DNA of 64,000 nucleotides, taken from Candidatus Fermentibacterota bacterium (lineage in GTDB: Bacteria; Fermentibacterota; Fermentibacteria; Fermentibacterales; JCC-6). Below are positions 1 through 64,000 of this stretch, piece by piece; the first letter of the stretch is position 1; every line of letters starts with the position of its first letter. The notes under the pieces were generated by a model. That model saw nothing but the letters and a program-made list of their open reading frames with translations. It did not search any database and was not told the DNA's origin. The position numbers and the translations under genes are program-made. Location: assembly GCA_963845085.1 (NCBI GenBank), contig CAWJQI010000001.1, positions 393,845-457,844 on the forward strand, written 5' to 3'.

Positions 1-401
1 GCCACGTTGCAGCGGTACGTGAGGGCGAGGTCGGCCCTGAAGGGGGCAGACGGGAGGGTGTCGGGCGTCTCCTCCACTTCGAGGACCACCCGTTCGCCCC
101 TGATCACGGCCTCGAGATCGCTGCTGAAGGCGGTGAAATCAGCCAATGCTTTCTTCCTCGAAAGGCCGTACCGTCTGGCCAGCCGTTTCGAGGCCTCCTT
201 CGCATCCAGTCCCGACAGCATCAACCAGGCGCAGTCCGCGCCTGTGGCATTCAGGCGGATGAGTGACGCCGCATTCACAACAAGCACTCCGCTTCCGTCC
301 GGTTCAACCCGGAGGTGCATTCTGGAATCGCCCCTGCGGTAATGGTGCAGCCCGGCCGGGGCAAGCCTGCCTTTTTCAACGCCGCCGAATATCCCCATCA
401 T
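1..401 (-). CDS. PqqD/RRE-domain-fused radical SAM protein, N-terminal part (runs off the window)
   Basis: Not in the ORF track. Manual translation from ATG 401 is open to base 1: MMGIFGG...MHLRVEPDGSGVLVVNAASLIRLNATGADCAWLMLSGLDAKEASKRLARRYGLSRKKALADF...SAPFRADLALTYRCNVA. LNATG...LARRY...ALADF fits a PqqD/RRE; DLALTYRCN is the typical lead-in to CxxxCxxC. ATGA overlap with the upstream stop. Confidence 0.8.
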   Translation of the reverse strand, partial: MMGIFGGVEKGRLAPAGLHHYRRGDSRMHLRVEPDGSGVLVVNAASLIRLNATGADCAWLMLSGLDAKEASKRLARRYGLSRKKALADFTAFSSDLEAVIRGERVVLEVEETPDTLPSAPFRADLALTYRCNV

Positions 402-1891
402 CTACCTCCTCCGGCGCACGCGCAGGCACAGCCGGCACAGGCGCAGGCGCATGCACACCCGCCCCCGGAATGGGACCTGCCGCTCGAGACGGGCAGAGGG
501 TTCACAACGCCCGCGACGCTCTGAGTAAGGCCGCGCACCGAGCTCGCCGCCGCGGATTCTATCCTCGAGACAAGGTTTCCGCACGCAGCGGCAACATTGA
601 TCGAACTGCCGGTGCCGGCTGACGACACGGGCCATGCCGAGGAGGGGATATAGACCGGCGATGGAAGCCTCGAGAGTCTTGCCTGCGGCTTTTCCTCGGA
701 AGCAAGGAGCCACTGGAACCTGTCCACGAACACCTCGGCCGCAGTGGTGGCGTCGGGCGCCTCCTCGAGCTGTTTCCATGCGTTCTTCATCACGCCTGTG
801 TAGTACGCAAGCGTTGTCTTGAGGTTGAAATCCTCCATGTCCTTCGCGAGCTCGCCTATCATATCCTGGAAGAAGGTTCCGAGGTTCTTCTGCGTGAGCC
901 CCTCCGCGCCTGCGACAAGCTCGAGAAGCTTCTTCTCGTACTCCCGCAACCCCCCCGGGACAACTCCCATTGGGGTGATCCTGGAGCCGGGTCCCTCACC
1001 CGTAACGGTCACGGCGCCCTTGCGGATAAGGCTCCAGACGATGAGCATCAGCACCCTGTCCAGGGGCTTTTCCATGAGCAGGGCGGCCATGGGGACCGTG
1101 AGCCCCCTTCTCACACCCTGCCCCCCCACCCGGATTTTGGGTGGCAGGTACTGCCTCGATCGCCGCCGGGAACTCCTGATCCCGAAGAAAAGCGGCAGGA
1201 AAACGAAGAGAAGCAGGATCAAAAAGACAGATATCGGAGCGCAGCAATCCGTGTTGAAGAACGTCCCCCCCGACGGCCTCTCAAGGAGGGAACCGGCGAC
1301 AAGTCCGGCCGGGAACCCTATACCGACCTCGAAGGCCCGGTCAAGCCTGACCGACCTTTCCCATCGGTAGACGACCCTTCCCTTGTCCACCCATGCACTG
1401 TCGAACGGCGCCTCGTGATACCGCACGCTGTCGGGATTGCTGCCCTCTGGAAACACCAGTTCGAGGACAAGGTCCGTGTCACCTGTAAGAAGTGATCCGT
1501 CGAACCAGGTCGGAGAGAAGTGGAATGATGCCCAGCCCAACTGGTCGTCGTCTTTGTAGATCCCCCCCCTGCAGATCCCCCGAAACTCGAGAACGCCGGA
1601 ACCGCCGGGCGGGATGGCCGGGCTGATGGGTATCTCCACCCCGTTGTCGATGTACGAGGAAATGGATACGGTACAAGGGTTTCCGTTCAGGTCAGCCCAC
1701 ATGTCAACCGCGCTCCAGTCCTGGGTGGGCAGGCCGATGTCGACGACGTCGATCGGGTCGGCCCCGGGATTGCAGCTGAACCCGATCCGGTAGAACAGGG
1801 TGATGGTCTGGTCCTGATTGACCGCGGCCCTGCAGTACATCTCGGGTACGGAAAAGCTGTAGGAGGCCAGCAGCGCAAGCAGCACTACCAT
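398..1891 (-). CDS. DUF2207-like single-pass membrane protein with C-terminal Cys-Ala repeat tail
   Basis: Hydrophobic N-terminus, beta-rich ectodomain, TM segment (ISVFLILLLFVFLPLFFGI) followed by RSSRRRSR, helical domain, then the tail SGGGCACACACAGCACACAGGGR. Confidence 0.75.
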   Translation of the reverse strand: MVVLLALLASYSFSVPEMYCRAAVNQDQTITLFYRIGFSCNPGADPIDVVDIGLPTQDWSAVDMWADLNGNPCTVSISSYIDNGVEIPISPAIPPGGSGVLEFRGICRGGIYKDDDQLGWASFHFSPTWFDGSLLTGDTDLVLELVFPEGSNPDSVRYHEAPFDSAWVDKGRVVYRWERSVRLDRAFEVGIGFPAGLVAGSLLERPSGGTFFNTDCCAPISVFLILLLFVFLPLFFGIRSSRRRSRQYLPPKIRVGGQGVRRGLTVPMAALLMEKPLDRVLMLIVWSLIRKGAVTVTGEGPGSRITPMGVVPGGLREYEKKLLELVAGAEGLTQKNLGTFFQDMIGELAKDMEDFNLKTTLAYYTGVMKNAWKQLEEAPDATTAAEVFVDRFQWLLASEEKPQARLSRLPSPVYIPSSAWPVSSAGTGSSINVAAACGNLVSRIESAAASSVRGLTQSVAGVVNPLPVSSGRSHSGGGCACACACAGCACACAGGGR

Positions 1892-2238
1892 TTGGGAGCC
1901 TCCTCGAGCTGATAGGTGCTTCCGCAGAACGGGCAGACCACCATCGCGGTGCCCCCGATCTCCCTGAGGGCTTCAGCGGAGAGCGTTCCCCCGCAGGAGC
2001 GACATTTCAGGCTCTCCATCGAAACATCACCGGAGAGGTCGAGCTCCCGCCGCTCGACAATCCGGTGGACCTGTTTCCTGAACCCCAGGAACAAAAGAAC
2101 AGCGCCTGCCGCAAGCATGACAACACCGTTTATGATTGTTCCGGTGGCGTGGTTGTACGACCCGCCAATGAGAAAAAGGATCCCGAGGCCGATCAGGCAA
2201 AGCCCTGCCAGCACGATGACAACCTTTATTATCTTCAT
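1885..2238 (-). CDS. Two-TM membrane protein with C-terminal zinc ribbon
   Basis: MKIIKVVIVL start, two hydrophobic helices, CRSC...CPFC; stop overlaps the next start. Confidence 0.75.
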   Translation of the reverse strand: MKIIKVVIVLAGLCLIGLGILFLIGGSYNHATGTIINGVVMLAAGAVLLFLGFRKQVHRIVERRELDLSGDVSMESLKCRSCGGTLSAEALREIGGTAMVVCPFCGSTYQLEEAPKW

Positions 2239-2300
2239 ACCTTCTGTTCCCCCTGGAGCGCATGCGCCGTGAGTTTTTCCTAACCGAAAACCGGGAGGCA

Positions 2301-2813
2301 ATGGTGAAACATTACAATGAAATAGAGCCGGAGTCTATAGAGGGCAACCCTTTTGAAATGATCGGCAGGCGATGGTTCCTCGTTACCGCGGGCAACCTTG
2401 ACAGCTACAACACAATGACGGGGGGATGGGGCGCGCTGGGGCACCTCTGGGGCAGGAACGTGGCCTTTGCCTACGTTCGCCCCGTGAGGCATACTTTCAG
2501 TTTCACCGAAGGAAACCCGCTTTTCACGCTCAGTTTCTTTCCCGATTCCGAGCGGCACGCGCTGGAGTACTGCGGAAGCCACTCGGGCAGGGACGTGAAC
2601 AAGGCGAAGGAAACCGGGCTGACGCCCTTTTCACCGGCACCCGGCTCAGTCTCGTTCAGCCAGGCCAACCTGGTTCTGGTATGCCGCAAGCTCTACGCGC
2701 ACTTTCTGAAGCCCGAGGATTTCGTCGACAGCTCGGTTGACAGGGAGTGCTACCCCGCAAGGGATCACCACAGGGTCTACATTGGCGCGATCGAAAAGGT
2801 GCTCTCGAAATGA
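2301..2813 (+). CDS. Flavin reductase family protein
   Basis: WFLVTAG..NTMTGGWG.LGHLW...VRPVRHT...FTLSFF...CGSHSGRDVNK; GGAGG before ATG 2301. Confidence 0.9.
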   Translation: MVKHYNEIEPESIEGNPFEMIGRRWFLVTAGNLDSYNTMTGGWGALGHLWGRNVAFAYVRPVRHTFSFTEGNPLFTLSFFPDSERHALEYCGSHSGRDVNKAKETGLTPFSPAPGSVSFSQANLVLVCRKLYAHFLKPEDFVDSSVDRECYPARDHHRVYIGAIEKVLSK

Positions 2814-3331
2814 CCCCGGTGATCCGGCACCTGTTCGAGAAGCCCGAGCTCACGGGAACCGTTGCCGGCTGGATCTACCGGGAGTTCTGGCAGGGACGCG
2901 GCGGCTACGACCTGGCAACACTGGAAAAACTGCTCGGAGACGCCGTTGACCCCGACCTCATCCCCCTCTCCCTCCTGGCGGAGAAGGATGGCGTACCCGT
3001 CGGGACGGTGAACCTCATCGGTCACGACCACTCAAAACGCCCCGAACTGACGCCATGGCTCGCGGCCCTCTTCGTCGTGAGAGAGTTCAGGGGAATGGGA
3101 ATCGGGAGCGCCCTTGTTGAAAGGCTGCTCTCCGAAGCCGGAAGGCTCGGCGTGGAAAGGCTCTATCTGGGCGCGGACAACCCCGGGTTCTACACCAGGC
3201 TCGGGGCGGTTCCGCATGAAATAGTTGACGGGCTTGCCATAATGAGGTTCGAGCTCCCGCAGCATCATCGGACAGCCGCGGGCATGAGGCGGATCAGAAC
3301 AGCTGTCGAGTCCGGAGGGGCATCCCGTTAA
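2810..3331 (+). CDS. GNAT family N-acetyltransferase
   Basis: PWLAALFVVREFRGMGIGSALV motif A; FYTRLG. Confidence 0.88.
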   Translation: MTPVIRHLFEKPELTGTVAGWIYREFWQGRGGYDLATLEKLLGDAVDPDLIPLSLLAEKDGVPVGTVNLIGHDHSKRPELTPWLAALFVVREFRGMGIGSALVERLLSEAGRLGVERLYLGADNPGFYTRLGAVPHEIVDGLAIMRFELPQHHRTAAGMRRIRTAVESGGASR

Positions 3332-3357
3332 CGTTCAGAGATCCGGCAACGCTCAGT

Positions 3358-5070
3358 TCAGCGAAGAAGAATGAATCTTGCCGAGGCTGTTCCCGAGGGG
3401 CAGCAGAGTCGCGCAAGGTAAACACCGTTGCGGTTCGAACCGTCCGGGACCCATGTCACGCTCCCGTCCGAACCCGCGGGGAGTTCACCTACCTGCCTTC
3501 CCGTGACATCAAAGACAAAAACCGTGCCGCCGGAACCGGCAGGGACCACGAAACCGGCATCCACCTGACACGGGTTCGCAACCGGCCGCAGGAAAACGTT
3601 CGGGGGCTGCACGGGATCAACACTTTCAGAGCCCCCGGATCCGGTGAAGATGCCGGTGTTCCTCGCATCAACGCCCCGCATCGGCCAGTCCGCACCGTCC
3701 GCCACTCCCAGAGTGTTCCAGGCGTAGGCAACACCGTTCCAGGTCACGGCCACCAGCTCAAAAAGCCCGTCGCCGTCTATGTCCCCGGCCGCGACACCCG
3801 AGATCGACGGGGCGGACATGGTCTTGGGGTAGCCCACTGTCGCCGCGCCTTCACCGGAAAGCGCGTAGAGCATCCCCCCCTCGGTGACGAAGACCACATC
3901 CTGCAGACCGTCCCCATCAACATCGACAACCGTTGGAAAACCCTTCGGCCAGTCGGGCACGGGCACCGGCCAGCCCGGCAGCGGTGCGCCTGTGGCAAGG
4001 TTTACAGCGAACGCCCTGTAGTCGCTGACCAGATGGTTGTCCAGGGCGATGAGCTCCGGAAGCTGGTCACCGGTGACATCACCCAGCCCCAGGTAGAAAA
4101 GCTGGCTCTGGCTTGCAAGCTCGATGGGAAACCCGTCGACCGGGCTTCCATCGTGGTGGCGGGCCTGGACAACAGACGAAGTGCCCGCATTGTGGCCGAT
4201 GATCACCTCGAGGTCACCGTCGCCATCGAGATCGGCCAGCAGCGGGGGGCCGAAGGTTGAATACCCGCCCGGGGTGATCAGTGAAACCGGGTAGCCGCTC
4301 CCGGGTTCGCCGTCGGGACCGAAAGCGAACAGCCGGTACGTTCCGTCGAGAAGTGTGACGGCCAGAAAACCATCCTGCCCGTCACCCTCAAGATCGCCGA
4401 AATACAGGCAGAGGATCTGCTCGTCCGGGTCGAGGTCCGTTGTAAAAAGGATGCCGCCCTCGTGGTCGAACCCGGAAATGCGGTAGTAGTCGCCGGTGTT
4501 GCCGAGAGTGTGGGCGCTCCATGCCTCAAGATCGCCGTCGTTGTCAGCATCGCCGAGGACAAAGGGAGATGCCAGTGCATTCGAGAACTCATCGGGTGCC
4601 TCCTGCGGAAATGCTCCGAGGTTGCCTCCGTCCGGCATTCTGCCGTTGAAGCTCCACATGTATGCGCTTCCCGCGTACCAGTCGCGTTCCGACCACAGAA
4701 CGGCTCGATCTCCGCCGCCCGTGAGGTCTGCGCATGAGGGACCCGGCATCTGATCGTTGGTGCCGTAACCCATGTAGACCATTTCGGTGACAGGCCAACC
4801 CGGCAGGAACGACCCGTCGCCGGCGAGTCCGAATGTGTGACCGCCCGTGAAGAACACTTCGTCCGCGCCGTCGCCGTCGATGTCGAACACCGTCGGGGTG
4901 TACGGGTAACCGCCCCCCGGTGTGCCAAGGTTGACCGGCCAACCCTCGCAGAGGTCCGGGTCGAGCAGGAAGGCGGTCGGGGAACCGTCGGCAAAGGGAG
5001 TGAACGGGGTTCCGGGGGAGGGAAGGGCCAGCGGCATCAAGGCGATGAGAAACATGTGGATCATTGCCAT
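3358..5070 (-). CDS. FG-GAP/VCBS repeat protein with C-terminal T9SS-A/FlgD-Ig-like domain
   Basis: Repeated DxDGDG motifs with GWPV/GFPI spacers; C-terminus NP...VFDVTGRQV...GVYLARL...FILLR. Confidence 0.8.
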   Translation of the reverse strand: MAMIHMFLIALMPLALPSPGTPFTPFADGSPTAFLLDPDLCEGWPVNLGTPGGGYPYTPTVFDIDGDGADEVFFTGGHTFGLAGDGSFLPGWPVTEMVYMGYGTNDQMPGPSCADLTGGGDRAVLWSERDWYAGSAYMWSFNGRMPDGGNLGAFPQEAPDEFSNALASPFVLGDADNDGDLEAWSAHTLGNTGDYYRISGFDHEGGILFTTDLDPDEQILCLYFGDLEGDGQDGFLAVTLLDGTYRLFAFGPDGEPGSGYPVSLITPGGYSTFGPPLLADLDGDGDLEVIIGHNAGTSSVVQARHHDGSPVDGFPIELASQSQLFYLGLGDVTGDQLPELIALDNHLVSDYRAFAVNLATGAPLPGWPVPVPDWPKGFPTVVDVDGDGLQDVVFVTEGGMLYALSGEGAATVGYPKTMSAPSISGVAAGDIDGDGLFELVAVTWNGVAYAWNTLGVADGADWPMRGVDARNTGIFTGSGGSESVDPVQPPNVFLRPVANPCQVDAGFVVPAGSGGTVFVFDVTGRQVGELPAGSDGSVTWVPDGSNRNGVYLARLCCPSGTASARFILLR

Positions 5071-5137
5071 CTCCCTTGTTTGCTGGAACGCAACATGGCA
5101 CGTATTCAAAAGTCTTGCTTGAAATTACGGCAGTTAT

Positions 5138-5692
5138 CTAATCTTCCTTAGTCCGTCCCCATTCGTCACGGAGGATGGAGAAGAAAAGGCGGTCGAGCCA
5201 GAGCCCGTCGCGGTGGCTGTGGCTGCGCATGGTGCCCTCGTACACGAAGCCGAGGCTTCGGAGCGTCCGTTCTGACGCTGTGTTGGCGGAGAGGCATGTG
5301 GCGCTTATCCGGTGCATGCCCAGCTCGTCCATTCCGAAGTTGACGAGCAGCCTTGTGGTCTCCCGGGCGATACCCCTGCCCTGGAATTCGCGGGCCAGGA
5401 AGCAGCCGAGCCTGCCGTCACCGCCGTTGCGCCCCCTCCCCCTCCAGTGGATGCTCCCGCAGCCGGCCACCCGGCCATCCCCGTCGTTGACGATGGCAAG
5501 CCGGTAGCGGGAACGGACCGGCTTCTGCCTGTCCCTGATGCAATCCGAGAGGTAGATAAGGCTTTCCTCGATCGTGTCGGCCCCCCAGCTGAGGAATTTC
5601 ATGACCTCATGGTCGCCGTGCCAGGCATGGACCGCAGAAAGGTCTTCGGGAACGTGTTCCCTGAGCGTGATTCCCCTTCCGTGGAGAAGCAT
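5138..5692 (-). CDS. RimJ/RimL-type GNAT acetyltransferase
   Basis: FQGRGIARE...MHRISATC...NTASERTLRSLGFVYEG...SILRDEW. Confidence 0.9.
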   Translation of the reverse strand: MLLHGRGITLREHVPEDLSAVHAWHGDHEVMKFLSWGADTIEESLIYLSDCIRDRQKPVRSRYRLAIVNDGDGRVAGCGSIHWRGRGRNGGDGRLGCFLAREFQGRGIARETTRLLVNFGMDELGMHRISATCLSANTASERTLRSLGFVYEGTMRSHSHRDGLWLDRLFFSILRDEWGRTKED

Positions 5693-5693
5693 C

Positions 5694-6452
5694 TCAGTCT
5701 TCTCCGCCGAGGGTGTACGAAGGGGGCATGACCGGTTCGTACATCACGTGGGGCGGCACCGGGTAGAGCGGACCCTGCTTGGCGAGGGCTTCGATGTTCA
5801 CGGCCATCGTGTCGCGGACGGTGTGCCAGGGCGCGGCAAAGACAAGCTCGTGGTTCTGCGTCCCGCCGAACCTCCTGTCACCCGCACATGGGAACCCGAT
5901 CACGGGCCTGTCCTCACCGAGAACGAAGCCTATCGCGCTGCACACCGCTGCCTCGGCCACCGTGTCGGCTGAAACCTTCATGCCGTTGTTCCACAGCGTG
6001 CTGTGCACGAGCCTCATCACCTGGGCCGGGTTGGTGTAGAAAAGCACGACCTGAGGTTCGAAGGCGGCGTCTCCCAGCGGGGCGATCTCAATGGCGTCGT
6101 ATTTCTTGCCGCCGTCGCCCAGCTTGTACGTGTTCTCGAAGAACACCCTTCCCGCCCCGGCGTCGCATGTGTACTTGCCCACGGCGGCTTCACCCGTGAC
6201 AAAGGCCTGCGTGGTAGCGACAAGACCCGTGCACGAGGCACCGATCGCGCATACCATGCGGTCCGGCACGCCCGCTGCCGACCTCCCGCCGTGCCTTGCC
6301 ATGCTGATGAGCTGGCAGATGTTCAGCTTCATGGGAAAGGGCTTTCTTCCAAGCGCTTCCCGGCTGGCATGAAGGGTCACCGCAACTGGGCGTGTTTCAA
6401 GCTTCAGATGCCTTGTGAATATCTCTTCCGCTTCCCTGACATTCATCTCCAC
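5694..6452 (-). CDS. DUF169 family protein
   Basis: LKLETRPVAV, CQLISMAR, CAIGA, PAQVMRLV, GFPCAGDR. Confidence 0.8.
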   Translation of the reverse strand: MEMNVREAEEIFTRHLKLETRPVAVTLHASREALGRKPFPMKLNICQLISMARHGGRSAAGVPDRMVCAIGASCTGLVATTQAFVTGEAAVGKYTCDAGAGRVFFENTYKLGDGGKKYDAIEIAPLGDAAFEPQVVLFYTNPAQVMRLVHSTLWNNGMKVSADTVAEAAVCSAIGFVLGEDRPVIGFPCAGDRRFGGTQNHELVFAAPWHTVRDTMAVNIEALAKQGPLYPVPPHVMYEPVMPPSYTLGGED

Positions 6453-6529
6453 ACTCCCTTAGAAATGACGGGACTGTCCCGGAATGGCGGAAACATACAA
6501 CACCCGTTCGTATCCGGTATATTGGCGGC

Positions 6530-7006
6530 ATGAACTGGAACCTGATACTCACAAGCGAGCGGCACCTGCATCCTGAAATGGATGAGACCGACGCTCTTAA
6601 GCTGTTCTATCAGGCTCTCCGCGGGGGGGATCACCTCATGGCTGATCTCGACAACTTCCGCACCGAGCTCTCAAGGGAGTGGGACGGGTTGCCCCAGAGC
6701 ATCGCTCCCATGCCTCCGCTGATCCAGGTCATCAGCCCCCTGGGCGACATGGCCAGGTTCCACCTGGTGCCCGCAAAGAAGCGCGGGATATCCCTCAGGG
6801 CAGTCTCCGAGCTTCTCCTCGCGGGAGGGCTCGCGGCCACCCCGGAAAACGTGGTGCAGGATGCCCTGCCCGACTTTCTCCGGGCCGCCAGGGAACAGGG
6901 CTTCGACAAGGAGAGGATCCGGAAGGCGTTCCAGGGGGAGTACCATCATTCAACGGGCTACGGGTTCGCCGCCTACAGGGTCATCAGCCTTCGAAGTAGC
7001 TCGTAA
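6530..7006 (+). CDS. Hypothetical protein
   Basis: 158-aa ORF filling the gap (DALKLFYQ...G.DHL; HHS.GY...YRVI). Confidence 0.6.
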   Translation: MNWNLILTSERHLHPEMDETDALKLFYQALRGGDHLMADLDNFRTELSREWDGLPQSIAPMPPLIQVISPLGDMARFHLVPAKKRGISLRAVSELLLAGGLAATPENVVQDALPDFLRAAREQGFDKERIRKAFQGEYHHSTGYGFAAYRVISLRSSS

Positions 7007-7709
7007 CCTCTCCGGGCGACGTTCCCGTCGCGGAGAAGAAAAGGTCTCTCAGTTCCTGAAGGGTTACGCTTGAGCTCGCAAGCATGCTCATGATCCTGCC
7101 CTGATGGATTATTCCGAGGTTGTCGCAGTTGCCGTGAACCTCCGACAGCGTGTGGGTGGAGATGAGCACCCCCGCCCCGGCTGCCGCGGCGGCATGGATC
7201 ATGCGCCAGAAGGTTTCCGCCGACGGCGGGTCGAGGCCGACCAGGGGCTCGTCTATCACGTACAGCCTGGGCCTTGCGGCGAATGCAGAACTGAGCACTA
7301 CCCTCTGGATCATGCCGTGGCTGTACGAACCCGTCCTCTGGTCGAGCCAGCCGTCCATCTCGAAGAGGGATGTGCAGAAGGCGATGCGCTTTTCGAGCTC
7401 ACCCTGCGGAATCCCCCTCAGCTTCCCCGCGAATGCAAGGTATTCCCTTCCGGTCAGCCGTTTCCACATGACGGGCTCGTCCGGCACGTAGGCGATGAGT
7501 TCCCTCATGCGTTCCACCGGTTGCCCGTCGATCGTGATGCTGCCCGAGTCGGGCGCCACGAGCCCGGCGATCATCTTCAGCGTGGTCGACTTCCCTGCGC
7601 CGTTGGGCCCGAGAAGCCCCACAATCGAACCTTCGGGCACCGTGAGACTCAGGCGGTCGACAGCCTTTTTCCCGCCGAAGCTGCGGCTCACTTCCTCAAG
7701 AACCAGCAA
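6984..7709 (-). CDS. ABC transporter ATP-binding protein
   Basis: Walker A GPNGAGKST, signature YSHGM, Walker B VIDEP, H-loop STH; TTG start after GGGGAG. Confidence 0.92.
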   Translation of the reverse strand: MLVLEEVSRSFGGKKAVDRLSLTVPEGSIVGLLGPNGAGKSTTLKMIAGLVAPDSGSITIDGQPVERMRELIAYVPDEPVMWKRLTGREYLAFAGKLRGIPQGELEKRIAFCTSLFEMDGWLDQRTGSYSHGMIQRVVLSSAFAARPRLYVIDEPLVGLDPPSAETFWRMIHAAAAAGAGVLISTHTLSEVHGNCDNLGIIHQGRIMSMLASSSVTLQELRDLFFSATGTSPGEVTSYFEG

Positions 7710-8607
7710 TCTGCTCCCCCGGACGGCCAACCATGGCCTCGGTGAATGCCTCCGCATCGAAGGCCGACATGTCGTCGCCGCCCTCGCCGGTCCCTATGTA
7801 CCGGATCGGTATGCCAAGTTCATGGGCCATCGCGAACACTGCGCCGCCCTTTGCCGTGCCGTCGAGCTTGGTGACAACGAGGCCGTTCACGGGCACCGCG
7901 CCTGCAAAGCCGTCCGCCTGGAGAAGCGCGTTCTGCCCCACCGAGCCGTCGAGGACGAGAAGCACGTCGTGCGGGGCGCCCTCCATTGCCTTGCCTATCA
8001 CGCGGTGGATCTTTGAAAGCTCGTCGAGAAGGCCCTTCCTGTTGGGCAGCCTTCCGGCGGTATCGATGAAAACGCGGTCGAAGCCGCGCGACCTGGCGCT
8101 CGCGACCGCATCGAAGGCCACTGCCCCGGGATCGGTGCCCTCGGGCCTCGTGATCACGGGGATGTCGAGGCGGCCGCCCCAGAGGGCGAGCTGCTCACCA
8201 GCGGCGGCACGGAAGGTGTCGGCGCAGGCCATGACCGTTTTGAACCCCATGGCCTTGTGCATCGCGGAAAGCCTTGCAACCGTTGTCGTCTTGCCCGATC
8301 CGTTGACGCCCACGAGCATGGCAACCCTGGGGCGGGGATCAAGGCCATCCTCCTCCCGCCCGGGCAGCATGGAAACGAGCATCTCCGAGAGCCCCTCGCG
8401 AAAGCCCATTCCTCTCCGGGAGCAGAGGGCCGGAAGTTCCGACACGATCTTCTCCGTTAGCTTCCAGCCGAGGTCAGCCTCGATAAGGGCCTGCTCCAGC
8501 TGCTCCATGTCTCCCGGCGCGGGCGCGCCGCCGCCGAAAAGCGCGGCGAGCTTTCCGGAAAGGGCTTCCCTGCTCTTTCTCAGCTTTTCCCTGAGGTTCA
8601 ATGTCAC
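7696..8607 (-). CDS. ftsY: SRP receptor FtsY
   Basis: GVNGSGKTTT, DTFRAAA, DTAGR, TKLDGTAKGG, GTGE. Confidence 0.97.
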   Translation of the reverse strand: MTLNLREKLRKSREALSGKLAALFGGGAPAPGDMEQLEQALIEADLGWKLTEKIVSELPALCSRRGMGFREGLSEMLVSMLPGREEDGLDPRPRVAMLVGVNGSGKTTTVARLSAMHKAMGFKTVMACADTFRAAAGEQLALWGGRLDIPVITRPEGTDPGAVAFDAVASARSRGFDRVFIDTAGRLPNRKGLLDELSKIHRVIGKAMEGAPHDVLLVLDGSVGQNALLQADGFAGAVPVNGLVVTKLDGTAKGGAVFAMAHELGIPIRYIGTGEGGDDMSAFDAEAFTEAMVGRPGEQIAGS

Positions 8608-11600
8608 GTCCTTCGCTCGAAGTCGGAGAGGTTGACCGTTGTCAGGCTGGACACCCCCTCCTCGGCCATCGTAACGCCGTAAAGGCGATCGGAGGCCTCC
8701 ATCGACTTCTTGTTGTGGGTCATCACCAGGAACTGGGTGTCGGTGCTGAAGCGTCTGAGGATGCCCATGAAACTCTCTATGTTGGAGTCGTCGAGCGGCG
8801 CGTCGAGCTCGTCGAGGATGCAGAAGGGGCTCGGCTTCACCAGGTACAGGCTGAACAGCAGCGCAACGGCGGCCAGAGCCCTCTCCCCGCCCGACAGGGA
8901 TGTCACGTTCTCGAGCTTCTTTCCCCTCGGTCTGGCCACGATCTGAATGCCCCCCTCGAGCGGATCGTCAGCATCGAGCGCGATTATGTCGGCCTCGCCT
9001 CCGCCGAAAAGCTCGACGAAAACCCTTCTGAAATGGTCCCGAACCTGGGAGAAGGTTTCCCTGAAGCGAGCCTGAGCCTCCCTGTTGATCTCCGTGATCG
9101 CGGTCTCGAGCGACTCCCTCGCCTCTTCGAGGTCGCGGCTCTGTTCGGTAAGGAAGCCAAGCCTCTCCTCGACCTCGTTGAACTCGTCGACGGCCAGCAT
9201 GTTCACGGGGCCTATTCCCTCGATGATGCGGTTCTGCCTCTCCTCCTCTTCGCGGAGTGCCTGGGGGGGCTGGTCCATGAAGGGGTTACCGCCGTCGTCC
9301 TCCGGTATCTCGAGACGGAGCGCCGAAACCTTCTCCTCGAGTACGGCGGACTCGTTCAGCACACTCGTGCGCCTGTCCCGGGCCTGTCCGTGAAGGCTTC
9401 TGGCGGTGGCGGACTGCTCTTCGAGGGCGGCGGTCTTCTGGAGCAGCTCGGCCCTCGCCGTGGCAGCCCTGTTGCGGTTCTCACCGGCCGCATCCCTTTC
9501 GCGCCCGAGTACAGCAACCCGCGCTGAAAGCCTTTCAAGGTCTTTCTCGAGGGTGTTCGCGCCGCGAAGAAGCTCCATGGACGTCCTGTCCAGCTCCTCC
9601 CCCGAGGCTGCGGCCGACTCGGCTTCGCCCCGCAACTGCGCTGCCCTCTCCCGAAGCGAGGCAACACGGTTCGAAGCCTCGCGAAGGTTCATCTCGGCAC
9701 GTTCCTTTGCCATGAAGACGCCGGCGCTTCTCTCCTTCACCTCGTCCAGGGCTTCCCCGGCCTTCCTGGTGTTTTCGGACAGGTGATTGAGGCGTTCCTC
9801 GGCTTCCCTGATGCCCTCATCGGGGTCGGGCTGGGGCTCAGAGGTCTTGATCAGTCCGTCGAGCTCGTGCGAGGTGTCCGCGATAGAGCCTTCAAGCGCC
9901 GCGAGGCTCCTCTCCATCTCGGACTTGCGGGATACGAGGGCTGCCTCCTGCCGTGAAAGCTCCGAAAGTGATCTGCGCCTCGACTCGGTGAGTTCCTCTG
10001 CCGCGGCAACGCCTTCACCAAGGCTCCCGGCCTTCCCGGCGAGCTCCGATGCCTCGCGTGAAAGCCCGGCAAGCCTTGCCTCGGCCTGCTCGAGCCGTGC
10101 GGAAAGCTCAACGGCACCCGTCCCGCCTTCGGACATACCGAGCCGGACCGTGCCGTCGGGCATGAGCAGATGCCCCTCGCGCGTGACTATCCCCGCAGCG
10201 ATCTCTTCCCTGAACCATGAAAGCGCGGTTTCAAGGTCAGGTGCCAGCACGTAGTGCCGAAGCACCGACTCGGCGACCGGGTTTGCCGTTCGAAGGAACC
10301 CGTCCATCCGCTTCGCGCCCCCGGGAAGAACGTCTACGCCGGATCTTCCGCCCACGGCGTACCTTGCGCCCCCCGCCTCGAGGCCGGGATGGATCCCGGG
10401 AACCGGCAGCGCCGACTGGACACCGTCAAGACATGCGCCCACGGCAGCGCCCATCTCGGGGACGGGGTCAGCCAGGGCGCCGAGCGATTCTCCGCTCCTC
10501 GCCTTTTCGAGCGCACTGCGAAGCTCCCCGACCTCCCGGGCGCAGGCTCCCTTGAGCACGCCGGCCTCACCTGCGAGGAGTGCGGCCGCTGTGGCGGCCT
10601 TCCGGGCTTCAGCGAGCGCTGCCAGAGCCTGGTCGAGCAAGGCTGAGGCCTGTTCCCGCCCGGTGCGGGTGTTGGCCAGGGCGCCCGCCGCCCCTTCGAT
10701 CGAAGCAACGAGGTTTTCCTTCTCGCGCAGGGCATCCCTTCGCCTCTGCTCAAGCTCGGCTGTTCTCTGTTTCGCGGCCTCGAAGGCCCGCGCCTTTTCC
10801 ATGTAACGGTTCCTCGCCTCGGCGAGCATGTCCGTGCATTTCTTCTCTTCGTCCCGCGCCACGCCCAGAAGGTTTCTGGCTTCCTGTATCGCGGAAGAGC
10901 ACCCGTCTGCGGCCTTCCCCGCTTCGCGGGCCTCCTCGACCGCCTTCCGTGCCGTTTCCTCCCAGCGGGCGGCCTCGGCCTCGGCCTCTTCGGCATCCCG
11001 CTCGTACTTCAGGGCCCGCTCGCGTTCCCTGGCGCACCTGGCGGTGTTCTCCGACGCCGTCCGTCTCATTCCCGCCGCACGTTCGAGCGAAACGGCCCTC
11101 TCCCGCTCGAGCGAGGCGATCTCGGATTCGACCGCGGCGCACCGGGCGTGCGCTTCGTCGAGCTGTGTCTGCGCGGTCCCAAGGCGTATCCTGCCTTCGG
11201 CAAGGGCGGTCTCGAGCGAGGAGAGCGCCGCGGACTGCGAAGCCTCTTCGGCAGCGGCCCTGGCGAGCTCCTTCCGGGCAGCCGTCAGCCTCTCCTCGAG
11301 CTGCAGCAGCTCGCCCGAGGCAATGGCGGACCTTATGCGGTCTATCGTGCTGCGGGCCTTCTCGTAGCGTTTGAACGAGGCCAGCTGCTTCTTCAGCACG
11401 CCGTGATTCCGCTCGACTTCCGAGATGATGTCGGAAAGACGTTCAAGGTCTGTTCCGGCGGTTTCAAGCTTCAACCCCGCTCGGTGCCGCTGTATCTTGT
11501 ACCGTCCGATTCCCGCAGCCTCGTCGAAAAGCTCGCGGCGGTCTTCGGCACGGGGGGAGAGGATGGTCTTCACCATCTCGGCCTCGAGTATCCAGTATCC

Positions 11601-12008
11601 CGCGCTCCCGAGACCACGGTCGACGATGAGGTCGGTAACGTCCATGAGGCGGCAGCGGCTGCCGTTTATCATGTACTCGCTGACGCCTGAACGGAACAGC
11701 CTCCGTGTGACCGAAACCTCGTCGAAGTCGAGTGAGAGCGACCTGTCCGAGTTGTCGAACGTTACGGTTACCTCGGCCATTCCAAGGGGTTTCCTTCCGG
11801 AACTTCCCTTGAAGATCACGTCCTCCATGACGTCGGCCCTGATCTGCTTCGCGCTCTGTGTGCCCAGGACCCAGCGGAGGGAGTCGGCGACATTGCTCTT
11901 CCCGCACCCGTTGGGACCCACCACCGCGCTGATGCCCGGCTCGAAGTCCATGATGAACGGGTCGGCGAAAGATTTGAACCCAAGTATTTCAAGGCGTTTC
12001 AGGCGCAT
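8604..12008 (-). CDS. smc: Chromosome segregation protein SMC
   Basis: GFKSFA, VGPNGCGKSN, coiled coils, LSGGE, PSPFCILDELDAPLD. Confidence 0.97.
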   Translation of the reverse strand: MRLKRLEILGFKSFADPFIMDFEPGISAVVGPNGCGKSNVADSLRWVLGTQSAKQIRADVMEDVIFKGSSGRKPLGMAEVTVTFDNSDRSLSLDFDEVSVTRRLFRSGVSEYMINGSRCRLMDVTDLIVDRGLGSAGYWILEAEMVKTILSPRAEDRRELFDEAAGIGRYKIQRHRAGLKLETAGTDLERLSDIISEVERNHGVLKKQLASFKRYEKARSTIDRIRSAIASGELLQLEERLTAARKELARAAAEEASQSAALSSLETALAEGRIRLGTAQTQLDEAHARCAAVESEIASLERERAVSLERAAGMRRTASENTARCARERERALKYERDAEEAEAEAARWEETARKAVEEAREAGKAADGCSSAIQEARNLLGVARDEEKKCTDMLAEARNRYMEKARAFEAAKQRTAELEQRRRDALREKENLVASIEGAAGALANTRTGREQASALLDQALAALAEARKAATAAALLAGEAGVLKGACAREVGELRSALEKARSGESLGALADPVPEMGAAVGACLDGVQSALPVPGIHPGLEAGGARYAVGGRSGVDVLPGGAKRMDGFLRTANPVAESVLRHYVLAPDLETALSWFREEIAAGIVTREGHLLMPDGTVRLGMSEGGTGAVELSARLEQAEARLAGLSREASELAGKAGSLGEGVAAAEELTESRRRSLSELSRQEAALVSRKSEMERSLAALEGSIADTSHELDGLIKTSEPQPDPDEGIREAEERLNHLSENTRKAGEALDEVKERSAGVFMAKERAEMNLREASNRVASLRERAAQLRGEAESAAASGEELDRTSMELLRGANTLEKDLERLSARVAVLGRERDAAGENRNRAATARAELLQKTAALEEQSATARSLHGQARDRRTSVLNESAVLEEKVSALRLEIPEDDGGNPFMDQPPQALREEEERQNRIIEGIGPVNMLAVDEFNEVEERLGFLTEQSRDLEEARESLETAITEINREAQARFRETFSQVRDHFRRVFVELFGGGEADIIALDADDPLEGGIQIVARPRGKKLENVTSLSGGERALAAVALLFSLYLVKPSPFCILDELDAPLDDSNIESFMGILRRFSTDTQFLVMTHNKKSMEASDRLYGVTMAEEGVSSLTTVNLSDFERRT

Positions 12009-12565
12009 CGGCGGGACTCCGTTCGGACAAGCCCGGGAAAGGCGGTCAGGTAGTCGACAAGGCTGAGCAGTACGGCGGCCATTGCGGCCATTCCCAGAAG
12101 GTCAGCCCCGGGCAGGAGTTCAGGTGGAAGCGCCGCTCCGGGAAGGAATGCCTGCCTCGTCAGGAACAGCGCCATCAGTACTGTCGAAATCTTCCCCGAC
12201 AGGCGTGCCGAGGGGGGTTTGACCCGTCGGGCCAGGAAAAGGCCGCCCGTGCCTATGAGCAGGTCGCGGGAGATGAGAACAACAAGTATCCAGAGTTCAA
12301 GTGCGCCAACGTGGACCAGCGCCCATGCAAAAAGCGCGAATGCTATCTTGTCGGCAAGCGGATCGAGTATCCTGCCCCAGTCGCTGACCGTCTTGGTGCG
12401 CCTTGCGACCAGGCCGTCGAGCCAGTCCGTCGCGATGGCGAGGAAGACGAACACCCCGGCGGGAAGCGGCATGCGGGCAACAAGGAAGAGCGATGCGGCG
12501 CCGCCGAGCGGGATCCTCGCGATGCTCAGGAAATTCGCACGGGTCAGGAACCTGCCCTCAGCCAT
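11999..12565 (-). CDS. pgsA: CDP-alcohol phosphatidyltransferase (PgsA-like)
   Basis: TDWLDGLVARR...GRILDPLADK. Confidence 0.88.
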   Translation of the reverse strand: MAEGRFLTRANFLSIARIPLGGAASLFLVARMPLPAGVFVFLAIATDWLDGLVARRTKTVSDWGRILDPLADKIAFALFAWALVHVGALELWILVVLISRDLLIGTGGLFLARRVKPPSARLSGKISTVLMALFLTRQAFLPGAALPPELLPGADLLGMAAMAAVLLSLVDYLTAFPGLVRTESRRCA

Positions 12566-14183
12566 TGCGCCTCGGCACAACTATGCTCCGGGCGTGCTGA
12601 AGGGCAGCTTCGCCGCCGCCGAGCAGCCTGGCCAGCTCGCGCACCCGCTCCTCGTCATCGGTGAGCACGCGCGTGCCCGACTCGGGCATGCCGTTCACGA
12701 TCCTCTTCTCGACGACGATGTTCCGGTCGGCCCGTCCTGCAACCTGTGCCAGGTGCGTGATGACGATGACCTGTCGGCCCTCGCCCGCCCTGGCGAGTGA
12801 TTCACCCAGGCTGTGCGCTGTTTCGCCGCCGGTTCCGGAATCGATCTCGTCGAACACCAGTGTGGAAACCCCCGAAGCTCCCGCAAGCGCAAGCTCGAGC
12901 GCAAGGGCAACCCTCGAGAGCTCGCCCCCGCTCGCTATGGATGCGAGCGGACCGGGAGGCATGCCGGGATTGGCCGTGAACATGAACTCGGGTTCGGAAA
13001 GCCCGTTCGGCCCCGTCAGGAGACCGCACGCTTCGACCCCTTTGGCCGCCCTGGTGAAGCCCACGCTGAAGGCGGCGGACGGCATCCGAAGCATGGAAAG
13101 CTCGGAGTTTGCGCATTGGGCAAGTTTCACGGCAGCCTCGGTGCGGGCGCTCTCAAGTTCGCCTGCGCAGTCGGCGAGTTCCCGCTCGAGCAATGGCTTT
13201 CTGGCTTCAAGGCTGGCAAGCTCCTCCTCGAGGGCTTCCATCCCCTCGAGCTCGGCGCCGAGCCGCTCGCCTGTTCCAAGCATCTTCTCCAGGCTGCCGC
13301 CCGTTCTGCTTATCAGCCTTGCGTATGCATCCAGCCTTTCGTCCATCTCGGCGACCCTGCCTGGCGCGTCCTCGAACTCGCCGAGAAGGGCGCGACCCAG
13401 CCGGGCGGCCTCGGATGCGCAGATTCCGCTCTGGGAGAGGAGTTCGAGCAGTTCCTCCTGGCCGGGATCGGCGTTCCGGATCCCCCTCTCAAGACCCGCA
13501 AGCCTTCCGATGAAACCGCCGTCGCCCTCGAGCGCCTCGGCAAGTCCGCTGTAAAGCAGTGCAAGCTCCTGGGCCTTTTCAAGTCTGGACCTCTCCTCCC
13601 TCAGGGTCTCGTAGTCTTCGCGGGTGGGCTTGAGCTTCCTGAACAGCTCGAGCTCGTGAAGCAGTATCTCCCGGCGCGCGGCAGCGCCCGAGAGAATGCC
13701 CGAAAGTTCGGAGGTTCGGGCCGAAAGGGCCCTGAACCCGCTGTACAGCCCGGCGTAGCGTTCCGCGAGGGCGCGGCACCCGGCGAAGCCGTCGAGGATG
13801 GAAACCTGCATGGGCTGCCTGAGCAGCGCGGGGGTTGAACGCTGGGTGTGAAGGCCCATTCTCCCGGAGAGGGCATTCTGCACCTCATCGAGAGTGCTGA
13901 GGGCGTCGTCGATGAAGACCCTGCTCCGCCCCTCCGCGAAAACCTCGCGGCGTATGCAGAGCCCGCCCCGCTCATCGCTGAAGAACGCCTCGACCGAGGC
14001 GAGCCTGGCGCCGGGACGGACAAGGGACTTGTCGGCCCTGACACCCATCGCAAGAAGCAGGCCGTCGATGAGGATCGACTTGCCCGCGCCGGTCTCGCCG
14101 GTGAGCACGTTCAGCCCCGGCCCCGGCTCGAGAACGGTGTCGCTTATGGTGGCCAGGTTCGAGAGCGCGAGCCTGTTCAGCAT
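12558..14183 (-). CDS. recN: DNA repair protein RecN
   Basis: LTGETGAGKS, IASGGELSR, VFDEIDSG, ITHLAQVA. Confidence 0.96.
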   Translation of the reverse strand: MLNRLALSNLATISDTVLEPGPGLNVLTGETGAGKSILIDGLLLAMGVRADKSLVRPGARLASVEAFFSDERGGLCIRREVFAEGRSRVFIDDALSTLDEVQNALSGRMGLHTQRSTPALLRQPMQVSILDGFAGCRALAERYAGLYSGFRALSARTSELSGILSGAAARREILLHELELFRKLKPTREDYETLREERSRLEKAQELALLYSGLAEALEGDGGFIGRLAGLERGIRNADPGQEELLELLSQSGICASEAARLGRALLGEFEDAPGRVAEMDERLDAYARLISRTGGSLEKMLGTGERLGAELEGMEALEEELASLEARKPLLERELADCAGELESARTEAAVKLAQCANSELSMLRMPSAAFSVGFTRAAKGVEACGLLTGPNGLSEPEFMFTANPGMPPGPLASIASGGELSRVALALELALAGASGVSTLVFDEIDSGTGGETAHSLGESLARAGEGRQVIVITHLAQVAGRADRNIVVEKRIVNGMPESGTRVLTDDEERVRELARLLGGGEAALQHARSIVVPRRNG

Positions 14184-14184
14184 G

Positions 14185-14964
14185 TCATCCCCTGAAGCTC
14201 CATCCCAGTTTCCTGCCGAGCCTGAGGTAGTAGCCCTCCTCGCCCGGGAGGCGGACGATCTGCCTGTTTCCCGAGGCCCTCGACACGGTGACGCCCTCGC
14301 CGTCGGCGATGATGCATCCCGACTGCCTGCCGTCGGGGCTGACCAGGGCCTTGTCGCCCGGACCGTGGAGTGTGATGGAGACGGAGGCGGAAAGAGGTAT
14401 CACGATGGGCCTGAGGGAAAGAAGATGCGGGCACACCGGGGTTATGACCATCGCGGAGAGGTTCGGATGCAAAATGGGGCCTCCGCAGGAGAGGCTGTAG
14501 GCGGTGGAGCCGGAAGGGGTGGACACCAGAACGCCGTCACCGGTCAGCGCGGCCGCCAGCTGCCCGTTCACACCCACGCCCATGTGCAGAAGGCCGTAGT
14601 CCGAGCACCTGTGAACGCAGATGTCGTTGACTGCTGTGTACTCGGTCCCGTCGGACAGCCTTGCGGAAAGCATCGGAAGCTCCTGCAGGTGGTAGTCGCC
14701 GGTGGCAAGGCTGGCTGCCGCCGAGGCGAGCTCGCCCTCGTCGCAGGAAGAGAGAAAACCCATGTGGCCGGCGTTTACAGCCAGCACTGGAACGGAGAAC
14801 TGGTTGAAGCACTTCAGGAAGGCTCCGTCGCCCCCGATGGCCACCACGATCTCGGGATCGGTCCCGGTGACCGAAATGCCCGCGCTGGCGAGGATCTTCT
14901 CCGCAGCATCGTGCTTCCCCTCGAGAAAGGGGGCGTAGACGAGTGCGCTCGACACCGGCTTCAC
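14185..14964 (-). CDS. nadK: NAD(+) kinase
   Basis: GGDG, GHMGFL, ND, DGVLVSTPSGSTAYSLSCGGP. Confidence 0.95.
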   Translation of the reverse strand: MKPVSSALVYAPFLEGKHDAAEKILASAGISVTGTDPEIVVAIGGDGAFLKCFNQFSVPVLAVNAGHMGFLSSCDEGELASAAASLATGDYHLQELPMLSARLSDGTEYTAVNDICVHRCSDYGLLHMGVGVNGQLAAALTGDGVLVSTPSGSTAYSLSCGGPILHPNLSAMVITPVCPHLLSLRPIVIPLSASVSITLHGPGDKALVSPDGRQSGCIIADGEGVTVSRASGNRQIVRLPGEEGYYLRLGRKLGWSFRG

Positions 14965-16805
14965 CTGAAACCTCCCGTCACGCGGACGGCCCGCGCAATA
15001 CCCTCGGCATCGAGGCCGATCCTGGAAAGGATGCTCATATGGTTCCCGTGGGGCTGGAAATCGTCGGGAATGCCGAGGCTCGTCACGGTGGTCCCGTGGA
15101 GCAGCGCCTGCACTCCCTCTCCGAAGCCTCCTGCGAGGCAGCCCTCCTCGACCGTCACGACAGCGGATACACCCCGGGCCAGCAGCTCGATCTCATCGGA
15201 CGGCATCGGTTTGAGCCATACCGGGTCAAACACTGCGGCGGAAATTCCCTCGGCGGCCAGCAGGTCCGACGCCTTCACTGCGAGCGGTACCATTGTGCCC
15301 GCGGCGACGATGAGCGCATCGGAACCCGGCCTGATGAGCTGGCCGTGGCCGGGGGACAGGTCTTCCGGAGGCGGTGCGACCCGCTCGGGCTCGAGCCCCC
15401 TCGGGTAACGCAGGGCGGTGGGCTGTGAAAGCCCGGGAAGGATATGGCGGAGGAGCGCTTCAAGGACCGCACAATCCCTCGGTGCGGCGATCTGCGTTCC
15501 AGGGACCTGGCGGAACATCGAAATGTCGTGCAGACCGTGGTGCGTTGGTCCGTCGGCCCCGACGATGCCGGCCCTGTCCAGTGCAAAGAGCACGGGCGCC
15601 TTCTGGAGTGCGGCATCGTGTATGAGCTGGTCGAACGATCTCTGGAAGAATGAGCTGTAGATGGCCACCACGGGCTTAAGCCCCCCGAAGGCGAGGCCGC
15701 AGGCGAAGGTGACGGCATGCTGCTCGGCGATCCCGACATCGAAGAAGCGCAGGGGGTACTGCCTGGCGAAGGGCGCAAGCCCGGTGCCGTCGGGCATTGC
15801 GGCCGTGATGGCAACAATGGATTCGTCGGCGCCCGCCATTTCGGAGAGCACCCTGCCGAACACCGAGGTGAAACTCTGCCCGGGGGATGCGCCGGTTGCA
15901 CCGCTGATGCCGTGGAAGTCGACCGGTTCGCATTCGGCTGGTTCGTAACCCTTGCCTTTTGTAGTCACAACGTGCACCAGAACCGGGCCGCGCAGTTCCT
16001 TCACCCGTGAGAGCACGGCGGTGAGAAGCGGCAGGTCATGGCCGTCGACCGGGCCGATGTAGCGCACGCCGAACTCGTCGAAAACGTTCACGGGGTTGAT
16101 GATGGTCTTCTTCACCGCGGCGCCCGCGTACCCGGCGGCCCTTCGCACGGTTTCGCCGACCGAGGGAAGCTTGCCCAGCTTGTTCCAGACCTCGTCCTTC
16201 AGCCGGTTGTACCTCGGATCGGTGATGAGCTTCGTGAAATGCCTGCTCAGCGCCCCGACGTTGGGGGAGATGGACATCCTGTTGTCGTTCAGGATCACCG
16301 TCATGTCGGTTCGGCTCTGGCCGAGGTTGTTCAGCCCCTCGAATGCGAGGCCCGCAGTCATCGAGCCGTCGCCGATGACCGCTATCACCCGGTGCGATTC
16401 TGCGCGCAGGTCGCGCGCCAGGGCAAAGCCCAGGGCGGCGCTTATCGAAGTCGAGCTGTGGCCCGTGCCGAAGCTGTCGCACACGCTCTCGTCGCGCCTC
16501 GGGAAGCCGCTCAGCCCCCCTGCCTGCCTCACGGTGTGAAAACGGGTCCGCCTGCCGGTGAGAAGCTTCCAGGGATAGGTCTGATGGCCCACATCCCACA
16601 CTATCCTGTCGATCTCGGGGTTGAAGACGGAGAGCAGTGCGATCGTGAGTTCGACGACCCCGAGGCTCGAGGCGAGATGACCGCCCGTGCAGAACACCAC
16701 ATCGACGATCCTTCGGCGCACCTCCGCTGCGAGGACGGTTTTCTCCTCGGGGCTGAGCGCTGCAACGTCGGCAGGTGTGCAGATCCTGTCAAGAATGGAA
16801 TCCAT
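14961..16805 (-). CDS. dxs: 1-deoxy-D-xylulose-5-phosphate synthase
   Basis: GGHLASSLG, WDVGHQ, GDGSMTAG, DVGIAEQH, DRAG, DGPTHHG. Confidence 0.97.
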   Translation of the reverse strand: MDSILDRICTPADVAALSPEEKTVLAAEVRRRIVDVVFCTGGHLASSLGVVELTIALLSVFNPEIDRIVWDVGHQTYPWKLLTGRRTRFHTVRQAGGLSGFPRRDESVCDSFGTGHSSTSISAALGFALARDLRAESHRVIAVIGDGSMTAGLAFEGLNNLGQSRTDMTVILNDNRMSISPNVGALSRHFTKLITDPRYNRLKDEVWNKLGKLPSVGETVRRAAGYAGAAVKKTIINPVNVFDEFGVRYIGPVDGHDLPLLTAVLSRVKELRGPVLVHVVTTKGKGYEPAECEPVDFHGISGATGASPGQSFTSVFGRVLSEMAGADESIVAITAAMPDGTGLAPFARQYPLRFFDVGIAEQHAVTFACGLAFGGLKPVVAIYSSFFQRSFDQLIHDAALQKAPVLFALDRAGIVGADGPTHHGLHDISMFRQVPGTQIAAPRDCAVLEALLRHILPGLSQPTALRYPRGLEPERVAPPPEDLSPGHGQLIRPGSDALIVAAGTMVPLAVKASDLLAAEGISAAVFDPVWLKPMPSDEIELLARGVSAVVTVEEGCLAGGFGEGVQALLHGTTVTSLGIPDDFQPHGNHMSILSRIGLDAEGIARAVRVTGGFR

Positions 16806-17680
16806 CAGCTCCTCCTGCGGGGGAGGTGAAGGCAGAGCGCAGAGATCGCGTCCCACCCGTCTCCAAGTGCCGTGAACGCCAGGGAAAGGGCCAGCGCTTC
16901 ACCCGCGGCTCGTTCGACTGCGCCATCGATCCCCATGGCGGTGACGGGGTTCCACTTGCCAAGGGCGGCGTCCTTGCCCACAGCCTTGCCCATCTCGTCG
17001 GGGGAACCCGTGACGTCCAGTATGTCATCGGTGAGCTGGAAAAGGAACCCGAGCCTCTCCCCCAGCACCGAGAGCTCCTGCAGCAGCTCTGAGGACGCGC
17101 CCGCCGACAGGGCGCCGAGCTCGAGTGAAACCCTCAGCAGGGCGGCGGTCTTCCCGCCAACCATTCGTGTTATCCAGGGCTCATCGGCATCGGGCGGGGG
17201 AAACATGTCCATGAATTGCCCGCCGACGAGGCATGAAGCGCCTGCAGCCTCGGCAAGGCGCAGCACCATCACCCTGATCCTTTCGGGAGGACCCGGTGTG
17301 AGTGAAAGGGTGCGGAAAGCCTCGACGAGAAGCCTGTCGCCCGCAAGAATGGCGGCCGATTCGCCGGAATGCTTGTGAAGGGTGGGCATGCCCCTGCGCG
17401 TGTCGTCGTTGTCCATTGAGGGTAGGTCGTCGTGCACAAGGGAGTAGGTGTGAACCATCTCAACCGCGCAGGCTGCCGGAAGGCACCGTTCGGGTTCGCC
17501 CCCGAGCGCCTGGCAGGCTTCGCGGACAAGGAAGGGCCTCAGGCGCTTCCCCCCTGTCGAGAGGGCGTACCTGCAGTGTCCGGGCAGGGAGGTTCCGTCG
17601 CCGTACATCGCAAGCGAGTCAAGGCCGTTCCCGACCCATTCGGCGGCGGTATCCAGCCGGCTTTTCAGCAGAGGATCCAT
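16805..17680 (-). CDS. ispA: Polyprenyl (farnesyl) diphosphate synthase
   Basis: GGKRLRP, SLVHDDLPSMDNDDTRRG, FQLTDDILD. Confidence 0.93.
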   Translation of the reverse strand: MDPLLKSRLDTAAEWVGNGLDSLAMYGDGTSLPGHCRYALSTGGKRLRPFLVREACQALGGEPERCLPAACAVEMVHTYSLVHDDLPSMDNDDTRRGMPTLHKHSGESAAILAGDRLLVEAFRTLSLTPGPPERIRVMVLRLAEAAGASCLVGGQFMDMFPPPDADEPWITRMVGGKTAALLRVSLELGALSAGASSELLQELSVLGERLGFLFQLTDDILDVTGSPDEMGKAVGKDAALGKWNPVTAMGIDGAVERAAGEALALSLAFTALGDGWDAISALCLHLPRRRS

Positions 17681-17705
17681 CTCCCCTTCCCAAACCCCGA
17701 CGGCC

Positions 17706-19268
17706 TCATCGGGCCGTCTCGGAAGCCCGAACCTCCCTGATCACGGTGACCTTGATCTGGCCCGGGTACTCCATCTCGCTCTCTATCTTCCTTGCGATCT
17801 CGCGTGCAAGGTCGGAAGCGCCGGCGTCGTCGATCTGCTCAGGCTTCACGGCGATGCGGAGTTCGCGGCCGGCCTGGATGGCGTAGGACTTGCCGACGCC
17901 CTCGAACGAGTCTGCAATGGCCTCGAGCTTGTGGAGCCTTCTGATGTAGAGCTCAAGGGTTTCGCGCCTTGCGCCCGGCCTTGCGCTGCTGACCGCGTCG
18001 GCGGCCTGCACGAGCACGGCGTAAAGGCTTGTGGGCTCGATCTCCTCGTGGTGGGCGCCGATGGCGTTGCAGACAAGCATCTGTTCATCGAACCTGCGCG
18101 CGAGCTCCATCCCGACAATGGCATGCGAGCCTTCAAGTTCCTGATCCGTTGCCTTGCCGATGTCGTGCAGCAGGCCGACCCTTCTTGCAATGGCGGGGTC
18201 AAGCTTGAGCTCGCTCGCAAGAAGGCCGCATATGTGGGCGACCTCCAGCGAGTGCTGGTACATGTTCTGGCCGTAGCTGGTGCGGTACCTGAGACGGCCG
18301 AGGTGCCGGATGAGCTGGGCGTGAAGGCCCGGAACGTTCGCCTCGAGCGACAGTTCGTTGCCCAGCTTGCGGATCTTCTTCTCCATGTCGGCCTGGGCCT
18401 TCTGGACAATGCCCTCGATGCGGCCCGGGTGGATTCTGCCGTCGGTGATGAGCTTCTCGAGCGCCTGCCTGGCCACCTCGCGGCGGACCGGGTCGAAACA
18501 GGAAAGAACAACAGCCTCGGGGGTGTCGTCGATCACAACGTCCACCCCGGTGGCGCTCTCGAAGGCCCTGATGTTCCGCCCCTCCCGGCCTATGATGCGC
18601 CCCTTCAGCTCGTCGCTGGCAAGGTTCACCACCGAGACGCAGTTCTCAACGACATGGTTGGCGGCGCACCGCTGCACGGAGGTGGAGAGGATCATCGTGG
18701 CCTTCTCCTCCGCAGACCTTTCCGCCTCCTCGATTATCCCTCGGGTGATCTTGGCGGCCTCGTGACGGGCCTCTTCGCGGAGGCTCGTGAGGAGAAGGTT
18801 CCTGGCCTCGTCGCGGGTCAGCATGGATATCTCTTCAAGCCGCTGGTTGTGATCCTCAATGAGCTTGCTGGCGCGCAGATGCTTGGCGTTCAGGGCCTGT
18901 TCCTTCTCGGCGAGGACCGTTTCAAGCCCCTTCAGGGACTCGGCCCTTGCCTCGATGGTCTCCCGGTTCCTCTGGATCTGCTCGAGCTGCCTGTTGAGGT
19001 TGTTCTCGCGCCGGTCGAGGTCGGACTGCACCTGGCGCAGCTTTTCGAGCTGCGAGGCCTTTTCACCGGCAATTACTTCCCTGCCCTCGAGAAGGGCTTC
19101 CTTTTTCAGGGTTTCGGCCTCGCGCCTGCCTTCGCTGAGAATCCGCTCCACCTCTGACATCGCGCCCTTGCGCTCCCTGGAAACCAGGGTCTTGTGAAGC
19201 ACGAACCCAAGGAAGAAGACAATAACCGCACCCAGTCCCACGATGGCGTATATCATCGCATCCCCCAT
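17706..19268 (-). CDS. rny: Ribonuclease Y
   Basis: N-terminal TM, coiled coil, KH (GRIIGREGRNIR), HD (LLHDIGK). Confidence 0.97.
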   Translation of the reverse strand: MGDAMIYAIVGLGAVIVFFLGFVLHKTLVSRERKGAMSEVERILSEGRREAETLKKEALLEGREVIAGEKASQLEKLRQVQSDLDRRENNLNRQLEQIQRNRETIEARAESLKGLETVLAEKEQALNAKHLRASKLIEDHNQRLEEISMLTRDEARNLLLTSLREEARHEAAKITRGIIEEAERSAEEKATMILSTSVQRCAANHVVENCVSVVNLASDELKGRIIGREGRNIRAFESATGVDVVIDDTPEAVVLSCFDPVRREVARQALEKLITDGRIHPGRIEGIVQKAQADMEKKIRKLGNELSLEANVPGLHAQLIRHLGRLRYRTSYGQNMYQHSLEVAHICGLLASELKLDPAIARRVGLLHDIGKATDQELEGSHAIVGMELARRFDEQMLVCNAIGAHHEEIEPTSLYAVLVQAADAVSSARPGARRETLELYIRRLHKLEAIADSFEGVGKSYAIQAGRELRIAVKPEQIDDAGASDLAREIARKIESEMEYPGQIKVTVIREVRASETAR

Positions 19269-19274
19269 TCATCA

Positions 19275-19490
19275 GGCGCAGGATTATTTATAGGTATCGG
19301 AAACCAGGCGGCGCTCTAAAAGCGCGTCCCAGCGGCCCTGCGCACACCGCAGCGGGCACCGGGTTTCCGCAGTGTCAGCCGTTGCCGGCGGCTTTGCCTG
19401 AACTGGAGGGGATGGCTGCCCTTTCCACAGATGCCGCGGATTCACGAACGGTCGACATGTTCCGTTCATCGCCGCCGCGTGCAAGGGCGC
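19275..19490 (-). ncRNA. Candidate structured RNA (6S-like position) between zapA and rny
   Basis: Several stems on the minus strand (ATGAACGG/CCGTTCGT; GCCG-GCAA-CGGC; CGGAAACC/GGTTTCCG); 6S RNA often follows zapA; boundaries uncertain. Confidence 0.3.
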
Positions 19491-19767
19491 CTTCTATCTT
19501 TTCGGCCAGGGAATCCAGAAAACGGGCCTGGTTGCTCCTGTCCTCCTCGCGGCTCTTCTCCAGCCTGAACAGCTCGTCCGTGATGTTCAGTGCTGCAAGA
19601 ATGGCCACCTTTGAGGTGGAGGCCATGGTGATGTTGTCGGTCATCTCCCGCATGCGCATGTCAACAAAATGGGCGATCTCCGCCACATATGCCGGATCGC
19701 CCTCACCCCTTATGGAGTATTCCCGCCCGTAGATGTTCACCCTTGTGCTGTCCGGACGGTCCGTCAT
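19375..19767 (-). CDS. zapA: Cell division protein ZapA
   Basis: VNIYGREYSI...YVAEIAHFVD.RM...KVAILAALNITDELF. Confidence 0.93.
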   Translation of the reverse strand: MTDRPDSTRVNIYGREYSIRGEGDPAYVAEIAHFVDMRMREMTDNITMASTSKVAILAALNITDELFRLEKSREEDRSNQARFLDSLAEKIEGALARGGDERNMSTVRESAASVERAAIPSSSGKAAGNG

Positions 19768-19782
19768 GTGCGTCTGCGCTCC

Positions 19783-20055
19783 CTACTGCCGGTCCACTCT
19801 CTCCAGTTTCACAAGCAACGCCTCCAGCCTCGCCCTTATCTCCTGCCTCTCGCGCAGGAGCCTGGCGCTGTGAAGGCGAAGAATCCTGTATCCTTCAGGA
19901 TCCCCTTCTCCACTCTTGTGTTCCAACCGACGCTCCAGCTCTGTGACCAGTGCCGCCAGCCTGTCCCTCTCCTCGGTGGTCTCGCGAAGCCTGAGAAGAA
20001 GGCGGTCGACAGCTTCGGTAAGCCGCATGGAAGCGCCGGTCGAGGACACTTCCAC
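19783..20055 (-). CDS. ZapB-like coiled-coil protein
   Basis: Heptad coiled coil ending ERQEIRARLEALL, directly upstream of zapA. Confidence 0.7.
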   Translation of the reverse strand: MEVSSTGASMRLTEAVDRLLLRLRETTEERDRLAALVTELERRLEHKSGEGDPEGYRILRLHSARLLRERQEIRARLEALLVKLERVDRQ

Positions 20056-20411
20056 TACCTCAGCGCGGTTCTCGCAACTTCAACGACCTTGCCGAAGGCC
20101 TGGGGGTCTCTTACGGCCATGTCTGCAAGAACCTTGCGGTCCAGCGCCACCCCGGCCTTGGTAAGACCGTCGATGAACGTGCTGTAGGTCATACCGTTCT
20201 CGCGCACCGCGGCGTTGATCCGGGTTATCCAAAGTACCCTGAAATCACGCTTCTTGTTCCGTCTGTCGCGGTACTGGTACTGAAGGGCCTTCTTGTTGGC
20301 GTCTTCGGCAACGGTATAGAGTTTCCTCCTGCCGCCGAACTTGCCGCGGGCCTCACTCATCACCTTCTTGTGTCTCTTGTGCCTTGCTACTGCGAATCTC
20401 ACCCTGCTCAT
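20055..20411 (-). CDS. rplT: 50S ribosomal protein L20
   Basis: [22 protein letters not shown]. Confidence 0.98.
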
Positions 20412-20430
20412 GCTGTTACCTCATCCGTTC

Positions 20431-20622
20431 TCAAGGCAGAAGCCTGCAGATCCTCTTGGTGTCCGGAGCGGAGGCGATTCCGCCTTTACGGAGATTCCTC
20501 TTGCGCTTGCTGCTCTTCTTGGTCTTTATATGTCCGTTGTAGCTGTGATGCACCTTTATCTTGCCGGTGCCGGTCTTTCCGAAGCGCCGCGCGGCGCCCT
20601 TGTGGGTCTTCATCTTTGGCAT
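20431..20622 (-). CDS. rpmI: 50S ribosomal protein L35
   Basis: [14 protein letters not shown]. Confidence 0.98.
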
Positions 20623-20623
20623 G

Positions 20624-21166
20624 TCATTCCTCGGCGTTCTGTGACTTGGTCTGCTTCTCCCTCATGGGGGACAGTATCATGCTTAAAAACTTGCCCTCCA
20701 TGATGGGCTCCTTCTCGACCTGTGCAAGGTCTGCAAGATCTTCCGAAAGCTTGTTCAGAAGCTTGTGACCCTGATCCTGATAGACCAGCTGCCTTCCTCT
20801 GAAGACAACCGTCGCCTTTACTTTGCAGCGGTCCTCAAGGAACTCGCGCGCATGCTTCATTTTGAACGTGTAATCATGTATGTCGGTGTTGGGCCTGAAT
20901 TTGACTTCCTTGAGCCCGCCGGTTGTCTGCTTTTTCCGAACCTCTCTGGCCTTACGGTTCTGCTGGTACTTGAACTTGCCGTAATCCATGATCCGGGCGA
21001 CCGGCGGCTCGCTGGTCGAACTTATCTCGACGAGGTCGAGCTCAACCTCCGAAGCCATGTCAAGCGCCTTGGCAAGGGCGATTATTCCAACGTGATCACC
21101 GTTCTGGTCGATGAGCCTGACCTTCAGGCTTCTGATCTCACCATTGACACGCGTAGTATCCCTGAT
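20624..21166 (-). CDS. infC: Translation initiation factor IF-3, probable ATC start
   Basis: RVNGEI...VRLID...[14 protein letters not shown]...KEVKFRP; GGAGGT 7 nt before ATC at 21166. Confidence 0.95.
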
Positions 21167-21171
21167 AGCTG

Positions 21172-23106
21172 CTACCTCCGTTCCATGAAGGATGGCCTCG
21201 CGCAATCGTCCAACACAATCTTAAGGGCGTCTTCAAGGGGCATTGCCCCGAGGTCGCCCTTTCCATGCCTTCTCGGCGCAACCGTCCCGTCACGTTCCTC
21301 GGCCTCGCCGAGCACGAACATGAAGGGAACCTTGCGGGTTTCCGCATCGCGGATCCTGTAACCTATTGTTCCGCTGCGGAGGTCCGCACTGCACCTTATC
21401 CCCGCATCGAGCGCAGCTTTTTCCACCTTTCGGGCGTACTCATGCTGCGAGGATGCGATGGGTAAAATAACCAGCTGGACCGGAGCAAGCCAACCCGGGA
21501 AATTTCCCGCGAAATGCTCGATCAGATTTCCGATGAACCTCTCCTCGGAACCGAACAGCGCGCGGTGCACCATGTACACCCTCTGTTCCTTCCCGTCGTC
21601 GCCCACGTAGGTGAGGTTGAACCGCGCCGGTATGTTGAAGTCGAACTGGATGGTGGGTCCCTGCCACATGCGGCCCAGGGCGTCGCGCATCTTGATGTCG
21701 ACCTTGGGGCCGTAGAATGCGGCCTCCCCGAGCACGGCTTTGTACTTCTCGCCCATCTCGGTGAGGGCCTCGGCCATCGCCTTCTCGGCCTTCTCCCACT
21801 CGTCGCGCGAACCGGCGTAGTGTTCCATGTTGTCGGGGTCGCTGAGGGAAAGCTCGATCTCGTACCCGAAGCCGAAGAGCTTGAGGAAGAACAGGGCGAA
21901 CCTGATCACCCCCTGCACCTCGCTCACCATCTGGTCGGCAGTGCAGAAAATGTGGCCGTCGTCGACGGTGAAGCCGCGCACCCGCATCAGGCCGTGGAGC
22001 ACGCCGCTGCGCTCGCAGCGGTAGACGGTGCCCAGCTCGGCGAGGCGGAGCGGGAGGTCGCGGTACGACCTCTTCTCGTTCTGGTAAATGATGATGTGAC
22101 CCGGGCAGTTCATGGGCTTGATGGCGTACTCGCCCTTGTCCACCTCGGTGAAGTACATGTTGTCGCGGTAATAGTCGTAGTGGCCCGAAGTCTTCCAGAG
22201 CTCTGCAGGGGCCATGTGCGGTGTGACTACGAGCTTGTATCCGGCCCGCTTGTGGGCTTCCTTCCAGAAGCCTTCAAGCTCCTCGCGCAGGGCGGTTCCG
22301 TTGGGGAGCCAGTAGGCGAGCCCGGGGCCGCCGGGGCCGCCGATGGTGAACAGCCCGAGTTCTGGGCCGAGCTTTCTGTGGTCGCGCCTCTTCGCCTCTT
22401 CGAGAAGCTCAAGGTGGCTTGCAAGGGCTTCGGCCGAGTCGAAGGCGGTGCCGTAAACCCGGGTGAGCATGGGGTTCTTCTCGTCGCCGCGCCAGTAGGC
22501 GCCTGCAACGCTCAGAAGCGCAGTGTGCTTCAGGTAGCCCGAACTGGGCACATGCGGGCCGCGGCAGAGGTCGACGAACTCACCAAGGCTGTAGAGGCTG
22601 ACGGTTTCGCCCTTTTCGCCGATTTCACCGAGCAGCTCGACCTTGAAGCATTCCTTTCGGTCCTGGAAGAAGCTCACCGCCTCGGCGAGGGGCATCTCGC
22701 GCCTCTCGAAGGGAAGGTTGAGCGCCACGAGGCGCTTCATCTCAGCCAAAATGGCGGGCAGCGCTGTCGAGCCGGGAAAACCCGGTATGTCCATGTCGTA
22801 GTAGAAGCCGTCCTTGATCGCGGGGCCGATGCCGAACTTGGTGCCGGGGTAAAGGTTGGTCACTGCGGCTGCAAGCAGGTGCGATGCGCTGTGCCTCAGA
22901 ACCTCGATGCCGACCTCGTCTTCGAAGGTTATGATGCGGATAGCGCCGGAGACCACCGGGGCGGAAAGATCGTACATTGCGCCGTCGATCGAGAAGGCAA
23001 CGGCCTTTTTGGCAAGCCCGCGGGATATGGAGGCGGCCACCTGGGCGCCGGTAGTGCCCTGCGAATACTCCACTGAGTTGCCGTCGGGAAATACCAGCCT
23101 CACCAT
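21172..23106 (-). CDS. thrS: Threonine--tRNA ligase
   Basis: TGS domain, RHSASH, DLCRGPH, RDHRKLG, KPMNCPGH, AAFYGPKVD. Confidence 0.98.
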   Translation of the reverse strand: MVRLVFPDGNSVEYSQGTTGAQVAASISRGLAKKAVAFSIDGAMYDLSAPVVSGAIRIITFEDEVGIEVLRHSASHLLAAAVTNLYPGTKFGIGPAIKDGFYYDMDIPGFPGSTALPAILAEMKRLVALNLPFERREMPLAEAVSFFQDRKECFKVELLGEIGEKGETVSLYSLGEFVDLCRGPHVPSSGYLKHTALLSVAGAYWRGDEKNPMLTRVYGTAFDSAEALASHLELLEEAKRRDHRKLGPELGLFTIGGPGGPGLAYWLPNGTALREELEGFWKEAHKRAGYKLVVTPHMAPAELWKTSGHYDYYRDNMYFTEVDKGEYAIKPMNCPGHIIIYQNEKRSYRDLPLRLAELGTVYRCERSGVLHGLMRVRGFTVDDGHIFCTADQMVSEVQGVIRFALFFLKLFGFGYEIELSLSDPDNMEHYAGSRDEWEKAEKAMAEALTEMGEKYKAVLGEAAFYGPKVDIKMRDALGRMWQGPTIQFDFNIPARFNLTYVGDDGKEQRVYMVHRALFGSEERFIGNLIEHFAGNFPGWLAPVQLVILPIASSQHEYARKVEKAALDAGIRCSADLRSGTIGYRIRDAETRKVPFMFVLGEAEERDGTVAPRRHGKGDLGAMPLEDALKIVLDDCARPSFMERR

Positions 23107-23152
23107 TTCAGCCTCCCTCCAGGCCCGTCGGGCCGAAAAAAGAATAAAGAAA

Positions 23153-23229
23153 TGGTGGGCGATACTGGAATCGAACCAGTGACCTCTTGCATGTCAAGCA
23201 AGCACTCTAACCAACTGAGCTAATCGCCC
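23153..23229 (-). tRNA. tRNA-Val(GAC)
   Basis: GGGCGATTAGCTCAGTTGGTTAGAGTGCTTGCTT-GAC-ATGCAAGAGGTCACTGGTTCGATTCCAGTATCGCCCACCA; 77 nt with encoded CCA. Confidence 0.97.
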
Positions 23230-23308
23230 ACCGCTGAGCTTTAAAAAAGCGCTGTCTGGCGCGCGCTAATATCCGCAAAAAAGGCACGTTCTGTCAAGAG
23301 ACGATTTC

Positions 23309-24271
23309 TCAGGGGACTATTGTCGTCCCCGTTCCGCCCTCGAGGGCCTTGAGCAGGCTTCCCGGGCAGGTGATCACGACACGCCCGCCTCCGCGGTGCT
23401 TGAGGAATCCCAACGCAGCCTTTATCTTGGGAAGCATGCTGCCCGAGGCGAAGTGCCCCTGATCAACAAGCTCGCGGGCCTCGGATGCTGTGAGGTGCCT
23501 TAAAGCCTTCTGGGAGGGCTTCCCGAAATCCGTGTAAACCTCGCACACCCCGGTGCTGATGACGAATGTGTCGGCCTCGAGCATCGTGGCAAGAAGGGCC
23601 GAGGCATGGTCCTTGTCTATCACCGCCGCGACGCCGCGGATGCGTTTCCCCTCCCGCACTACTGGGATGCCCCCGCCGCCGGTGCAGATCACGATCTGTC
23701 CGGCTTCGACAAGGGCCTTTATGCTCGAGAGCTCGATGATCTTCTTCGGTATCGGCGACGGAACCACCCGCCTCCACCCCCGCCCAGCGTCCTCGCGCAT
23801 CACGAAGCCCTCGCTGTCGGCAAGGGCGGCGGCCTCTTCGGCGCTGTAGAACGGCCCGACCGGTTTGGTCGGGTTCTGGAAGCCGGGGTCGGCCGGGTCG
23901 ACCTGCACCTGCGTGACCACCCCGGCTACCGGGATGTCGCGCCCCATCTCCTCGAGAACGTCGCCGAGCACCTGCTGGAGAAGGTAGCCGATGTACCCCT
24001 GGGTCGCTGCAACGTTCACGTCCATCCCGTCGGGGGGGACGATGGATGAGGCCGATGCGTTCCGCAGGAGCTCGAAGCCCACCTGCGGGCCGTTGCCGTG
24101 GGTGACCACGAGGCTCCCCCACTGCTCTGCGATGAGCGCGAGCTCTTCGCACACCTCGCGGGCGAGCCGGTGGGTGTCGCGGTTGCCCGTGCACGTTCCG
24201 GGGCTAGTCAGGGAGTTGCCCCCGATAGCCACCACGATGGTTCCCTTATGCTCTGTCATCTTTACAGGCAC
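23309..24271 (-). CDS. arcC: Carbamate kinase
   Basis: VVAIGGNSL, THGNGPQVG, NPTKPVGPFY, EDAGRGWRRVVPSP, AVIDKD, GSMLPK. Confidence 0.95.
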   Translation of the reverse strand: MPVKMTEHKGTIVVAIGGNSLTSPGTCTGNRDTHRLAREVCEELALIAEQWGSLVVTHGNGPQVGFELLRNASASSIVPPDGMDVNVAATQGYIGYLLQQVLGDVLEEMGRDIPVAGVVTQVQVDPADPGFQNPTKPVGPFYSAEEAAALADSEGFVMREDAGRGWRRVVPSPIPKKIIELSSIKALVEAGQIVICTGGGGIPVVREGKRIRGVAAVIDKDHASALLATMLEADTFVISTGVCEVYTDFGKPSQKALRHLTASEARELVDQGHFASGSMLPKIKAALGFLKHRGGGRVVITCPGSLLKALEGGTGTTIVP

Positions 24272-24716
24272 ACTTTCCTCCCGTTTTGAGAAGAAGAAGC
24301 GCTCCTCCGATCACAAGGGCCATGTCAGCCACGTTGAACACCGGCCAGCGCAGGGTGCCCACGCCGATGTCGATGAAATCCGTTACCGGCCCCTGAAGGA
24401 TGCGGTCAAGCGTGTTCCCGAGGGCACCGCCAAGTATCAACCCGAGGAAGAGCATTACCCGGGTGGATTTCATCCGGAGCATGTAGAAAATGAGGAACAG
24501 GGATGCCAGCACGTTGAACACGAGCAGCACCATGGGACCGCCCCAGCTGACGCTGAAGGCGGCGCCGGTGTTGTAGCGGATGACCAGGCGGATGAAGTCG
24601 CCGAGCACCGGCACCGGCACCTGCGAAAGGTTTGCCAGGGCGACGGCCTTGGTCACCTGGTCCGCTGCCAGAACAAGAAGGGCAACTGCGAACGCCCTCA
24701 CTTTTTCACGATTCAT
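24246..24716 (-). CDS. lspA: Signal peptidase II
   Basis: DQVTK, NTGAAFS, GGALGNTLDR, VTDFI, FNVAD. Confidence 0.96.
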   Translation of the reverse strand: MNREKVRAFAVALLVLAADQVTKAVALANLSQVPVPVLGDFIRLVIRYNTGAAFSVSWGGPMVLLVFNVLASLFLIFYMLRMKSTRVMLFLGLILGGALGNTLDRILQGPVTDFIDIGVGTLRWPVFNVADMALVIGGALLLLKTGGKCACKDDRA

Positions 24717-27447
24717 CGAGAGCCTCCACGACGACTGAGCAGCGGGGGCACAGCCCCGTTCCGGGGTGGACCTTCCAGCACCTGGGGCACTTCTCCCCGG
24801 GCGCCCGGACGGCCGAAGCGGTAACCGACTCGGAGGGAACGACCCCAACCGAAGAGACGATCAGAAGGTCCGCCCACGACTCCCCGAGCGCCGAAGGGGC
24901 GAACGAAGAGGGCAGCCCAAGGGTGACCGATGCTTCGAGCCCCCCGCCGATCTGGCCCGCGGCCCGCATCTCCTCCAGCACCTTCAATGCCGTGTCGCGG
25001 ACTGCGAGGTAATCCTTCCAGGAGGCAAGTTCCTCCTCCTCGGCGGGGCTCAGGTCGGAGACCGTTGGAAGCAGGGCGAGGTGAACGCTCTCCACTTCGC
25101 GGAGGGCGTTTGGAAGGTGGCTCCACGCCTCCTCCGCCGTGAACGGCATTATGGGCGCAAAAAGCCTCAGAAGGCTCGACGCCATCCACCCCAGAAGCTC
25201 AACCGATGCGGTGCGAAGCGGAGAATCGGAGGCATCGCAGTAGAGCCTGTCCTTCCGGACATCGAGGTAGAGACCGGAGAGCTCCACCACGAGGAAGTTG
25301 CGAAGCTCGCGGTACACCCTGTGGAACTGGAACGCCCGGTACTCGACCATGCACAGGGAGACGAGCTTCCTGAAGCGCAGCCATATGAACCGGTCCAGCC
25401 CGATGAGCGAGGAAGGATCGGGAAGAACCCCTGCAACGCCCTCCAGGTTCCCGAGAAGGAACCGGATGGTGTTGCGGATCTTCCGATACCCCTCGCGGGC
25501 ATCCTCGAGCTGCGACTTCTCCGCCCGGAAATCCGCCGTGTAGTCCACCGAGGCGAACCAAAGCCTGAGGATGTCGGCGCCCAGTGAATTCACGATCTCA
25601 AGGGGCGACACCACGTTCCCGAGGGACTTGCTCATCTTCTTGCCCTGGGCGTCCTGTACCAGCCCGTGGGTTATGATGTTCAGAGCCGGCACTGAAAGGT
25701 TCATCCCCACGGAGGTGATAAGGCTCACGCCGAACCATCCCCGGTGCTGGTCGGTGGCTTCCAGGTAGACCGCGCAGGGCCGCTCCAGGCCGAACTCATC
25801 CGTAAGCACGTTGTAATGGCTGACCGAACTGTCGAACCAGACGTCCAGAATGTCCTCGTTCTTCCGAAGCGAGGAGGACCCGCACGCCGGACACACCGGC
25901 ACGCCGCCCCAGAGGGCGTAAAGCTCATCAACCGACTTCGAGAACCAGGCGTCGGAACCCTCGGCCTCGACAAGGGAAGCCACGCGGCTGATCATGTCAG
26001 GGTCCATCACGGTGTGGTCGCAGTCGCGGCAGATGAACACGGGGAGCCCGACCCCCCAGTTCCTCTGGCGCGAGAGGCACCAGTCCGGCCTGGCGGCCAT
26101 CATGTTCTTCATCCTGTCGTAGCCCCATGAAGGGTGCCACGATATGGTATCGACGGCGGCAAGGACCCTGTCCTTCAGCCCGCCGTGCGAGAGGTCGAGG
26201 AAGAACTGCTCGGTCGCACGGAAGATCAGGGGTTCCTTGCACCGCCAGCAGTGCGGGTAACTGTGGCTCAAATTCTGGGAGGCAAGGAGCCGGCCCGAAG
26301 CCTGAAGGTCCGCAACGATCACCGGGTTCGCAGCGAACACATGGAGCCCGGCGTACTTCCCGCCCGCAGGCCCGAACTTCCCGTTCTCAAGCACCGGGCA
26401 GAACACTTCCAGCCCGTACTCACGGCCCACGTTGAAGTCGTCCGCGCCGTGTCCCGGAGCGGTGTGAACGCATCCTGTGCCGTCCTCCATCGTCACGTGC
26501 AGGGCGTTTATCACAAGGGATGTTCTGGAAGGATCCAGGGGATGCACAAGCAGCAACCCTTCGAGCGAAGCGCCGGTGAAAACAACCCCGTCCATCACAC
26601 GGCCCGAGGGCGCGGCCGCAGCGATGAAGGAGTCGGCCAGCCGGGACGCCACGAGGAACCGCCGCCCGTCCGCCTCGACAACGCAGTAAAGCTCCCCGGG
26701 GTTCAGAGCAACGGCCAGGTTCGCCGGCAGTGTCCAGGGAGTGGTTGTCCAGATCACAACCTCGGTGCCCGAAGGAACCCCCCTGGCCTCCCAGGAAGCG
26801 GGATCCGAAGCAGAGAACGCCACATACACCGAGGGAGAGGAGTGAACCGCGTACTCCACCTCGGCATCGGCCAGCGCGGTCGAACACGAAGTGCACCAGT
26901 GTATGGGACGAAGCCCGCGGTAGATCAGCCCGGCACGCACCAGAGCTTCGAAGGCGCGAAGCACCCCCGCCTCGTAGGAGTAGCTCATCGTAAGGTAGGG
27001 CTTCTCCCACCGGCCGAACACGCCGAGCCGCTTGAACTCGGAGCGCTGAACATCAACGTACTTCGCAGCGTACTCGCGGCAGCGCCGGCGGATCTCAAGA
27101 CGCGATATGTCCTCGCCCACGGAGGATGTAACGACCTTGTGCTCGATGGGCATGCCGTGGCAGTCCCACCCCGGCACATAGGGCGAGTAGTACCCCATCA
27201 TCGTGTGGGACTTCACAATGAAATCCTTCAGGATCTTGTTCAGCGCGGTTCCGAGGTGAACATGCCCGTTGGCGTAGGGAGGCCCGTCGTGAAGTATGAA
27301 GTGCGGGCTCGAACGACGCGCAGAAGAGATCTGCCCCTCGATGTCCATCTCTTCCCACCGGAGCAGCATCTCAGGCTCGGCCTTAATGAGGTCCCCCTTC
27401 ATGGAGAAGTTGGTATGGGGTAAACGTATCGTATCCTTGTAATTCAC
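24706..27447 (-). CDS. ileS: Isoleucine--tRNA ligase
   Basis: LHDGPPYANGHVHLG, GWDCHG, WTTTPWTLP, KMSKS, C-terminal CPRCW. Confidence 0.98.
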   Translation of the reverse strand: MNYKDTIRLPHTNFSMKGDLIKAEPEMLLRWEEMDIEGQISSARRSSPHFILHDGPPYANGHVHLGTALNKILKDFIVKSHTMMGYYSPYVPGWDCHGMPIEHKVVTSSVGEDISRLEIRRRCREYAAKYVDVQRSEFKRLGVFGRWEKPYLTMSYSYEAGVLRAFEALVRAGLIYRGLRPIHWCTSCSTALADAEVEYAVHSSPSVYVAFSASDPASWEARGVPSGTEVVIWTTTPWTLPANLAVALNPGELYCVVEADGRRFLVASRLADSFIAAAAPSGRVMDGVVFTGASLEGLLLVHPLDPSRTSLVINALHVTMEDGTGCVHTAPGHGADDFNVGREYGLEVFCPVLENGKFGPAGGKYAGLHVFAANPVIVADLQASGRLLASQNLSHSYPHCWRCKEPLIFRATEQFFLDLSHGGLKDRVLAAVDTISWHPSWGYDRMKNMMAARPDWCLSRQRNWGVGLPVFICRDCDHTVMDPDMISRVASLVEAEGSDAWFSKSVDELYALWGGVPVCPACGSSSLRKNEDILDVWFDSSVSHYNVLTDEFGLERPCAVYLEATDQHRGWFGVSLITSVGMNLSVPALNIITHGLVQDAQGKKMSKSLGNVVSPLEIVNSLGADILRLWFASVDYTADFRAEKSQLEDAREGYRKIRNTIRFLLGNLEGVAGVLPDPSSLIGLDRFIWLRFRKLVSLCMVEYRAFQFHRVYRELRNFLVVELSGLYLDVRKDRLYCDASDSPLRTASVELLGWMASSLLRLFAPIMPFTAEEAWSHLPNALREVESVHLALLPTVSDLSPAEEEELASWKDYLAVRDTALKVLEEMRAAGQIGGGLEASVTLGLPSSFAPSALGESWADLLIVSSVGVVPSESVTASAVRAPGEKCPRCWKVHPGTGLCPRCSVVVEALDES

Positions 27448-27965
27448 TGCTCCTCACCTCCCCCGGTGATACTCGAGAAGAGTTCAACAAGCGGCGCAGC
27501 CGAAGAAACCCTTTCCCCGTCCACACCGCGACAACGAACAAGCGCGCACACACGAACCCCCGAAGCGCCGGCACGCAGTACCGGAGCAAAAGCGGAAAGA
27601 TCAACAAGCGCAGAAGCGCGAAACGCACGCAGCTCCGCCCCCGTTGCGAACAGAAGCGACGGCACCCCGAGCACAACGCCCGAATCCCAGGACCCCGGAG
27701 GCACAAGGTACATGCCCCGAAGGTTCGGGAACTCTATCCGCCCCATGGACAGGTTACGCTCCACCAGCGGATTGGTTCCGAACACACAGAGGTGATCGGA
27801 CACAACAAGCCACCCCGCAGAAGCAGCAAGCCCGTCCAGACAGAACACCCCCCGATCCCCCGCAACAAAGGAAGGGAGATCAGAGGCATCCCGAACAAGC
27901 TCAACACCCGGGGGAACCAAAACCTCCCCCCACTCTTCAGGCACATGGCAAAACACGCATACCAT
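27444..27965 (-). CDS. Divergent purine-nucleoside-phosphorylase-like protein
   Basis: VVSDHLCVFGTNPLV...EFPNLRGMY resembles the PNP DHIN..G.NPL.G....FPDM..AY segment; stop overlaps the ileS start. Confidence 0.45.
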   Translation of the reverse strand: MVCVFCHVPEEWGEVLVPPGVELVRDASDLPSFVAGDRGVFCLDGLAASAGWLVVSDHLCVFGTNPLVERNLSMGRIEFPNLRGMYLVPPGSWDSGVVLGVPSLLFATGAELRAFRASALVDLSAFAPVLRAGASGVRVCALVRCRGVDGERVSSAAPLVELFSSITGGGEEQ

Positions 27966-28429
27966 CCCATCATGCAAAGAAAGGCAATTATGCGAAGGGG
28001 GAAGGGATTGGGCAAGGAAGGGAAGAATGGAGAAACATCTAAGAAAACGCAAACTGCCCATTTCTGGCATTGGACTTGTTTGATGAATGCCATATCACAG
28101 CTTTCAGCCGACCTTTGCGTAGTACTTATCTCTTGGCTTTCATATTGTACCAACTACTATTTTCATACATTCACAGCATATCTAGTTAGTTTATATTCTT
28201 ATATTTGTAGTGTTTATACATTTTCTCTATTAATTTCCTTCTTTTTAACTATTTTTTGTATTCTTTTCTCATCAGAAAGAGCGACTTCTGAAGTGGTTCC
28301 TCGAGTAACTAAACTATAATATTGTAGTGATGTTGTTGTCGCGATCGATGCTTGCTTTCAATGTTACTATTAGTATCTTGTTATTTAAATATAATACTGT
28401 TTTCTACGTACATGAAATGAGGATGTGAA

Positions 28430-29651
28430 ATGGCAACAAGACCGACTAAGTCAGATAATACTAATGATTTCATTATTGAAATTGTTAATAAAGATTACAA
28501 TATACATCATGTGCTAAAAGGTTTAGAGCAAATTGATAAGTTTTACAGCAAAGAAGTGCGGTTCTGGAACAGTTTTAGTGTTGGCCCACAGCTTCCTTTA
28601 TCAGCAATTGTAAAAGACGTGAATCACAGACATCAGGAATTCTCACGGTGGTACGCAAACGATGCCTCGTTAGCCGATAAATCACATATTAGTGAGTGGA
28701 ATAGAATTTATAAACCAATGCTTGAATCTCCTAATACGCTTGAAAGGGTTTCATATCCTAGTTCTCAGGGGTATGGCAATAAGACCGAGTTCTTACCTAT
28801 ATTTTTCTCAGATTCACCAGAAGCCATCGCACTGATACAGTATCACGCTGCTGATGGAGATGTTAATAGACTTTATTGGTTCCTAGTTGGTGTAGACCTT
28901 GGACGTATTGATAAGTATACAATGGAGATTGTTGATTATGCACGCAGTTTTGGTTAATTAGGACACCTAGGAACAAGGCGCTCTGTACAAAAGCGAGATC
29001 AGTAGTCTGTCTGAAGCTAGAAATGGCTTGCGTGATGCAATTACGGTCTGCCAAGAAGAAAAGGATGCACTGTTCAATCAGTTAAGCCAAAGAGACTAAT
29101 GAGCTTAAGACAAAACTTCTGAACGAGGACAAACAAAGAAACGATAGTTACAAAGCAATGCTTTTCGCACTCGAAGAGAAGCTGAGTGTGGAAGCTCCTA
29201 TTATGGAATGGCAACAACAAGCAGACTATCACAGAAATGTTGGTAAATCATGGATTGCTATTACTGGTATATCAATAATGGTATTAATTGCTCTTCTCAC
29301 TTGTATCTTGCATAATCTTCCAGCATCGCTGGGAAGGAACATATTCGATGGGGATCCTGCGACAATAAAGTCACTAATCGTTTTAGCGTCAATTGTCTCC
29401 TTTGCAGCATACTTTGTACGCCTTCTCTCGTATTGCTATCAGCTCTTTTCATCTTGAACGAGATGCCGAGGGAGAGAAAGAGGATCACTCATGTATTCCT
29501 TGGTCTTATCAAAGACAGCACAATTAGCAAAGAGGAGAGATCTCTATTCATGCAGGCTGTTTTCAGTAGAGCGGATACCGGGCTGCTAAAGCGTGATTCA
29601 TCACCTGAGATGCCTGGTACTACATCAATCATTGATAGAATTGCGAATTAA
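28430..29651 (+). pseudogene. DUF6161-like membrane protein in three frameshifted pieces, AT-rich
   Basis: ORFs 28430-28957, 29158-29457, 29433-29651: coiled coil, two TM, C-terminus EERSLFMQAVFSRADTGLLKRDSSP. Confidence 0.55.
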
Positions 29652-30067
29652 TTCGTGATGAGTTTTGAGCCATTTCACATGCCTCGTGTTATTGACCTTG
29701 GGAACTCAATTATCATTCGAACTTTGATAGGTTTTGCTCCAGTCTTCAAGAGCAGATGCATTTAGCCTTTCTTGTCATTCCTCTGGGATAAAGAAGAGCA
29801 GAGTTTAAAGCAGCTAAACTGCAAAAGTTGGTTTATACTTTCTAAAATTACAGGCGAAATGTGCCAGTAATCCTGCGCAACTTTTTCAACCGGTTCAACA
29901 GCCCGAGGGTCTTTCCCCCGGAACAAACACAAGCGAATCCGCTTCCCATTGTATCGCAACATCTGCGGCCCTGTGAAAAGTAACCGTACTAGTCAACTTC
30001 CCGAGTTGGTAAAAGTCTCACTCTGGCAAACGCCGCATAAACAAGTCAGCCTACGGGTCCACATTAC

Positions 30068-31303
30068 TCAATAGGGCAGAGAATCGGTGAACTGAGCTGT
30101 TGTGATAACCACGTTATCTGGGATCCCGCACAAACCTACCAATCTCCTGAATAGCTCTTCTCCTCCTTCTTCGATGGGCTCGCCAAGGTTGAATGAGAGG
30201 CATTGCACGGATGTTTCATCGTCCCATTTGTGGTAGTAGGGAGCTTCCATCTGAAAAGGATAGACAAGAACTGCGCTGTTGCATCGAAGCTTTCTTGCGT
30301 AAGCTATAACTTGAAATACATCAGTACTTTGCACTGATTCTTCATCCTTGTACTTCGTGTCTGCGACAAGAATCGTATCGGAGGTGTTGCTGTCTTCAAC
30401 GATCAAATCAGTAATGACCGTGATTGCTCCGGCATCCAGGTGTTTACCAATTCTGAGGGTCAGTCTTCCGTCCTTCTTCATTCTCCTGTTAAGCCATTTT
30501 GCAGCAAACTCCTCGAAAAGCTGGTGCATGTTGATTATGAAAGGAAGCATTCTTCTGTTTCTTTCCCCCTGACAGGGGCCGGTTCTTTCAAGGAAGAATC
30601 GACAGAGGCCGTGCATCGGTTCATAGTCGTCATTCATCCTGTTATAGAGTCTTCCCGCGCAATCCGTGTGGTGATACGGCGCGTGTTCTGCAAACCTCCC
30701 GAGAATCCTGTAGGCCTGCCTTATCTGGGGCAGGTATCTTGTGGTGCAAAGCCCTGATCTGAGAATGGATGACAGGGTCCATAGGATGATCCTGTTCTCA
30801 TCAACATCTGTGGTATGGTCTTCGTAAGTGCATCTGAGGAGTGGATCCCAGGGTTTTCTTGTGGCTTCCGGCACGTCAATCCTGCCCCTTATGAAGGCGA
30901 GGGAGGCAGATTCCGGGAGGTATGTTCTGAACAAACCCTTTCTGCATCTCTTCAGCACCCTGCTCGAAAGTATTGCAGCGAGCCTTGAGTAGAAGTCGGC
31001 GAGGGAGGATGATTCGGACAGACCGGGAAGGACCTTGAAACTCTCGAGGTCATATGCAATCTCAAGCATTCCAAAAAGATTGCTAATGGAAACCTTTGGC
31101 TGGATCTCAATCACGCCACCCTGAAAGGGCAGATAGCCAACGTATCCCCTGGGCTTCAGTATCCAGGTTTTTCTGCCGAAACATGGCGTGCTGATTTCAA
31201 TGTAGTCACTGTAACGCTCGTGAATCTCGTCGGCAAATGGAGCAAGAAGCTCACCTGGAAGCTCTGTCTGCTTCCACTCCTTGAGAACGAGGTTCAAACC
31301 CAA
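30068..31303 (-). CDS. mcrC: McrC family restriction nuclease subunit
   Basis: GYVG...IEIQPK, DENRII, YEPMHGLCRF, MHQLFEEF, DTKYK, DVFQVIAY, LVYP. Confidence 0.92.
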   Translation of the reverse strand: MGLNLVLKEWKQTELPGELLAPFADEIHERYSDYIEISTPCFGRKTWILKPRGYVGYLPFQGGVIEIQPKVSISNLFGMLEIAYDLESFKVLPGLSESSSLADFYSRLAAILSSRVLKRCRKGLFRTYLPESASLAFIRGRIDVPEATRKPWDPLLRCTYEDHTTDVDENRIILWTLSSILRSGLCTTRYLPQIRQAYRILGRFAEHAPYHHTDCAGRLYNRMNDDYEPMHGLCRFFLERTGPCQGERNRRMLPFIINMHQLFEEFAAKWLNRRMKKDGRLTLRIGKHLDAGAITVITDLIVEDSNTSDTILVADTKYKDEESVQSTDVFQVIAYARKLRCNSAVLVYPFQMEAPYYHKWDDETSVQCLSFNLGEPIEEGGEELFRRLVGLCGIPDNVVITTAQFTDSLPY

Positions 31304-34199
31304 CTATTCCTCACCGAGGATTGCAGTTCTGACGCTATTCCAGAGGAATTCCTTCATTGTGTCCTGCCTGTCGAAGAAAAGCTCTTCTAGGTAAGGTTCG
31401 ATCTCAAGCTGCCAGGTGTTCTCTATCCTGTTTTCGATATCCTCGTGCAGGAAAAAACTCACACCTATAAAGAAGTTGCCATCCTCGATTGCCTTGTTGA
31501 TCCGTTCAAGGACCTTTATCAGCCCATTCGGGTTAAAGGAGCTACCCCTGTGATAATGGTTCAGAACCGAGTAATCGGGCTTCATTTGAATGAACGCGAA
31601 CCGTCTGCGGAGGGCGTGATCAACAAGAGCAATGGAACGATCAGCCGTGTTCATCGTGCCTATCACATGGACATTGCTTGGGATGGAGAAACTGGAACCT
31701 GAGGCAAGCGGTATTGCCTTATCCCTGTACTCCAACAGGTACATAAGCTCCCCGAACACCCTGGACAGGTTCGCTCTGTTAATCTCATCTATGATCATCA
31801 CGCAGGGATCGGTCAGCTTCCCTGCCTCGGTACAGAACTTCTTGAATCTTCCGTCAACTATCCTGTACTCTAGCCCACCCCCGGGAATGGCTTTTGGGCG
31901 AAGCCCTTCCATGAAGTCCTCGTAAGTGTAACTCGGATGGAACTGGATCATCTCTGTAAACCCTTTGCCGCCCCCAGTCAGATGAGCAGCGATCTTCTCG
32001 GCAAGGAAGGTCTTGCCCGTGCCGGGAGGACCGTACAAAACCGCCTGACGCTTGCTTCTAAGGGCAAGAACTGCCTTATTTATCCAGTTAAAATCGTAGC
32101 CGGTCTGTTCCTGGATCTGCTCGATCGTGAGGAACAGGGTTAACTTCCAGGTCTTCCTCGTCCTGGGAATCAAACATTGAGACAAGTACTTCCTCATCCT
32201 CGATAAGCAGTGGGAAGAGAACGAGAAACGCCTCGGAAACCCGAGCCTTCAACTCCTCAAAACTCATCTCAAGAACATCGTCCCTGCTTACGAATACACT
32301 CGCCTGATGCACAGTGGTATCAGGGCTCTCCATCCATCCCGAGAATTGCTGTGAGGAGGCTGGGAGAGGTGTGCCCTGAGATGAAGCATCAGGAGTGTTA
32401 AACATCAGCCCGCTTACGGATTGGAGCATCTGCTTGACCTGCTTCTCAATAGCAGGATTTCTCTTCAGTAGGTCCTTAATGCCGCTGTAGGTTTTTGGGG
32501 AATGCTCTCCTCGGCTCAGACCGTAACGAATACCATGCCTGTCAGCAAGAACGTAGAGCTGTTCCGAGGTAACCCGATTCTCACCTTTTGGGTAGAAAGC
32601 CCCCCAGAAATAGTCCCAGGCGCCTCCCTTGCCCCAATCGTTCTTTGGTATCCTTGAAAAGAGCTTCTTCTCGGTTTCCATTTGCCTTCGAAACTCCGCC
32701 GGCATATCCGAAGCTATCGCCTCGAACAGAAGCTTCATGGGTTCTCGAAGGTAAGTGTTGAATGCTTCGGCGTTCTCAGAATAGAACTTCTTTGTGGGGT
32801 TCTCATGCAGTTGCTGCAGCAGCTGGAATGTCATCTCACTGAATGGGGAGTTTGACGCAGGTCTCGGTTCCTTCTTCACCTCAGGCTGCTTCTCCACTTC
32901 CTGCTCTTGCCCGTTCGCTTTGCATGCAACCCATACAAGGCTCTGAACATCGATCATGTCGGATGGATTCCAATCCTTCAGAATCTCCTTTATGACCCTG
33001 CAAAGCCTAAGGATTTCCGAATAGAGCTCCGCAGAGGGTTTGTTCTTGTAGCGCAGGGGCATCTCAAAGAAGTCAAGCAACCACTTGATCACCCCTGGTT
33101 TGACAAATATATCACTATCAGGATGAGATAAAAATAGATAATAAGTAGCCGTTGGCCATCTAAGAGGCAATCCCGCCTCGCTTATGAAGCTGTAGAACTT
33201 TTCCAGCCGTATAGGAGATTCCTCCTGACCCCAGAGAAGCTCGAAAAAAGCCCTGCACAACCCCTCAAGGTCTGAGAAATCACTGTGAAGAACCGCAAGA
33301 TCCCCGGTGCTTGGAGTTCCGAGATACAGGAGGTTGGTCTTGCTTGCAGAGGACTTGAGCAGACGAATCACTTCCGGGTAGTTGCCCGCTTCCATGAGTC
33401 GGGTGAACTCATTCTTCGAAAGTGCCGTTCGGATGTGTTCAGAAGCTTCCCTCTTGTAGTCGATCTCATCTGCCTTGAAGGCAGGATAACCCACTCCGCT
33501 GAATCCGGGGAACGCGACAAGCACTCTGGCTCTGAGCTCTGATATCTTTCTTTCTGCTCGAAACCGCAGGACCTTTTCAGCACCAGCTTCTCCCGGAATG
33601 CTCGCATAGTGCATGAAAGCATCAAGTTCGCAAACTGCAAGCTCTATTCCGAGGTTGCTGAGGTAAACCATTGCATTGCTCATTGCTTCGTATAACTCCG
33701 GACCGGAAAGCCCAGTAGGTATAAGCCCCAGTGAAAGAAGCGCGTTCTCAGTCTTCCGATTCCAGAGGAAGTACTTCTTCGGGTCATACGCCATGAAGAA
33801 AAGTGACCAGAAAGCTGTCCCCAGACCTGAAATGTAGAACCTGCCATCGCTCTCCAGGACGGCGGAGACTTTCTCCTTGATATCCGCAACAGACCCAAGA
33901 AACCTTATAGCTTCAGCAAGCTTCTCCCGGTTTTCCGGGATCGCCTTCCAGTAGAGCGGTACCTGAACTGCTGCCTTGTAGATCTCAACTGCAATTCCTG
34001 CAGTCTTTACGGAGTCGGGGGATGACTTAAAGAGGTCTTCTCTTATCCGTGATACAATGCCTGAGAACTTCTCTATCCAGCCCGCTTCTCCCCATTTCGG
34101 GAGATCCCTCTTGAAATCCTGCAGAAGCTCAATGAGTTGATCACGGCTTATCCATGGATCATTGCCTGCCTGGGATGACTCATGCTTCAACTTATTCAA
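31304..34199 (-). CDS. mcrB: McrB family AAA+ GTPase with ~690-aa N-terminal region, split by one frameshift near 32135
   Basis: GPPGTGKT, IQFHPSYTYEDF, IIDEINRAN, GTMNTADRS, ALRRRF in 31304-32197; upstream ORF joins at EEDLEVNP/LFLTIEQ. Confidence 0.88.
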
Positions 34200-34450
34200 G
34201 AGAAAGCCTCCAATACTCTTCTGAGAAAGCAATGGTTGTATGAAAAAAGAACGATACCAGATTTGTGGTCTCTGGCAAGCTGATCAGAAAAAGTGCAAGA
34301 CCGTCCATAAAACGGGAGTTGACATCTATTGCTTCGCCCCGGCTTGTTGCTTACCTTTACTGCTTGAATCAGCTGCAAGCCGGGACACCCTCTTCAACGT
34401 AACAGGAATTGAAGGGCAATGCCCGGTGGTTCCATGGAGAGGGTCGGCGC

Positions 34451-36001
34451 ATGGCGAAACAGACCAACGGTGCGAATCTCGGTTTCGAGGGTGAACTCTG
34501 GAAGGCTGCGGATGTTCTCAGGTCCAACATGGACGCCGCGGAGTACAAGCACGTCGTCCTCGGGCTGATCTTCCTCAAGTACATCTCCGACGCCTTCGAG
34601 GAGCAGCACGCCAAGCTCGAAGCCGACAGGGCTCAGGGCGCCGACCCCGAGGACCCGGACGAATACCGGGCCGACAACATCTTCTGGGTGCCCAGGAGGC
34701 CCGCTGGGCCATACCTGAAGGCCAACGCCAAGCAGCCGACCATCGGCAAGATCGTTGACGACGCCATGATGGCCATCGAGCGGGACAACCCCACCCTGAA
34801 GGGCGTCCTGCCGAAGGATTACGCCCGGCCCGCCCTCGACAAGCAGCGTCTGGGGGAGCTCATCGACCTGATCGGCAACATCGGTCTGGGCGACAAGGAG
34901 AACCGCTCCAAGGACATTCTCGGCCGGGTCTACGAGTACTTCCTCTCCCAGTTCGCCAGTGCCGAGGGCAAGAAGGGCGGGCAGTTCTACACGCCTCGGT
35001 GCGTTGTCAGGCTGCTGGTGGAGATGCTCGCGCCCTACAAGGGCCGGGTGTACGACCCCTGCTGCGGCTCCGGCGGCATGTTCGTCCAGCCGAGAAGTTC
35101 GTCGAGGCATCACGGCGGCAAGGCTCGGCAGACATCAGCATCTACGGCCAGGAGTCCAACCACACCACCTGGCGCCTGGCCAAGATGAACCTGGCCATCC
35201 GGGGCATCGACGGCCAATCTGGGCCCAGGAGCGACAGCTTCCACAACGACCTCCACCCTGATCTGAAGGCCGACTACATCCTGGCCAATCCGCCCTTCAA
35301 CGACAGCGACTGGCGGCGGCGAGCATCTGCGCGACGACAAGCGCTGGAAGTACGGCGTGCCGCCCGCCGGCAATGCCAACTACGCCTGGGTGCAGCACTT
35401 CATCCACCACCTGCGCCCGACGGGATCGCCGGATTCGTGCTGGCCAACGGCTCCATGTCCTCCAACCAGTCCGGGGAGGGCGAGATCCGCAAGAAACATC
35501 ATCGAGGCCGACCTGGTGGACTGCATGGTGGCCCTGCCCGGGCCAGCTCTTCTACTCCACCCAGATCCCGGTCTGCCTCTGGTTCCTCGCCGGGACAAGA
35601 GGAACGGCACGTTTCCGCGACCGGCGGGGTGAAACCCTCTTCATCGATGCCCGCAAGCTGGGCACAATGATGGACCGCACCCACCGGGAACTGACCGATG
35701 AGGACATCGCCAGGATCGCCGGCACCTACCACGCCTGGCGGGGAGACAAGGACGCGGAGAGTACGAGGACATGCCGGCTTCTGCAAGAGCGCCAGCTGGA
35801 GGAGATCCGGAAGCACGGCCATGTCCTCACCCCGGGACGCTATGTGGGGGCTGAGGCTCAGGAGGACGACGGGGAACCCTTCGACGAGAAGATGAAGCGG
35901 CTCACCGCCCAGCTCCGGGAGCAGATGGCTGAAGGACGAAGCTGGATGCCGCCATCGAGGAGAACCTGAAGGGGCTGGGGTATGGGAAGCATGAACGTTG
36001 A
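34451..36001 (+). CDS. hsdM: Type I RM methyltransferase HsdM, several frameshifts
   Basis: [43 protein letters not shown] across changing frames. Confidence 0.92.
35960..35986 (+). repeat. 27-bp direct repeat copy 1 (hsdM 3' end)
   Basis: GAGAACCTGAAGGGGCTGGGGTATGGG; 26/27 match to 37719-37745. Confidence 0.9.
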
Positions 36002-36081
36002 TTATGGGGTGCATCACCCTAGTATGATATACGCAGTGTATATCAAGGAGGAAAACCACGGTTGAACATCATCGGAAAACA

Positions 36082-36426
36082 TGGCTTACCGTCGCTGGAC
36101 GATAGATCTCTCAACCTACCGGCTATCGCGCTTTCATTCCAACACCATTGCCCCCCAATCCTCCGGTGGACTTGAGTGGTCGTTTGCGGGAACAGCTTTC
36201 AGCGAATGCTGACACGCACTGGGGCGCCTTGACGGTGCTGTACTAACACTACCAAGCCCAGACATGTTCGTTTTCATGTATGTGCGGAAAGAAGCTGTAC
36301 TATCAAGCCAGATTGAAGGAACGCAAAGTTATTTACAGAACCTTCTAGCTGCAGAAGCAAGGCTCAGCGATCCAGACGAGCCAGCAGATGTTTCCGAAGT
36401 CATCAACTACGTCCGGGCCATGAATG
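36082..36426 (+). pseudogene. Fic family protein, N-terminal fragment
   Basis: GYRAFIPTPLPP...ALGRLDG...MYVRKEAVLSSQIEGTQS...EVINYVRAMN; no HPF catalytic motif follows. Confidence 0.8.
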
Positions 36427-37045
36427 AAGGCCGCTGGATCGACGGGGAATCCCTGCCCGGCATACCGGTCAGACCTGTGGGAGGTTTTCCCGGACAGGAT
36501 GGTAAACTCGAAACTGGGGGAGATTCAGGAGGGATGGGGGGTCAAGAGGTTGAAGATGTCACCAGACGAGTAAGTGTCGGTAGAACGTACAATCAAAGAC
36601 TGGACTGGTCCAGGGGTGATTCCAGTTTAGATCAAGGAAGGAGCGGCATCATTGCTTTCATAATGCCGAACCTGGATCTTCGCAACGGTAGATGAACCTG
36701 TCATCGTTTTCTCAAAGCCCTCAGCTGACTATATGAGACTGGTTTGGCTGCCGTTTTCCGCAATACAGAACGTGATTCCTTTTATCAGCAAAGGCGTTAG
36801 CACCATCTGGGTCTAGCTCATGCATAGTTTGAGACAACAATCCTTTATCTTGACGTGTAAAGGGGCATTGGCCAGACTTTGATAATTCATGCTGTCTAGT
36901 CCCTCAGAAGCAACTGACAGACTTACGGAATCCTTGTATCCGTTGCTATGGTAGCATTTGGTCAATTCAAGATGAGATCGTCAAACCTGAACTCTCTCCG
37001 CGATGACTCTTCTCCCAAAGCTTATCTCAGGAGACGTTAAGGGAC
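36424..37045 (+). pseudogene. hsdS: Silent partial hsdS (central conserved repeat + TRD2 + C-terminal repeat)
   Basis: 36428-36540 is similar to 38357-38467; it ends TLLPKLISG like the full hsdS; the sequence in between differs. Confidence 0.8.
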
Positions 37046-37099
37046 TGATAGGCTTAGAGATGCTGTCCTTTTTCGAAAAGGAGTTGAAGAAAGAAGTGT

Positions 37100-37690
37100 G
37101 TCACGGCAATCACGAACGACTGGCATGCTGGCACTTGCGCCTGAACGGGCTCCTATTGTTAGAAGATTTCGTTGTGCATCCTGATCGAGGTAGCTGCCAG
37201 AGAACTATAGTGGATCTCATGGGGTCCGTGCTTCAAGCTAATGGATCATAGAACTTGAAAGACCTATGAAGATGATCCTACCAGTTAGTCAATGCAACAC
37301 ACTATTTGACGTGATTTTGGTCGAAGTCAAACGCCGCAAAGCAAACTGAATGTTACCCATGGACTCGTCCGGAAGACCAGAACATCAAGCGTGTATTGAC
37401 TGCTGTTGGTTGTATCCCACCCTTCCTCTTGGAAGAAGCAGCCGATGCAATCTATAAAAATGGTATTCTTCGCTAGATGATGGTGTAACGGTTCGGCTAC
37501 TTGCATCGGAGATCGAAAAGGCACTGTTTCTCCAGGTTCGTACCACAAATCATGTTTGTTTGAGATTATCGCGGATGTATACAACCTCTTGAAAGAGACC
37601 AGCAGAGAAATCATCCGTCGGGATTTGGCCTTGGGATGGCCAGGTGTTACGAAGAAGATATGTAGGATTGTCAACTTGGGGAGACCAACG
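37100..37690 (+). pseudogene. Degraded hypothetical protein, possibly PD-(D/E)XK type
   Basis: Fragments ERLACWHLRLNGLLLLEDFVVHPD...DL, DVILVEVK, PWTRPEDQNIKRVLTAVGC. Confidence 0.4.
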
Positions 37691-37718
37691 CAAGTCGTGC
37701 TATTTTTCGCTTACAGGA

Positions 37719-37745
37719 GAGAATCTGAAGGGGCTGGGGTATGGG
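37719..37745 (+). repeat. 27-bp direct repeat copy 2 (contains the hsdS ATG)
   Basis: GAGAATCTGAAGGGGCTGGGGTATGGG. Confidence 0.9.
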
Positions 37746-39072
37746 GGGTGAGTGGGTCGAAGCTAGGCTGGACGAAGCATGTAAGTTGATTACAGACGGT
37801 GCCCACTATTCTCCAAAAGACGATCCATCAGGATTGCCGATGGCCTCTGTTAAGGATCTTACCCGTCATGGAATCAATATCAAGGGATGCAGACGGATTT
37901 CCCGAAAGGACTTCGAAACGCTCGAACGCCAAGGTTGCGTCCCAAATCCGGGTGATGTTCTGATGGCCAAGGAGGAAACTCAGCACTTGATACTGTCTGC
38001 GTTCATCGTTCGACTGAACAGGTTGTGTTGCTGTCATCAATCGCAATTCTACGACCAGGTTCACGAGTGATTTCGGATTACCTTCGGTATTACTTGGATG
38101 CACCACAGATTCGTGCTCTTCTGAAAAACGGATTTCGATCGGGAAGTGCAATACCCAGAGTAGTATTGGTGGATTTTCGACGAGCGCCAATCGTTCTACC
38201 TCCACTCCCCGAACAACGCGCCATCGCCCACATCCTGGGCACCCTGGACGACAAGATCGAGCTGAACCGCCGCATGAACGAAACCCTCGAAGCCATGGCC
38301 GGGCCCTTTTCAAGTCCTGGTTCGTGGACTTCGACCCCGTCCGGGCCAAGATGGAAGGCCGCTGGAGGAAGGGGAATCCCTGCCGGCCTGCCGGCAGACC
38401 TGTGGGAGGTTTTCCCGGACAGGATGGTGGACTCGGAGCTGGGGGAGATCCCGGAGGGGTGGGAGGTGAAACCCATCGGGAACTTAGCAGAGCTTGTCGG
38501 TGGAGCACTCCAAGCACAAAACGGACCGAGTACTGGGATGGTGGTACTCATCATTGGGTCACGCCGAAGGACCTCTCCGGACTTCAATGCCGGTTTTGCT
38601 TAACACTGAGAGTAAGATCACCGACATGGGCTTGTCACAGGTCAGTTCAGGTTTGCTGCCAAGGGGATCAGTTCTTCTTTCATCACGCGCTCCTATTGGC
38701 TACTTAGCCATCACCGAGGTGCCAGTAGCAGTCAATCAGGGCTTCATCGCAATGAAGGCCCGTCAGGGTATATCAAATCTTTTCCTACTACTATGGGCAA
38801 GTGCGGCACATGATGAGATCGCGAGTCAAGCCAACGGCTCGACGTTCGTGGAGATCAGCAAGTCCAGCTTCAGACCCATTCTTACCATCGCGCCACCCGC
38901 CCCAGTCATGCACACCTTCGACCGTGTAACGCGTTCTATGTATCTCAAGATTGTCGATCATGAACGTGAATCCCACACCCTCTCCTCCCTCCGCGACACC
39001 CTGCTACCCAAGCTCATCTCAGGGGAGATCCGGGTGAAGGACGCCGATAAGTTCGTGGAAAGGGCCGTCTGA
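37741..39072 (+). CDS. hsdS: Type I RM specificity subunit HsdS, frameshifted
   Basis: [68 protein letters not shown]. Confidence 0.92.
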
Positions 39073-39074
39073 TC

Positions 39075-40068
39075 ATGGCTGAAGAGAAGAACCCTGTTTT
39101 CCGAATGTCTGGTGCATCAGAGCTGAAGGGTGTGCCTACACCGAGCACTTCATCCGCGGAGGCTTCGCCGGTATTGGCTGGTCCGAAATCACCGAAGACC
39201 TGAGCACCGTCACCTCCCGGGAAGAACTCAATGCCCTGGTGAGGAAGTACAACCCTGACACTCAAAGCCCCATTGTTATCGGCAACTGGGTCGGCCAGAT
39301 CGCCCGATTCCTCCTTGAGATACATGCTGGGGATTACGTCATCACCCCTGCTGTGGACTCCGAGTGGCTGCATTGTGGTGTTGTCGAGCCTGATCCCTCC
39401 TACTTTTACTTCACAGGTGACGACGGGTGCCGCTTCCCCCACAGAAGACGGGTGAAGTGGTCTGAGAAGCGTGTCAAGCGAAGCGACTTCTCCGTTCCCT
39501 TCCAGAACACCATCCGTTCTTTGCTGTCAGTGTTCACCATCTCCCAGAAGGAGGAGTTTCTTCATGTGATAGGCAGGAAGGATCTCGCCCAGGAAAAAAA
39601 GCCGCTTCAGTACGACAGCTATAAAGTTGTCCTTGAACAGATCCTGGAGCTGGATGCCCACGAGTTCGAGATCCTGGTCGGCCATCTCCTGACTGCCCTG
39701 GGGTTCGAGGGTTCCGAGGTAGTCGGGAAGACTGGAGACGGCGGTGTGGATGCAGTCGGCGAGCTGAACGTCTCCAACCTCGCCAAGGTGAAAGTCTTCG
39801 TGCAAGCCAAGCGCTACAGCCTGGGTTCACGGATCAGCGCCAGAACTGTAAGGGAGCTTCGACAGGCCGTACCCTTTGGAGGCCAGGGAGCGTTCATCAC
39901 CACCGCAGACTTCCAGGCGAAGGCAGTAGATATAGCTCTTGAACCAGGCTTCCCCAGGATCGGGCTAATCAACGGCCGACAGTTGGTGGACCTGCTCATC
40001 GAACACTGGTCCGACATCCCACAGGACTTCCAGGAGAGGCTGGGTCTGAAGCCGGGATTGGTAAGGGG

Positions 40069-40072
<4 letters not shown>
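39075..40072 (+). CDS. Mrr-like restriction endonuclease, frameshift near the 5' end
   Basis: EFEILVGHLLTALGF...GKTGDGGVD...VQAKRY...FITTADF...LINGRQLVDL. Confidence 0.88.
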
Positions 40073-43211
<3,139 letters not shown>

Positions 43212-43417
43212 ATACTCCAACTATCCCTCCCCCTACTGTCGCATCAAAACCGGCGTTTGTGTTGCATATAAAACCAGCGATGACACGTTCTTCGACCGCA
43301 AAGACGGAGAATAGCCCAGCCGCCAACGTCAGTCAATAAGGACTGATTACCGTTGTTCAAATGTTGATGCAATGTGTGAGATGAGGGTCTGGAGGGGCAG
43401 GTTTACGCAAACCGGCG

Positions 43418-43978
43418 TCAGACAGGTATCAGAACCGCCGGCAGGGAATCATGACTGGACAGCTTGTTGCAATGGTAACGGTGTTTTTCCCCAAGTTCGG
43501 CAATAAGGAGGTTGGCCTGCTCCAATGAGAGCCTTTCCTCGATTACCGCAAGGTTCAACAGGTCTCGGGTGGTGACAAGTCTGTCCAGAATCCCGATTCT
43601 CCTGCTGCTGTAATGAAGCACCTGTTCTTTCGTCACATGCGAGAATACACCCCTCTGTAGCTGCATAGGCAAGGCTCGAAGCCTCACCTTCGCCGAGACC
43701 GGCTTGCCTAATAGATAAGTGAAGATTCACAACATCAATTGAATCAGGGTCAACCACCTTAAGTGCCCCTGCCTCCAGAAGAGTGTCCAGCATTGTTCTC
43801 TGAGCCGGATCCATAATCTCTTTGAGAACGCTCCGGGTGATCACCAGCCGGAAGTACACGCTTCTGTGAGTATGGGAAAACTCTTCAGACGCAGGAAATT
43901 GATGAGAATGCAGCTGTCCGCCACCAGCAGGGGTGTTTCCCGCTGCTGCTTTGTGGGCGGTGAAGGATGGCTAACCAA
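43418..43978 (-). CDS. PIN-domain protein (putative toxin), two frameshifts
   Basis: LVADSCILINF...VLKEI...LGEGEASSLAYA...ILACDE...TTRDLL. Confidence 0.78.
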
Positions 43979-45206
43979 TGGGCTCCAGAGACGAGACTGC
44001 CTCCTCCACCTCTTCCCTGCCAATATCCGCCAAGGAAGCGATCTCGACAATTCTTCCGGTGGTCACCAACCCCCTTCGATAGGCTTCCAGTGCCAGGCCC
44101 ATAAGCCTGTCCCTGAAACTTGATCCCTGGTCTTCCCTGCAGATGGAAGGTGACCGGAACATCCCATTGAAACTCTTCAAACCGCCATTTCTGAGACTAC
44201 TGAGAAAGCCGTCCCTTTCCTTTTCCGAAAGAAGACGGATGTTGGCCAACCTGTACACAGCAGTTTCGGGGCTTACCCCGAAATGATCCGCGAGCAGAAG
44301 GATATCGTAGAGCTGAATGCTCTGCTCCACGGCAATGTTGCGTTCGTTTGCAGAAACCTCGGAATGCTCATTAAAGGAAGAGTACTCCACCCGGGAAGGC
44401 TTCCCCTTGCCACAGGCATGAATGAAACGCATGAAGCCTTCTTCAGGCGCGAGAAACGCTGCAGCAAATGAATTGGCTCTGACCTCACGCAACGCATCAG
44501 CATCGGAATTCTGGCTGATGACCACCCTGGAATCGTGCCTGAGATCAAGAAGAACATGGGCGAATTCATCGCCAGGGAAAACCTTTGTCTTGCCGGAGAG
44601 TGGCTGGAATTGACAAAAACATGGAACCCGTTGTCTTGCATGATGGAGATACCCGATATCTCCGCAGAGAGGGGTACGAGGCTCGCGCATACACCACTAT
44701 CAGACAGAACGTTGACGACATTCTCTATCGGAGCGTAGCCAAGCCCAAGTCTCTGCCGTTCCTGAGCAGCAATCCTCTCCCCTTGCCGAATTGACTCTAT
44801 CTTGGAGAAAGGGGTCTGCATCCTGTAGCATGGCATTGATTCGGATGCCCGGGGGAACCGCAAGCTTCTCCTCCAACCAGGAGACTTCCTGGCCGATCCT
44901 GACGCACTTCCGAACACAGTCCTGAGCTTCTTCATTCTCCTGAAGACCCGGATCGGCCCTGAGTAGCATAACTGTTGGGTCAATACCTTCGGGACTCGCC
45001 AAAAGAGATTCCAAACCGCACCCCAACCGGTATGCCATGTTCTCGAGCACCGCGATTCCGGGATTCCTCATACCCGACTCGTACGAAGCCAGAGCGGATC
45101 GGGACACACCAAGCCATCTGGCCAGAGTTTCCTGGGAGAGACCCTGTCTCTCCCGGAAGCCCCTCAGCCTTTGCGCAAGACTTTCTTCAGTCAACGTATC
45201 CTCCAA
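43971..45206 (-). CDS. XRE-HTH + ImmA/IrrE Zn-metallopeptidase, frameshifted
   Basis: GLSQETLARWLGVSRSALASYESG; RQRFSLA, where one added C restores HEFAH; EVRANSFAAAFL; FGVS. Confidence 0.85.
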
Positions 45207-45637
45207 TCACTTGCCCAGTAAAGGCAGGCTGGCTGGAGTGAGTCCATCCAAAACCTGGTGTGATAGAAAGCCGAAGAGAAAGGCCACTAGAAGACAGAGA
45301 AGAACAAACATAACTCCCTTCCTGTATTCCTCCTCCTCTCGCGAGCTGTAGAAACGGGTTTCAGTCTCGCTTTCGGCAATGCTTCGGATGCCATGCAGGC
45401 ACTCCGAGACCATCACAGAAGCCCCAGTTCCTGCCGCAACGGAATGCCAGATACTGCGATGGTTTGGGCAATTGGCAGGTTCCAGTTTATCGGGTACAGC
45501 GGAACCGAGAGCAGAGGCCGCCAGCATCCCCACTTCCAGTACTGGATTGAGTGCTCGGCCAACTGCCTTCCTGCAGGCCAGTACCGCCGGAAATCCAAAT
45601 AAACGCCTGCAGTGGTATGAACAACTTTTCCTGGCAT
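45207..45637 (-). CDS. YdjM-like metal-dependent membrane hydrolase, frameshifted
   Basis: MPGKVVH..AG; GSAVPDKLEP...HRSIWHS; GFLSHQVLDGLTP. Confidence 0.72.
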
Positions 45638-46208
45638 GTTTCACCTCCTTTCCTCCGAGAGGATCATACAGCATGTGTCATAGTTTGTCAATTCTTGCCA
45701 TTCCCGGTCATACCTTTCACGAGCAAGCCACTGAAGGACTATGCTCGTGACGGCAAACCCGATTTAGAATGAATTTTCAGTTGGTTTGTCTGAGAAAGGA
45801 TGTCTGACTTTACCCGTTACATTCCATGGCAAATCCTGATTCCAAGCTGTTTCGTACACTGGAACCTTGAAGTGGCGCCATTTTCGATACAGTTCGTTGG
45901 TCAGTTTTTACCAGACTCAGGCTGCTTCATGGTTTCCGATTTGCCAGCTTGAGTATATGCTTCTGTCTCCAAGAAATCAGAAACTTCTCTCTATACTGAA
46001 TCAGCCCAGTTATCTGCGTGCCCCTTCCATGTCCCTGAAACTCTTCAGGCAAACCTCCTCTCGTACTGCACCGTCCGATGTCTGCAAAGGGGTGCCAATT
46101 CAGGTCGGGAAGGTTGGTCTCATCTTCGGATGATGCTGCAATTGGCATTCATCCCTCAAGATGTGCTCGTCAGCAGCACTCACAACTCAGAAGCCGGAAC
46201 TAGGGATC

Positions 46209-47333
46209 TCACGGAACCTCGTACAAAAGAACCTGCACAAACTCCGCTGAAGGGTCGAAGGTGAACCCCGCCATGCCCCAAGGGCTGATTCGGATGTCCA
46301 GGTATCTGCCATTCACAGGAGTTCCGTCAATCCTGACGTAAGTGATGAGATTGCCATTCTGATCGTAAACACGAAAAAGGGGCGGATCGGATCCACCTAC
46401 TCTGGCCCAGATCAGGGAGTTCCTGTCGATGCCCAGGGAAGTCACCGTAAGCCAGGACTCCTGCGGGGTGTAGGTAATGCTCATACCCAACCGGTTGGCA
46501 AAGCTGGTGTAGTATTCCTGTTCCCTGTTGGTGTCCTCTTCAGTCAACTCTGCCAGGGGGAATTCATCCTCGATCAAATCAAGAAGCTCCCCTTCAGGTG
46601 AGCACTTCAGGATTCTGAGTTGTGATTCCGTCGACTCCGAAATGTAGACATTACCTTGAGCGTCAACGGTTGCAACAGGTTCCTCAGTACACATTCGATA
46701 AAGCTGCCTTCGGAGTGGTCAATCCTGCTGGAGTCACTCCAGAACACCACTGGAAGGGGGTTACCCGCATTGTACAACCCGTATTGTGCGGTGCGAACCG
46801 GAACCTGCCCTGCGATGAAGGCCCAACTCCTGATAGCTGTGAAAGTGCTATCGCGGTTGCCAAGCATCTTATGCAGCATCGGTCGGGTGTAACTGTCGTT
46901 GAGTCCCAGCCACTCGGCGCTTTCAGCGTTGAATGTGTTCAATCCCCTCGCGTCAGAAACAAACAGAAGTTCAGACTGGGTAAGTGCAACACCGCAGGGC
47001 TCGCTGAATTCACCCGGACCTTCGCCTTTCTTCCCATAGCACATCATCAACTCACCGGAACTTGAAAACCTTCTAACTTCAGCCCGCAAAGGATCCACAA
47101 CGAAGACCGATCCGTCAGGTCCATGACAGATATCTCTAACACTCGCGAACCCGTAATCACTGTAGAAATTCTCGTCGCCTATACCACCTGGTGAGCTATG
47201 ACGAGAGTATCAGGTTGCTCATCAGTCACATAACTCTCCGGTTGATTCGCACACGAGGTAATGAGAAAAACAACCGTCATTGCGAAACAGCTCTCAGTTT
47301 CGAACCAACCACGCAATGCTGGGGAGATGGCAT
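46209..47333 (-). CDS. 6-bladed beta-propeller lipoprotein, frameshifted
   Basis: VFLITSC lipobox, GKKGEGPGEFSEP, DAQGNVYI, GIDRNSLIW; GGAGG before ATG 47333. Confidence 0.7.
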
Positions 47334-47443
47334 GGGCAAACCTCCACTGGTGCTGCCACCCTTCATAATACTTTCTACTACTTGTTCGCCAGCGATCTGA
47401 AACTGGGCTGCACAGGAAGAGTTACTGGGAATCTCTTCAAGAC

Positions 47444-48101
47444 TTATTCTCCACCCGTCACACCCTTATCCCTGAAATAAGCAGCCAGCCTTTGCCAAAG
47501 CCGTGAATGCACCTTCGGTCTGTTTCTTGTTATCTCGAACCATGCGGCATCAGGGTACCGGGCGTACAACGCCTGATCTTTCTCAGAAGATGGTGACCGG
47601 TCCGCTTCCCTGATTCGATTTTCTGGATGGTGAACGGTGAGAAGTCAAAAGACTAACCCGAACTCCCGAAGTGAAAGACCCAGGTCTTGTACGGAACTCC
47701 CTTGCCTCTTCTGCACCGAAGTTCTCCATTGCAGCCGGCCTCGAATACAAGGCAGGATGGTCCACGCCTGCCCGATGGTTGTCAGTAGTACGAATGGATC
47801 AATCTCATAAGGACTTATCCCGGAAGCAGCGCAGTACTCCGGATAGGCAGGGTTTTCCCTTGAAGGGATCCTGTCCTCTAAAGGAGGGAAAGAGCTGTTC
47901 CAAGAAGAAGCTCTTCCGGGCGAGGGGAAGTTCCGGTCCGACAGACACTGCGTCCGGTTGCCTGAGGTAAGCGTCTTCGTATGTAAACAGGAAACCTTTC
48001 TTCCCGTCAGGATCTGTGTGCTGTTCAAGCCTGCCGGCATAGTCACGCGTCCTTCTGCCTTCCGCAAAAACATCAACGCCGGGCATTTCACGGTCGCGCA
48101 T
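47444..48101 (-). CDS. HipA-N-terminal-like domain fused to a C-terminal XRE HTH, frameshifted
   Basis: AGRL...FLFTYEDAYL...VGPELPL...LFPSF.DRIPSRENP; GLSLREFGLV.DFSPFTIQKIESGK. Confidence 0.72.
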
Positions 48102-49007
48102 TATTCAGCTCCTCCGCTCTCTTCATGATAAGCCTCTGGATCGATTTTGCTCGTTCTTCTGAAAGGAATTTCCAGCCAGTAAGCGTCATGAACCTGTCCA
48201 CATCAACCCGTCGCTTGAACTCCTCTACCACGGAAGCAAAACCAAGCCTTCCGAATTCCACGACATAGTCATTCATCTCCGGATCGGGGTTTGCGTTGGT
48301 GGCAATCCTCCCCCTCGGGCTGTGATCAGCCCGAAGGAAAGCAGCGTCCTCAATCCCGAGGTAGGAAGGATTGTCATAGAAGGGTGCCAGAGTGTACTGC
48401 CCACCCTTTTCGATAAAGCCCAGGTTCCTGCCGTGTCTGTCGTGGTTGCCTATCAGAGAATCGAAGAGGCACAGTTTGATGAAGCGCTCTATTTCAAATA
48501 GCCTGCCGGTTTTCTCGCCAATCACGCCAATCAGCGTCTCGCAATCGAATGAACCGCCCACGATGAAGTGGTGGATGTGTTGCAGCGATTCTTTCCTTCC
48601 CGTCGAATGAAGTTCCTCACCGCCAGCGCTGACACGCCGTTGAACCGGATCAGAACGAAGTGAGGTATTCTGATCCCAAGAGAGTGCGCGATCTGGTTGC
48701 AGAGGTGCTCGGTGGCGGGAAGCTCGGGATACTCCTTCTCCTCAACCTTCAGAATGAAAGAAACGCCTTCCAGCCTGGCATCGTACTTCCTGAACTTGCC
48801 CTGAAGAAAGCTCGACACGACATCAGCGTCATTAACCGGCCGGCCGACTGAGCTCGTCCTGCGTCCGTTTGCTTACGTGCCAGGCCCGTGTAATTCGGCA
48901 AGCCCATCCACACCAAATGATTCCCGAAAACAGGCCGGATGCAGGCCGTAGTGTTCTTCCTGCCCTGCCTGCATCTCTTCACCGCAGTGAAAGCATCGCA
49001 TTCTCAT
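48088..49007 (-). CDS. HipA-C-domain kinase, frameshifted
   Basis: N-terminal CFHC...HPAC; SFLQGKFRK, FILK, ELPATEHLC, DSLIGNHDRHGRN, LAPFYD. Confidence 0.85.
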
Positions 49008-49203
49008 GGCTCCCTTCACAAAGGAATATTGAAGGAGTCAATACTGTTGTCAAGATAGCACAACAAATGCCTGTTGCATTATTGCTACACTAATGCGGGA
49101 AGAAACCTGGTTGCGTCTGCTTCAAGGGCCTGCTGAGAATGGCCGCTCAGTGATGTGTTTGCCTGATGGGGTGGCTTCCGGGTACGGTTCCCCCGCAGCC
49201 GCT

Positions 49204-49575
49204 CTACCCCTCCACCGGCCTGACCATCCCCACCTTCAAACCAAGCTTCCCGACTATGGGAAGGGGTTTCACCTTTCCACCGGATGCGTTCACGAGCCCA
49301 TTGATGAACAGGGTCAGAAGAGGGATGCCGATGAACAGGCAATAGATAATCATGAAGATCAGTCCGATCAGCGGGATGAAGGAGAGAATCCAGAGGAAAC
49401 CGGAAAGCATCCATGCCAGCATGATCACAAGGCTCTGCTGGGCGTGGTAGAGGACGTATTTGTTATCCTTGCTCGTAAGGTAGGCGACAAGGAAGCCCGG
49501 TAACCCGAAATAGGCCACCGTTGCCATGGCCTTGCCCTCCTCGATCTCCGCGGAAGTAATTCCAAAATCGTTCAT
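49204..49575 (-). CDS. DUF4870 family membrane protein
   Basis: MATVAYFG...YHAQQSL...GLVNASGGKVKPLPIVG. Confidence 0.8.
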   Translation of the reverse strand: MNDFGITSAEIEEGKAMATVAYFGLPGFLVAYLTSKDNKYVLYHAQQSLVIMLAWMLSGFLWILSFIPLIGLIFMIIYCLFIGIPLLTLFINGLVNASGGKVKPLPIVGKLGLKVGMVRPVEG

Positions 49576-49600
49576 AGGTTTCCTCCAGTGAGATATTCCT

Positions 49601-50068
49601 TCAGGGCGACCACTCGCTGAACCTGATCTCCGTTACCATTCCGGCTTCATCAAGCATCAGAGTCAGGCGGCACCCAGCTCCGGATTCGGTTACGACCTCG
49701 CGGACGATTGCCTGCCCGTCCCGCGAAACAAGTTCCGGCATCTGCCCGCAGGAAAGCACTAATCCATAGTCCAGGGCTTCTTCCTCTGAGACGGGATGGC
49801 CGGGAACGATCGAAGTGACAATTCCTTCAGTGCCGAAGCCCTGTCTTGTCAGAACAGCATCTGCGAACTGATATCGTTTGATGTAGTAATCCCATGGCTC
49901 GATGCCGAAAGCTTCGGAAGCCTCTCCCCAGGTCGGGATCAGAGCGTAGTTTTCCTGCGAGAAGTCGACGTTCCTGAATGAGGTTTCGTCAGCCAGTTCG
50001 ATGACATCCTGCGCAATGCAGGTGCCAGACAAGTGCAGCAGCAGTATACCAAGAAGCAGCCGTCTCAT
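49601..50068 (-). CDS. Secreted hypothetical protein
   Basis: MRRLLLGILLLHLSGTCIA signal peptide. Confidence 0.65.
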   Translation of the reverse strand: MRRLLLGILLLHLSGTCIAQDVIELADETSFRNVDFSQENYALIPTWGEASEAFGIEPWDYYIKRYQFADAVLTRQGFGTEGIVTSIVPGHPVSEEEALDYGLVLSCGQMPELVSRDGQAIVREVVTESGAGCRLTLMLDEAGMVTEIRFSEWSP

Positions 50069-50169
50069 GAGCCCCCCCATTGCCTTGCATTCCCGTCAAC
50101 CTGCCCGGATCGAGGCGCAGCATACGCGGGAACAGCCTCAAGGTCAACGAGCAGGGGTGCCGCCGGTTC

Positions 50170-51306
50170 TTACCTGAGGAGATAGAGTTTCTGAAAGCCC
50201 TCTTCAGGGTCCAGTTCCCACGCGAGTATCCCGTTGGGTGTGATCTCGGTAGCCCAGCTCCAGCTGTCCTTTGGAAAAACGGCCTGACGAAGCGGGTTCC
50301 CATCGAGGTCGTAGATGTCGAAAAAGATGTCGGTACGGGTTCCCCGCCTTACCCACAGGTTCCGGTCCGGTCCGACCCCGACATCGCTTATCATGTTCCT
50401 GTGCTGACAGGGATGAAAGTCAAAGCCCAGGGGCCTGCCACTGAGGCTCTGGTAAGAATAACTCGCAAAAATGCTCTCACGCTCTATCTCTTCACCGGTT
50501 TTCTCCACCGGAGCGATACTGCGCGTGATGTTGAGCACCTCCGCACCGGTTGAATCCCACCCCATGACCCGGTATTCAAACGGATCGATGGGAGCGAAGT
50601 AGACAACTCCTTCCCCATCTCCGCCGGTGATCGGCAACTCAAGGCATTCATATCGGAACCATGCGCTTGGATTGTCATTGTAGTCGGCTTCCGTCATCCT
50701 CAGGGAGTCCTTCCAGAGAAGGATCTCCCACTCCCTTTCACCCCAGGCATGCATGCCGATCGTATGGCGGATGAAGTCGTTGTTCTGATCACCGTCACAC
50801 CTGCACACAGAAAGCCATGAATTCGTAATGGGAGTGATGTGGTAGGGGGCGTTTTCTATCCACAGCCCTAATTCTTCCACGAATTCGAGTGAATCATCGA
50901 AGACGATGTAGCCCATCTTGTCAATCGAATTGATGCAGACCCGTCCATCCGGCATTATGAACAATCCAGTGACATGGTTTGATTCCCCTGGTCCGCTTCC
51001 TCGGCGGGAAACCTGCCTGATATAGTTGCCCTCAAGGTCGAAGACCTTAAGACAGGCGGCGATCTCATCAAGAACAAATATCCTTCCCTGATCGTCGATA
51101 CTCGCATCGATGATCGACCCGAAAATTGATGTTGAGTCGCCCAGCTCCCGACCAATTTCAAGGGCACATTCGAGGGTGTCAACAGGAAGCGCAGCCTGAT
51201 ATTCATTTGTTTCTACGGGATGGTTCCCTCCGCTGCATCCTGCCGCGAGCGCAATGCAGCAGGCGAGGACGGCTGAAATGCGTACCGTGGCAGTACCTGT
51301 TCCCAA
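50170..51306 (-). CDS. 6-bladed beta-propeller lipoprotein (unit 2)
   Basis: LAAGC lipobox; DDQGRIFVLDE...RRGSGPGE; start uncertain. Confidence 0.82.
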   Translation of the reverse strand: MGTGTATVRISAVLACCIALAAGCSGGNHPVETNEYQAALPVDTLECALEIGRELGDSTSIFGSIIDASIDDQGRIFVLDEIAACLKVFDLEGNYIRQVSRRGSGPGESNHVTGLFIMPDGRVCINSIDKMGYIVFDDSLEFVEELGLWIENAPYHITPITNSWLSVCRCDGDQNNDFIRHTIGMHAWGEREWEILLWKDSLRMTEADYNDNPSAWFRYECLELPITGGDGEGVVYFAPIDPFEYRVMGWDSTGAEVLNITRSIAPVEKTGEEIERESIFASYSYQSLSGRPLGFDFHPCQHRNMISDVGVGPDRNLWVRRGTRTDIFFDIYDLDGNPLRQAVFPKDSWSWATEITPNGILAWELDPEEGFQKLYLLR

Positions 51307-51347
51307 TCGGTTCCTGGGGTTTTCGCTGCTGCGCTCAGGGCGAACAA

Positions 51348-51527
51348 TCAATCCATCTCTCCCATCATGCACTGGGGAGACGGCATTGCCCCGCCGGGCC
51401 AGCACATGATGTAGTCTTCCCCACCGCTGATGCAATTGCTTTTTGGAATCACTCCATTCTTGCAGTCCTTGATACCTCTGCCTGTACTGCCGATTTCGAC
51501 AAGCTCAGGGTTGCTCCACTCCATCAT
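51348..51527 (-). CDS. CxxG-repeat peptide, ScmA-like RiPP precursor candidate (unit 2)
   Basis: MMEWSNPELVEIGSTGRGIKDCKNGVIPKSNCISGGEDYIMCWPGGAMPSPQCMMGEMD; GAAAGG RBS. Confidence 0.8.
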   Translation of the reverse strand: MMEWSNPELVEIGSTGRGIKDCKNGVIPKSNCISGGEDYIMCWPGGAMPSPQCMMGEMD

Positions 51528-51723
51528 CTTCACCTTTCGTTAAGAAGTTCCTGGATTTCTGGAATCATCAGCATTGCTGAAACAACCAAGGAATTGTTTA
51601 CTCGCCAATGTCTTGGAGAAACCAGCCGTATCAGACTGGCATTTGGCTTGGCGCCTCAACTTAACGGGCGCACACCCCGAACATCCGATGGAAAACCGAA
51701 CTGCTTCTTGCTGCATCTGATGG

Positions 51724-52278
51724 TCATCCACCTTCTTTCCCGGAGTTTCCCGGCATTCTAAAACCGATGGGATCGCATTTCTTCGGCTTCGGTGACTCAA
51801 TAAGGCTTTTAATGCCTTCCACCATGCCGACCAGAATGGAGTCGTGCTGTATGACCCGCTCTTCGAGTTTTTCAAGCCTGCGAGAGAGAACCTCATTGGA
51901 GAATACCAGTTCCCTCAACTTCACGAACACCCTAATTATGAACACACTCATCCTGGCGGCTTGTTCCGAGTTCAGAACATTTGCTGCCTGAAGGGCTCCG
52001 TGCTCGGTAAAAACCAGAGGGAGCTTTCTCCTTCCTCCCCAGCTCGATCTTGTTGTCGCATTTTGCGACATCAAGATCATGTGCTCTTCCCCTGTCAACT
52101 GAAACATGAAATCTTCAGGAAACTTGGAAATGTTTCTTCGTACCTGTTCATTCAACCGTCTCGTCTCCACACCGTACAGCTTGGCAAGATCAGAATCAGA
52201 AATTACACTGACGCCGCGGACATTGATGATGCTCAATGCAATCTTCCGCTCAACGAGGGCATCAGATTCTTCGGACAA
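51724..52278 (-). CDS. ORF6N-domain DNA-binding protein
   Basis: DSDLAKLYGVETRRLNEQVRRN..KFPEDFMFQLT...GGRRKLP.VFTEHG. Confidence 0.9.
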   Translation of the reverse strand: MSEESDALVERKIALSIINVRGVSVISDSDLAKLYGVETRRLNEQVRRNISKFPEDFMFQLTGEEHMILMSQNATTRSSWGGRRKLPLVFTEHGALQAANVLNSEQAARMSVFIIRVFVKLRELVFSNEVLSRRLEKLEERVIQHDSILVGMVEGIKSLIESPKPKKCDPIGFRMPGNSGKEGG

Positions 52279-52314
52279 TTCTGTTGAGGTTCCCTTCGTT
52301 CATCTTGATGACAA

Positions 52315-53487
52315 TCACCTGATCAGGAAAAGTTTCTGATAGCCCTCTTCAGGGTCCAGCTCCCACGCGAGTATCCCGTGAGGGGTGATCTCGGTAGCCC
52401 AGACCCAGCTGTCCTTCGGAAATACGGCCTGACGAAGCGGGTTGCCCTCGAGGTCGTAGATGTCGAAAAAGAGATCGGTGCGAGTTCCCCGCCTTACCCA
52501 CAGGTTCCGGTCCGGTCCGATCCCGACATCGCTGATCATGTTCTTATAGGGAGACGGATGGAACTCGAACATCAGGGGCCTCCCGCCCCTCAGTGGAAAG
52601 TAGTCGTTCACGTACGAGATCTCGTACTCGATCTCCGAGTCTGTCTTCAGAACGGGTGCAATGCTCCTGGTGAAGTTGAGGATCTCAGTGCCTGTCGAGT
52701 CCCAGCCGATCACCCTGTACTCAAAGGGGTCAACGGGTGCAAAAAACGTTCGCCCTGCTCCATCGCCTCCGGGAGCGTACAATTCGAACCAGCAGAAAAC
52801 ATAGAATTCCGATGGATCTCTGTTGAATTCGGCATCACTAATCTCCAGGGAGTCCTTCCAGAGAAGCTCGGTCATCTCGGCCTCGCCCCATCGGTAGATG
52901 CCCACAGTATGTCGCGTGACATCAGGAGTCGGGCTTCCATCATACCTGCAGGCAAGAATCCTGTCGTTCGAAATCGGGGTGACATGATAGGGCGGGTTTT
53001 CACACCAGAGCCGGACTTCCTCAAGCAGTTCGAGTGAATCGTCAAACATGACGTAACCCCATTTGTTTGCCTCTGTGACGGCAATCCTGCCATCGGGCAT
53101 GATGAAGAGTCCCTGGGGACACATAAGTTCACCCGGTCCGTCTCCGCGCCTGGACAGCTGCTGCAGGTAGTTTCCCTGCAGGTCGTACACTTTAATGCAG
53201 GCGGCTATCTCGTCCAGCACGAAAATGCGTCCCAGGTCGTCAATTCCGGCGGCGCGAATTGAGCCGAAGATCTCTGTGGAGTCGCCGATCTCCTGACCAA
53301 TCTCGATAACTGCTTGAAGTGTATCGATTTGAGCGGCGATGTCGTCATCCAGACCCTTCCCGGGATCATCGGAACCACAGCCTGAAAGCGAGCAGAAAGC
53401 CAGAAAGCCGTTCAGGATATGACTAAGGGTACGGGCTGCCCCGGGAAGGCAACATGCTTGGGTGACACAAATCTGTTTCAAGGCCAT
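52315..53487 (-). CDS. 6-bladed beta-propeller lipoprotein (unit 1)
   Basis: LSGC lipobox; DDLGRIFVLDE...RRGDGPGE; AGGAG before ATG 53487. Confidence 0.85.
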   Translation of the reverse strand: MALKQICVTQACCLPGAARTLSHILNGFLAFCSLSGCGSDDPGKGLDDDIAAQIDTLQAVIEIGQEIGDSTEIFGSIRAAGIDDLGRIFVLDEIAACIKVYDLQGNYLQQLSRRGDGPGELMCPQGLFIMPDGRIAVTEANKWGYVMFDDSLELLEEVRLWCENPPYHVTPISNDRILACRYDGSPTPDVTRHTVGIYRWGEAEMTELLWKDSLEISDAEFNRDPSEFYVFCWFELYAPGGDGAGRTFFAPVDPFEYRVIGWDSTGTEILNFTRSIAPVLKTDSEIEYEISYVNDYFPLRGGRPLMFEFHPSPYKNMISDVGIGPDRNLWVRRGTRTDLFFDIYDLEGNPLRQAVFPKDSWVWATEITPHGILAWELDPEEGYQKLFLIR

Positions 53488-53519
53488 ACTCCTGCGTTCT
53501 TTAGCAGGTTGTTTCCAGG

Positions 53520-53704
53520 CTACCAGATACTGCTTCCCGGAGTGCAGACCGGGAAGGCAATGGCTTCGCCACCCCAGCATTCCACATAGAAGAGTGTTCC
53601 TCCGCCGACGCAATCATTTCTTCGGAGCGTTTCCATTTACACATGTTTTCTTGAGCCCTATTCTCCCCATCCAGGGTGATCAGTTCAGGGTTGGTCCAAT
53701 CCAT
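53520..53704 (-). CDS. CxxG-repeat peptide, ScmA-like precursor candidate (unit 1), apparent indels
   Basis: MDWTNPELITLDGENR / CVNGNAPK / NDCVGGGTLFYVECWGGEAIAFPVCTPGSSIW* read across three frames; GAAAGGAG RBS. Confidence 0.7.
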
Positions 53705-53763
53705 GAAGACATCTCCTTTCCTTATTGCAGCAGCTTTAAATGCTTCCAAACGGGCGGCCAGCA

Positions 53764-54405
53764 TCAACAGCATGCTTCATAGTGATTCACTTTCAGTCTT
53801 CTGGTAGCGGGAAACAGGTTTGCCTTCTCAGCCTCTTCGCAAAACCAGAACGGTGCCCAGAGGCTCTTCGAACGGTAGTAATTCTGGGCTACGCAGCTTC
53901 CGTTGCATGCCTTTTTAACCAGGCACTCACTGCAGATGCCCTCGAGTTTTTCCGGGAGACCTTCGCGGAGCGCTTTCAACACTTCGGAATTCATCCAGAC
54001 ATCTTCCAAACTGTCGATGCTTGAATGCCCGAACACGAGTTCGGGAACCGACTCCCCGATGCCGCAGAGCGAGTACGAACCGTCGGCAAGAACGCCAAGG
54101 ATGTTCTTGATTCCGCACACTCCGCAACCGCCGCCCTTTTCGCCAAGCATTTTCCCAAGCGGTTGAAATGCCGCGGGCTGTGTGAAGTACATCGGCAAAT
54201 CCGTTGATGGTGCAATTTCGTGGAGAACCCGTCTGCCAAGTTCAATGAGTTCGGCAACCGACAGGGTTTCCATTGCCTGATGCATCCGGTCTCCCCGAGC
54301 CGTGGGCTGAACCGGATTGAACTTGACGGAACCTGCACCGACGCACTTCGCAAGCCTCACAACACCTTCAACCTGGTCCTTGTTCCTCCGCATGAGTGAC
54401 ATGGT
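53764..54405 (-). CDS. scmF: ScmF-like radical SAM/SPASM protein, C-terminal half only
   Basis: MSLMRRN...GAGSVKFNPVQPTARG...CGVCGIKNILGVLADGSYSLCGIG...CSECLVKKACNGSCVAQNYY...APFWFC; the SAM-binding CxxxCxxC is absent. Confidence 0.8.
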   Translation of the reverse strand, partial: TMSLMRRNKDQVEGVVRLAKCVGAGSVKFNPVQPTARGDRMHQAMETLSVAELIELGRRVLHEIAPSTDLPMYFTQPAAFQPLGKMLGEKGGGCGVCGIKNILGVLADGSYSLCGIGESVPELVFGHSSIDSLEDVWMNSEVLKALREGLPEKLEGICSECLVKKACNGSCVAQNYYRSKSLWAPFWFCEEAEKANLFPATRRLKVNHYEACC

Positions 54406-54818
54406 TCCTCGAGAGGGGCATGGCAACGATCAGGCAGAGAGGATCATGCCTCTTTCATAGAGAATGAGCATACAAGATTCGAGGAGAAAAGGAGGGTTTT
54501 CACATGCTGAACATTACTCATGAAGCCTTCCTGCTGAAAGCAGGCGAGGGTAAATCGGTTCGGCTTGGGGTGCCGCTGACACCGAGATCGAAGCTGGAGA
54601 GGTCGATGTCTGGAATGTGTGCCGGATCAGCGGTATTATACGGAGCAAGCGCATTAACACCTGTTACATAACCTGCGCAGTTCCCACTCACACTTGCCTC
54701 ATTCGTAGGCGTTATGCTCATCAGGTCGGTTTCGGTTGCCCCCGCAGAAAGGCAGTTTTTTTCATAAGATCGCACGCGATGTGACGCCCACCATCAGGTG
54801 TTTACTCTAAAGAGGACC

Positions 54819-55004
54819 TTACACTTCATCCTCCTGTGAAACCCGGACGATCGGGAACCCCTCTTCATCGATAATTACGCGAACAGTAATCGGCTTACAG
54901 CAAACTTGACAGTCTTCAATATAATCTTGCTTTCTTACAGAGGTATCGACGAGGAGCTCGATTGGCTCGCCGCAATAAGGACACAGGCTGTTGACCGGTT
55001 CCAT
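54819..55004 (-). CDS. CPXCG motif cysteine-rich protein
   Basis: CPYCGEPIELLVD.S...YIEDCQVCCKPI. Confidence 0.9.
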   Translation of the reverse strand: MEPVNSLCPYCGEPIELLVDTSVRKQDYIEDCQVCCKPITVRVIIDEEGFPIVRVSQEDEV

Positions 55005-55323
55005 ATCAAACACTTCTATTCACCACCCTGGAATTATTATACGTTGAAGGCGGCAAGTAAAGCAACGGCACCCTCGGGCCGATAACGGCAAGACAGTAGC
55101 ACCACTGTTTCACTGGACCAGCAACGTCCCGTGCCTTTGTTTAGACGACGTCCATGTTGCCATGTGTGCCCATTGTGAATTGTCAAGCTGCAAGACCTTA
55201 AGATGTTCCATTTTGGGATGTAACGTCCTGCACAATCCTGCACTACCCTGAAAATATGACACCATAATTCTGACAACCAATCTTATCTATGCTATAAAAG
55301 TTTATAAGCAACAGGGAGGACAA

Positions 55324-56639
55324 ATGCGAAAGATAAACAAGCTGTGTCGGGTGTTATTTGTGGTTTTAGCAGTGGCAACAATGGCCGGCTGCGGCAGCAG
55401 CAAAAACGACAGTAAGAGCTCTATCATCGTTACGGTCACAGATTATTCTACAACCGGCTTTCGGGTGCAGCCGTAGTACTGGGAGACAGCACCGGTGCCA
55501 TGAAGACCCACGGCACGACCGATGTGAATGGGGAGATCACTTTCATTGATCCGCCTGCCAACGCCACGGTGACCGCGGCCATCAGTTGCCTGCTCTCCGG
55601 ATCCACTCAAACAGTGTACGACATGGATGTAAAATACGATGTGAACGGGCCGGCTACTCTGTACCTTGGCGACTGCTTCCCTCCAGCCTCTCCGGATCAG
55701 GGAACAATAAAAATCAATGTATCAAACACTTTTAACCACGTTGCCAAAAACCGGATATTCATCAACAACTCTGAAGTATATTTGTGGCCCGAATCGCTCA
55801 TCACTCAGCAGACCGTTACTGTCAAGTCCTACTATCTCGGACCAGACGGAAAGCTTTCGATTATCGTGACAGGCCTGGATGCGACGGGCAAGTCCATTGC
55901 CTATGGCGCTCTCCCGGACCAGACGTTTGTAGACGGGATGACGGTCAATATCACCGTAGACCAGCCGATGAGCTTTGTTGAGTATCAAGTCACTAATATG
56001 CCTGCAGCCACAAAAAATCTATACCTCTCGATCTTTCATAGCAGCACAGGACCCGAATTCCTCTCCTGGAGCGACGGGTTTGCCCTGTCATCCGCGCCGA
56101 CCTCGACGACCGTACTGGTCGGTTATATCCCGGGACTCGGAGGGCAGTTCAGGTATGGAGTTGGTGCATACTTGGATCAGAACCAGAACGGGTTTACGGA
56201 CGCAATGCAGTATATATACTTTGGCGGATCAATCGTGCCTTCAAATCAGGTTTTTGACTTTAGCCAGGCGCTGCCGGTCCCGTCAAATCTCGCGGTAAGC
56301 GGAGCAAATACAGCGACACCGACTTTTTCATGGAGCGGCGTTCCCGGCGTCACTGATATAAATGTCATGACCGTGGTGCAGTTGCCCTCCAATCCTCATT
56401 TTTATTTCTGGCCCCAGCACATGTCGCCCACGAGGACCAGCATTACATTCCCGGAACTGCCCGACTCTCTCGCAGCCTGGAGACCTGCCGGAGTTGACAC
56501 TTTCAGCGTTTATGCGGCTGCATATTCAGAAGAAACATCAAGATCCAGTATGGCAATGTATTCCACGACGTTCAACTATGCACCGCTTTTGAGCAAACCA
56601 CAGCCCGACTTTCTATTGAAGCAGCGGCCGGGAAGGTAA
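55324..56639 (+). CDS. Beta-rich lipoprotein, frameshift near 55460
   Basis: GGAGG + MRKINKLCRVLFVVLAVATMAGC, continuing LSGAAVVLGD...GTTDVNG. Confidence 0.7.
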
Positions 56640-56659
56640 CGTTAATGGTATTCCAAAAT

Positions 56660-56696
56660 AGAGGGGAGACGCACTGCTTTTGCACCTCCCTCTTTT
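56660..56696 (+). terminator. Probable intrinsic terminator
   Basis: AGAGGGGAG...CTCCCTCT followed by TTT, between convergent genes. Confidence 0.55.
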
Positions 56697-56717
56697 AAGT
56701 TAGGGTGTGAGGTGAGT

Positions 56718-59583
56718 TTATGTCTCACTTGCTTCTCGCTTGCGCACAAGGAAATAGAACGCGGCGGTCATAAGAAGCAAAATCAGCATCAGGTATAACG
56801 AGGGCTCGGACATCTGGCGCTCCTCGCCGATGTCGAGTGACTTGTTCGCGGAAAGAACTTTTTCCTGCTTCCGCAGCAACGCCAGCCTTTGCGCCTCGTT
56901 CTCAAGCGCGAGGAATGACGTGACCGGGGTCAGAATGCGTGTCCTGAAACTGTTCTTGATCAAAGCAAGCCGCAGGGTCTCCGATTTTGAAGGATACAGT
57001 TCCATGTACCTGCTCATGCCCTCGAGCGCGAGTCCGTTCTCCCATGACGCATCCTTCACGTCGGCCGATGAAATGCCGGCGCCGGGTCTCAGCACGATGC
57101 TTGCCTGTTTGTCATCAGAAGAAAAGCAACGGGGTCCTTTTTGTCCGGCCATGCCAGGACGTAGTTTGCCGTACTGTCGATGTGCTTGCCATTCTGCTCA
57201 AACCGGGGCGCGCTCAGCGGCCGGCTGTTCAATCCGCCGAGGGGCCCAAGCTCATAATAAGAGTTTATTCTCGGGCAACAGCGATACAAAGCCGTTCATG
57301 CCTTCCGACAAAAATCGCGTTCCCGGGACGGTCGGACACCAGACGAAGACCGGATATGCGCGCGAGTGCTCCTGATAATTCCGGAACAATATGTTTTTCA
57401 TTGCCCGCTCCAGAAAAAAACCTCCCTGGCTCGGGAACTTCCTGACCTTGTCTTCCCATCCATCCTTCAGGTCGAACGTGGTCGTCTGAAAATTTGCAAG
57501 CGTGATTCTGGCGCCTTCAGCTGTCCGCGGGTTTGCGGCCCAGGAATTTCCGGATTCTCTTGATATAGCCCTCTTTCATTTTTTGAGTATCGGCTGAGCA
57601 ATCGAGAATGAAATGATAGTAGGGTTTTCGATTGATCTGCGGCAGCTTTGCCTTGACGTTTTCCGGAATATACACCACATTTCCGTCCAAAGCCGACACG
57701 GTCTCTTCCCGCTCGTGACCTCGAAGAGCTGCCGGATGACCGTCGATATCCAGCCGGACCGGGCCGCGATGCATCACTTCGAATCCCGTGTAACGGGTCT
57801 CTCCCGCTCGCGAAGGGAAAGACCCTGAGCATGATCTCCCCGCCGTCCGTGTAATAAAGGATTCCCGGGTCTCTTCCTTCCGACGTTATCTGCTGATAGA
57901 CCCACGTGGCGCTCTTCTTGTCGGTGAGAATGCCCCTTGACCCGCTCATTGCCGATCTTCAGGTAGTAGTCATCGATCCATGCGCCTGCAGGCAGCCGGA
58001 ACCGGGTTACATACTCTTGCTGCTGCCGGTTTGAGCTGTTACTGATCTCGAGGTGTACCCAGGTCCTGTTATATCCTCCGTTTTTCAAGAGGCCGCTTCA
58101 GTTTTGATCGAAACGATGGCCGGCCTCGGCCCTTCGGCGGGATTGTCTGCCGCTTTCCCGATACTCTCACATCCGATGTTCCCCAGAAGATCCTTTCAAG
58201 AACGTGCAGCTTCCTGCTCGAAAGCGTCATATTGTCCAGGACAAGCCAATGATAGAACGGAGTGATATAGGGTTTCCGCTCGGACATGAATGGCGGTTTC
58301 TGCTTGTTTGCCTTTGATGCTGTCCAGCGTCCGCCGCGCCGCGGAGACGATTGATGCGCGCGGAGATTAACGGAAAAATCGGGATTGTAAACAAAATCCA
58401 GCATCCTGTTCAGCATGATCCTGTGCATGCATGAATTTCCCGGTAATCCCCAGGGGAAGAACCAGGAACCCGATGAGAAAGACCGCTATCACGGATCTCC
58501 GGCCGTATTGCTCTTTCAGGAACCGGTAATCAGTCGTCAGGGAATGGGTATGAACAACCATTACCAGGAGCGGCGTCAGCATGAGAAACCCCAGTCCGAC
58601 CGCGATGATTGCCGGAATGGCCAGCGGCAAAAAAGGGAAGCAGTGCGAGGAAAAAATAGAAGACGAAGGAATAGGTGATGCTTTTCGCCAGAAAGAGGGC
58701 GAAGCCTGAGGCGCGGGTTTTGAAAACCAGGCAGCGAAAGGAGGACGCCGTTCAGTGCAGCAGTAAGGTAATACCACGGGCTGCTCATGATCGCCGAGAA
58801 AATCGAAGAGGCCCCTCATCCCTGCTTCCCGCGGACTAGGGCTCCGTTATACACGCCGAAACAGACCAGCGGCAGGACAACCAGGAAAAAGAGCTTGTAA
58901 AGATAGGCCCGGCGGTATTCTGCAAGGGGCTTTTTCAATAAGAGGAGATACACCAGGCGAACGGCGTAGAACAGGAAAACGATGGTGCTGATCGAGGACC
59001 AGGATGAGCAGTACGTGCATCATGAATTTTTTATCGAGAAAACTCAGGTACGTCCTGCCGAATAGGCTCTTGAGCATCGGGATGCCGACATTCACGCATA
59101 AATACCAGAAAGCCGGGATAATGAGCGCGCCGATGATCGTGCCCTTCAACGGGTGGTCTTTCTCTTCAGGGCGTGAACCCCAGGACCAGCAGGACCAGGC
59201 CATGAGCGAATGCCGGCATGAGAAACGTAAACGCATACAGGAAAAGATCTCCCCTTTCGAACATCCAGCGCGGTACGTTGAAAGGAATTACGGTAGAGTC
59301 ATTCATCAGGAAAACATACAGAAGCGGCAGGTACGTCAGAAAAATCAATGCGCCGAATAGGGTATCGATCGGTTTTCGTTTAATCCAGTGCGACAATGCC
59401 GTACACCGTGCTGGCGCACAGCAGCAGGAGAAGCAGGGAGCCGTACAGTTTCCAGCTGATGATGGATTCTTTCGACATCAGGGTCCTGATGACGAGATAG
59501 GAACTTAAATAAAGAAACAGCAGCACTGATTGCGGGAGGGTAATGGTCAGGAATATCCAGTATGGCTTGGCTAACTCTCTCAT
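56718..59583 (-). CDS. MSEP-CTERM sorting-domain protein, many frameshifts
   Basis: C-terminus MSEPSLYLMLILLLMTAAFYFLVRKR; polytopic N-terminus; VIT-like EYVTRFRLP...YYLKIG...KKSATWVYQQI...RDPGIL. Confidence 0.85.
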
Positions 59584-60233
59584 TCTGTTTTCCTTTCGCG
59601 CTCGTGGATCGTCAAATTCTGCCAACATGAGTTCGCAACGGCTTTTTGGGAGTAATGCGGCCTGGGCTTTAATTCTCTGCGCCCCTGTTTTCGATCGCCC
59701 ATGAAGTGAAACGTAGTACAGGACCAGGAAAGAAAAGTAAACGAAGATGCCTTGTGCTTCATGGACAGTATCGGTACTGGCGAATCTAAAATGACTTGCT
59801 GCATGCAGAAGAGCGATGCCGACTACGATCCGGAAGGAATTGACCATGACCGTGACGGTATATGCTGCGAGAATAAGGACTGCAAACGCAGGCAGTTTGT
59901 GCCGCGTAAAACGCGGAACAAAGGAAAATATCGTCATGCACAGCGCAAGAACGAGATAATTCACTCCTGCGCAGCTTGTTCCGACCACAACCGCGTTTTC
60001 GAAATTGATATAGCCTTTTGCGGGATCAAAAAAGAATTGCAGGCCGGTAAAGGCCTTGACAAGATACATGGTAGGTGAGAGTATCCAGCCCAGGTCCGAG
60101 GCATTGGAAACGATCAGGAAAAGCTTGAGCCAGACAGCGATGGAAAGCGTAATAAGGAAGAGAAACGCATCCGCAAAGTCAGTCTTCGCAGATAAGCGAT
60201 AGGAGTGGAGAGACTGGCTTTATAATTCTGCAT
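59580..60233 (-). CDS. xrtK: Exosortase K, frameshifted at both ends
   Basis: DLGWILSP, SCAGVNY (Cys), NSFRI (Arg), HEAQG (His); adjacent to the MSEP-CTERM gene. Confidence 0.85.
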
Positions 60234-60381
60234 TTGCTGTCCCCCCCTTTTTTCCTCAGACTTTAGAATTATGCACAACTCTTCCTTTCTGTCCAGTGTT
60301 TTTCCCCTTTCAAATTATCGATGAATGCCAGGCAGCAGGCCCTGGTCCAAAGAGGTCTTCCGAAGAAGTACTAACAAGTCG

Positions 60382-60418
60382 AAAAAATAAAAGAGGCCCC
60401 GGCGTTTCGGGGGCCTCT
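60382..60418 (-). terminator. Intrinsic terminator
   Basis: AGAGGCCCC...GGGGCCTCT stem with a minus-strand U tract, after the stop at 60437. Confidence 0.8.
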
Positions 60419-60436
60419 GATTTGCTGCAATCTGAT

Positions 60437-60913
60437 TTACGCAACCTTTGCTTCGCGCAAATCTTCCGGACGCACCTCGAAGTAATCCCGATGGCCGAAC
60501 GCTTTGCGGTAATCGATCAACCAGACCTTTTTCGGGACTATTCTGACGAACCGGGAATCGGGATTCGGCGGCAGCGTTTTTGCGTACGGGAACTTTTCCA
60601 GAAAACGCGGCACGATATTCGCGACTTTTTCCGCTGACATGATCTCCGCTTCTCCTTCGATCTGCAGGCCGGTGATTTTGGACCAGTCCGACTCGTCCTC
60701 GTCAATCGTCAGCGATACCTTGGGATTTTTGGCTATATTCTTGACCTTCTCGGTCTTCGCACTCGTCGCGAAGTAAAGACTCAGGCCGTCGTTGAAATAC
60801 GCTATGGTGCTTGCGTGCGGCTGCTGCTGGTTCTCGGCGCTGATCGTCGCGAGGTTCCCGTAGAGATGTCGGGATAAATAGGAAATGGCTTCTTTTTTCT
60901 TAGCATCGTCCAT
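60437..60913 (-). CDS. Pyridoxamine 5'-phosphate oxidase family (split-barrel) protein
   Basis: LATIS...PHAS...LYFATS...KVKNIAKNPKVSLTID...GLQIEGEA. Confidence 0.9.
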   Translation of the reverse strand: MDDAKKKEAISYLSRHLYGNLATISAENQQQPHASTIAYFNDGLSLYFATSAKTEKVKNIAKNPKVSLTIDEDESDWSKITGLQIEGEAEIMSAEKVANIVPRFLEKFPYAKTLPPNPDSRFVRIVPKKVWLIDYRKAFGHRDYFEVRPEDLREAKVA

Positions 60914-61041
60914 GGCACATTGCCTCCTTCCTCTTTAATGGTAGCGCCAATTGAAGACAGGCTGCATCAGCAGTCCCGACCGTTCATACTGAGGTCTCAT
61001 CCATTAAGGCTAAAAACGAGCGGCTTTTCCTGCTCTTTAAT

Positions 61042-61077
61042 AAAAAAGAAAGGGACAGGATCTCTCCTGCCCCTTTT
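61042..61077. terminator. Probable terminator hairpin
   Basis: A tract + AAGGGACAGGA-TCTC-TCCTGCCCCTT + T tract. Confidence 0.55.
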
Positions 61078-61143
61078 CGAAAGCGGATGAGTGATGCTTT
61101 CCTATTTTACTGAAAAAGCGGCGTACTGCGAGGTGCCGTCGGT

Positions 61144-61437
61144 TCAATCCTCGCGCGAACGCCCTCGTTTACCGGTCTCATTGAGGAACGGACGCAACAG
61201 GAAATAGTAAAGCGCGGGAAAGAGGAGAAAAACCAGAAACAGGGAATCTAAAATAATCCCGACAAGGGGATCATTCAATTTCAGGTACTGAAGGACGGTC
61301 GTCATGATCACCTCCACCACCAAAATCAATATGATCGCGGCGAGCAGAAGTCGAAGAGGCAATGGGCAGCTTTTTTTGCTGTCTGTCAATAGCCTGTTTG
61401 ACCATTGATCTGCCAGCCTTGATATACGACGCTTCAT
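61144..61437 (-). CDS. Small two-TM membrane protein
   Basis: Two hydrophobic helices, LDS..L....FPALYYFLLRP. Confidence 0.55.
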   Translation of the reverse strand: MKRRISRLADQWSNRLLTDSKKSCPLPLRLLLAAIILILVVEVIMTTVLQYLKLNDPLVGIILDSLFLVFLLFPALYYFLLRPFLNETGKRGRSRED

Positions 61438-61837
61438 TCTGAAATACCTTTTTGCAGTCCTGTTGGGAACGCTTTTCGTTATTTCCTTTTCCTTTGCATT
61501 CGTTAATATATCATTACTATTTGTATTTTCATTCGGCTTTTGTTGCTGATTTTATCGGCTTTTTGTAAAGCAAGTAAATTGGGGAGGTTAAAGGCGAGCA
61601 GCGCAGACTCGGAGAAGGGTTAACGATATTGACTTACCCCCTGCGCCGGGCTGCAAGCAAAAGCAAGGAAGTAAGAAGGCAGAAGTGATGAGGCAGACAA
61701 GGACCGACGAGTTTCGACGAGAAACGACGAGATGCGACAAGTAAGGAATTTTTACTTTTTAATTTTTACTTCTTAATTGTTCTCCTCGGAATTTCGGGGA
61801 TGCAAGGGGGTAAAGGCGAGCACAGACTAGGAAGGGT

Positions 61838-62650
61838 CTACGTAGCTCGTGATGGTCCCGTCGCCTCTCCGTCGCTTCTCCGTCGCTTCTCGTCGCTTCT
61901 CGTCGCCTCTTGTCGCCTCCCCGTCGCTTCTCGTCGGGTTTCTCGCTCCCCATCTGCCTCACGGCCGAACAGCCTGGTGAAGAGCTCAGGCACTTCGGAT
62001 TCAAACGCGAGCCGTTTGCGGCTGAAGGGATGCTTGAAGGAAATGGACCTGGCATGGAGCGCCATGCGCGGAAGCCTGTCGTCCCCTGTTCCGTACTTCT
62101 CGTCTCCGGCAACAGGGTGGCCCAGGCCCGCAAGGTGCACCCGTATCTGGTTCTTTCTGCCGGTCAGAAGAGTGACTTCCAGCAAAGAGAGCGCTCTTTT
62201 CTCCCGGATGACCCTATAGACCGTCTGAGCCAGCTTTCCCTTTTCGCTGTCCCGCGTTGCGTAGACGAAATAGTCCTCGTCTTCAGCGAGGTAGCTCGTG
62301 ATGGTCCCGTTTTTCTTTTCCAGGACACCATGGACGATCGCAAGATATCTTTTCTCGTTTTCTTTCCAGTGAGCCTGCAGCCGTTCCTTTGCCTCTTCGC
62401 TCTTTGCAAACAGGAGCACGCCTGAAGTGTCCCTGTCCAGCCGGTGGACCACCCACAGACGTTTTCGGCATCTGCCGCAGCCTTTTCTGATGTACTCGGT
62501 CAGGATGGAATGCGCCGTGCGCAAATTTTCATGTTCCGTAGCCACGGTCAAAAGGCCCGAGGGCTTGTCAACGACCAGGATGTCCTTGTCCTCGTACAGG
62601 ACCTCGAGTCCGTGGGGCAGACGCCTGCTGTTCGAACCTCGTCTTCGCAT
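61838..62650 (-). CDS. RluA family pseudouridine synthase with repeat-derived C-terminal tail
   Basis: VVDKPSGLLT, VHRLDRDTSG, TGRKNQIRVH, GDEKYG, LHA. Confidence 0.93.
   Translation of the reverse strand: MRRRGSNSRRLPHGLEVLYEDKDILVVDKPSGLLTVATEHENLRTAHSILTEYIRKGCGRCRKRLWVVHRLDRDTSGVLLFAKSEEAKERLQAHWKENEKRYLAIVHGVLEKKNGTITSYLAEDEDYFVYATRDSEKGKLAQTVYRVIREKRALSLLEVTLLTGRKNQIRVHLAGLGHPVAGDEKYGTGDDRLPRMALHARSISFKHPFSRKRLAFESEVPELFTRLFGREADGERETRREATGRRQEATRSDEKRRRSDGEATGPSRAT
61858..61945. repeat. Degenerate tandem decamer CGTCGCTTCT (further copies at 62857-62896, inverted at 61706-61741)
   Basis: Directly visible tandem units. Confidence 0.85.
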
Positions 62651-62995
62651 ATGCCATACTACCATATTTCCAGGAAAAAGGTGACGTGCCTCGACCAGAC
62701 GGGCCATTGCGGTGCGATTACCAGAGAGAAGACGAACAGTCAAACATTACTGATGGCATCAGGCAAATTGCAGGGAAGGTGGTTGAATTTTGAGCTAAAA
62801 AACAGAGGAAGGCTTTGCTGGGCAGCGCGGCGATGGCCATACATGAATCAAGATTGCGTCGCTTCTCGTCGCTTCTCGTCGCCTCTCCGTCGCGTCACGG
62901 TTGGGTGACCCTAAGTGTCCTCCGTGCCTCTGTGGTTAAATCTGACTTTTATGGTTTTGAGATTTATAATTGGAATTTCCTCTGAAGGAGGCATT

Positions 62996-63166
62996 ATGCC
63001 TGACATTCAAAGCATGATCGATAAAGAAGTTGAAGTAATTGCCAACGGAACGCGGTATACCGGAATATTGATCGAGGTTTCCGACGCTGAAGTTCATCTC
63101 AAAGGACCTATGCAGTGGATATCCCTGCCATCATCGTCCGTCAGCCAGATCAATCTCAAGCATTGA
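62996..63166 (+). CDS. Small Sm/LSm-like-fold protein
   Basis: GGAGG + MPDIQSMIDKEVEVIANGTRYTGILIEV...VHLK. Confidence 0.6.
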   Translation: MPDIQSMIDKEVEVIANGTRYTGILIEVSDAEVHLKGPMQWISLPSSSVSQINLKH

Positions 63167-63352
63167 TCCGTGTTTGAAGCATGTTTGTGCGCTATAGCAG
63201 TCCTGCCCTTTTGTGGTATTCCTGCTATAATCGATTTAACTGAATGAAGATAACGCGAGTAGCGTAATTATGCTGATCAGTATTCGTCCGGGCAAACGCC
63301 TGCTGAGTGATCAAATTAGTTTGTCCTTGCACTGTGCAAGTGGGAGGCAGCC

Positions 63353-63838
63353 ATGAAAAAAATAATATCCCTGTTTGTCTTTCTCTTTATACTGTTTACC
63401 GCAGCCGGGCTTCCTGCCGCTCCGGCAGCGAAGTCCTTACAGGGGCTAAAGCAGGTCAAGATCGTCTGCGACATGAACGTGGGGGATCCGAAGCTGCTGA
63501 TCACGCGGATGGAACTGCTGGACCGGACCTACCGCCAGATAGCGGGGTCGGGTGCGAAAACGACCGTGGTCGTCGCCTTCCGGGGCAAGGCCAGCCTTTT
63601 TATCACCAAAGGTGACGGCTATGTCGGCGCCGAAGGGAAGGACGCAAAGCCGAAAGTGAGGTCATGGATCGAACAGTTCAAAAAGAACGGCTTTATCCTT
63701 GAACAGTGCGCTCTAGCAGCAGAGATGTTGGATATCGACGTGAAGGATATACTGCCTGAAGTGGACGTCGTGGAAAACGGTTATGTGTCCCTTGTCGGAT
63801 ACCAGCAACAGGGATATGCATTCCTTCCAATGGATTGA
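63353..63838 (+). CDS. DsrE family protein with signal peptide
   Basis: VVAFRGKA...LEQCALA...VVENGYVSLVGYQQQGYAFLP. Confidence 0.82.
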   Translation: MKKIISLFVFLFILFTAAGLPAAPAAKSLQGLKQVKIVCDMNVGDPKLLITRMELLDRTYRQIAGSGAKTTVVVAFRGKASLFITKGDGYVGAEGKDAKPKVRSWIEQFKKNGFILEQCALAAEMLDIDVKDILPEVDVVENGYVSLVGYQQQGYAFLPMD

Positions 63839-64000
63839 TCCGGAAAGCCTCTTAGGCAACCCTGATATGATTGACATAGCGGCGCTGTTGCGGGCGAGAA
63901 AAAACTTTTCTCGCCCGCGTTCAACTCATTTATAGCGTACGGCAGGAGGGATGCCGGAAACCCTTTCCTGCATCCAAGGCTAAAGCGCCCGCAAGAATGT

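What the first reader, a model, noticed from the sequence alone, without database searches (positions are those of the whole stretch)
50170..54405. Tandem [CxxG-repeat peptide + beta-propeller lipoprotein] units behind a radical SAM/SPASM gene: candidate diversified peptide/cognate-receptor system
Seen, in minus-strand order: ScmF-like SPASM gene, peptide 1, propeller 1, ORF6N, peptide 2, propeller 2. The peptides share a leader M[DE]W[TS]NPEL[IV]x[LI] and a core C-x-NG-x2-PK-x2-C-x2-GG-x5-7-CW-x-G-x-A-x3-P-x-C-x2-G (four CxxG) but differ elsewhere. Each is followed within ~45 nt by a paralogous lipoprotein. Known: SynChlorMet cassettes pair ScmE/ScmF rSAM-SPASM enzymes with a Cys-rich ScmA peptide, and their product is uncharacterised. 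Inference: one maturase modifies several precursors, each duplicated together with its own surface propeller acting as immunity protein, receptor or display partner. I do not know this pairing from any described system.
Basis: partly seen in the sequence, partly recalled or inferred. Interest (0 to 1): 0.85.

Follow-up and report, generated by a model that had tools for sequence, protein, structure and literature searches.

The report
Radical-SAM peptide with propeller lipoprotein partner
Uncultured anaerobic bacteria carry a mobile gene cassette in which a small cysteine-repeat peptide, probably cross-linked by radical-SAM enzymes, is always followed by its own membrane-anchored propeller protein that may bind it; the pairing is real and undescribed, but the binding is untested and this copy lacks most of its enzymes.

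Summary
Mostly confirmed. The window (a Fermentibacterota genome) holds peptide–propeller ×2 behind a scmF fragment. Peptide 1 is frameshifted as assembled but intact in independent data; scmF is only its C-terminal half and no scmD/E is adjacent. Four relatives hold the intact form scmD-scmE-scmF-peptide-propeller. All 8 peptide genes with context are followed by a PF17170/NHL propeller lipoprotein, against 0 of 75 other scmF loci and 0 of 13 resident paralogous cassettes, which carry ScmC/S26 peptidase instead. The peptides are divergent ScmA precursors (WxxPxL leader, four CxxG). Seven of the eight propellers fall in one mobile clade whose predicted ligand face has diversified, and peptide and propeller identities correlate. 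Against a strict cognate pair: 11 of 20 clade members have no peptide, orphans are equally diversified, and linkage alone explains co-divergence; co-folding was unavailable. Best reading: exported thioether RiPP plus binding/immunity lipoprotein (0.4). The scan noted ScmA cassettes and Cys-peptide/propeller pairs separately on other DNA; I found neither in print. New variant of a known kind.

The parts
53764..54402 (-). C-terminal half of scmF (end of rSAM barrel plus SPASM domain); N-terminal CxxxCxxC half missing
   Evidence: TIGR04251 positions 152-352/353, 309 bits; PF13186; SPASM cysteines aligned and kept; homology ends at 54402
53520..53704 (-). Precursor peptide 1 (WxxPxL leader, four CxxG modules); two one-base insertions in T-runs at 53615 and 53645 as assembled, most likely long-read errors
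   Evidence: Three-frame translation; relatives' contigs lack the extra bases; intact homologue P0158
52315..53481 (-). Propeller lipoprotein 1, 388 aa, lipobox Cys35, PF17170 (DUF5128), NHL-type six-bladed fold
   Evidence: fold inferred from the model of paralogue 2
51724..52278 (-). ORF6N-domain gene between the two units; not present at this place in any of the five related cassettes, so probably a passenger
   Evidence: PF10543; absent from the related loci listed
51348..51527 (-). Precursor peptide 2, 59 aa, intact, WxxPxL leader and four CxxG modules
   Evidence: (P0004)
50170..51306 (-). Propeller lipoprotein 2, 378 aa from TTG 51306 (an alternative TTG at 51351 overlaps the peptide stop), lipobox Cys24, PF17170
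   Evidence: AlphaFold2 model pLDDT 90.8; best structural match Brat NHL domain Z 23.8, rmsd 3.0, 261 aligned
54403..64000 (.). Foreign-looking block that replaces scmD-scmE-scmF(N): chimeric contig end or an insertion; not part of the cassette
   Evidence: only one 93-nt match in 69 other genomes of the phylum; tetranucleotide profile nearest to Deltaproteobacteria/Syntrophales loci; the syntenic continuation in same-genus G062 matches contig C4's start instead
49204..49575 (-). DUF4870 gene, downstream synteny marker shared with C4:1-1622 and G062:C9

Best explanation
A horizontally moving variant of the SynChlorMet RiPP cassette: scmD-scmE-scmF-[peptide-propeller]n. Steps: (1) ScmD, a stand-alone RRE, binds the WxxPxL leader (inferred from the known [Y/W]xxPxL-RRE interaction); (2) ScmE and ScmF, two rSAM/SPASM enzymes, put thioether cross-links on the four CxxG modules, most simply one small ring per module (inferred by analogy; no chemistry known for any Scm cassette); (3) the peptide is exported by an ABC exporter encoded nearby or elsewhere, and the leader is removed in trans because the cassette lacks its own S26 peptidase (inferred); (4) the lipid-anchored NHL propeller behind each peptide binds the mature product on its top face outside the cytoplasm and neutralises it, as self-protection against a narrow-spectrum antagonistic peptide; propellers left without a peptide are retained or collected immunity genes (inferred). 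Shown: gene coupling, family identities, fold, diversification pattern. In this assembly the copy cannot mature its peptides by itself because scmD, scmE and half of scmF are missing.
For: Peptide followed directly by propeller in 8 of 8 peptide genes with context, 6 genomes, 4 genera. All 4 over-cut-off ScmF in 70 genomes have scmD-E-F-peptide-propeller. Controls: 0 of 75 other scmF loci (63 with at least 1.5 kb downstream) and 0 of 13 inspected resident paralogous cassettes have such a propeller. Cores differ from canonical ScmA: always four CxxG (21 of 21) against 3-19 Cys, large hydrophobic residues 0.25 vs 0.13, small S/G/A/T 0.36 vs 0.53, as expected of a recognition surface. Fold is the NHL ligand-binding propeller. 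Top-face loops: mean pairwise identity 0.47 in the mobile clade vs 0.68 in the conserved core-gene clade, while strands are equal (0.60 vs 0.61); 0 of 317 circular shifts as low; segment test p 0.002. Core-peptide identity correlates with propeller identity, Mantel rho 0.67, p 0.002, 7 pairs. Propellers stay intact where the maturase has decayed: G057:C25 (fused scmD/E remnants, peptide, propeller) and G057:C76 (scmD stump directly before the propeller). Unrelated rSAM-peptide clusters recruit the same protein family: 4 of 12 propeller genes in this genome lie within 1 kb of a SPASM rSAM, chance about 0.02 each. Precedents from papers: sequential 4-residue sactionine rings and kin-restricted activity in streptosactin (PMC9389541, passages); two rSAM enzymes acting as one complex in thuricin CD (PMC12093266, abstract).
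Against: The coupling is one-way: in the 20-row mobile clade only 7 rows follow a peptide, 11 have neither peptide nor scm remnant (one of them has only about 116 nt upstream, one is the second propeller behind a peptide-linked one), and no peptide remnant was found near 18 orphan loci. Orphans are as diversified on the top face (0.469) as peptide-linked ones (0.475), which also fits relaxed constraint. Correlated divergence is expected from physical linkage alone, and the pair left out of the test (G010, P0001) uses a propeller of another subfamily although its peptide is the closest to peptide 2. The family is large in this phylum (11-34 PF17170 hits per genome). No dedicated exporter or peptidase is a constant part of the cassette. 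No activity, expression or binding data. Top/bottom assignment comes from DSSP topology, not from coordinates.
Confidence: 0.4

Rival explanations
1. Same cassette and direct binding, but the peptide is a signal, kin tag or scavenged/metal-binding product and the propeller is its receptor, uptake or display partner rather than an immunity protein; orphan propellers eavesdrop.
For: All coupling, fold and diversification results fit equally. The mobile clade derives from a conserved single-copy core-gene propeller with a conserved top face, which points to an ancestral housekeeping ligand-binding role. Bacteroidota NVEALA peptides are secreted and paired with propellers without any rSAM.
Against: No sensor kinase, regulator, TonB receptor or importer is a constant neighbour in the six loci; the propeller has no cytoplasmic part.
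Confidence: 0.22
2. Hitch-hiking: the propeller is a member of an expanded, mobile surface-lipoprotein family that was captured once behind a Scm cassette and travels with it, without touching the peptide.
For: 11 of 20 clade members are orphans in varied mobile contexts; 53 of 70 genomes hold close homologues while 6 hold the peptide; 7 of 8 linked propellers could stem from one capture; orphans are equally diversified.
Against: The pair was duplicated as a unit in two genomes, and G010 couples the peptide to two different propeller subfamilies, so the position was filled at least twice; unrelated rSAM-peptide clusters also end in a propeller, above chance in this genome (p about 7e-5) and more weakly in five relatives (3 of 106 after removing Scm loci and weak cases, p 0.016); the same layout recurs with NVEALA peptides in another phylum (6 of 7).
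Confidence: 0.2
3. The propeller is a late maturation factor (folding chaperone, or an enzyme such as a PAL-like lyase) that functionally replaces the ScmC kinase-like and S26 peptidase genes missing from this variant.
For: It stands where ScmC and S26 stand in canonical cassettes; PAL is among the structural matches (Z 18.6, rmsd 3.5, 258 aligned).
Against: No invariant His or Arg among the 46 invariant columns, which are mostly structural Gly/Pro/Asp/Trp (PAL's His/Tyr/Arg catalytic set is recalled); the face that would hold an active site is the most variable part; one copy per peptide is not needed for a shared enzyme.
Confidence: 0.1
4. On the state of this copy only: the scmF truncation is an assembly chimera and the living strain has the complete cassette (alternative: a real insertion or deletion left a dead maturase).
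For: Break lies 9.6 kb from the contig end; the block beyond is foreign; contig C4 begins with a 93-98% identical, internally deleted version of the same slot and continues in synteny with G062; SPASM cysteines are all kept; indel errors nearby.
Against: The fragment has a long end branch, 0.56 against a median of 0.21; true decay of this cassette is seen twice in G057; scmD/E/F(N) are nowhere in the assembly. No contig crossed the junction.
Confidence: 0.5

Closest known systems
SynChlorMet cassette (NCBIfam TIGR04248 ScmD, TIGR04249 ScmC, TIGR04250 ScmE, TIGR04251 ScmF, TIGR04252 ScmA); database-defined, no paper found
   Same: ScmD, ScmE, ScmF over cut-off in the intact relatives; same gene order; precursor with aromatic-xxPxL leader and CxxG modules 9-11 apart; the peptide profile retrieves canonical ScmA peptides; three of the ScmF nest beside Chlorobiaceae ScmF (SH-aLRT 95, quick tree)
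   Different: No ScmC, S26 peptidase or nucleotidyltransferase in the cassette; a propeller lipoprotein after each precursor (0 of 75 other scmF loci); W rather than Y leader (canonical 63 Y, 5 W of 68); fixed four modules with hydrophobic loops; peptides score below the ScmA cut-off
NVEALA (PF14055) peptide + PF15869/PF17170 propeller neighbourhoods of Bacteroidota (database-level; no paper found)
   Same: Small Cys-containing peptide gene directly followed by a six-bladed propeller lipoprotein, also in tandem peptide-propeller-peptide-propeller form: 6 of 7 NVEALA genes in the one genome of 101 that had them
   Different: NVEALA peptides have a hydrophobic signal-like N-terminus and no rSAM in the loci seen; here the peptide has an RRE-type leader and two rSAM/SPASM enzymes
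Type 2 sactipeptides, e.g. streptosactin (PMC9389541, passages) and two-rSAM thuricin CD (PMC12093266, abstract)
   Same: rSAM/SPASM maturases with Cys-rich precursors; short periodic Cys motifs that would suit un-nested rings; two maturases
   Different: No cross-link has been shown here; Gram-negative-type host phylum; lipoprotein partner not part of those passages
LPP and paeninodin-like lasso clusters (PMC13381572; abstract, section 6 and passages)
   Same: Discrete RRE reading YxxP or WxxP leaders; canonical Scm cassettes share their accessory set (SpI/S26 peptidase, HprK-like kinase, NTP transferase, ABC). W-leader and Y-leader Scm precursors coexist in this genome, as Y and W systems do there
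   Different: No rSAM in LPP; W/Y discrimination by ScmD is untested and ScmD sequences show no obvious W-specific residue
NHL-repeat propellers (Brat 1q7f; BF0058 4raa; PAL 3fw0)
   Same: Six-bladed NHL fold, Z 23.8 / 18.7 / 18.6
   Different: 9-13% identity; helical insertions on the top face; ligand unknown

Membership tests
SynChlorMet cassette | ScmF over TIGR04251 cut-off | tested here: met
   Four relatives 549-580 bits, cut-off 400. The window's own fragment is below cut-off (309) because half is missing
SynChlorMet cassette | ScmE over TIGR04250 cut-off next to scmF | tested here: met
   581 and 598 bits in the 2 relatives scanned; present by BLAST in the other two; absent from the window's genome
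SynChlorMet cassette | ScmD (PqqD/RRE) over TIGR04248 cut-off | tested here: met
   122.7 and 100.3 bits, cut-off 100, in 2 relatives; absent from the window's genome apart from an 18-bit paralogue
SynChlorMet cassette | ScmC (TIGR04249) in the cassette | tested here: not met
   No ORF between peptide and propeller and none ScmC-like in the five related loci; canonical loci give 258-315 bits
ScmA precursor (TIGR04252) | Score over the curated cut-off of 35 bits | tested here: not met
   2 of 16 peptide sequences scanned hit, at 21.5 and 22.5 bits; peptide 2 does not hit. The model is insensitive: 0 of 9 canonical-position peptides reached cut-off either
ScmA precursor (TIGR04252) | [Y/W]xxPxL leader plus periodic CxxG core, encoded after scmF | tested here: met
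   profile search of 1.84 billion proteins runs from W-type into Y-type peptides
PF17170 DUF5128 six-bladed propeller | Pfam score over gathering threshold and six-bladed fold | tested here: met
   30.2 and 34.8 bits, cut-off 22.9; model and fold searches
Bacterial lipoprotein | Signal peptide with lipobox Cys | tested here: met
   Lipobox read in both ORFs; Cys nearly invariant in 29 homologues; lipidation itself not testable
Sactipeptide/ranthipeptide | Cys-to-carbon thioether cross-links installed by the rSAM | not testable with these tools
   needs co-expression and MS
Cognate toxin-immunity or ligand-receptor pair | Direct, partner-specific binding | not tested
PAL-like NHL enzyme | Invariant metal-binding His and catalytic Arg (recalled) | tested here: not met
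   No invariant His or Arg in the 29-row alignment
NVEALA (PF14055) | Pfam match of the peptide | tested here: not met
   Peptide 2 has no Pfam hit at E 0.1

The most novel reading that the evidence does not exclude
PF17170-type NHL propeller lipoproteins are a general, undescribed class of receptors/immunity proteins for small Cys-cross-linked peptides across several phyla, and in Fermentibacterota they form a polymorphic peptide-antidote system: each WxxPxL/four-CxxG RiPP carries its cognate propeller, the pair duplicates and swaps as a unit, and cells hoard orphan propellers against neighbours' peptides. This would give a first function to DUF5128 and to a SynChlorMet product.
Probability: 0.3. 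Interest if true: 0.85.

Novelty: new variant of a known kind. Interest (0 to 1): 0.6.

Why it matters
SynChlorMet products and DUF5128 propellers both lack a function in the papers searched. This minimal five-gene variant ties one to the other and supplies about 20 natural peptide variants, 8 with a verified neighbouring propeller, so one heterologous experiment can give the ScmE/F chemistry and a cognate-versus-swapped binding matrix. If binding holds, it names a ligand class for a large lipoprotein family that also sits beside Cys peptides in Bacteroidota, and points to peptide-based kin conflict or signalling in an uncultured anaerobic phylum.

Tried and rejected
Metagenome scans with peptide 2 (229 candidate stretches, none confirmed) and with the peptide alignment (2 loci, both leader-only chance matches inside other ORFs) added no loci. 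A recalled accession for ScmA was wrong; the right model is TIGR04252. G049:C169 (E 0.003, two stops) was dropped as spurious after inspection, as were the E above 0.02 hits outside the window. No RNA holder was listed, which says nothing on expression; lack of contig cover beyond 54394 is not proof of a chimera. Promoter/terminator scan was uninformative (7 promoter-like sites vs 3.2 expected, none before the peptides). ESM Atlas gave only unnamed clusters at 0.89. The ScmF tree is the quick tree (careful search unfinished), 16 of 79 loci were left out for lack of my anchor motif, and it does not place the window fragment. The RluA search for the foreign block gave few organism names (Nitrospirota, Betaproteobacteria). 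ScmD alignment showed no W-specific residue. Paper searches without a relevant hit: 'SynChlorMet' 0; '6-bladed beta-propeller'+'radical SAM'+'precursor peptide' 0; 'NVEALA' 0; TIGR04250-2/ScmE/ScmF only unrelated acronyms in the 20 listed of 279; DUF5128/PF17170/BF3164 one phylogeny paper; Fermentibacterota+RiPP two passing mentions; beta-propeller+lipoprotein+RiPP+SPASM+immunity 0; nothing on such pairs (15 of 28 listed). PMC10288494 has no 'propeller' or 'Scm' in its main text; its supplements were not searched and could list these clusters. Subscription papers are outside the library.

Full report
Observation. The minus strand carries, in order, a scmF-like ORF, peptide 1, propeller 1, an ORF6N gene, peptide 2 and propeller 2. 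Peptide 2 (51527-51348) is intact. Peptide 1 (53704-53520) is spread over three frames as assembled. The two breaks lie in T-runs; contigs of close relatives lack the extra base at 53615 in 3 of 3 runs and at 53645 in both runs that cover it (2 studies, low depth), and record P0158 holds the peptide in one frame. The propellers start 38 and 41 nt after the peptide stops, carry lipoboxes, are 59% identical and hit PF17170 over cut-off. The scmF ORF matches only positions 152-352 of TIGR04251; homology ends at 54402 and neither its first half nor an over-cut-off ScmE or ScmD is in the assembly. Source names of homologues place the genome in Fermentibacterota.

Intact form in relatives. The peptide profile finds 6 of 70 genomes of the phylum (one ninth match with two stops was dropped). 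All 4 ScmF over cut-off among these 70 genomes lie in scmD-scmE-scmF-peptide-propeller; ScmD and ScmE pass their cut-offs in the two loci scanned. G010 has peptide-propeller-peptide-propeller-propeller across two contigs that share a 14-nt end and continue one reading frame. G057 holds two decayed copies: fused scmD/scmE remnants before peptide and propeller, and a scmD stump directly before a propeller. In all, 8 of 8 peptide genes with DNA in hand are followed by a propeller. Database searches add family members to about 21; four share source and contig length with a propeller record, which is suggestive only.

Controls. Of 45 sub-cut-off scmF paralogues in the phylum I inspected 13 with 9-16 kb of context: none has a propeller near it, and most show a Y-leader CxxG peptide, a ScmC-like and an S26-like gene; a fourteenth (G045:C41) has a propeller 6.8 kb upstream, before another rSAM cluster. 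GTDB-wide, 186 scmF relatives were confirmed and the best 79 loci kept: my propeller profile hits only the 4 Fermentibacterota loci, 0 of 75 others (63 have at least 1.5 kb downstream). Because that profile is phylum-centred I also scanned 27 of 76 downstream ORFs with Pfam: no PF17170 or PF15869, one RCC1-repeat protein. Canonical loci hold ScmC, S26 (35 of 75 by BLAST), NTP_transf_5 and ABC genes.

What the peptides are. Their profile retrieves canonical ScmA peptides next to other scmF genes and grades into them in the 1.84-billion-protein search. TIGR04252 itself is hit by 2 of 16 sequences, below cut-off, but it also misses canonical-position peptides. Several precursors per cassette is ordinary (12 of 75 loci). 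The propeller-linked subfamily is distinct: W leader (canonical 63 Y, 5 W), exactly four CxxG in 21 of 21, more hydrophobic and charged loops. [Y/W]xxPxL is the known RRE-binding motif and W versus Y can separate two pathways in one cell (PMC13381572; abstract, section 6 and passages read); this genome also has a Y-leader ScmA-like ORF beside its resident divergent cassette. Three of the linked ScmF group with Chlorobiaceae ScmF, apart from the resident paralogues (quick tree), consistent with transfer of a canonical cassette followed by loss of ScmC/S26 and gain of the propeller (inference).

What the propellers are. The model of propeller 2 (pLDDT 90.8) is an NHL six-bladed propeller, best match Brat NHL (Z 23.8, rmsd 3.0, 261 aligned), then BF0058 and PAL. 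Invariant columns are structural, with no His or Arg. Close homologues occur in 53 of 70 genomes. In a 49-row tree, 7 of the 8 peptide-linked propellers lie in one 20-row clade (SH-aLRT 100) that branches from a conserved core-gene clade; it also holds the scmD-stump copy, one copy from an unrelated rSAM-peptide cluster, and 11 copies with no peptide. Using DSSP topology to assign faces, top-face loops are less conserved in 16 rows of this clade (0.47) than in 8 core rows (0.68), while strands are equal (0.60, 0.61) and bottom loops go the other way (0.63, 0.58); 0 of 317 shifts reach the contrast. The 30 positions nearest the channel alone were not significantly more variable than the bottom loops (p 0.095). 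Orphans show the same diversification as linked copies. Core-peptide and propeller identities correlate (rho 0.67, p 0.002, 7 verified pairs with P0158 standing in for peptide 1; rho 0.53 with the 4 inferred pairs); G010's first pair was left out because its propeller is split and of another subfamily, and it counts against strict co-descent. Linkage alone predicts such a correlation.

Wider pattern. In this genome 4 of 12 propeller genes lie within 1 kb of a SPASM rSAM, two of the others with unrelated small Cys peptides between (binomial p about 7e-5). In five relatives chosen for having the cassette or being same-genus, 8 of 109 PF17170 hits lie within 2.5 kb downstream of a SPASM hit (my reading; expected 0.5); three are the Scm loci, two are directly coupled other clusters, one has an ABC pair between, two look unrelated. 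In Bacteroidota, 1 of 101 sampled genomes had NVEALA genes, and 6 of its 7 are followed by a six-bladed propeller, once in tandem units. So peptide-then-propeller is a recurrent layout; its combination with ScmA/ScmDEF is what is new here. Earlier notes of this scan saw ScmA cassettes and Cys-peptide/propeller pairs separately; they are leads, not support.

State of this copy. The 9.6 kb beyond 54402 has one 93-nt match in 69 relatives and a word profile nearest Syntrophales/Deltaproteobacteria loci, whereas the cassette block is nearest Fermentibacterota loci. Contig C4 starts with an internally deleted, 93-98% identical version of the same slot and continues in synteny with same-genus G062, where the slot holds one intact orphan propeller, sister to propeller 1. 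Chimeric end and real decay are about equally likely; either way this is a variable slot.

Mechanism and verdict. Most likely: ScmD reads the leader, ScmE/F cross-link the CxxG modules (analogy with streptosactin's un-nested 4-residue rings, PMC9389541 passages; two-enzyme complexes, PMC12093266 abstract; Cys-Gly sactionines in StsA, PMC10288494 passages), the product is exported, and the neighbouring lipoprotein binds it, as immunity (0.4) or receptor/display (0.22); hitch-hiking (0.2) and a maturation role (0.1) remain. Shown: coupling, identities, fold, diversification. Inferred: chemistry, export, binding, activity. PMC13692751 (abstract only) is a distant precedent for rSAM thioethers and does not bear on the propeller. 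Novelty: new variant of a known kind. Interest 0.6.

Noticed in passing
G000:C5:861557-858779 (-): Unrelated rSAM/SPASM gene, two tandem 47- and 56-aa Cys-ladder peptides, then a propeller lipoprotein.
   Followed up: partly
G000:C5:239411-237219 (-) and L204:2819-5958: rSAM, a C-terminally conserved four-Cys peptide, then propeller(s); frameshifted in G000, intact in G062, where the second propeller belongs to the same mobile clade as the window's.
   Followed up: partly
G000:C4:732410-734906 (+): Propeller, a short ORF with a single Cys near its end, then a rSAM/SPASM gene.
   Followed up: no
G000:C5:573161-576860 (+): Resident divergent Scm-like cassette (ScmD/E/F-like, kinase-like, S26-like) with a Y-leader CxxG ORF; scmF-like gene frameshifted as assembled. 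Similar cassettes score in 42 of 70 genomes.
   Followed up: partly
G000:C4:1-1622: Near-identical but internally deleted second version of window 49192-52372; contig ends C1/C4 look like alternative alleles of one slot.
   Followed up: partly
window 46209-47098 (-): A third, divergent propeller gene, split by a frameshift, 3 kb downstream.
   Followed up: no
window 39239-48982: Island with an Mrr-like endonuclease, a heavily frameshifted type I HsdR, an HTH/IrrE-like gene split in pieces and a HipA-like gene (the Mrr and HsdR labels are my reading of the translations).
   Followed up: no
window 54403-64000: Foreign block with CPXCG protein, exosortase and a frameshifted long membrane protein, RluA; possible contaminant of the bin.
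   Followed up: partly
L108-L119, G000:C4:310666-311772: Conserved single-copy propeller clade with a conserved top face, in several genomes between an EamA-like transporter and an ArfB-like gene (labels read from translations); likely ancestor of the mobile clade.
   Followed up: partly
L070:7806-10930 and L202:1832-6132: AlbA-like RRE-rSAM with an ABC-2 pair, followed by a propeller in G049 and lying beside the Scm cassette in G036.
   Followed up: no
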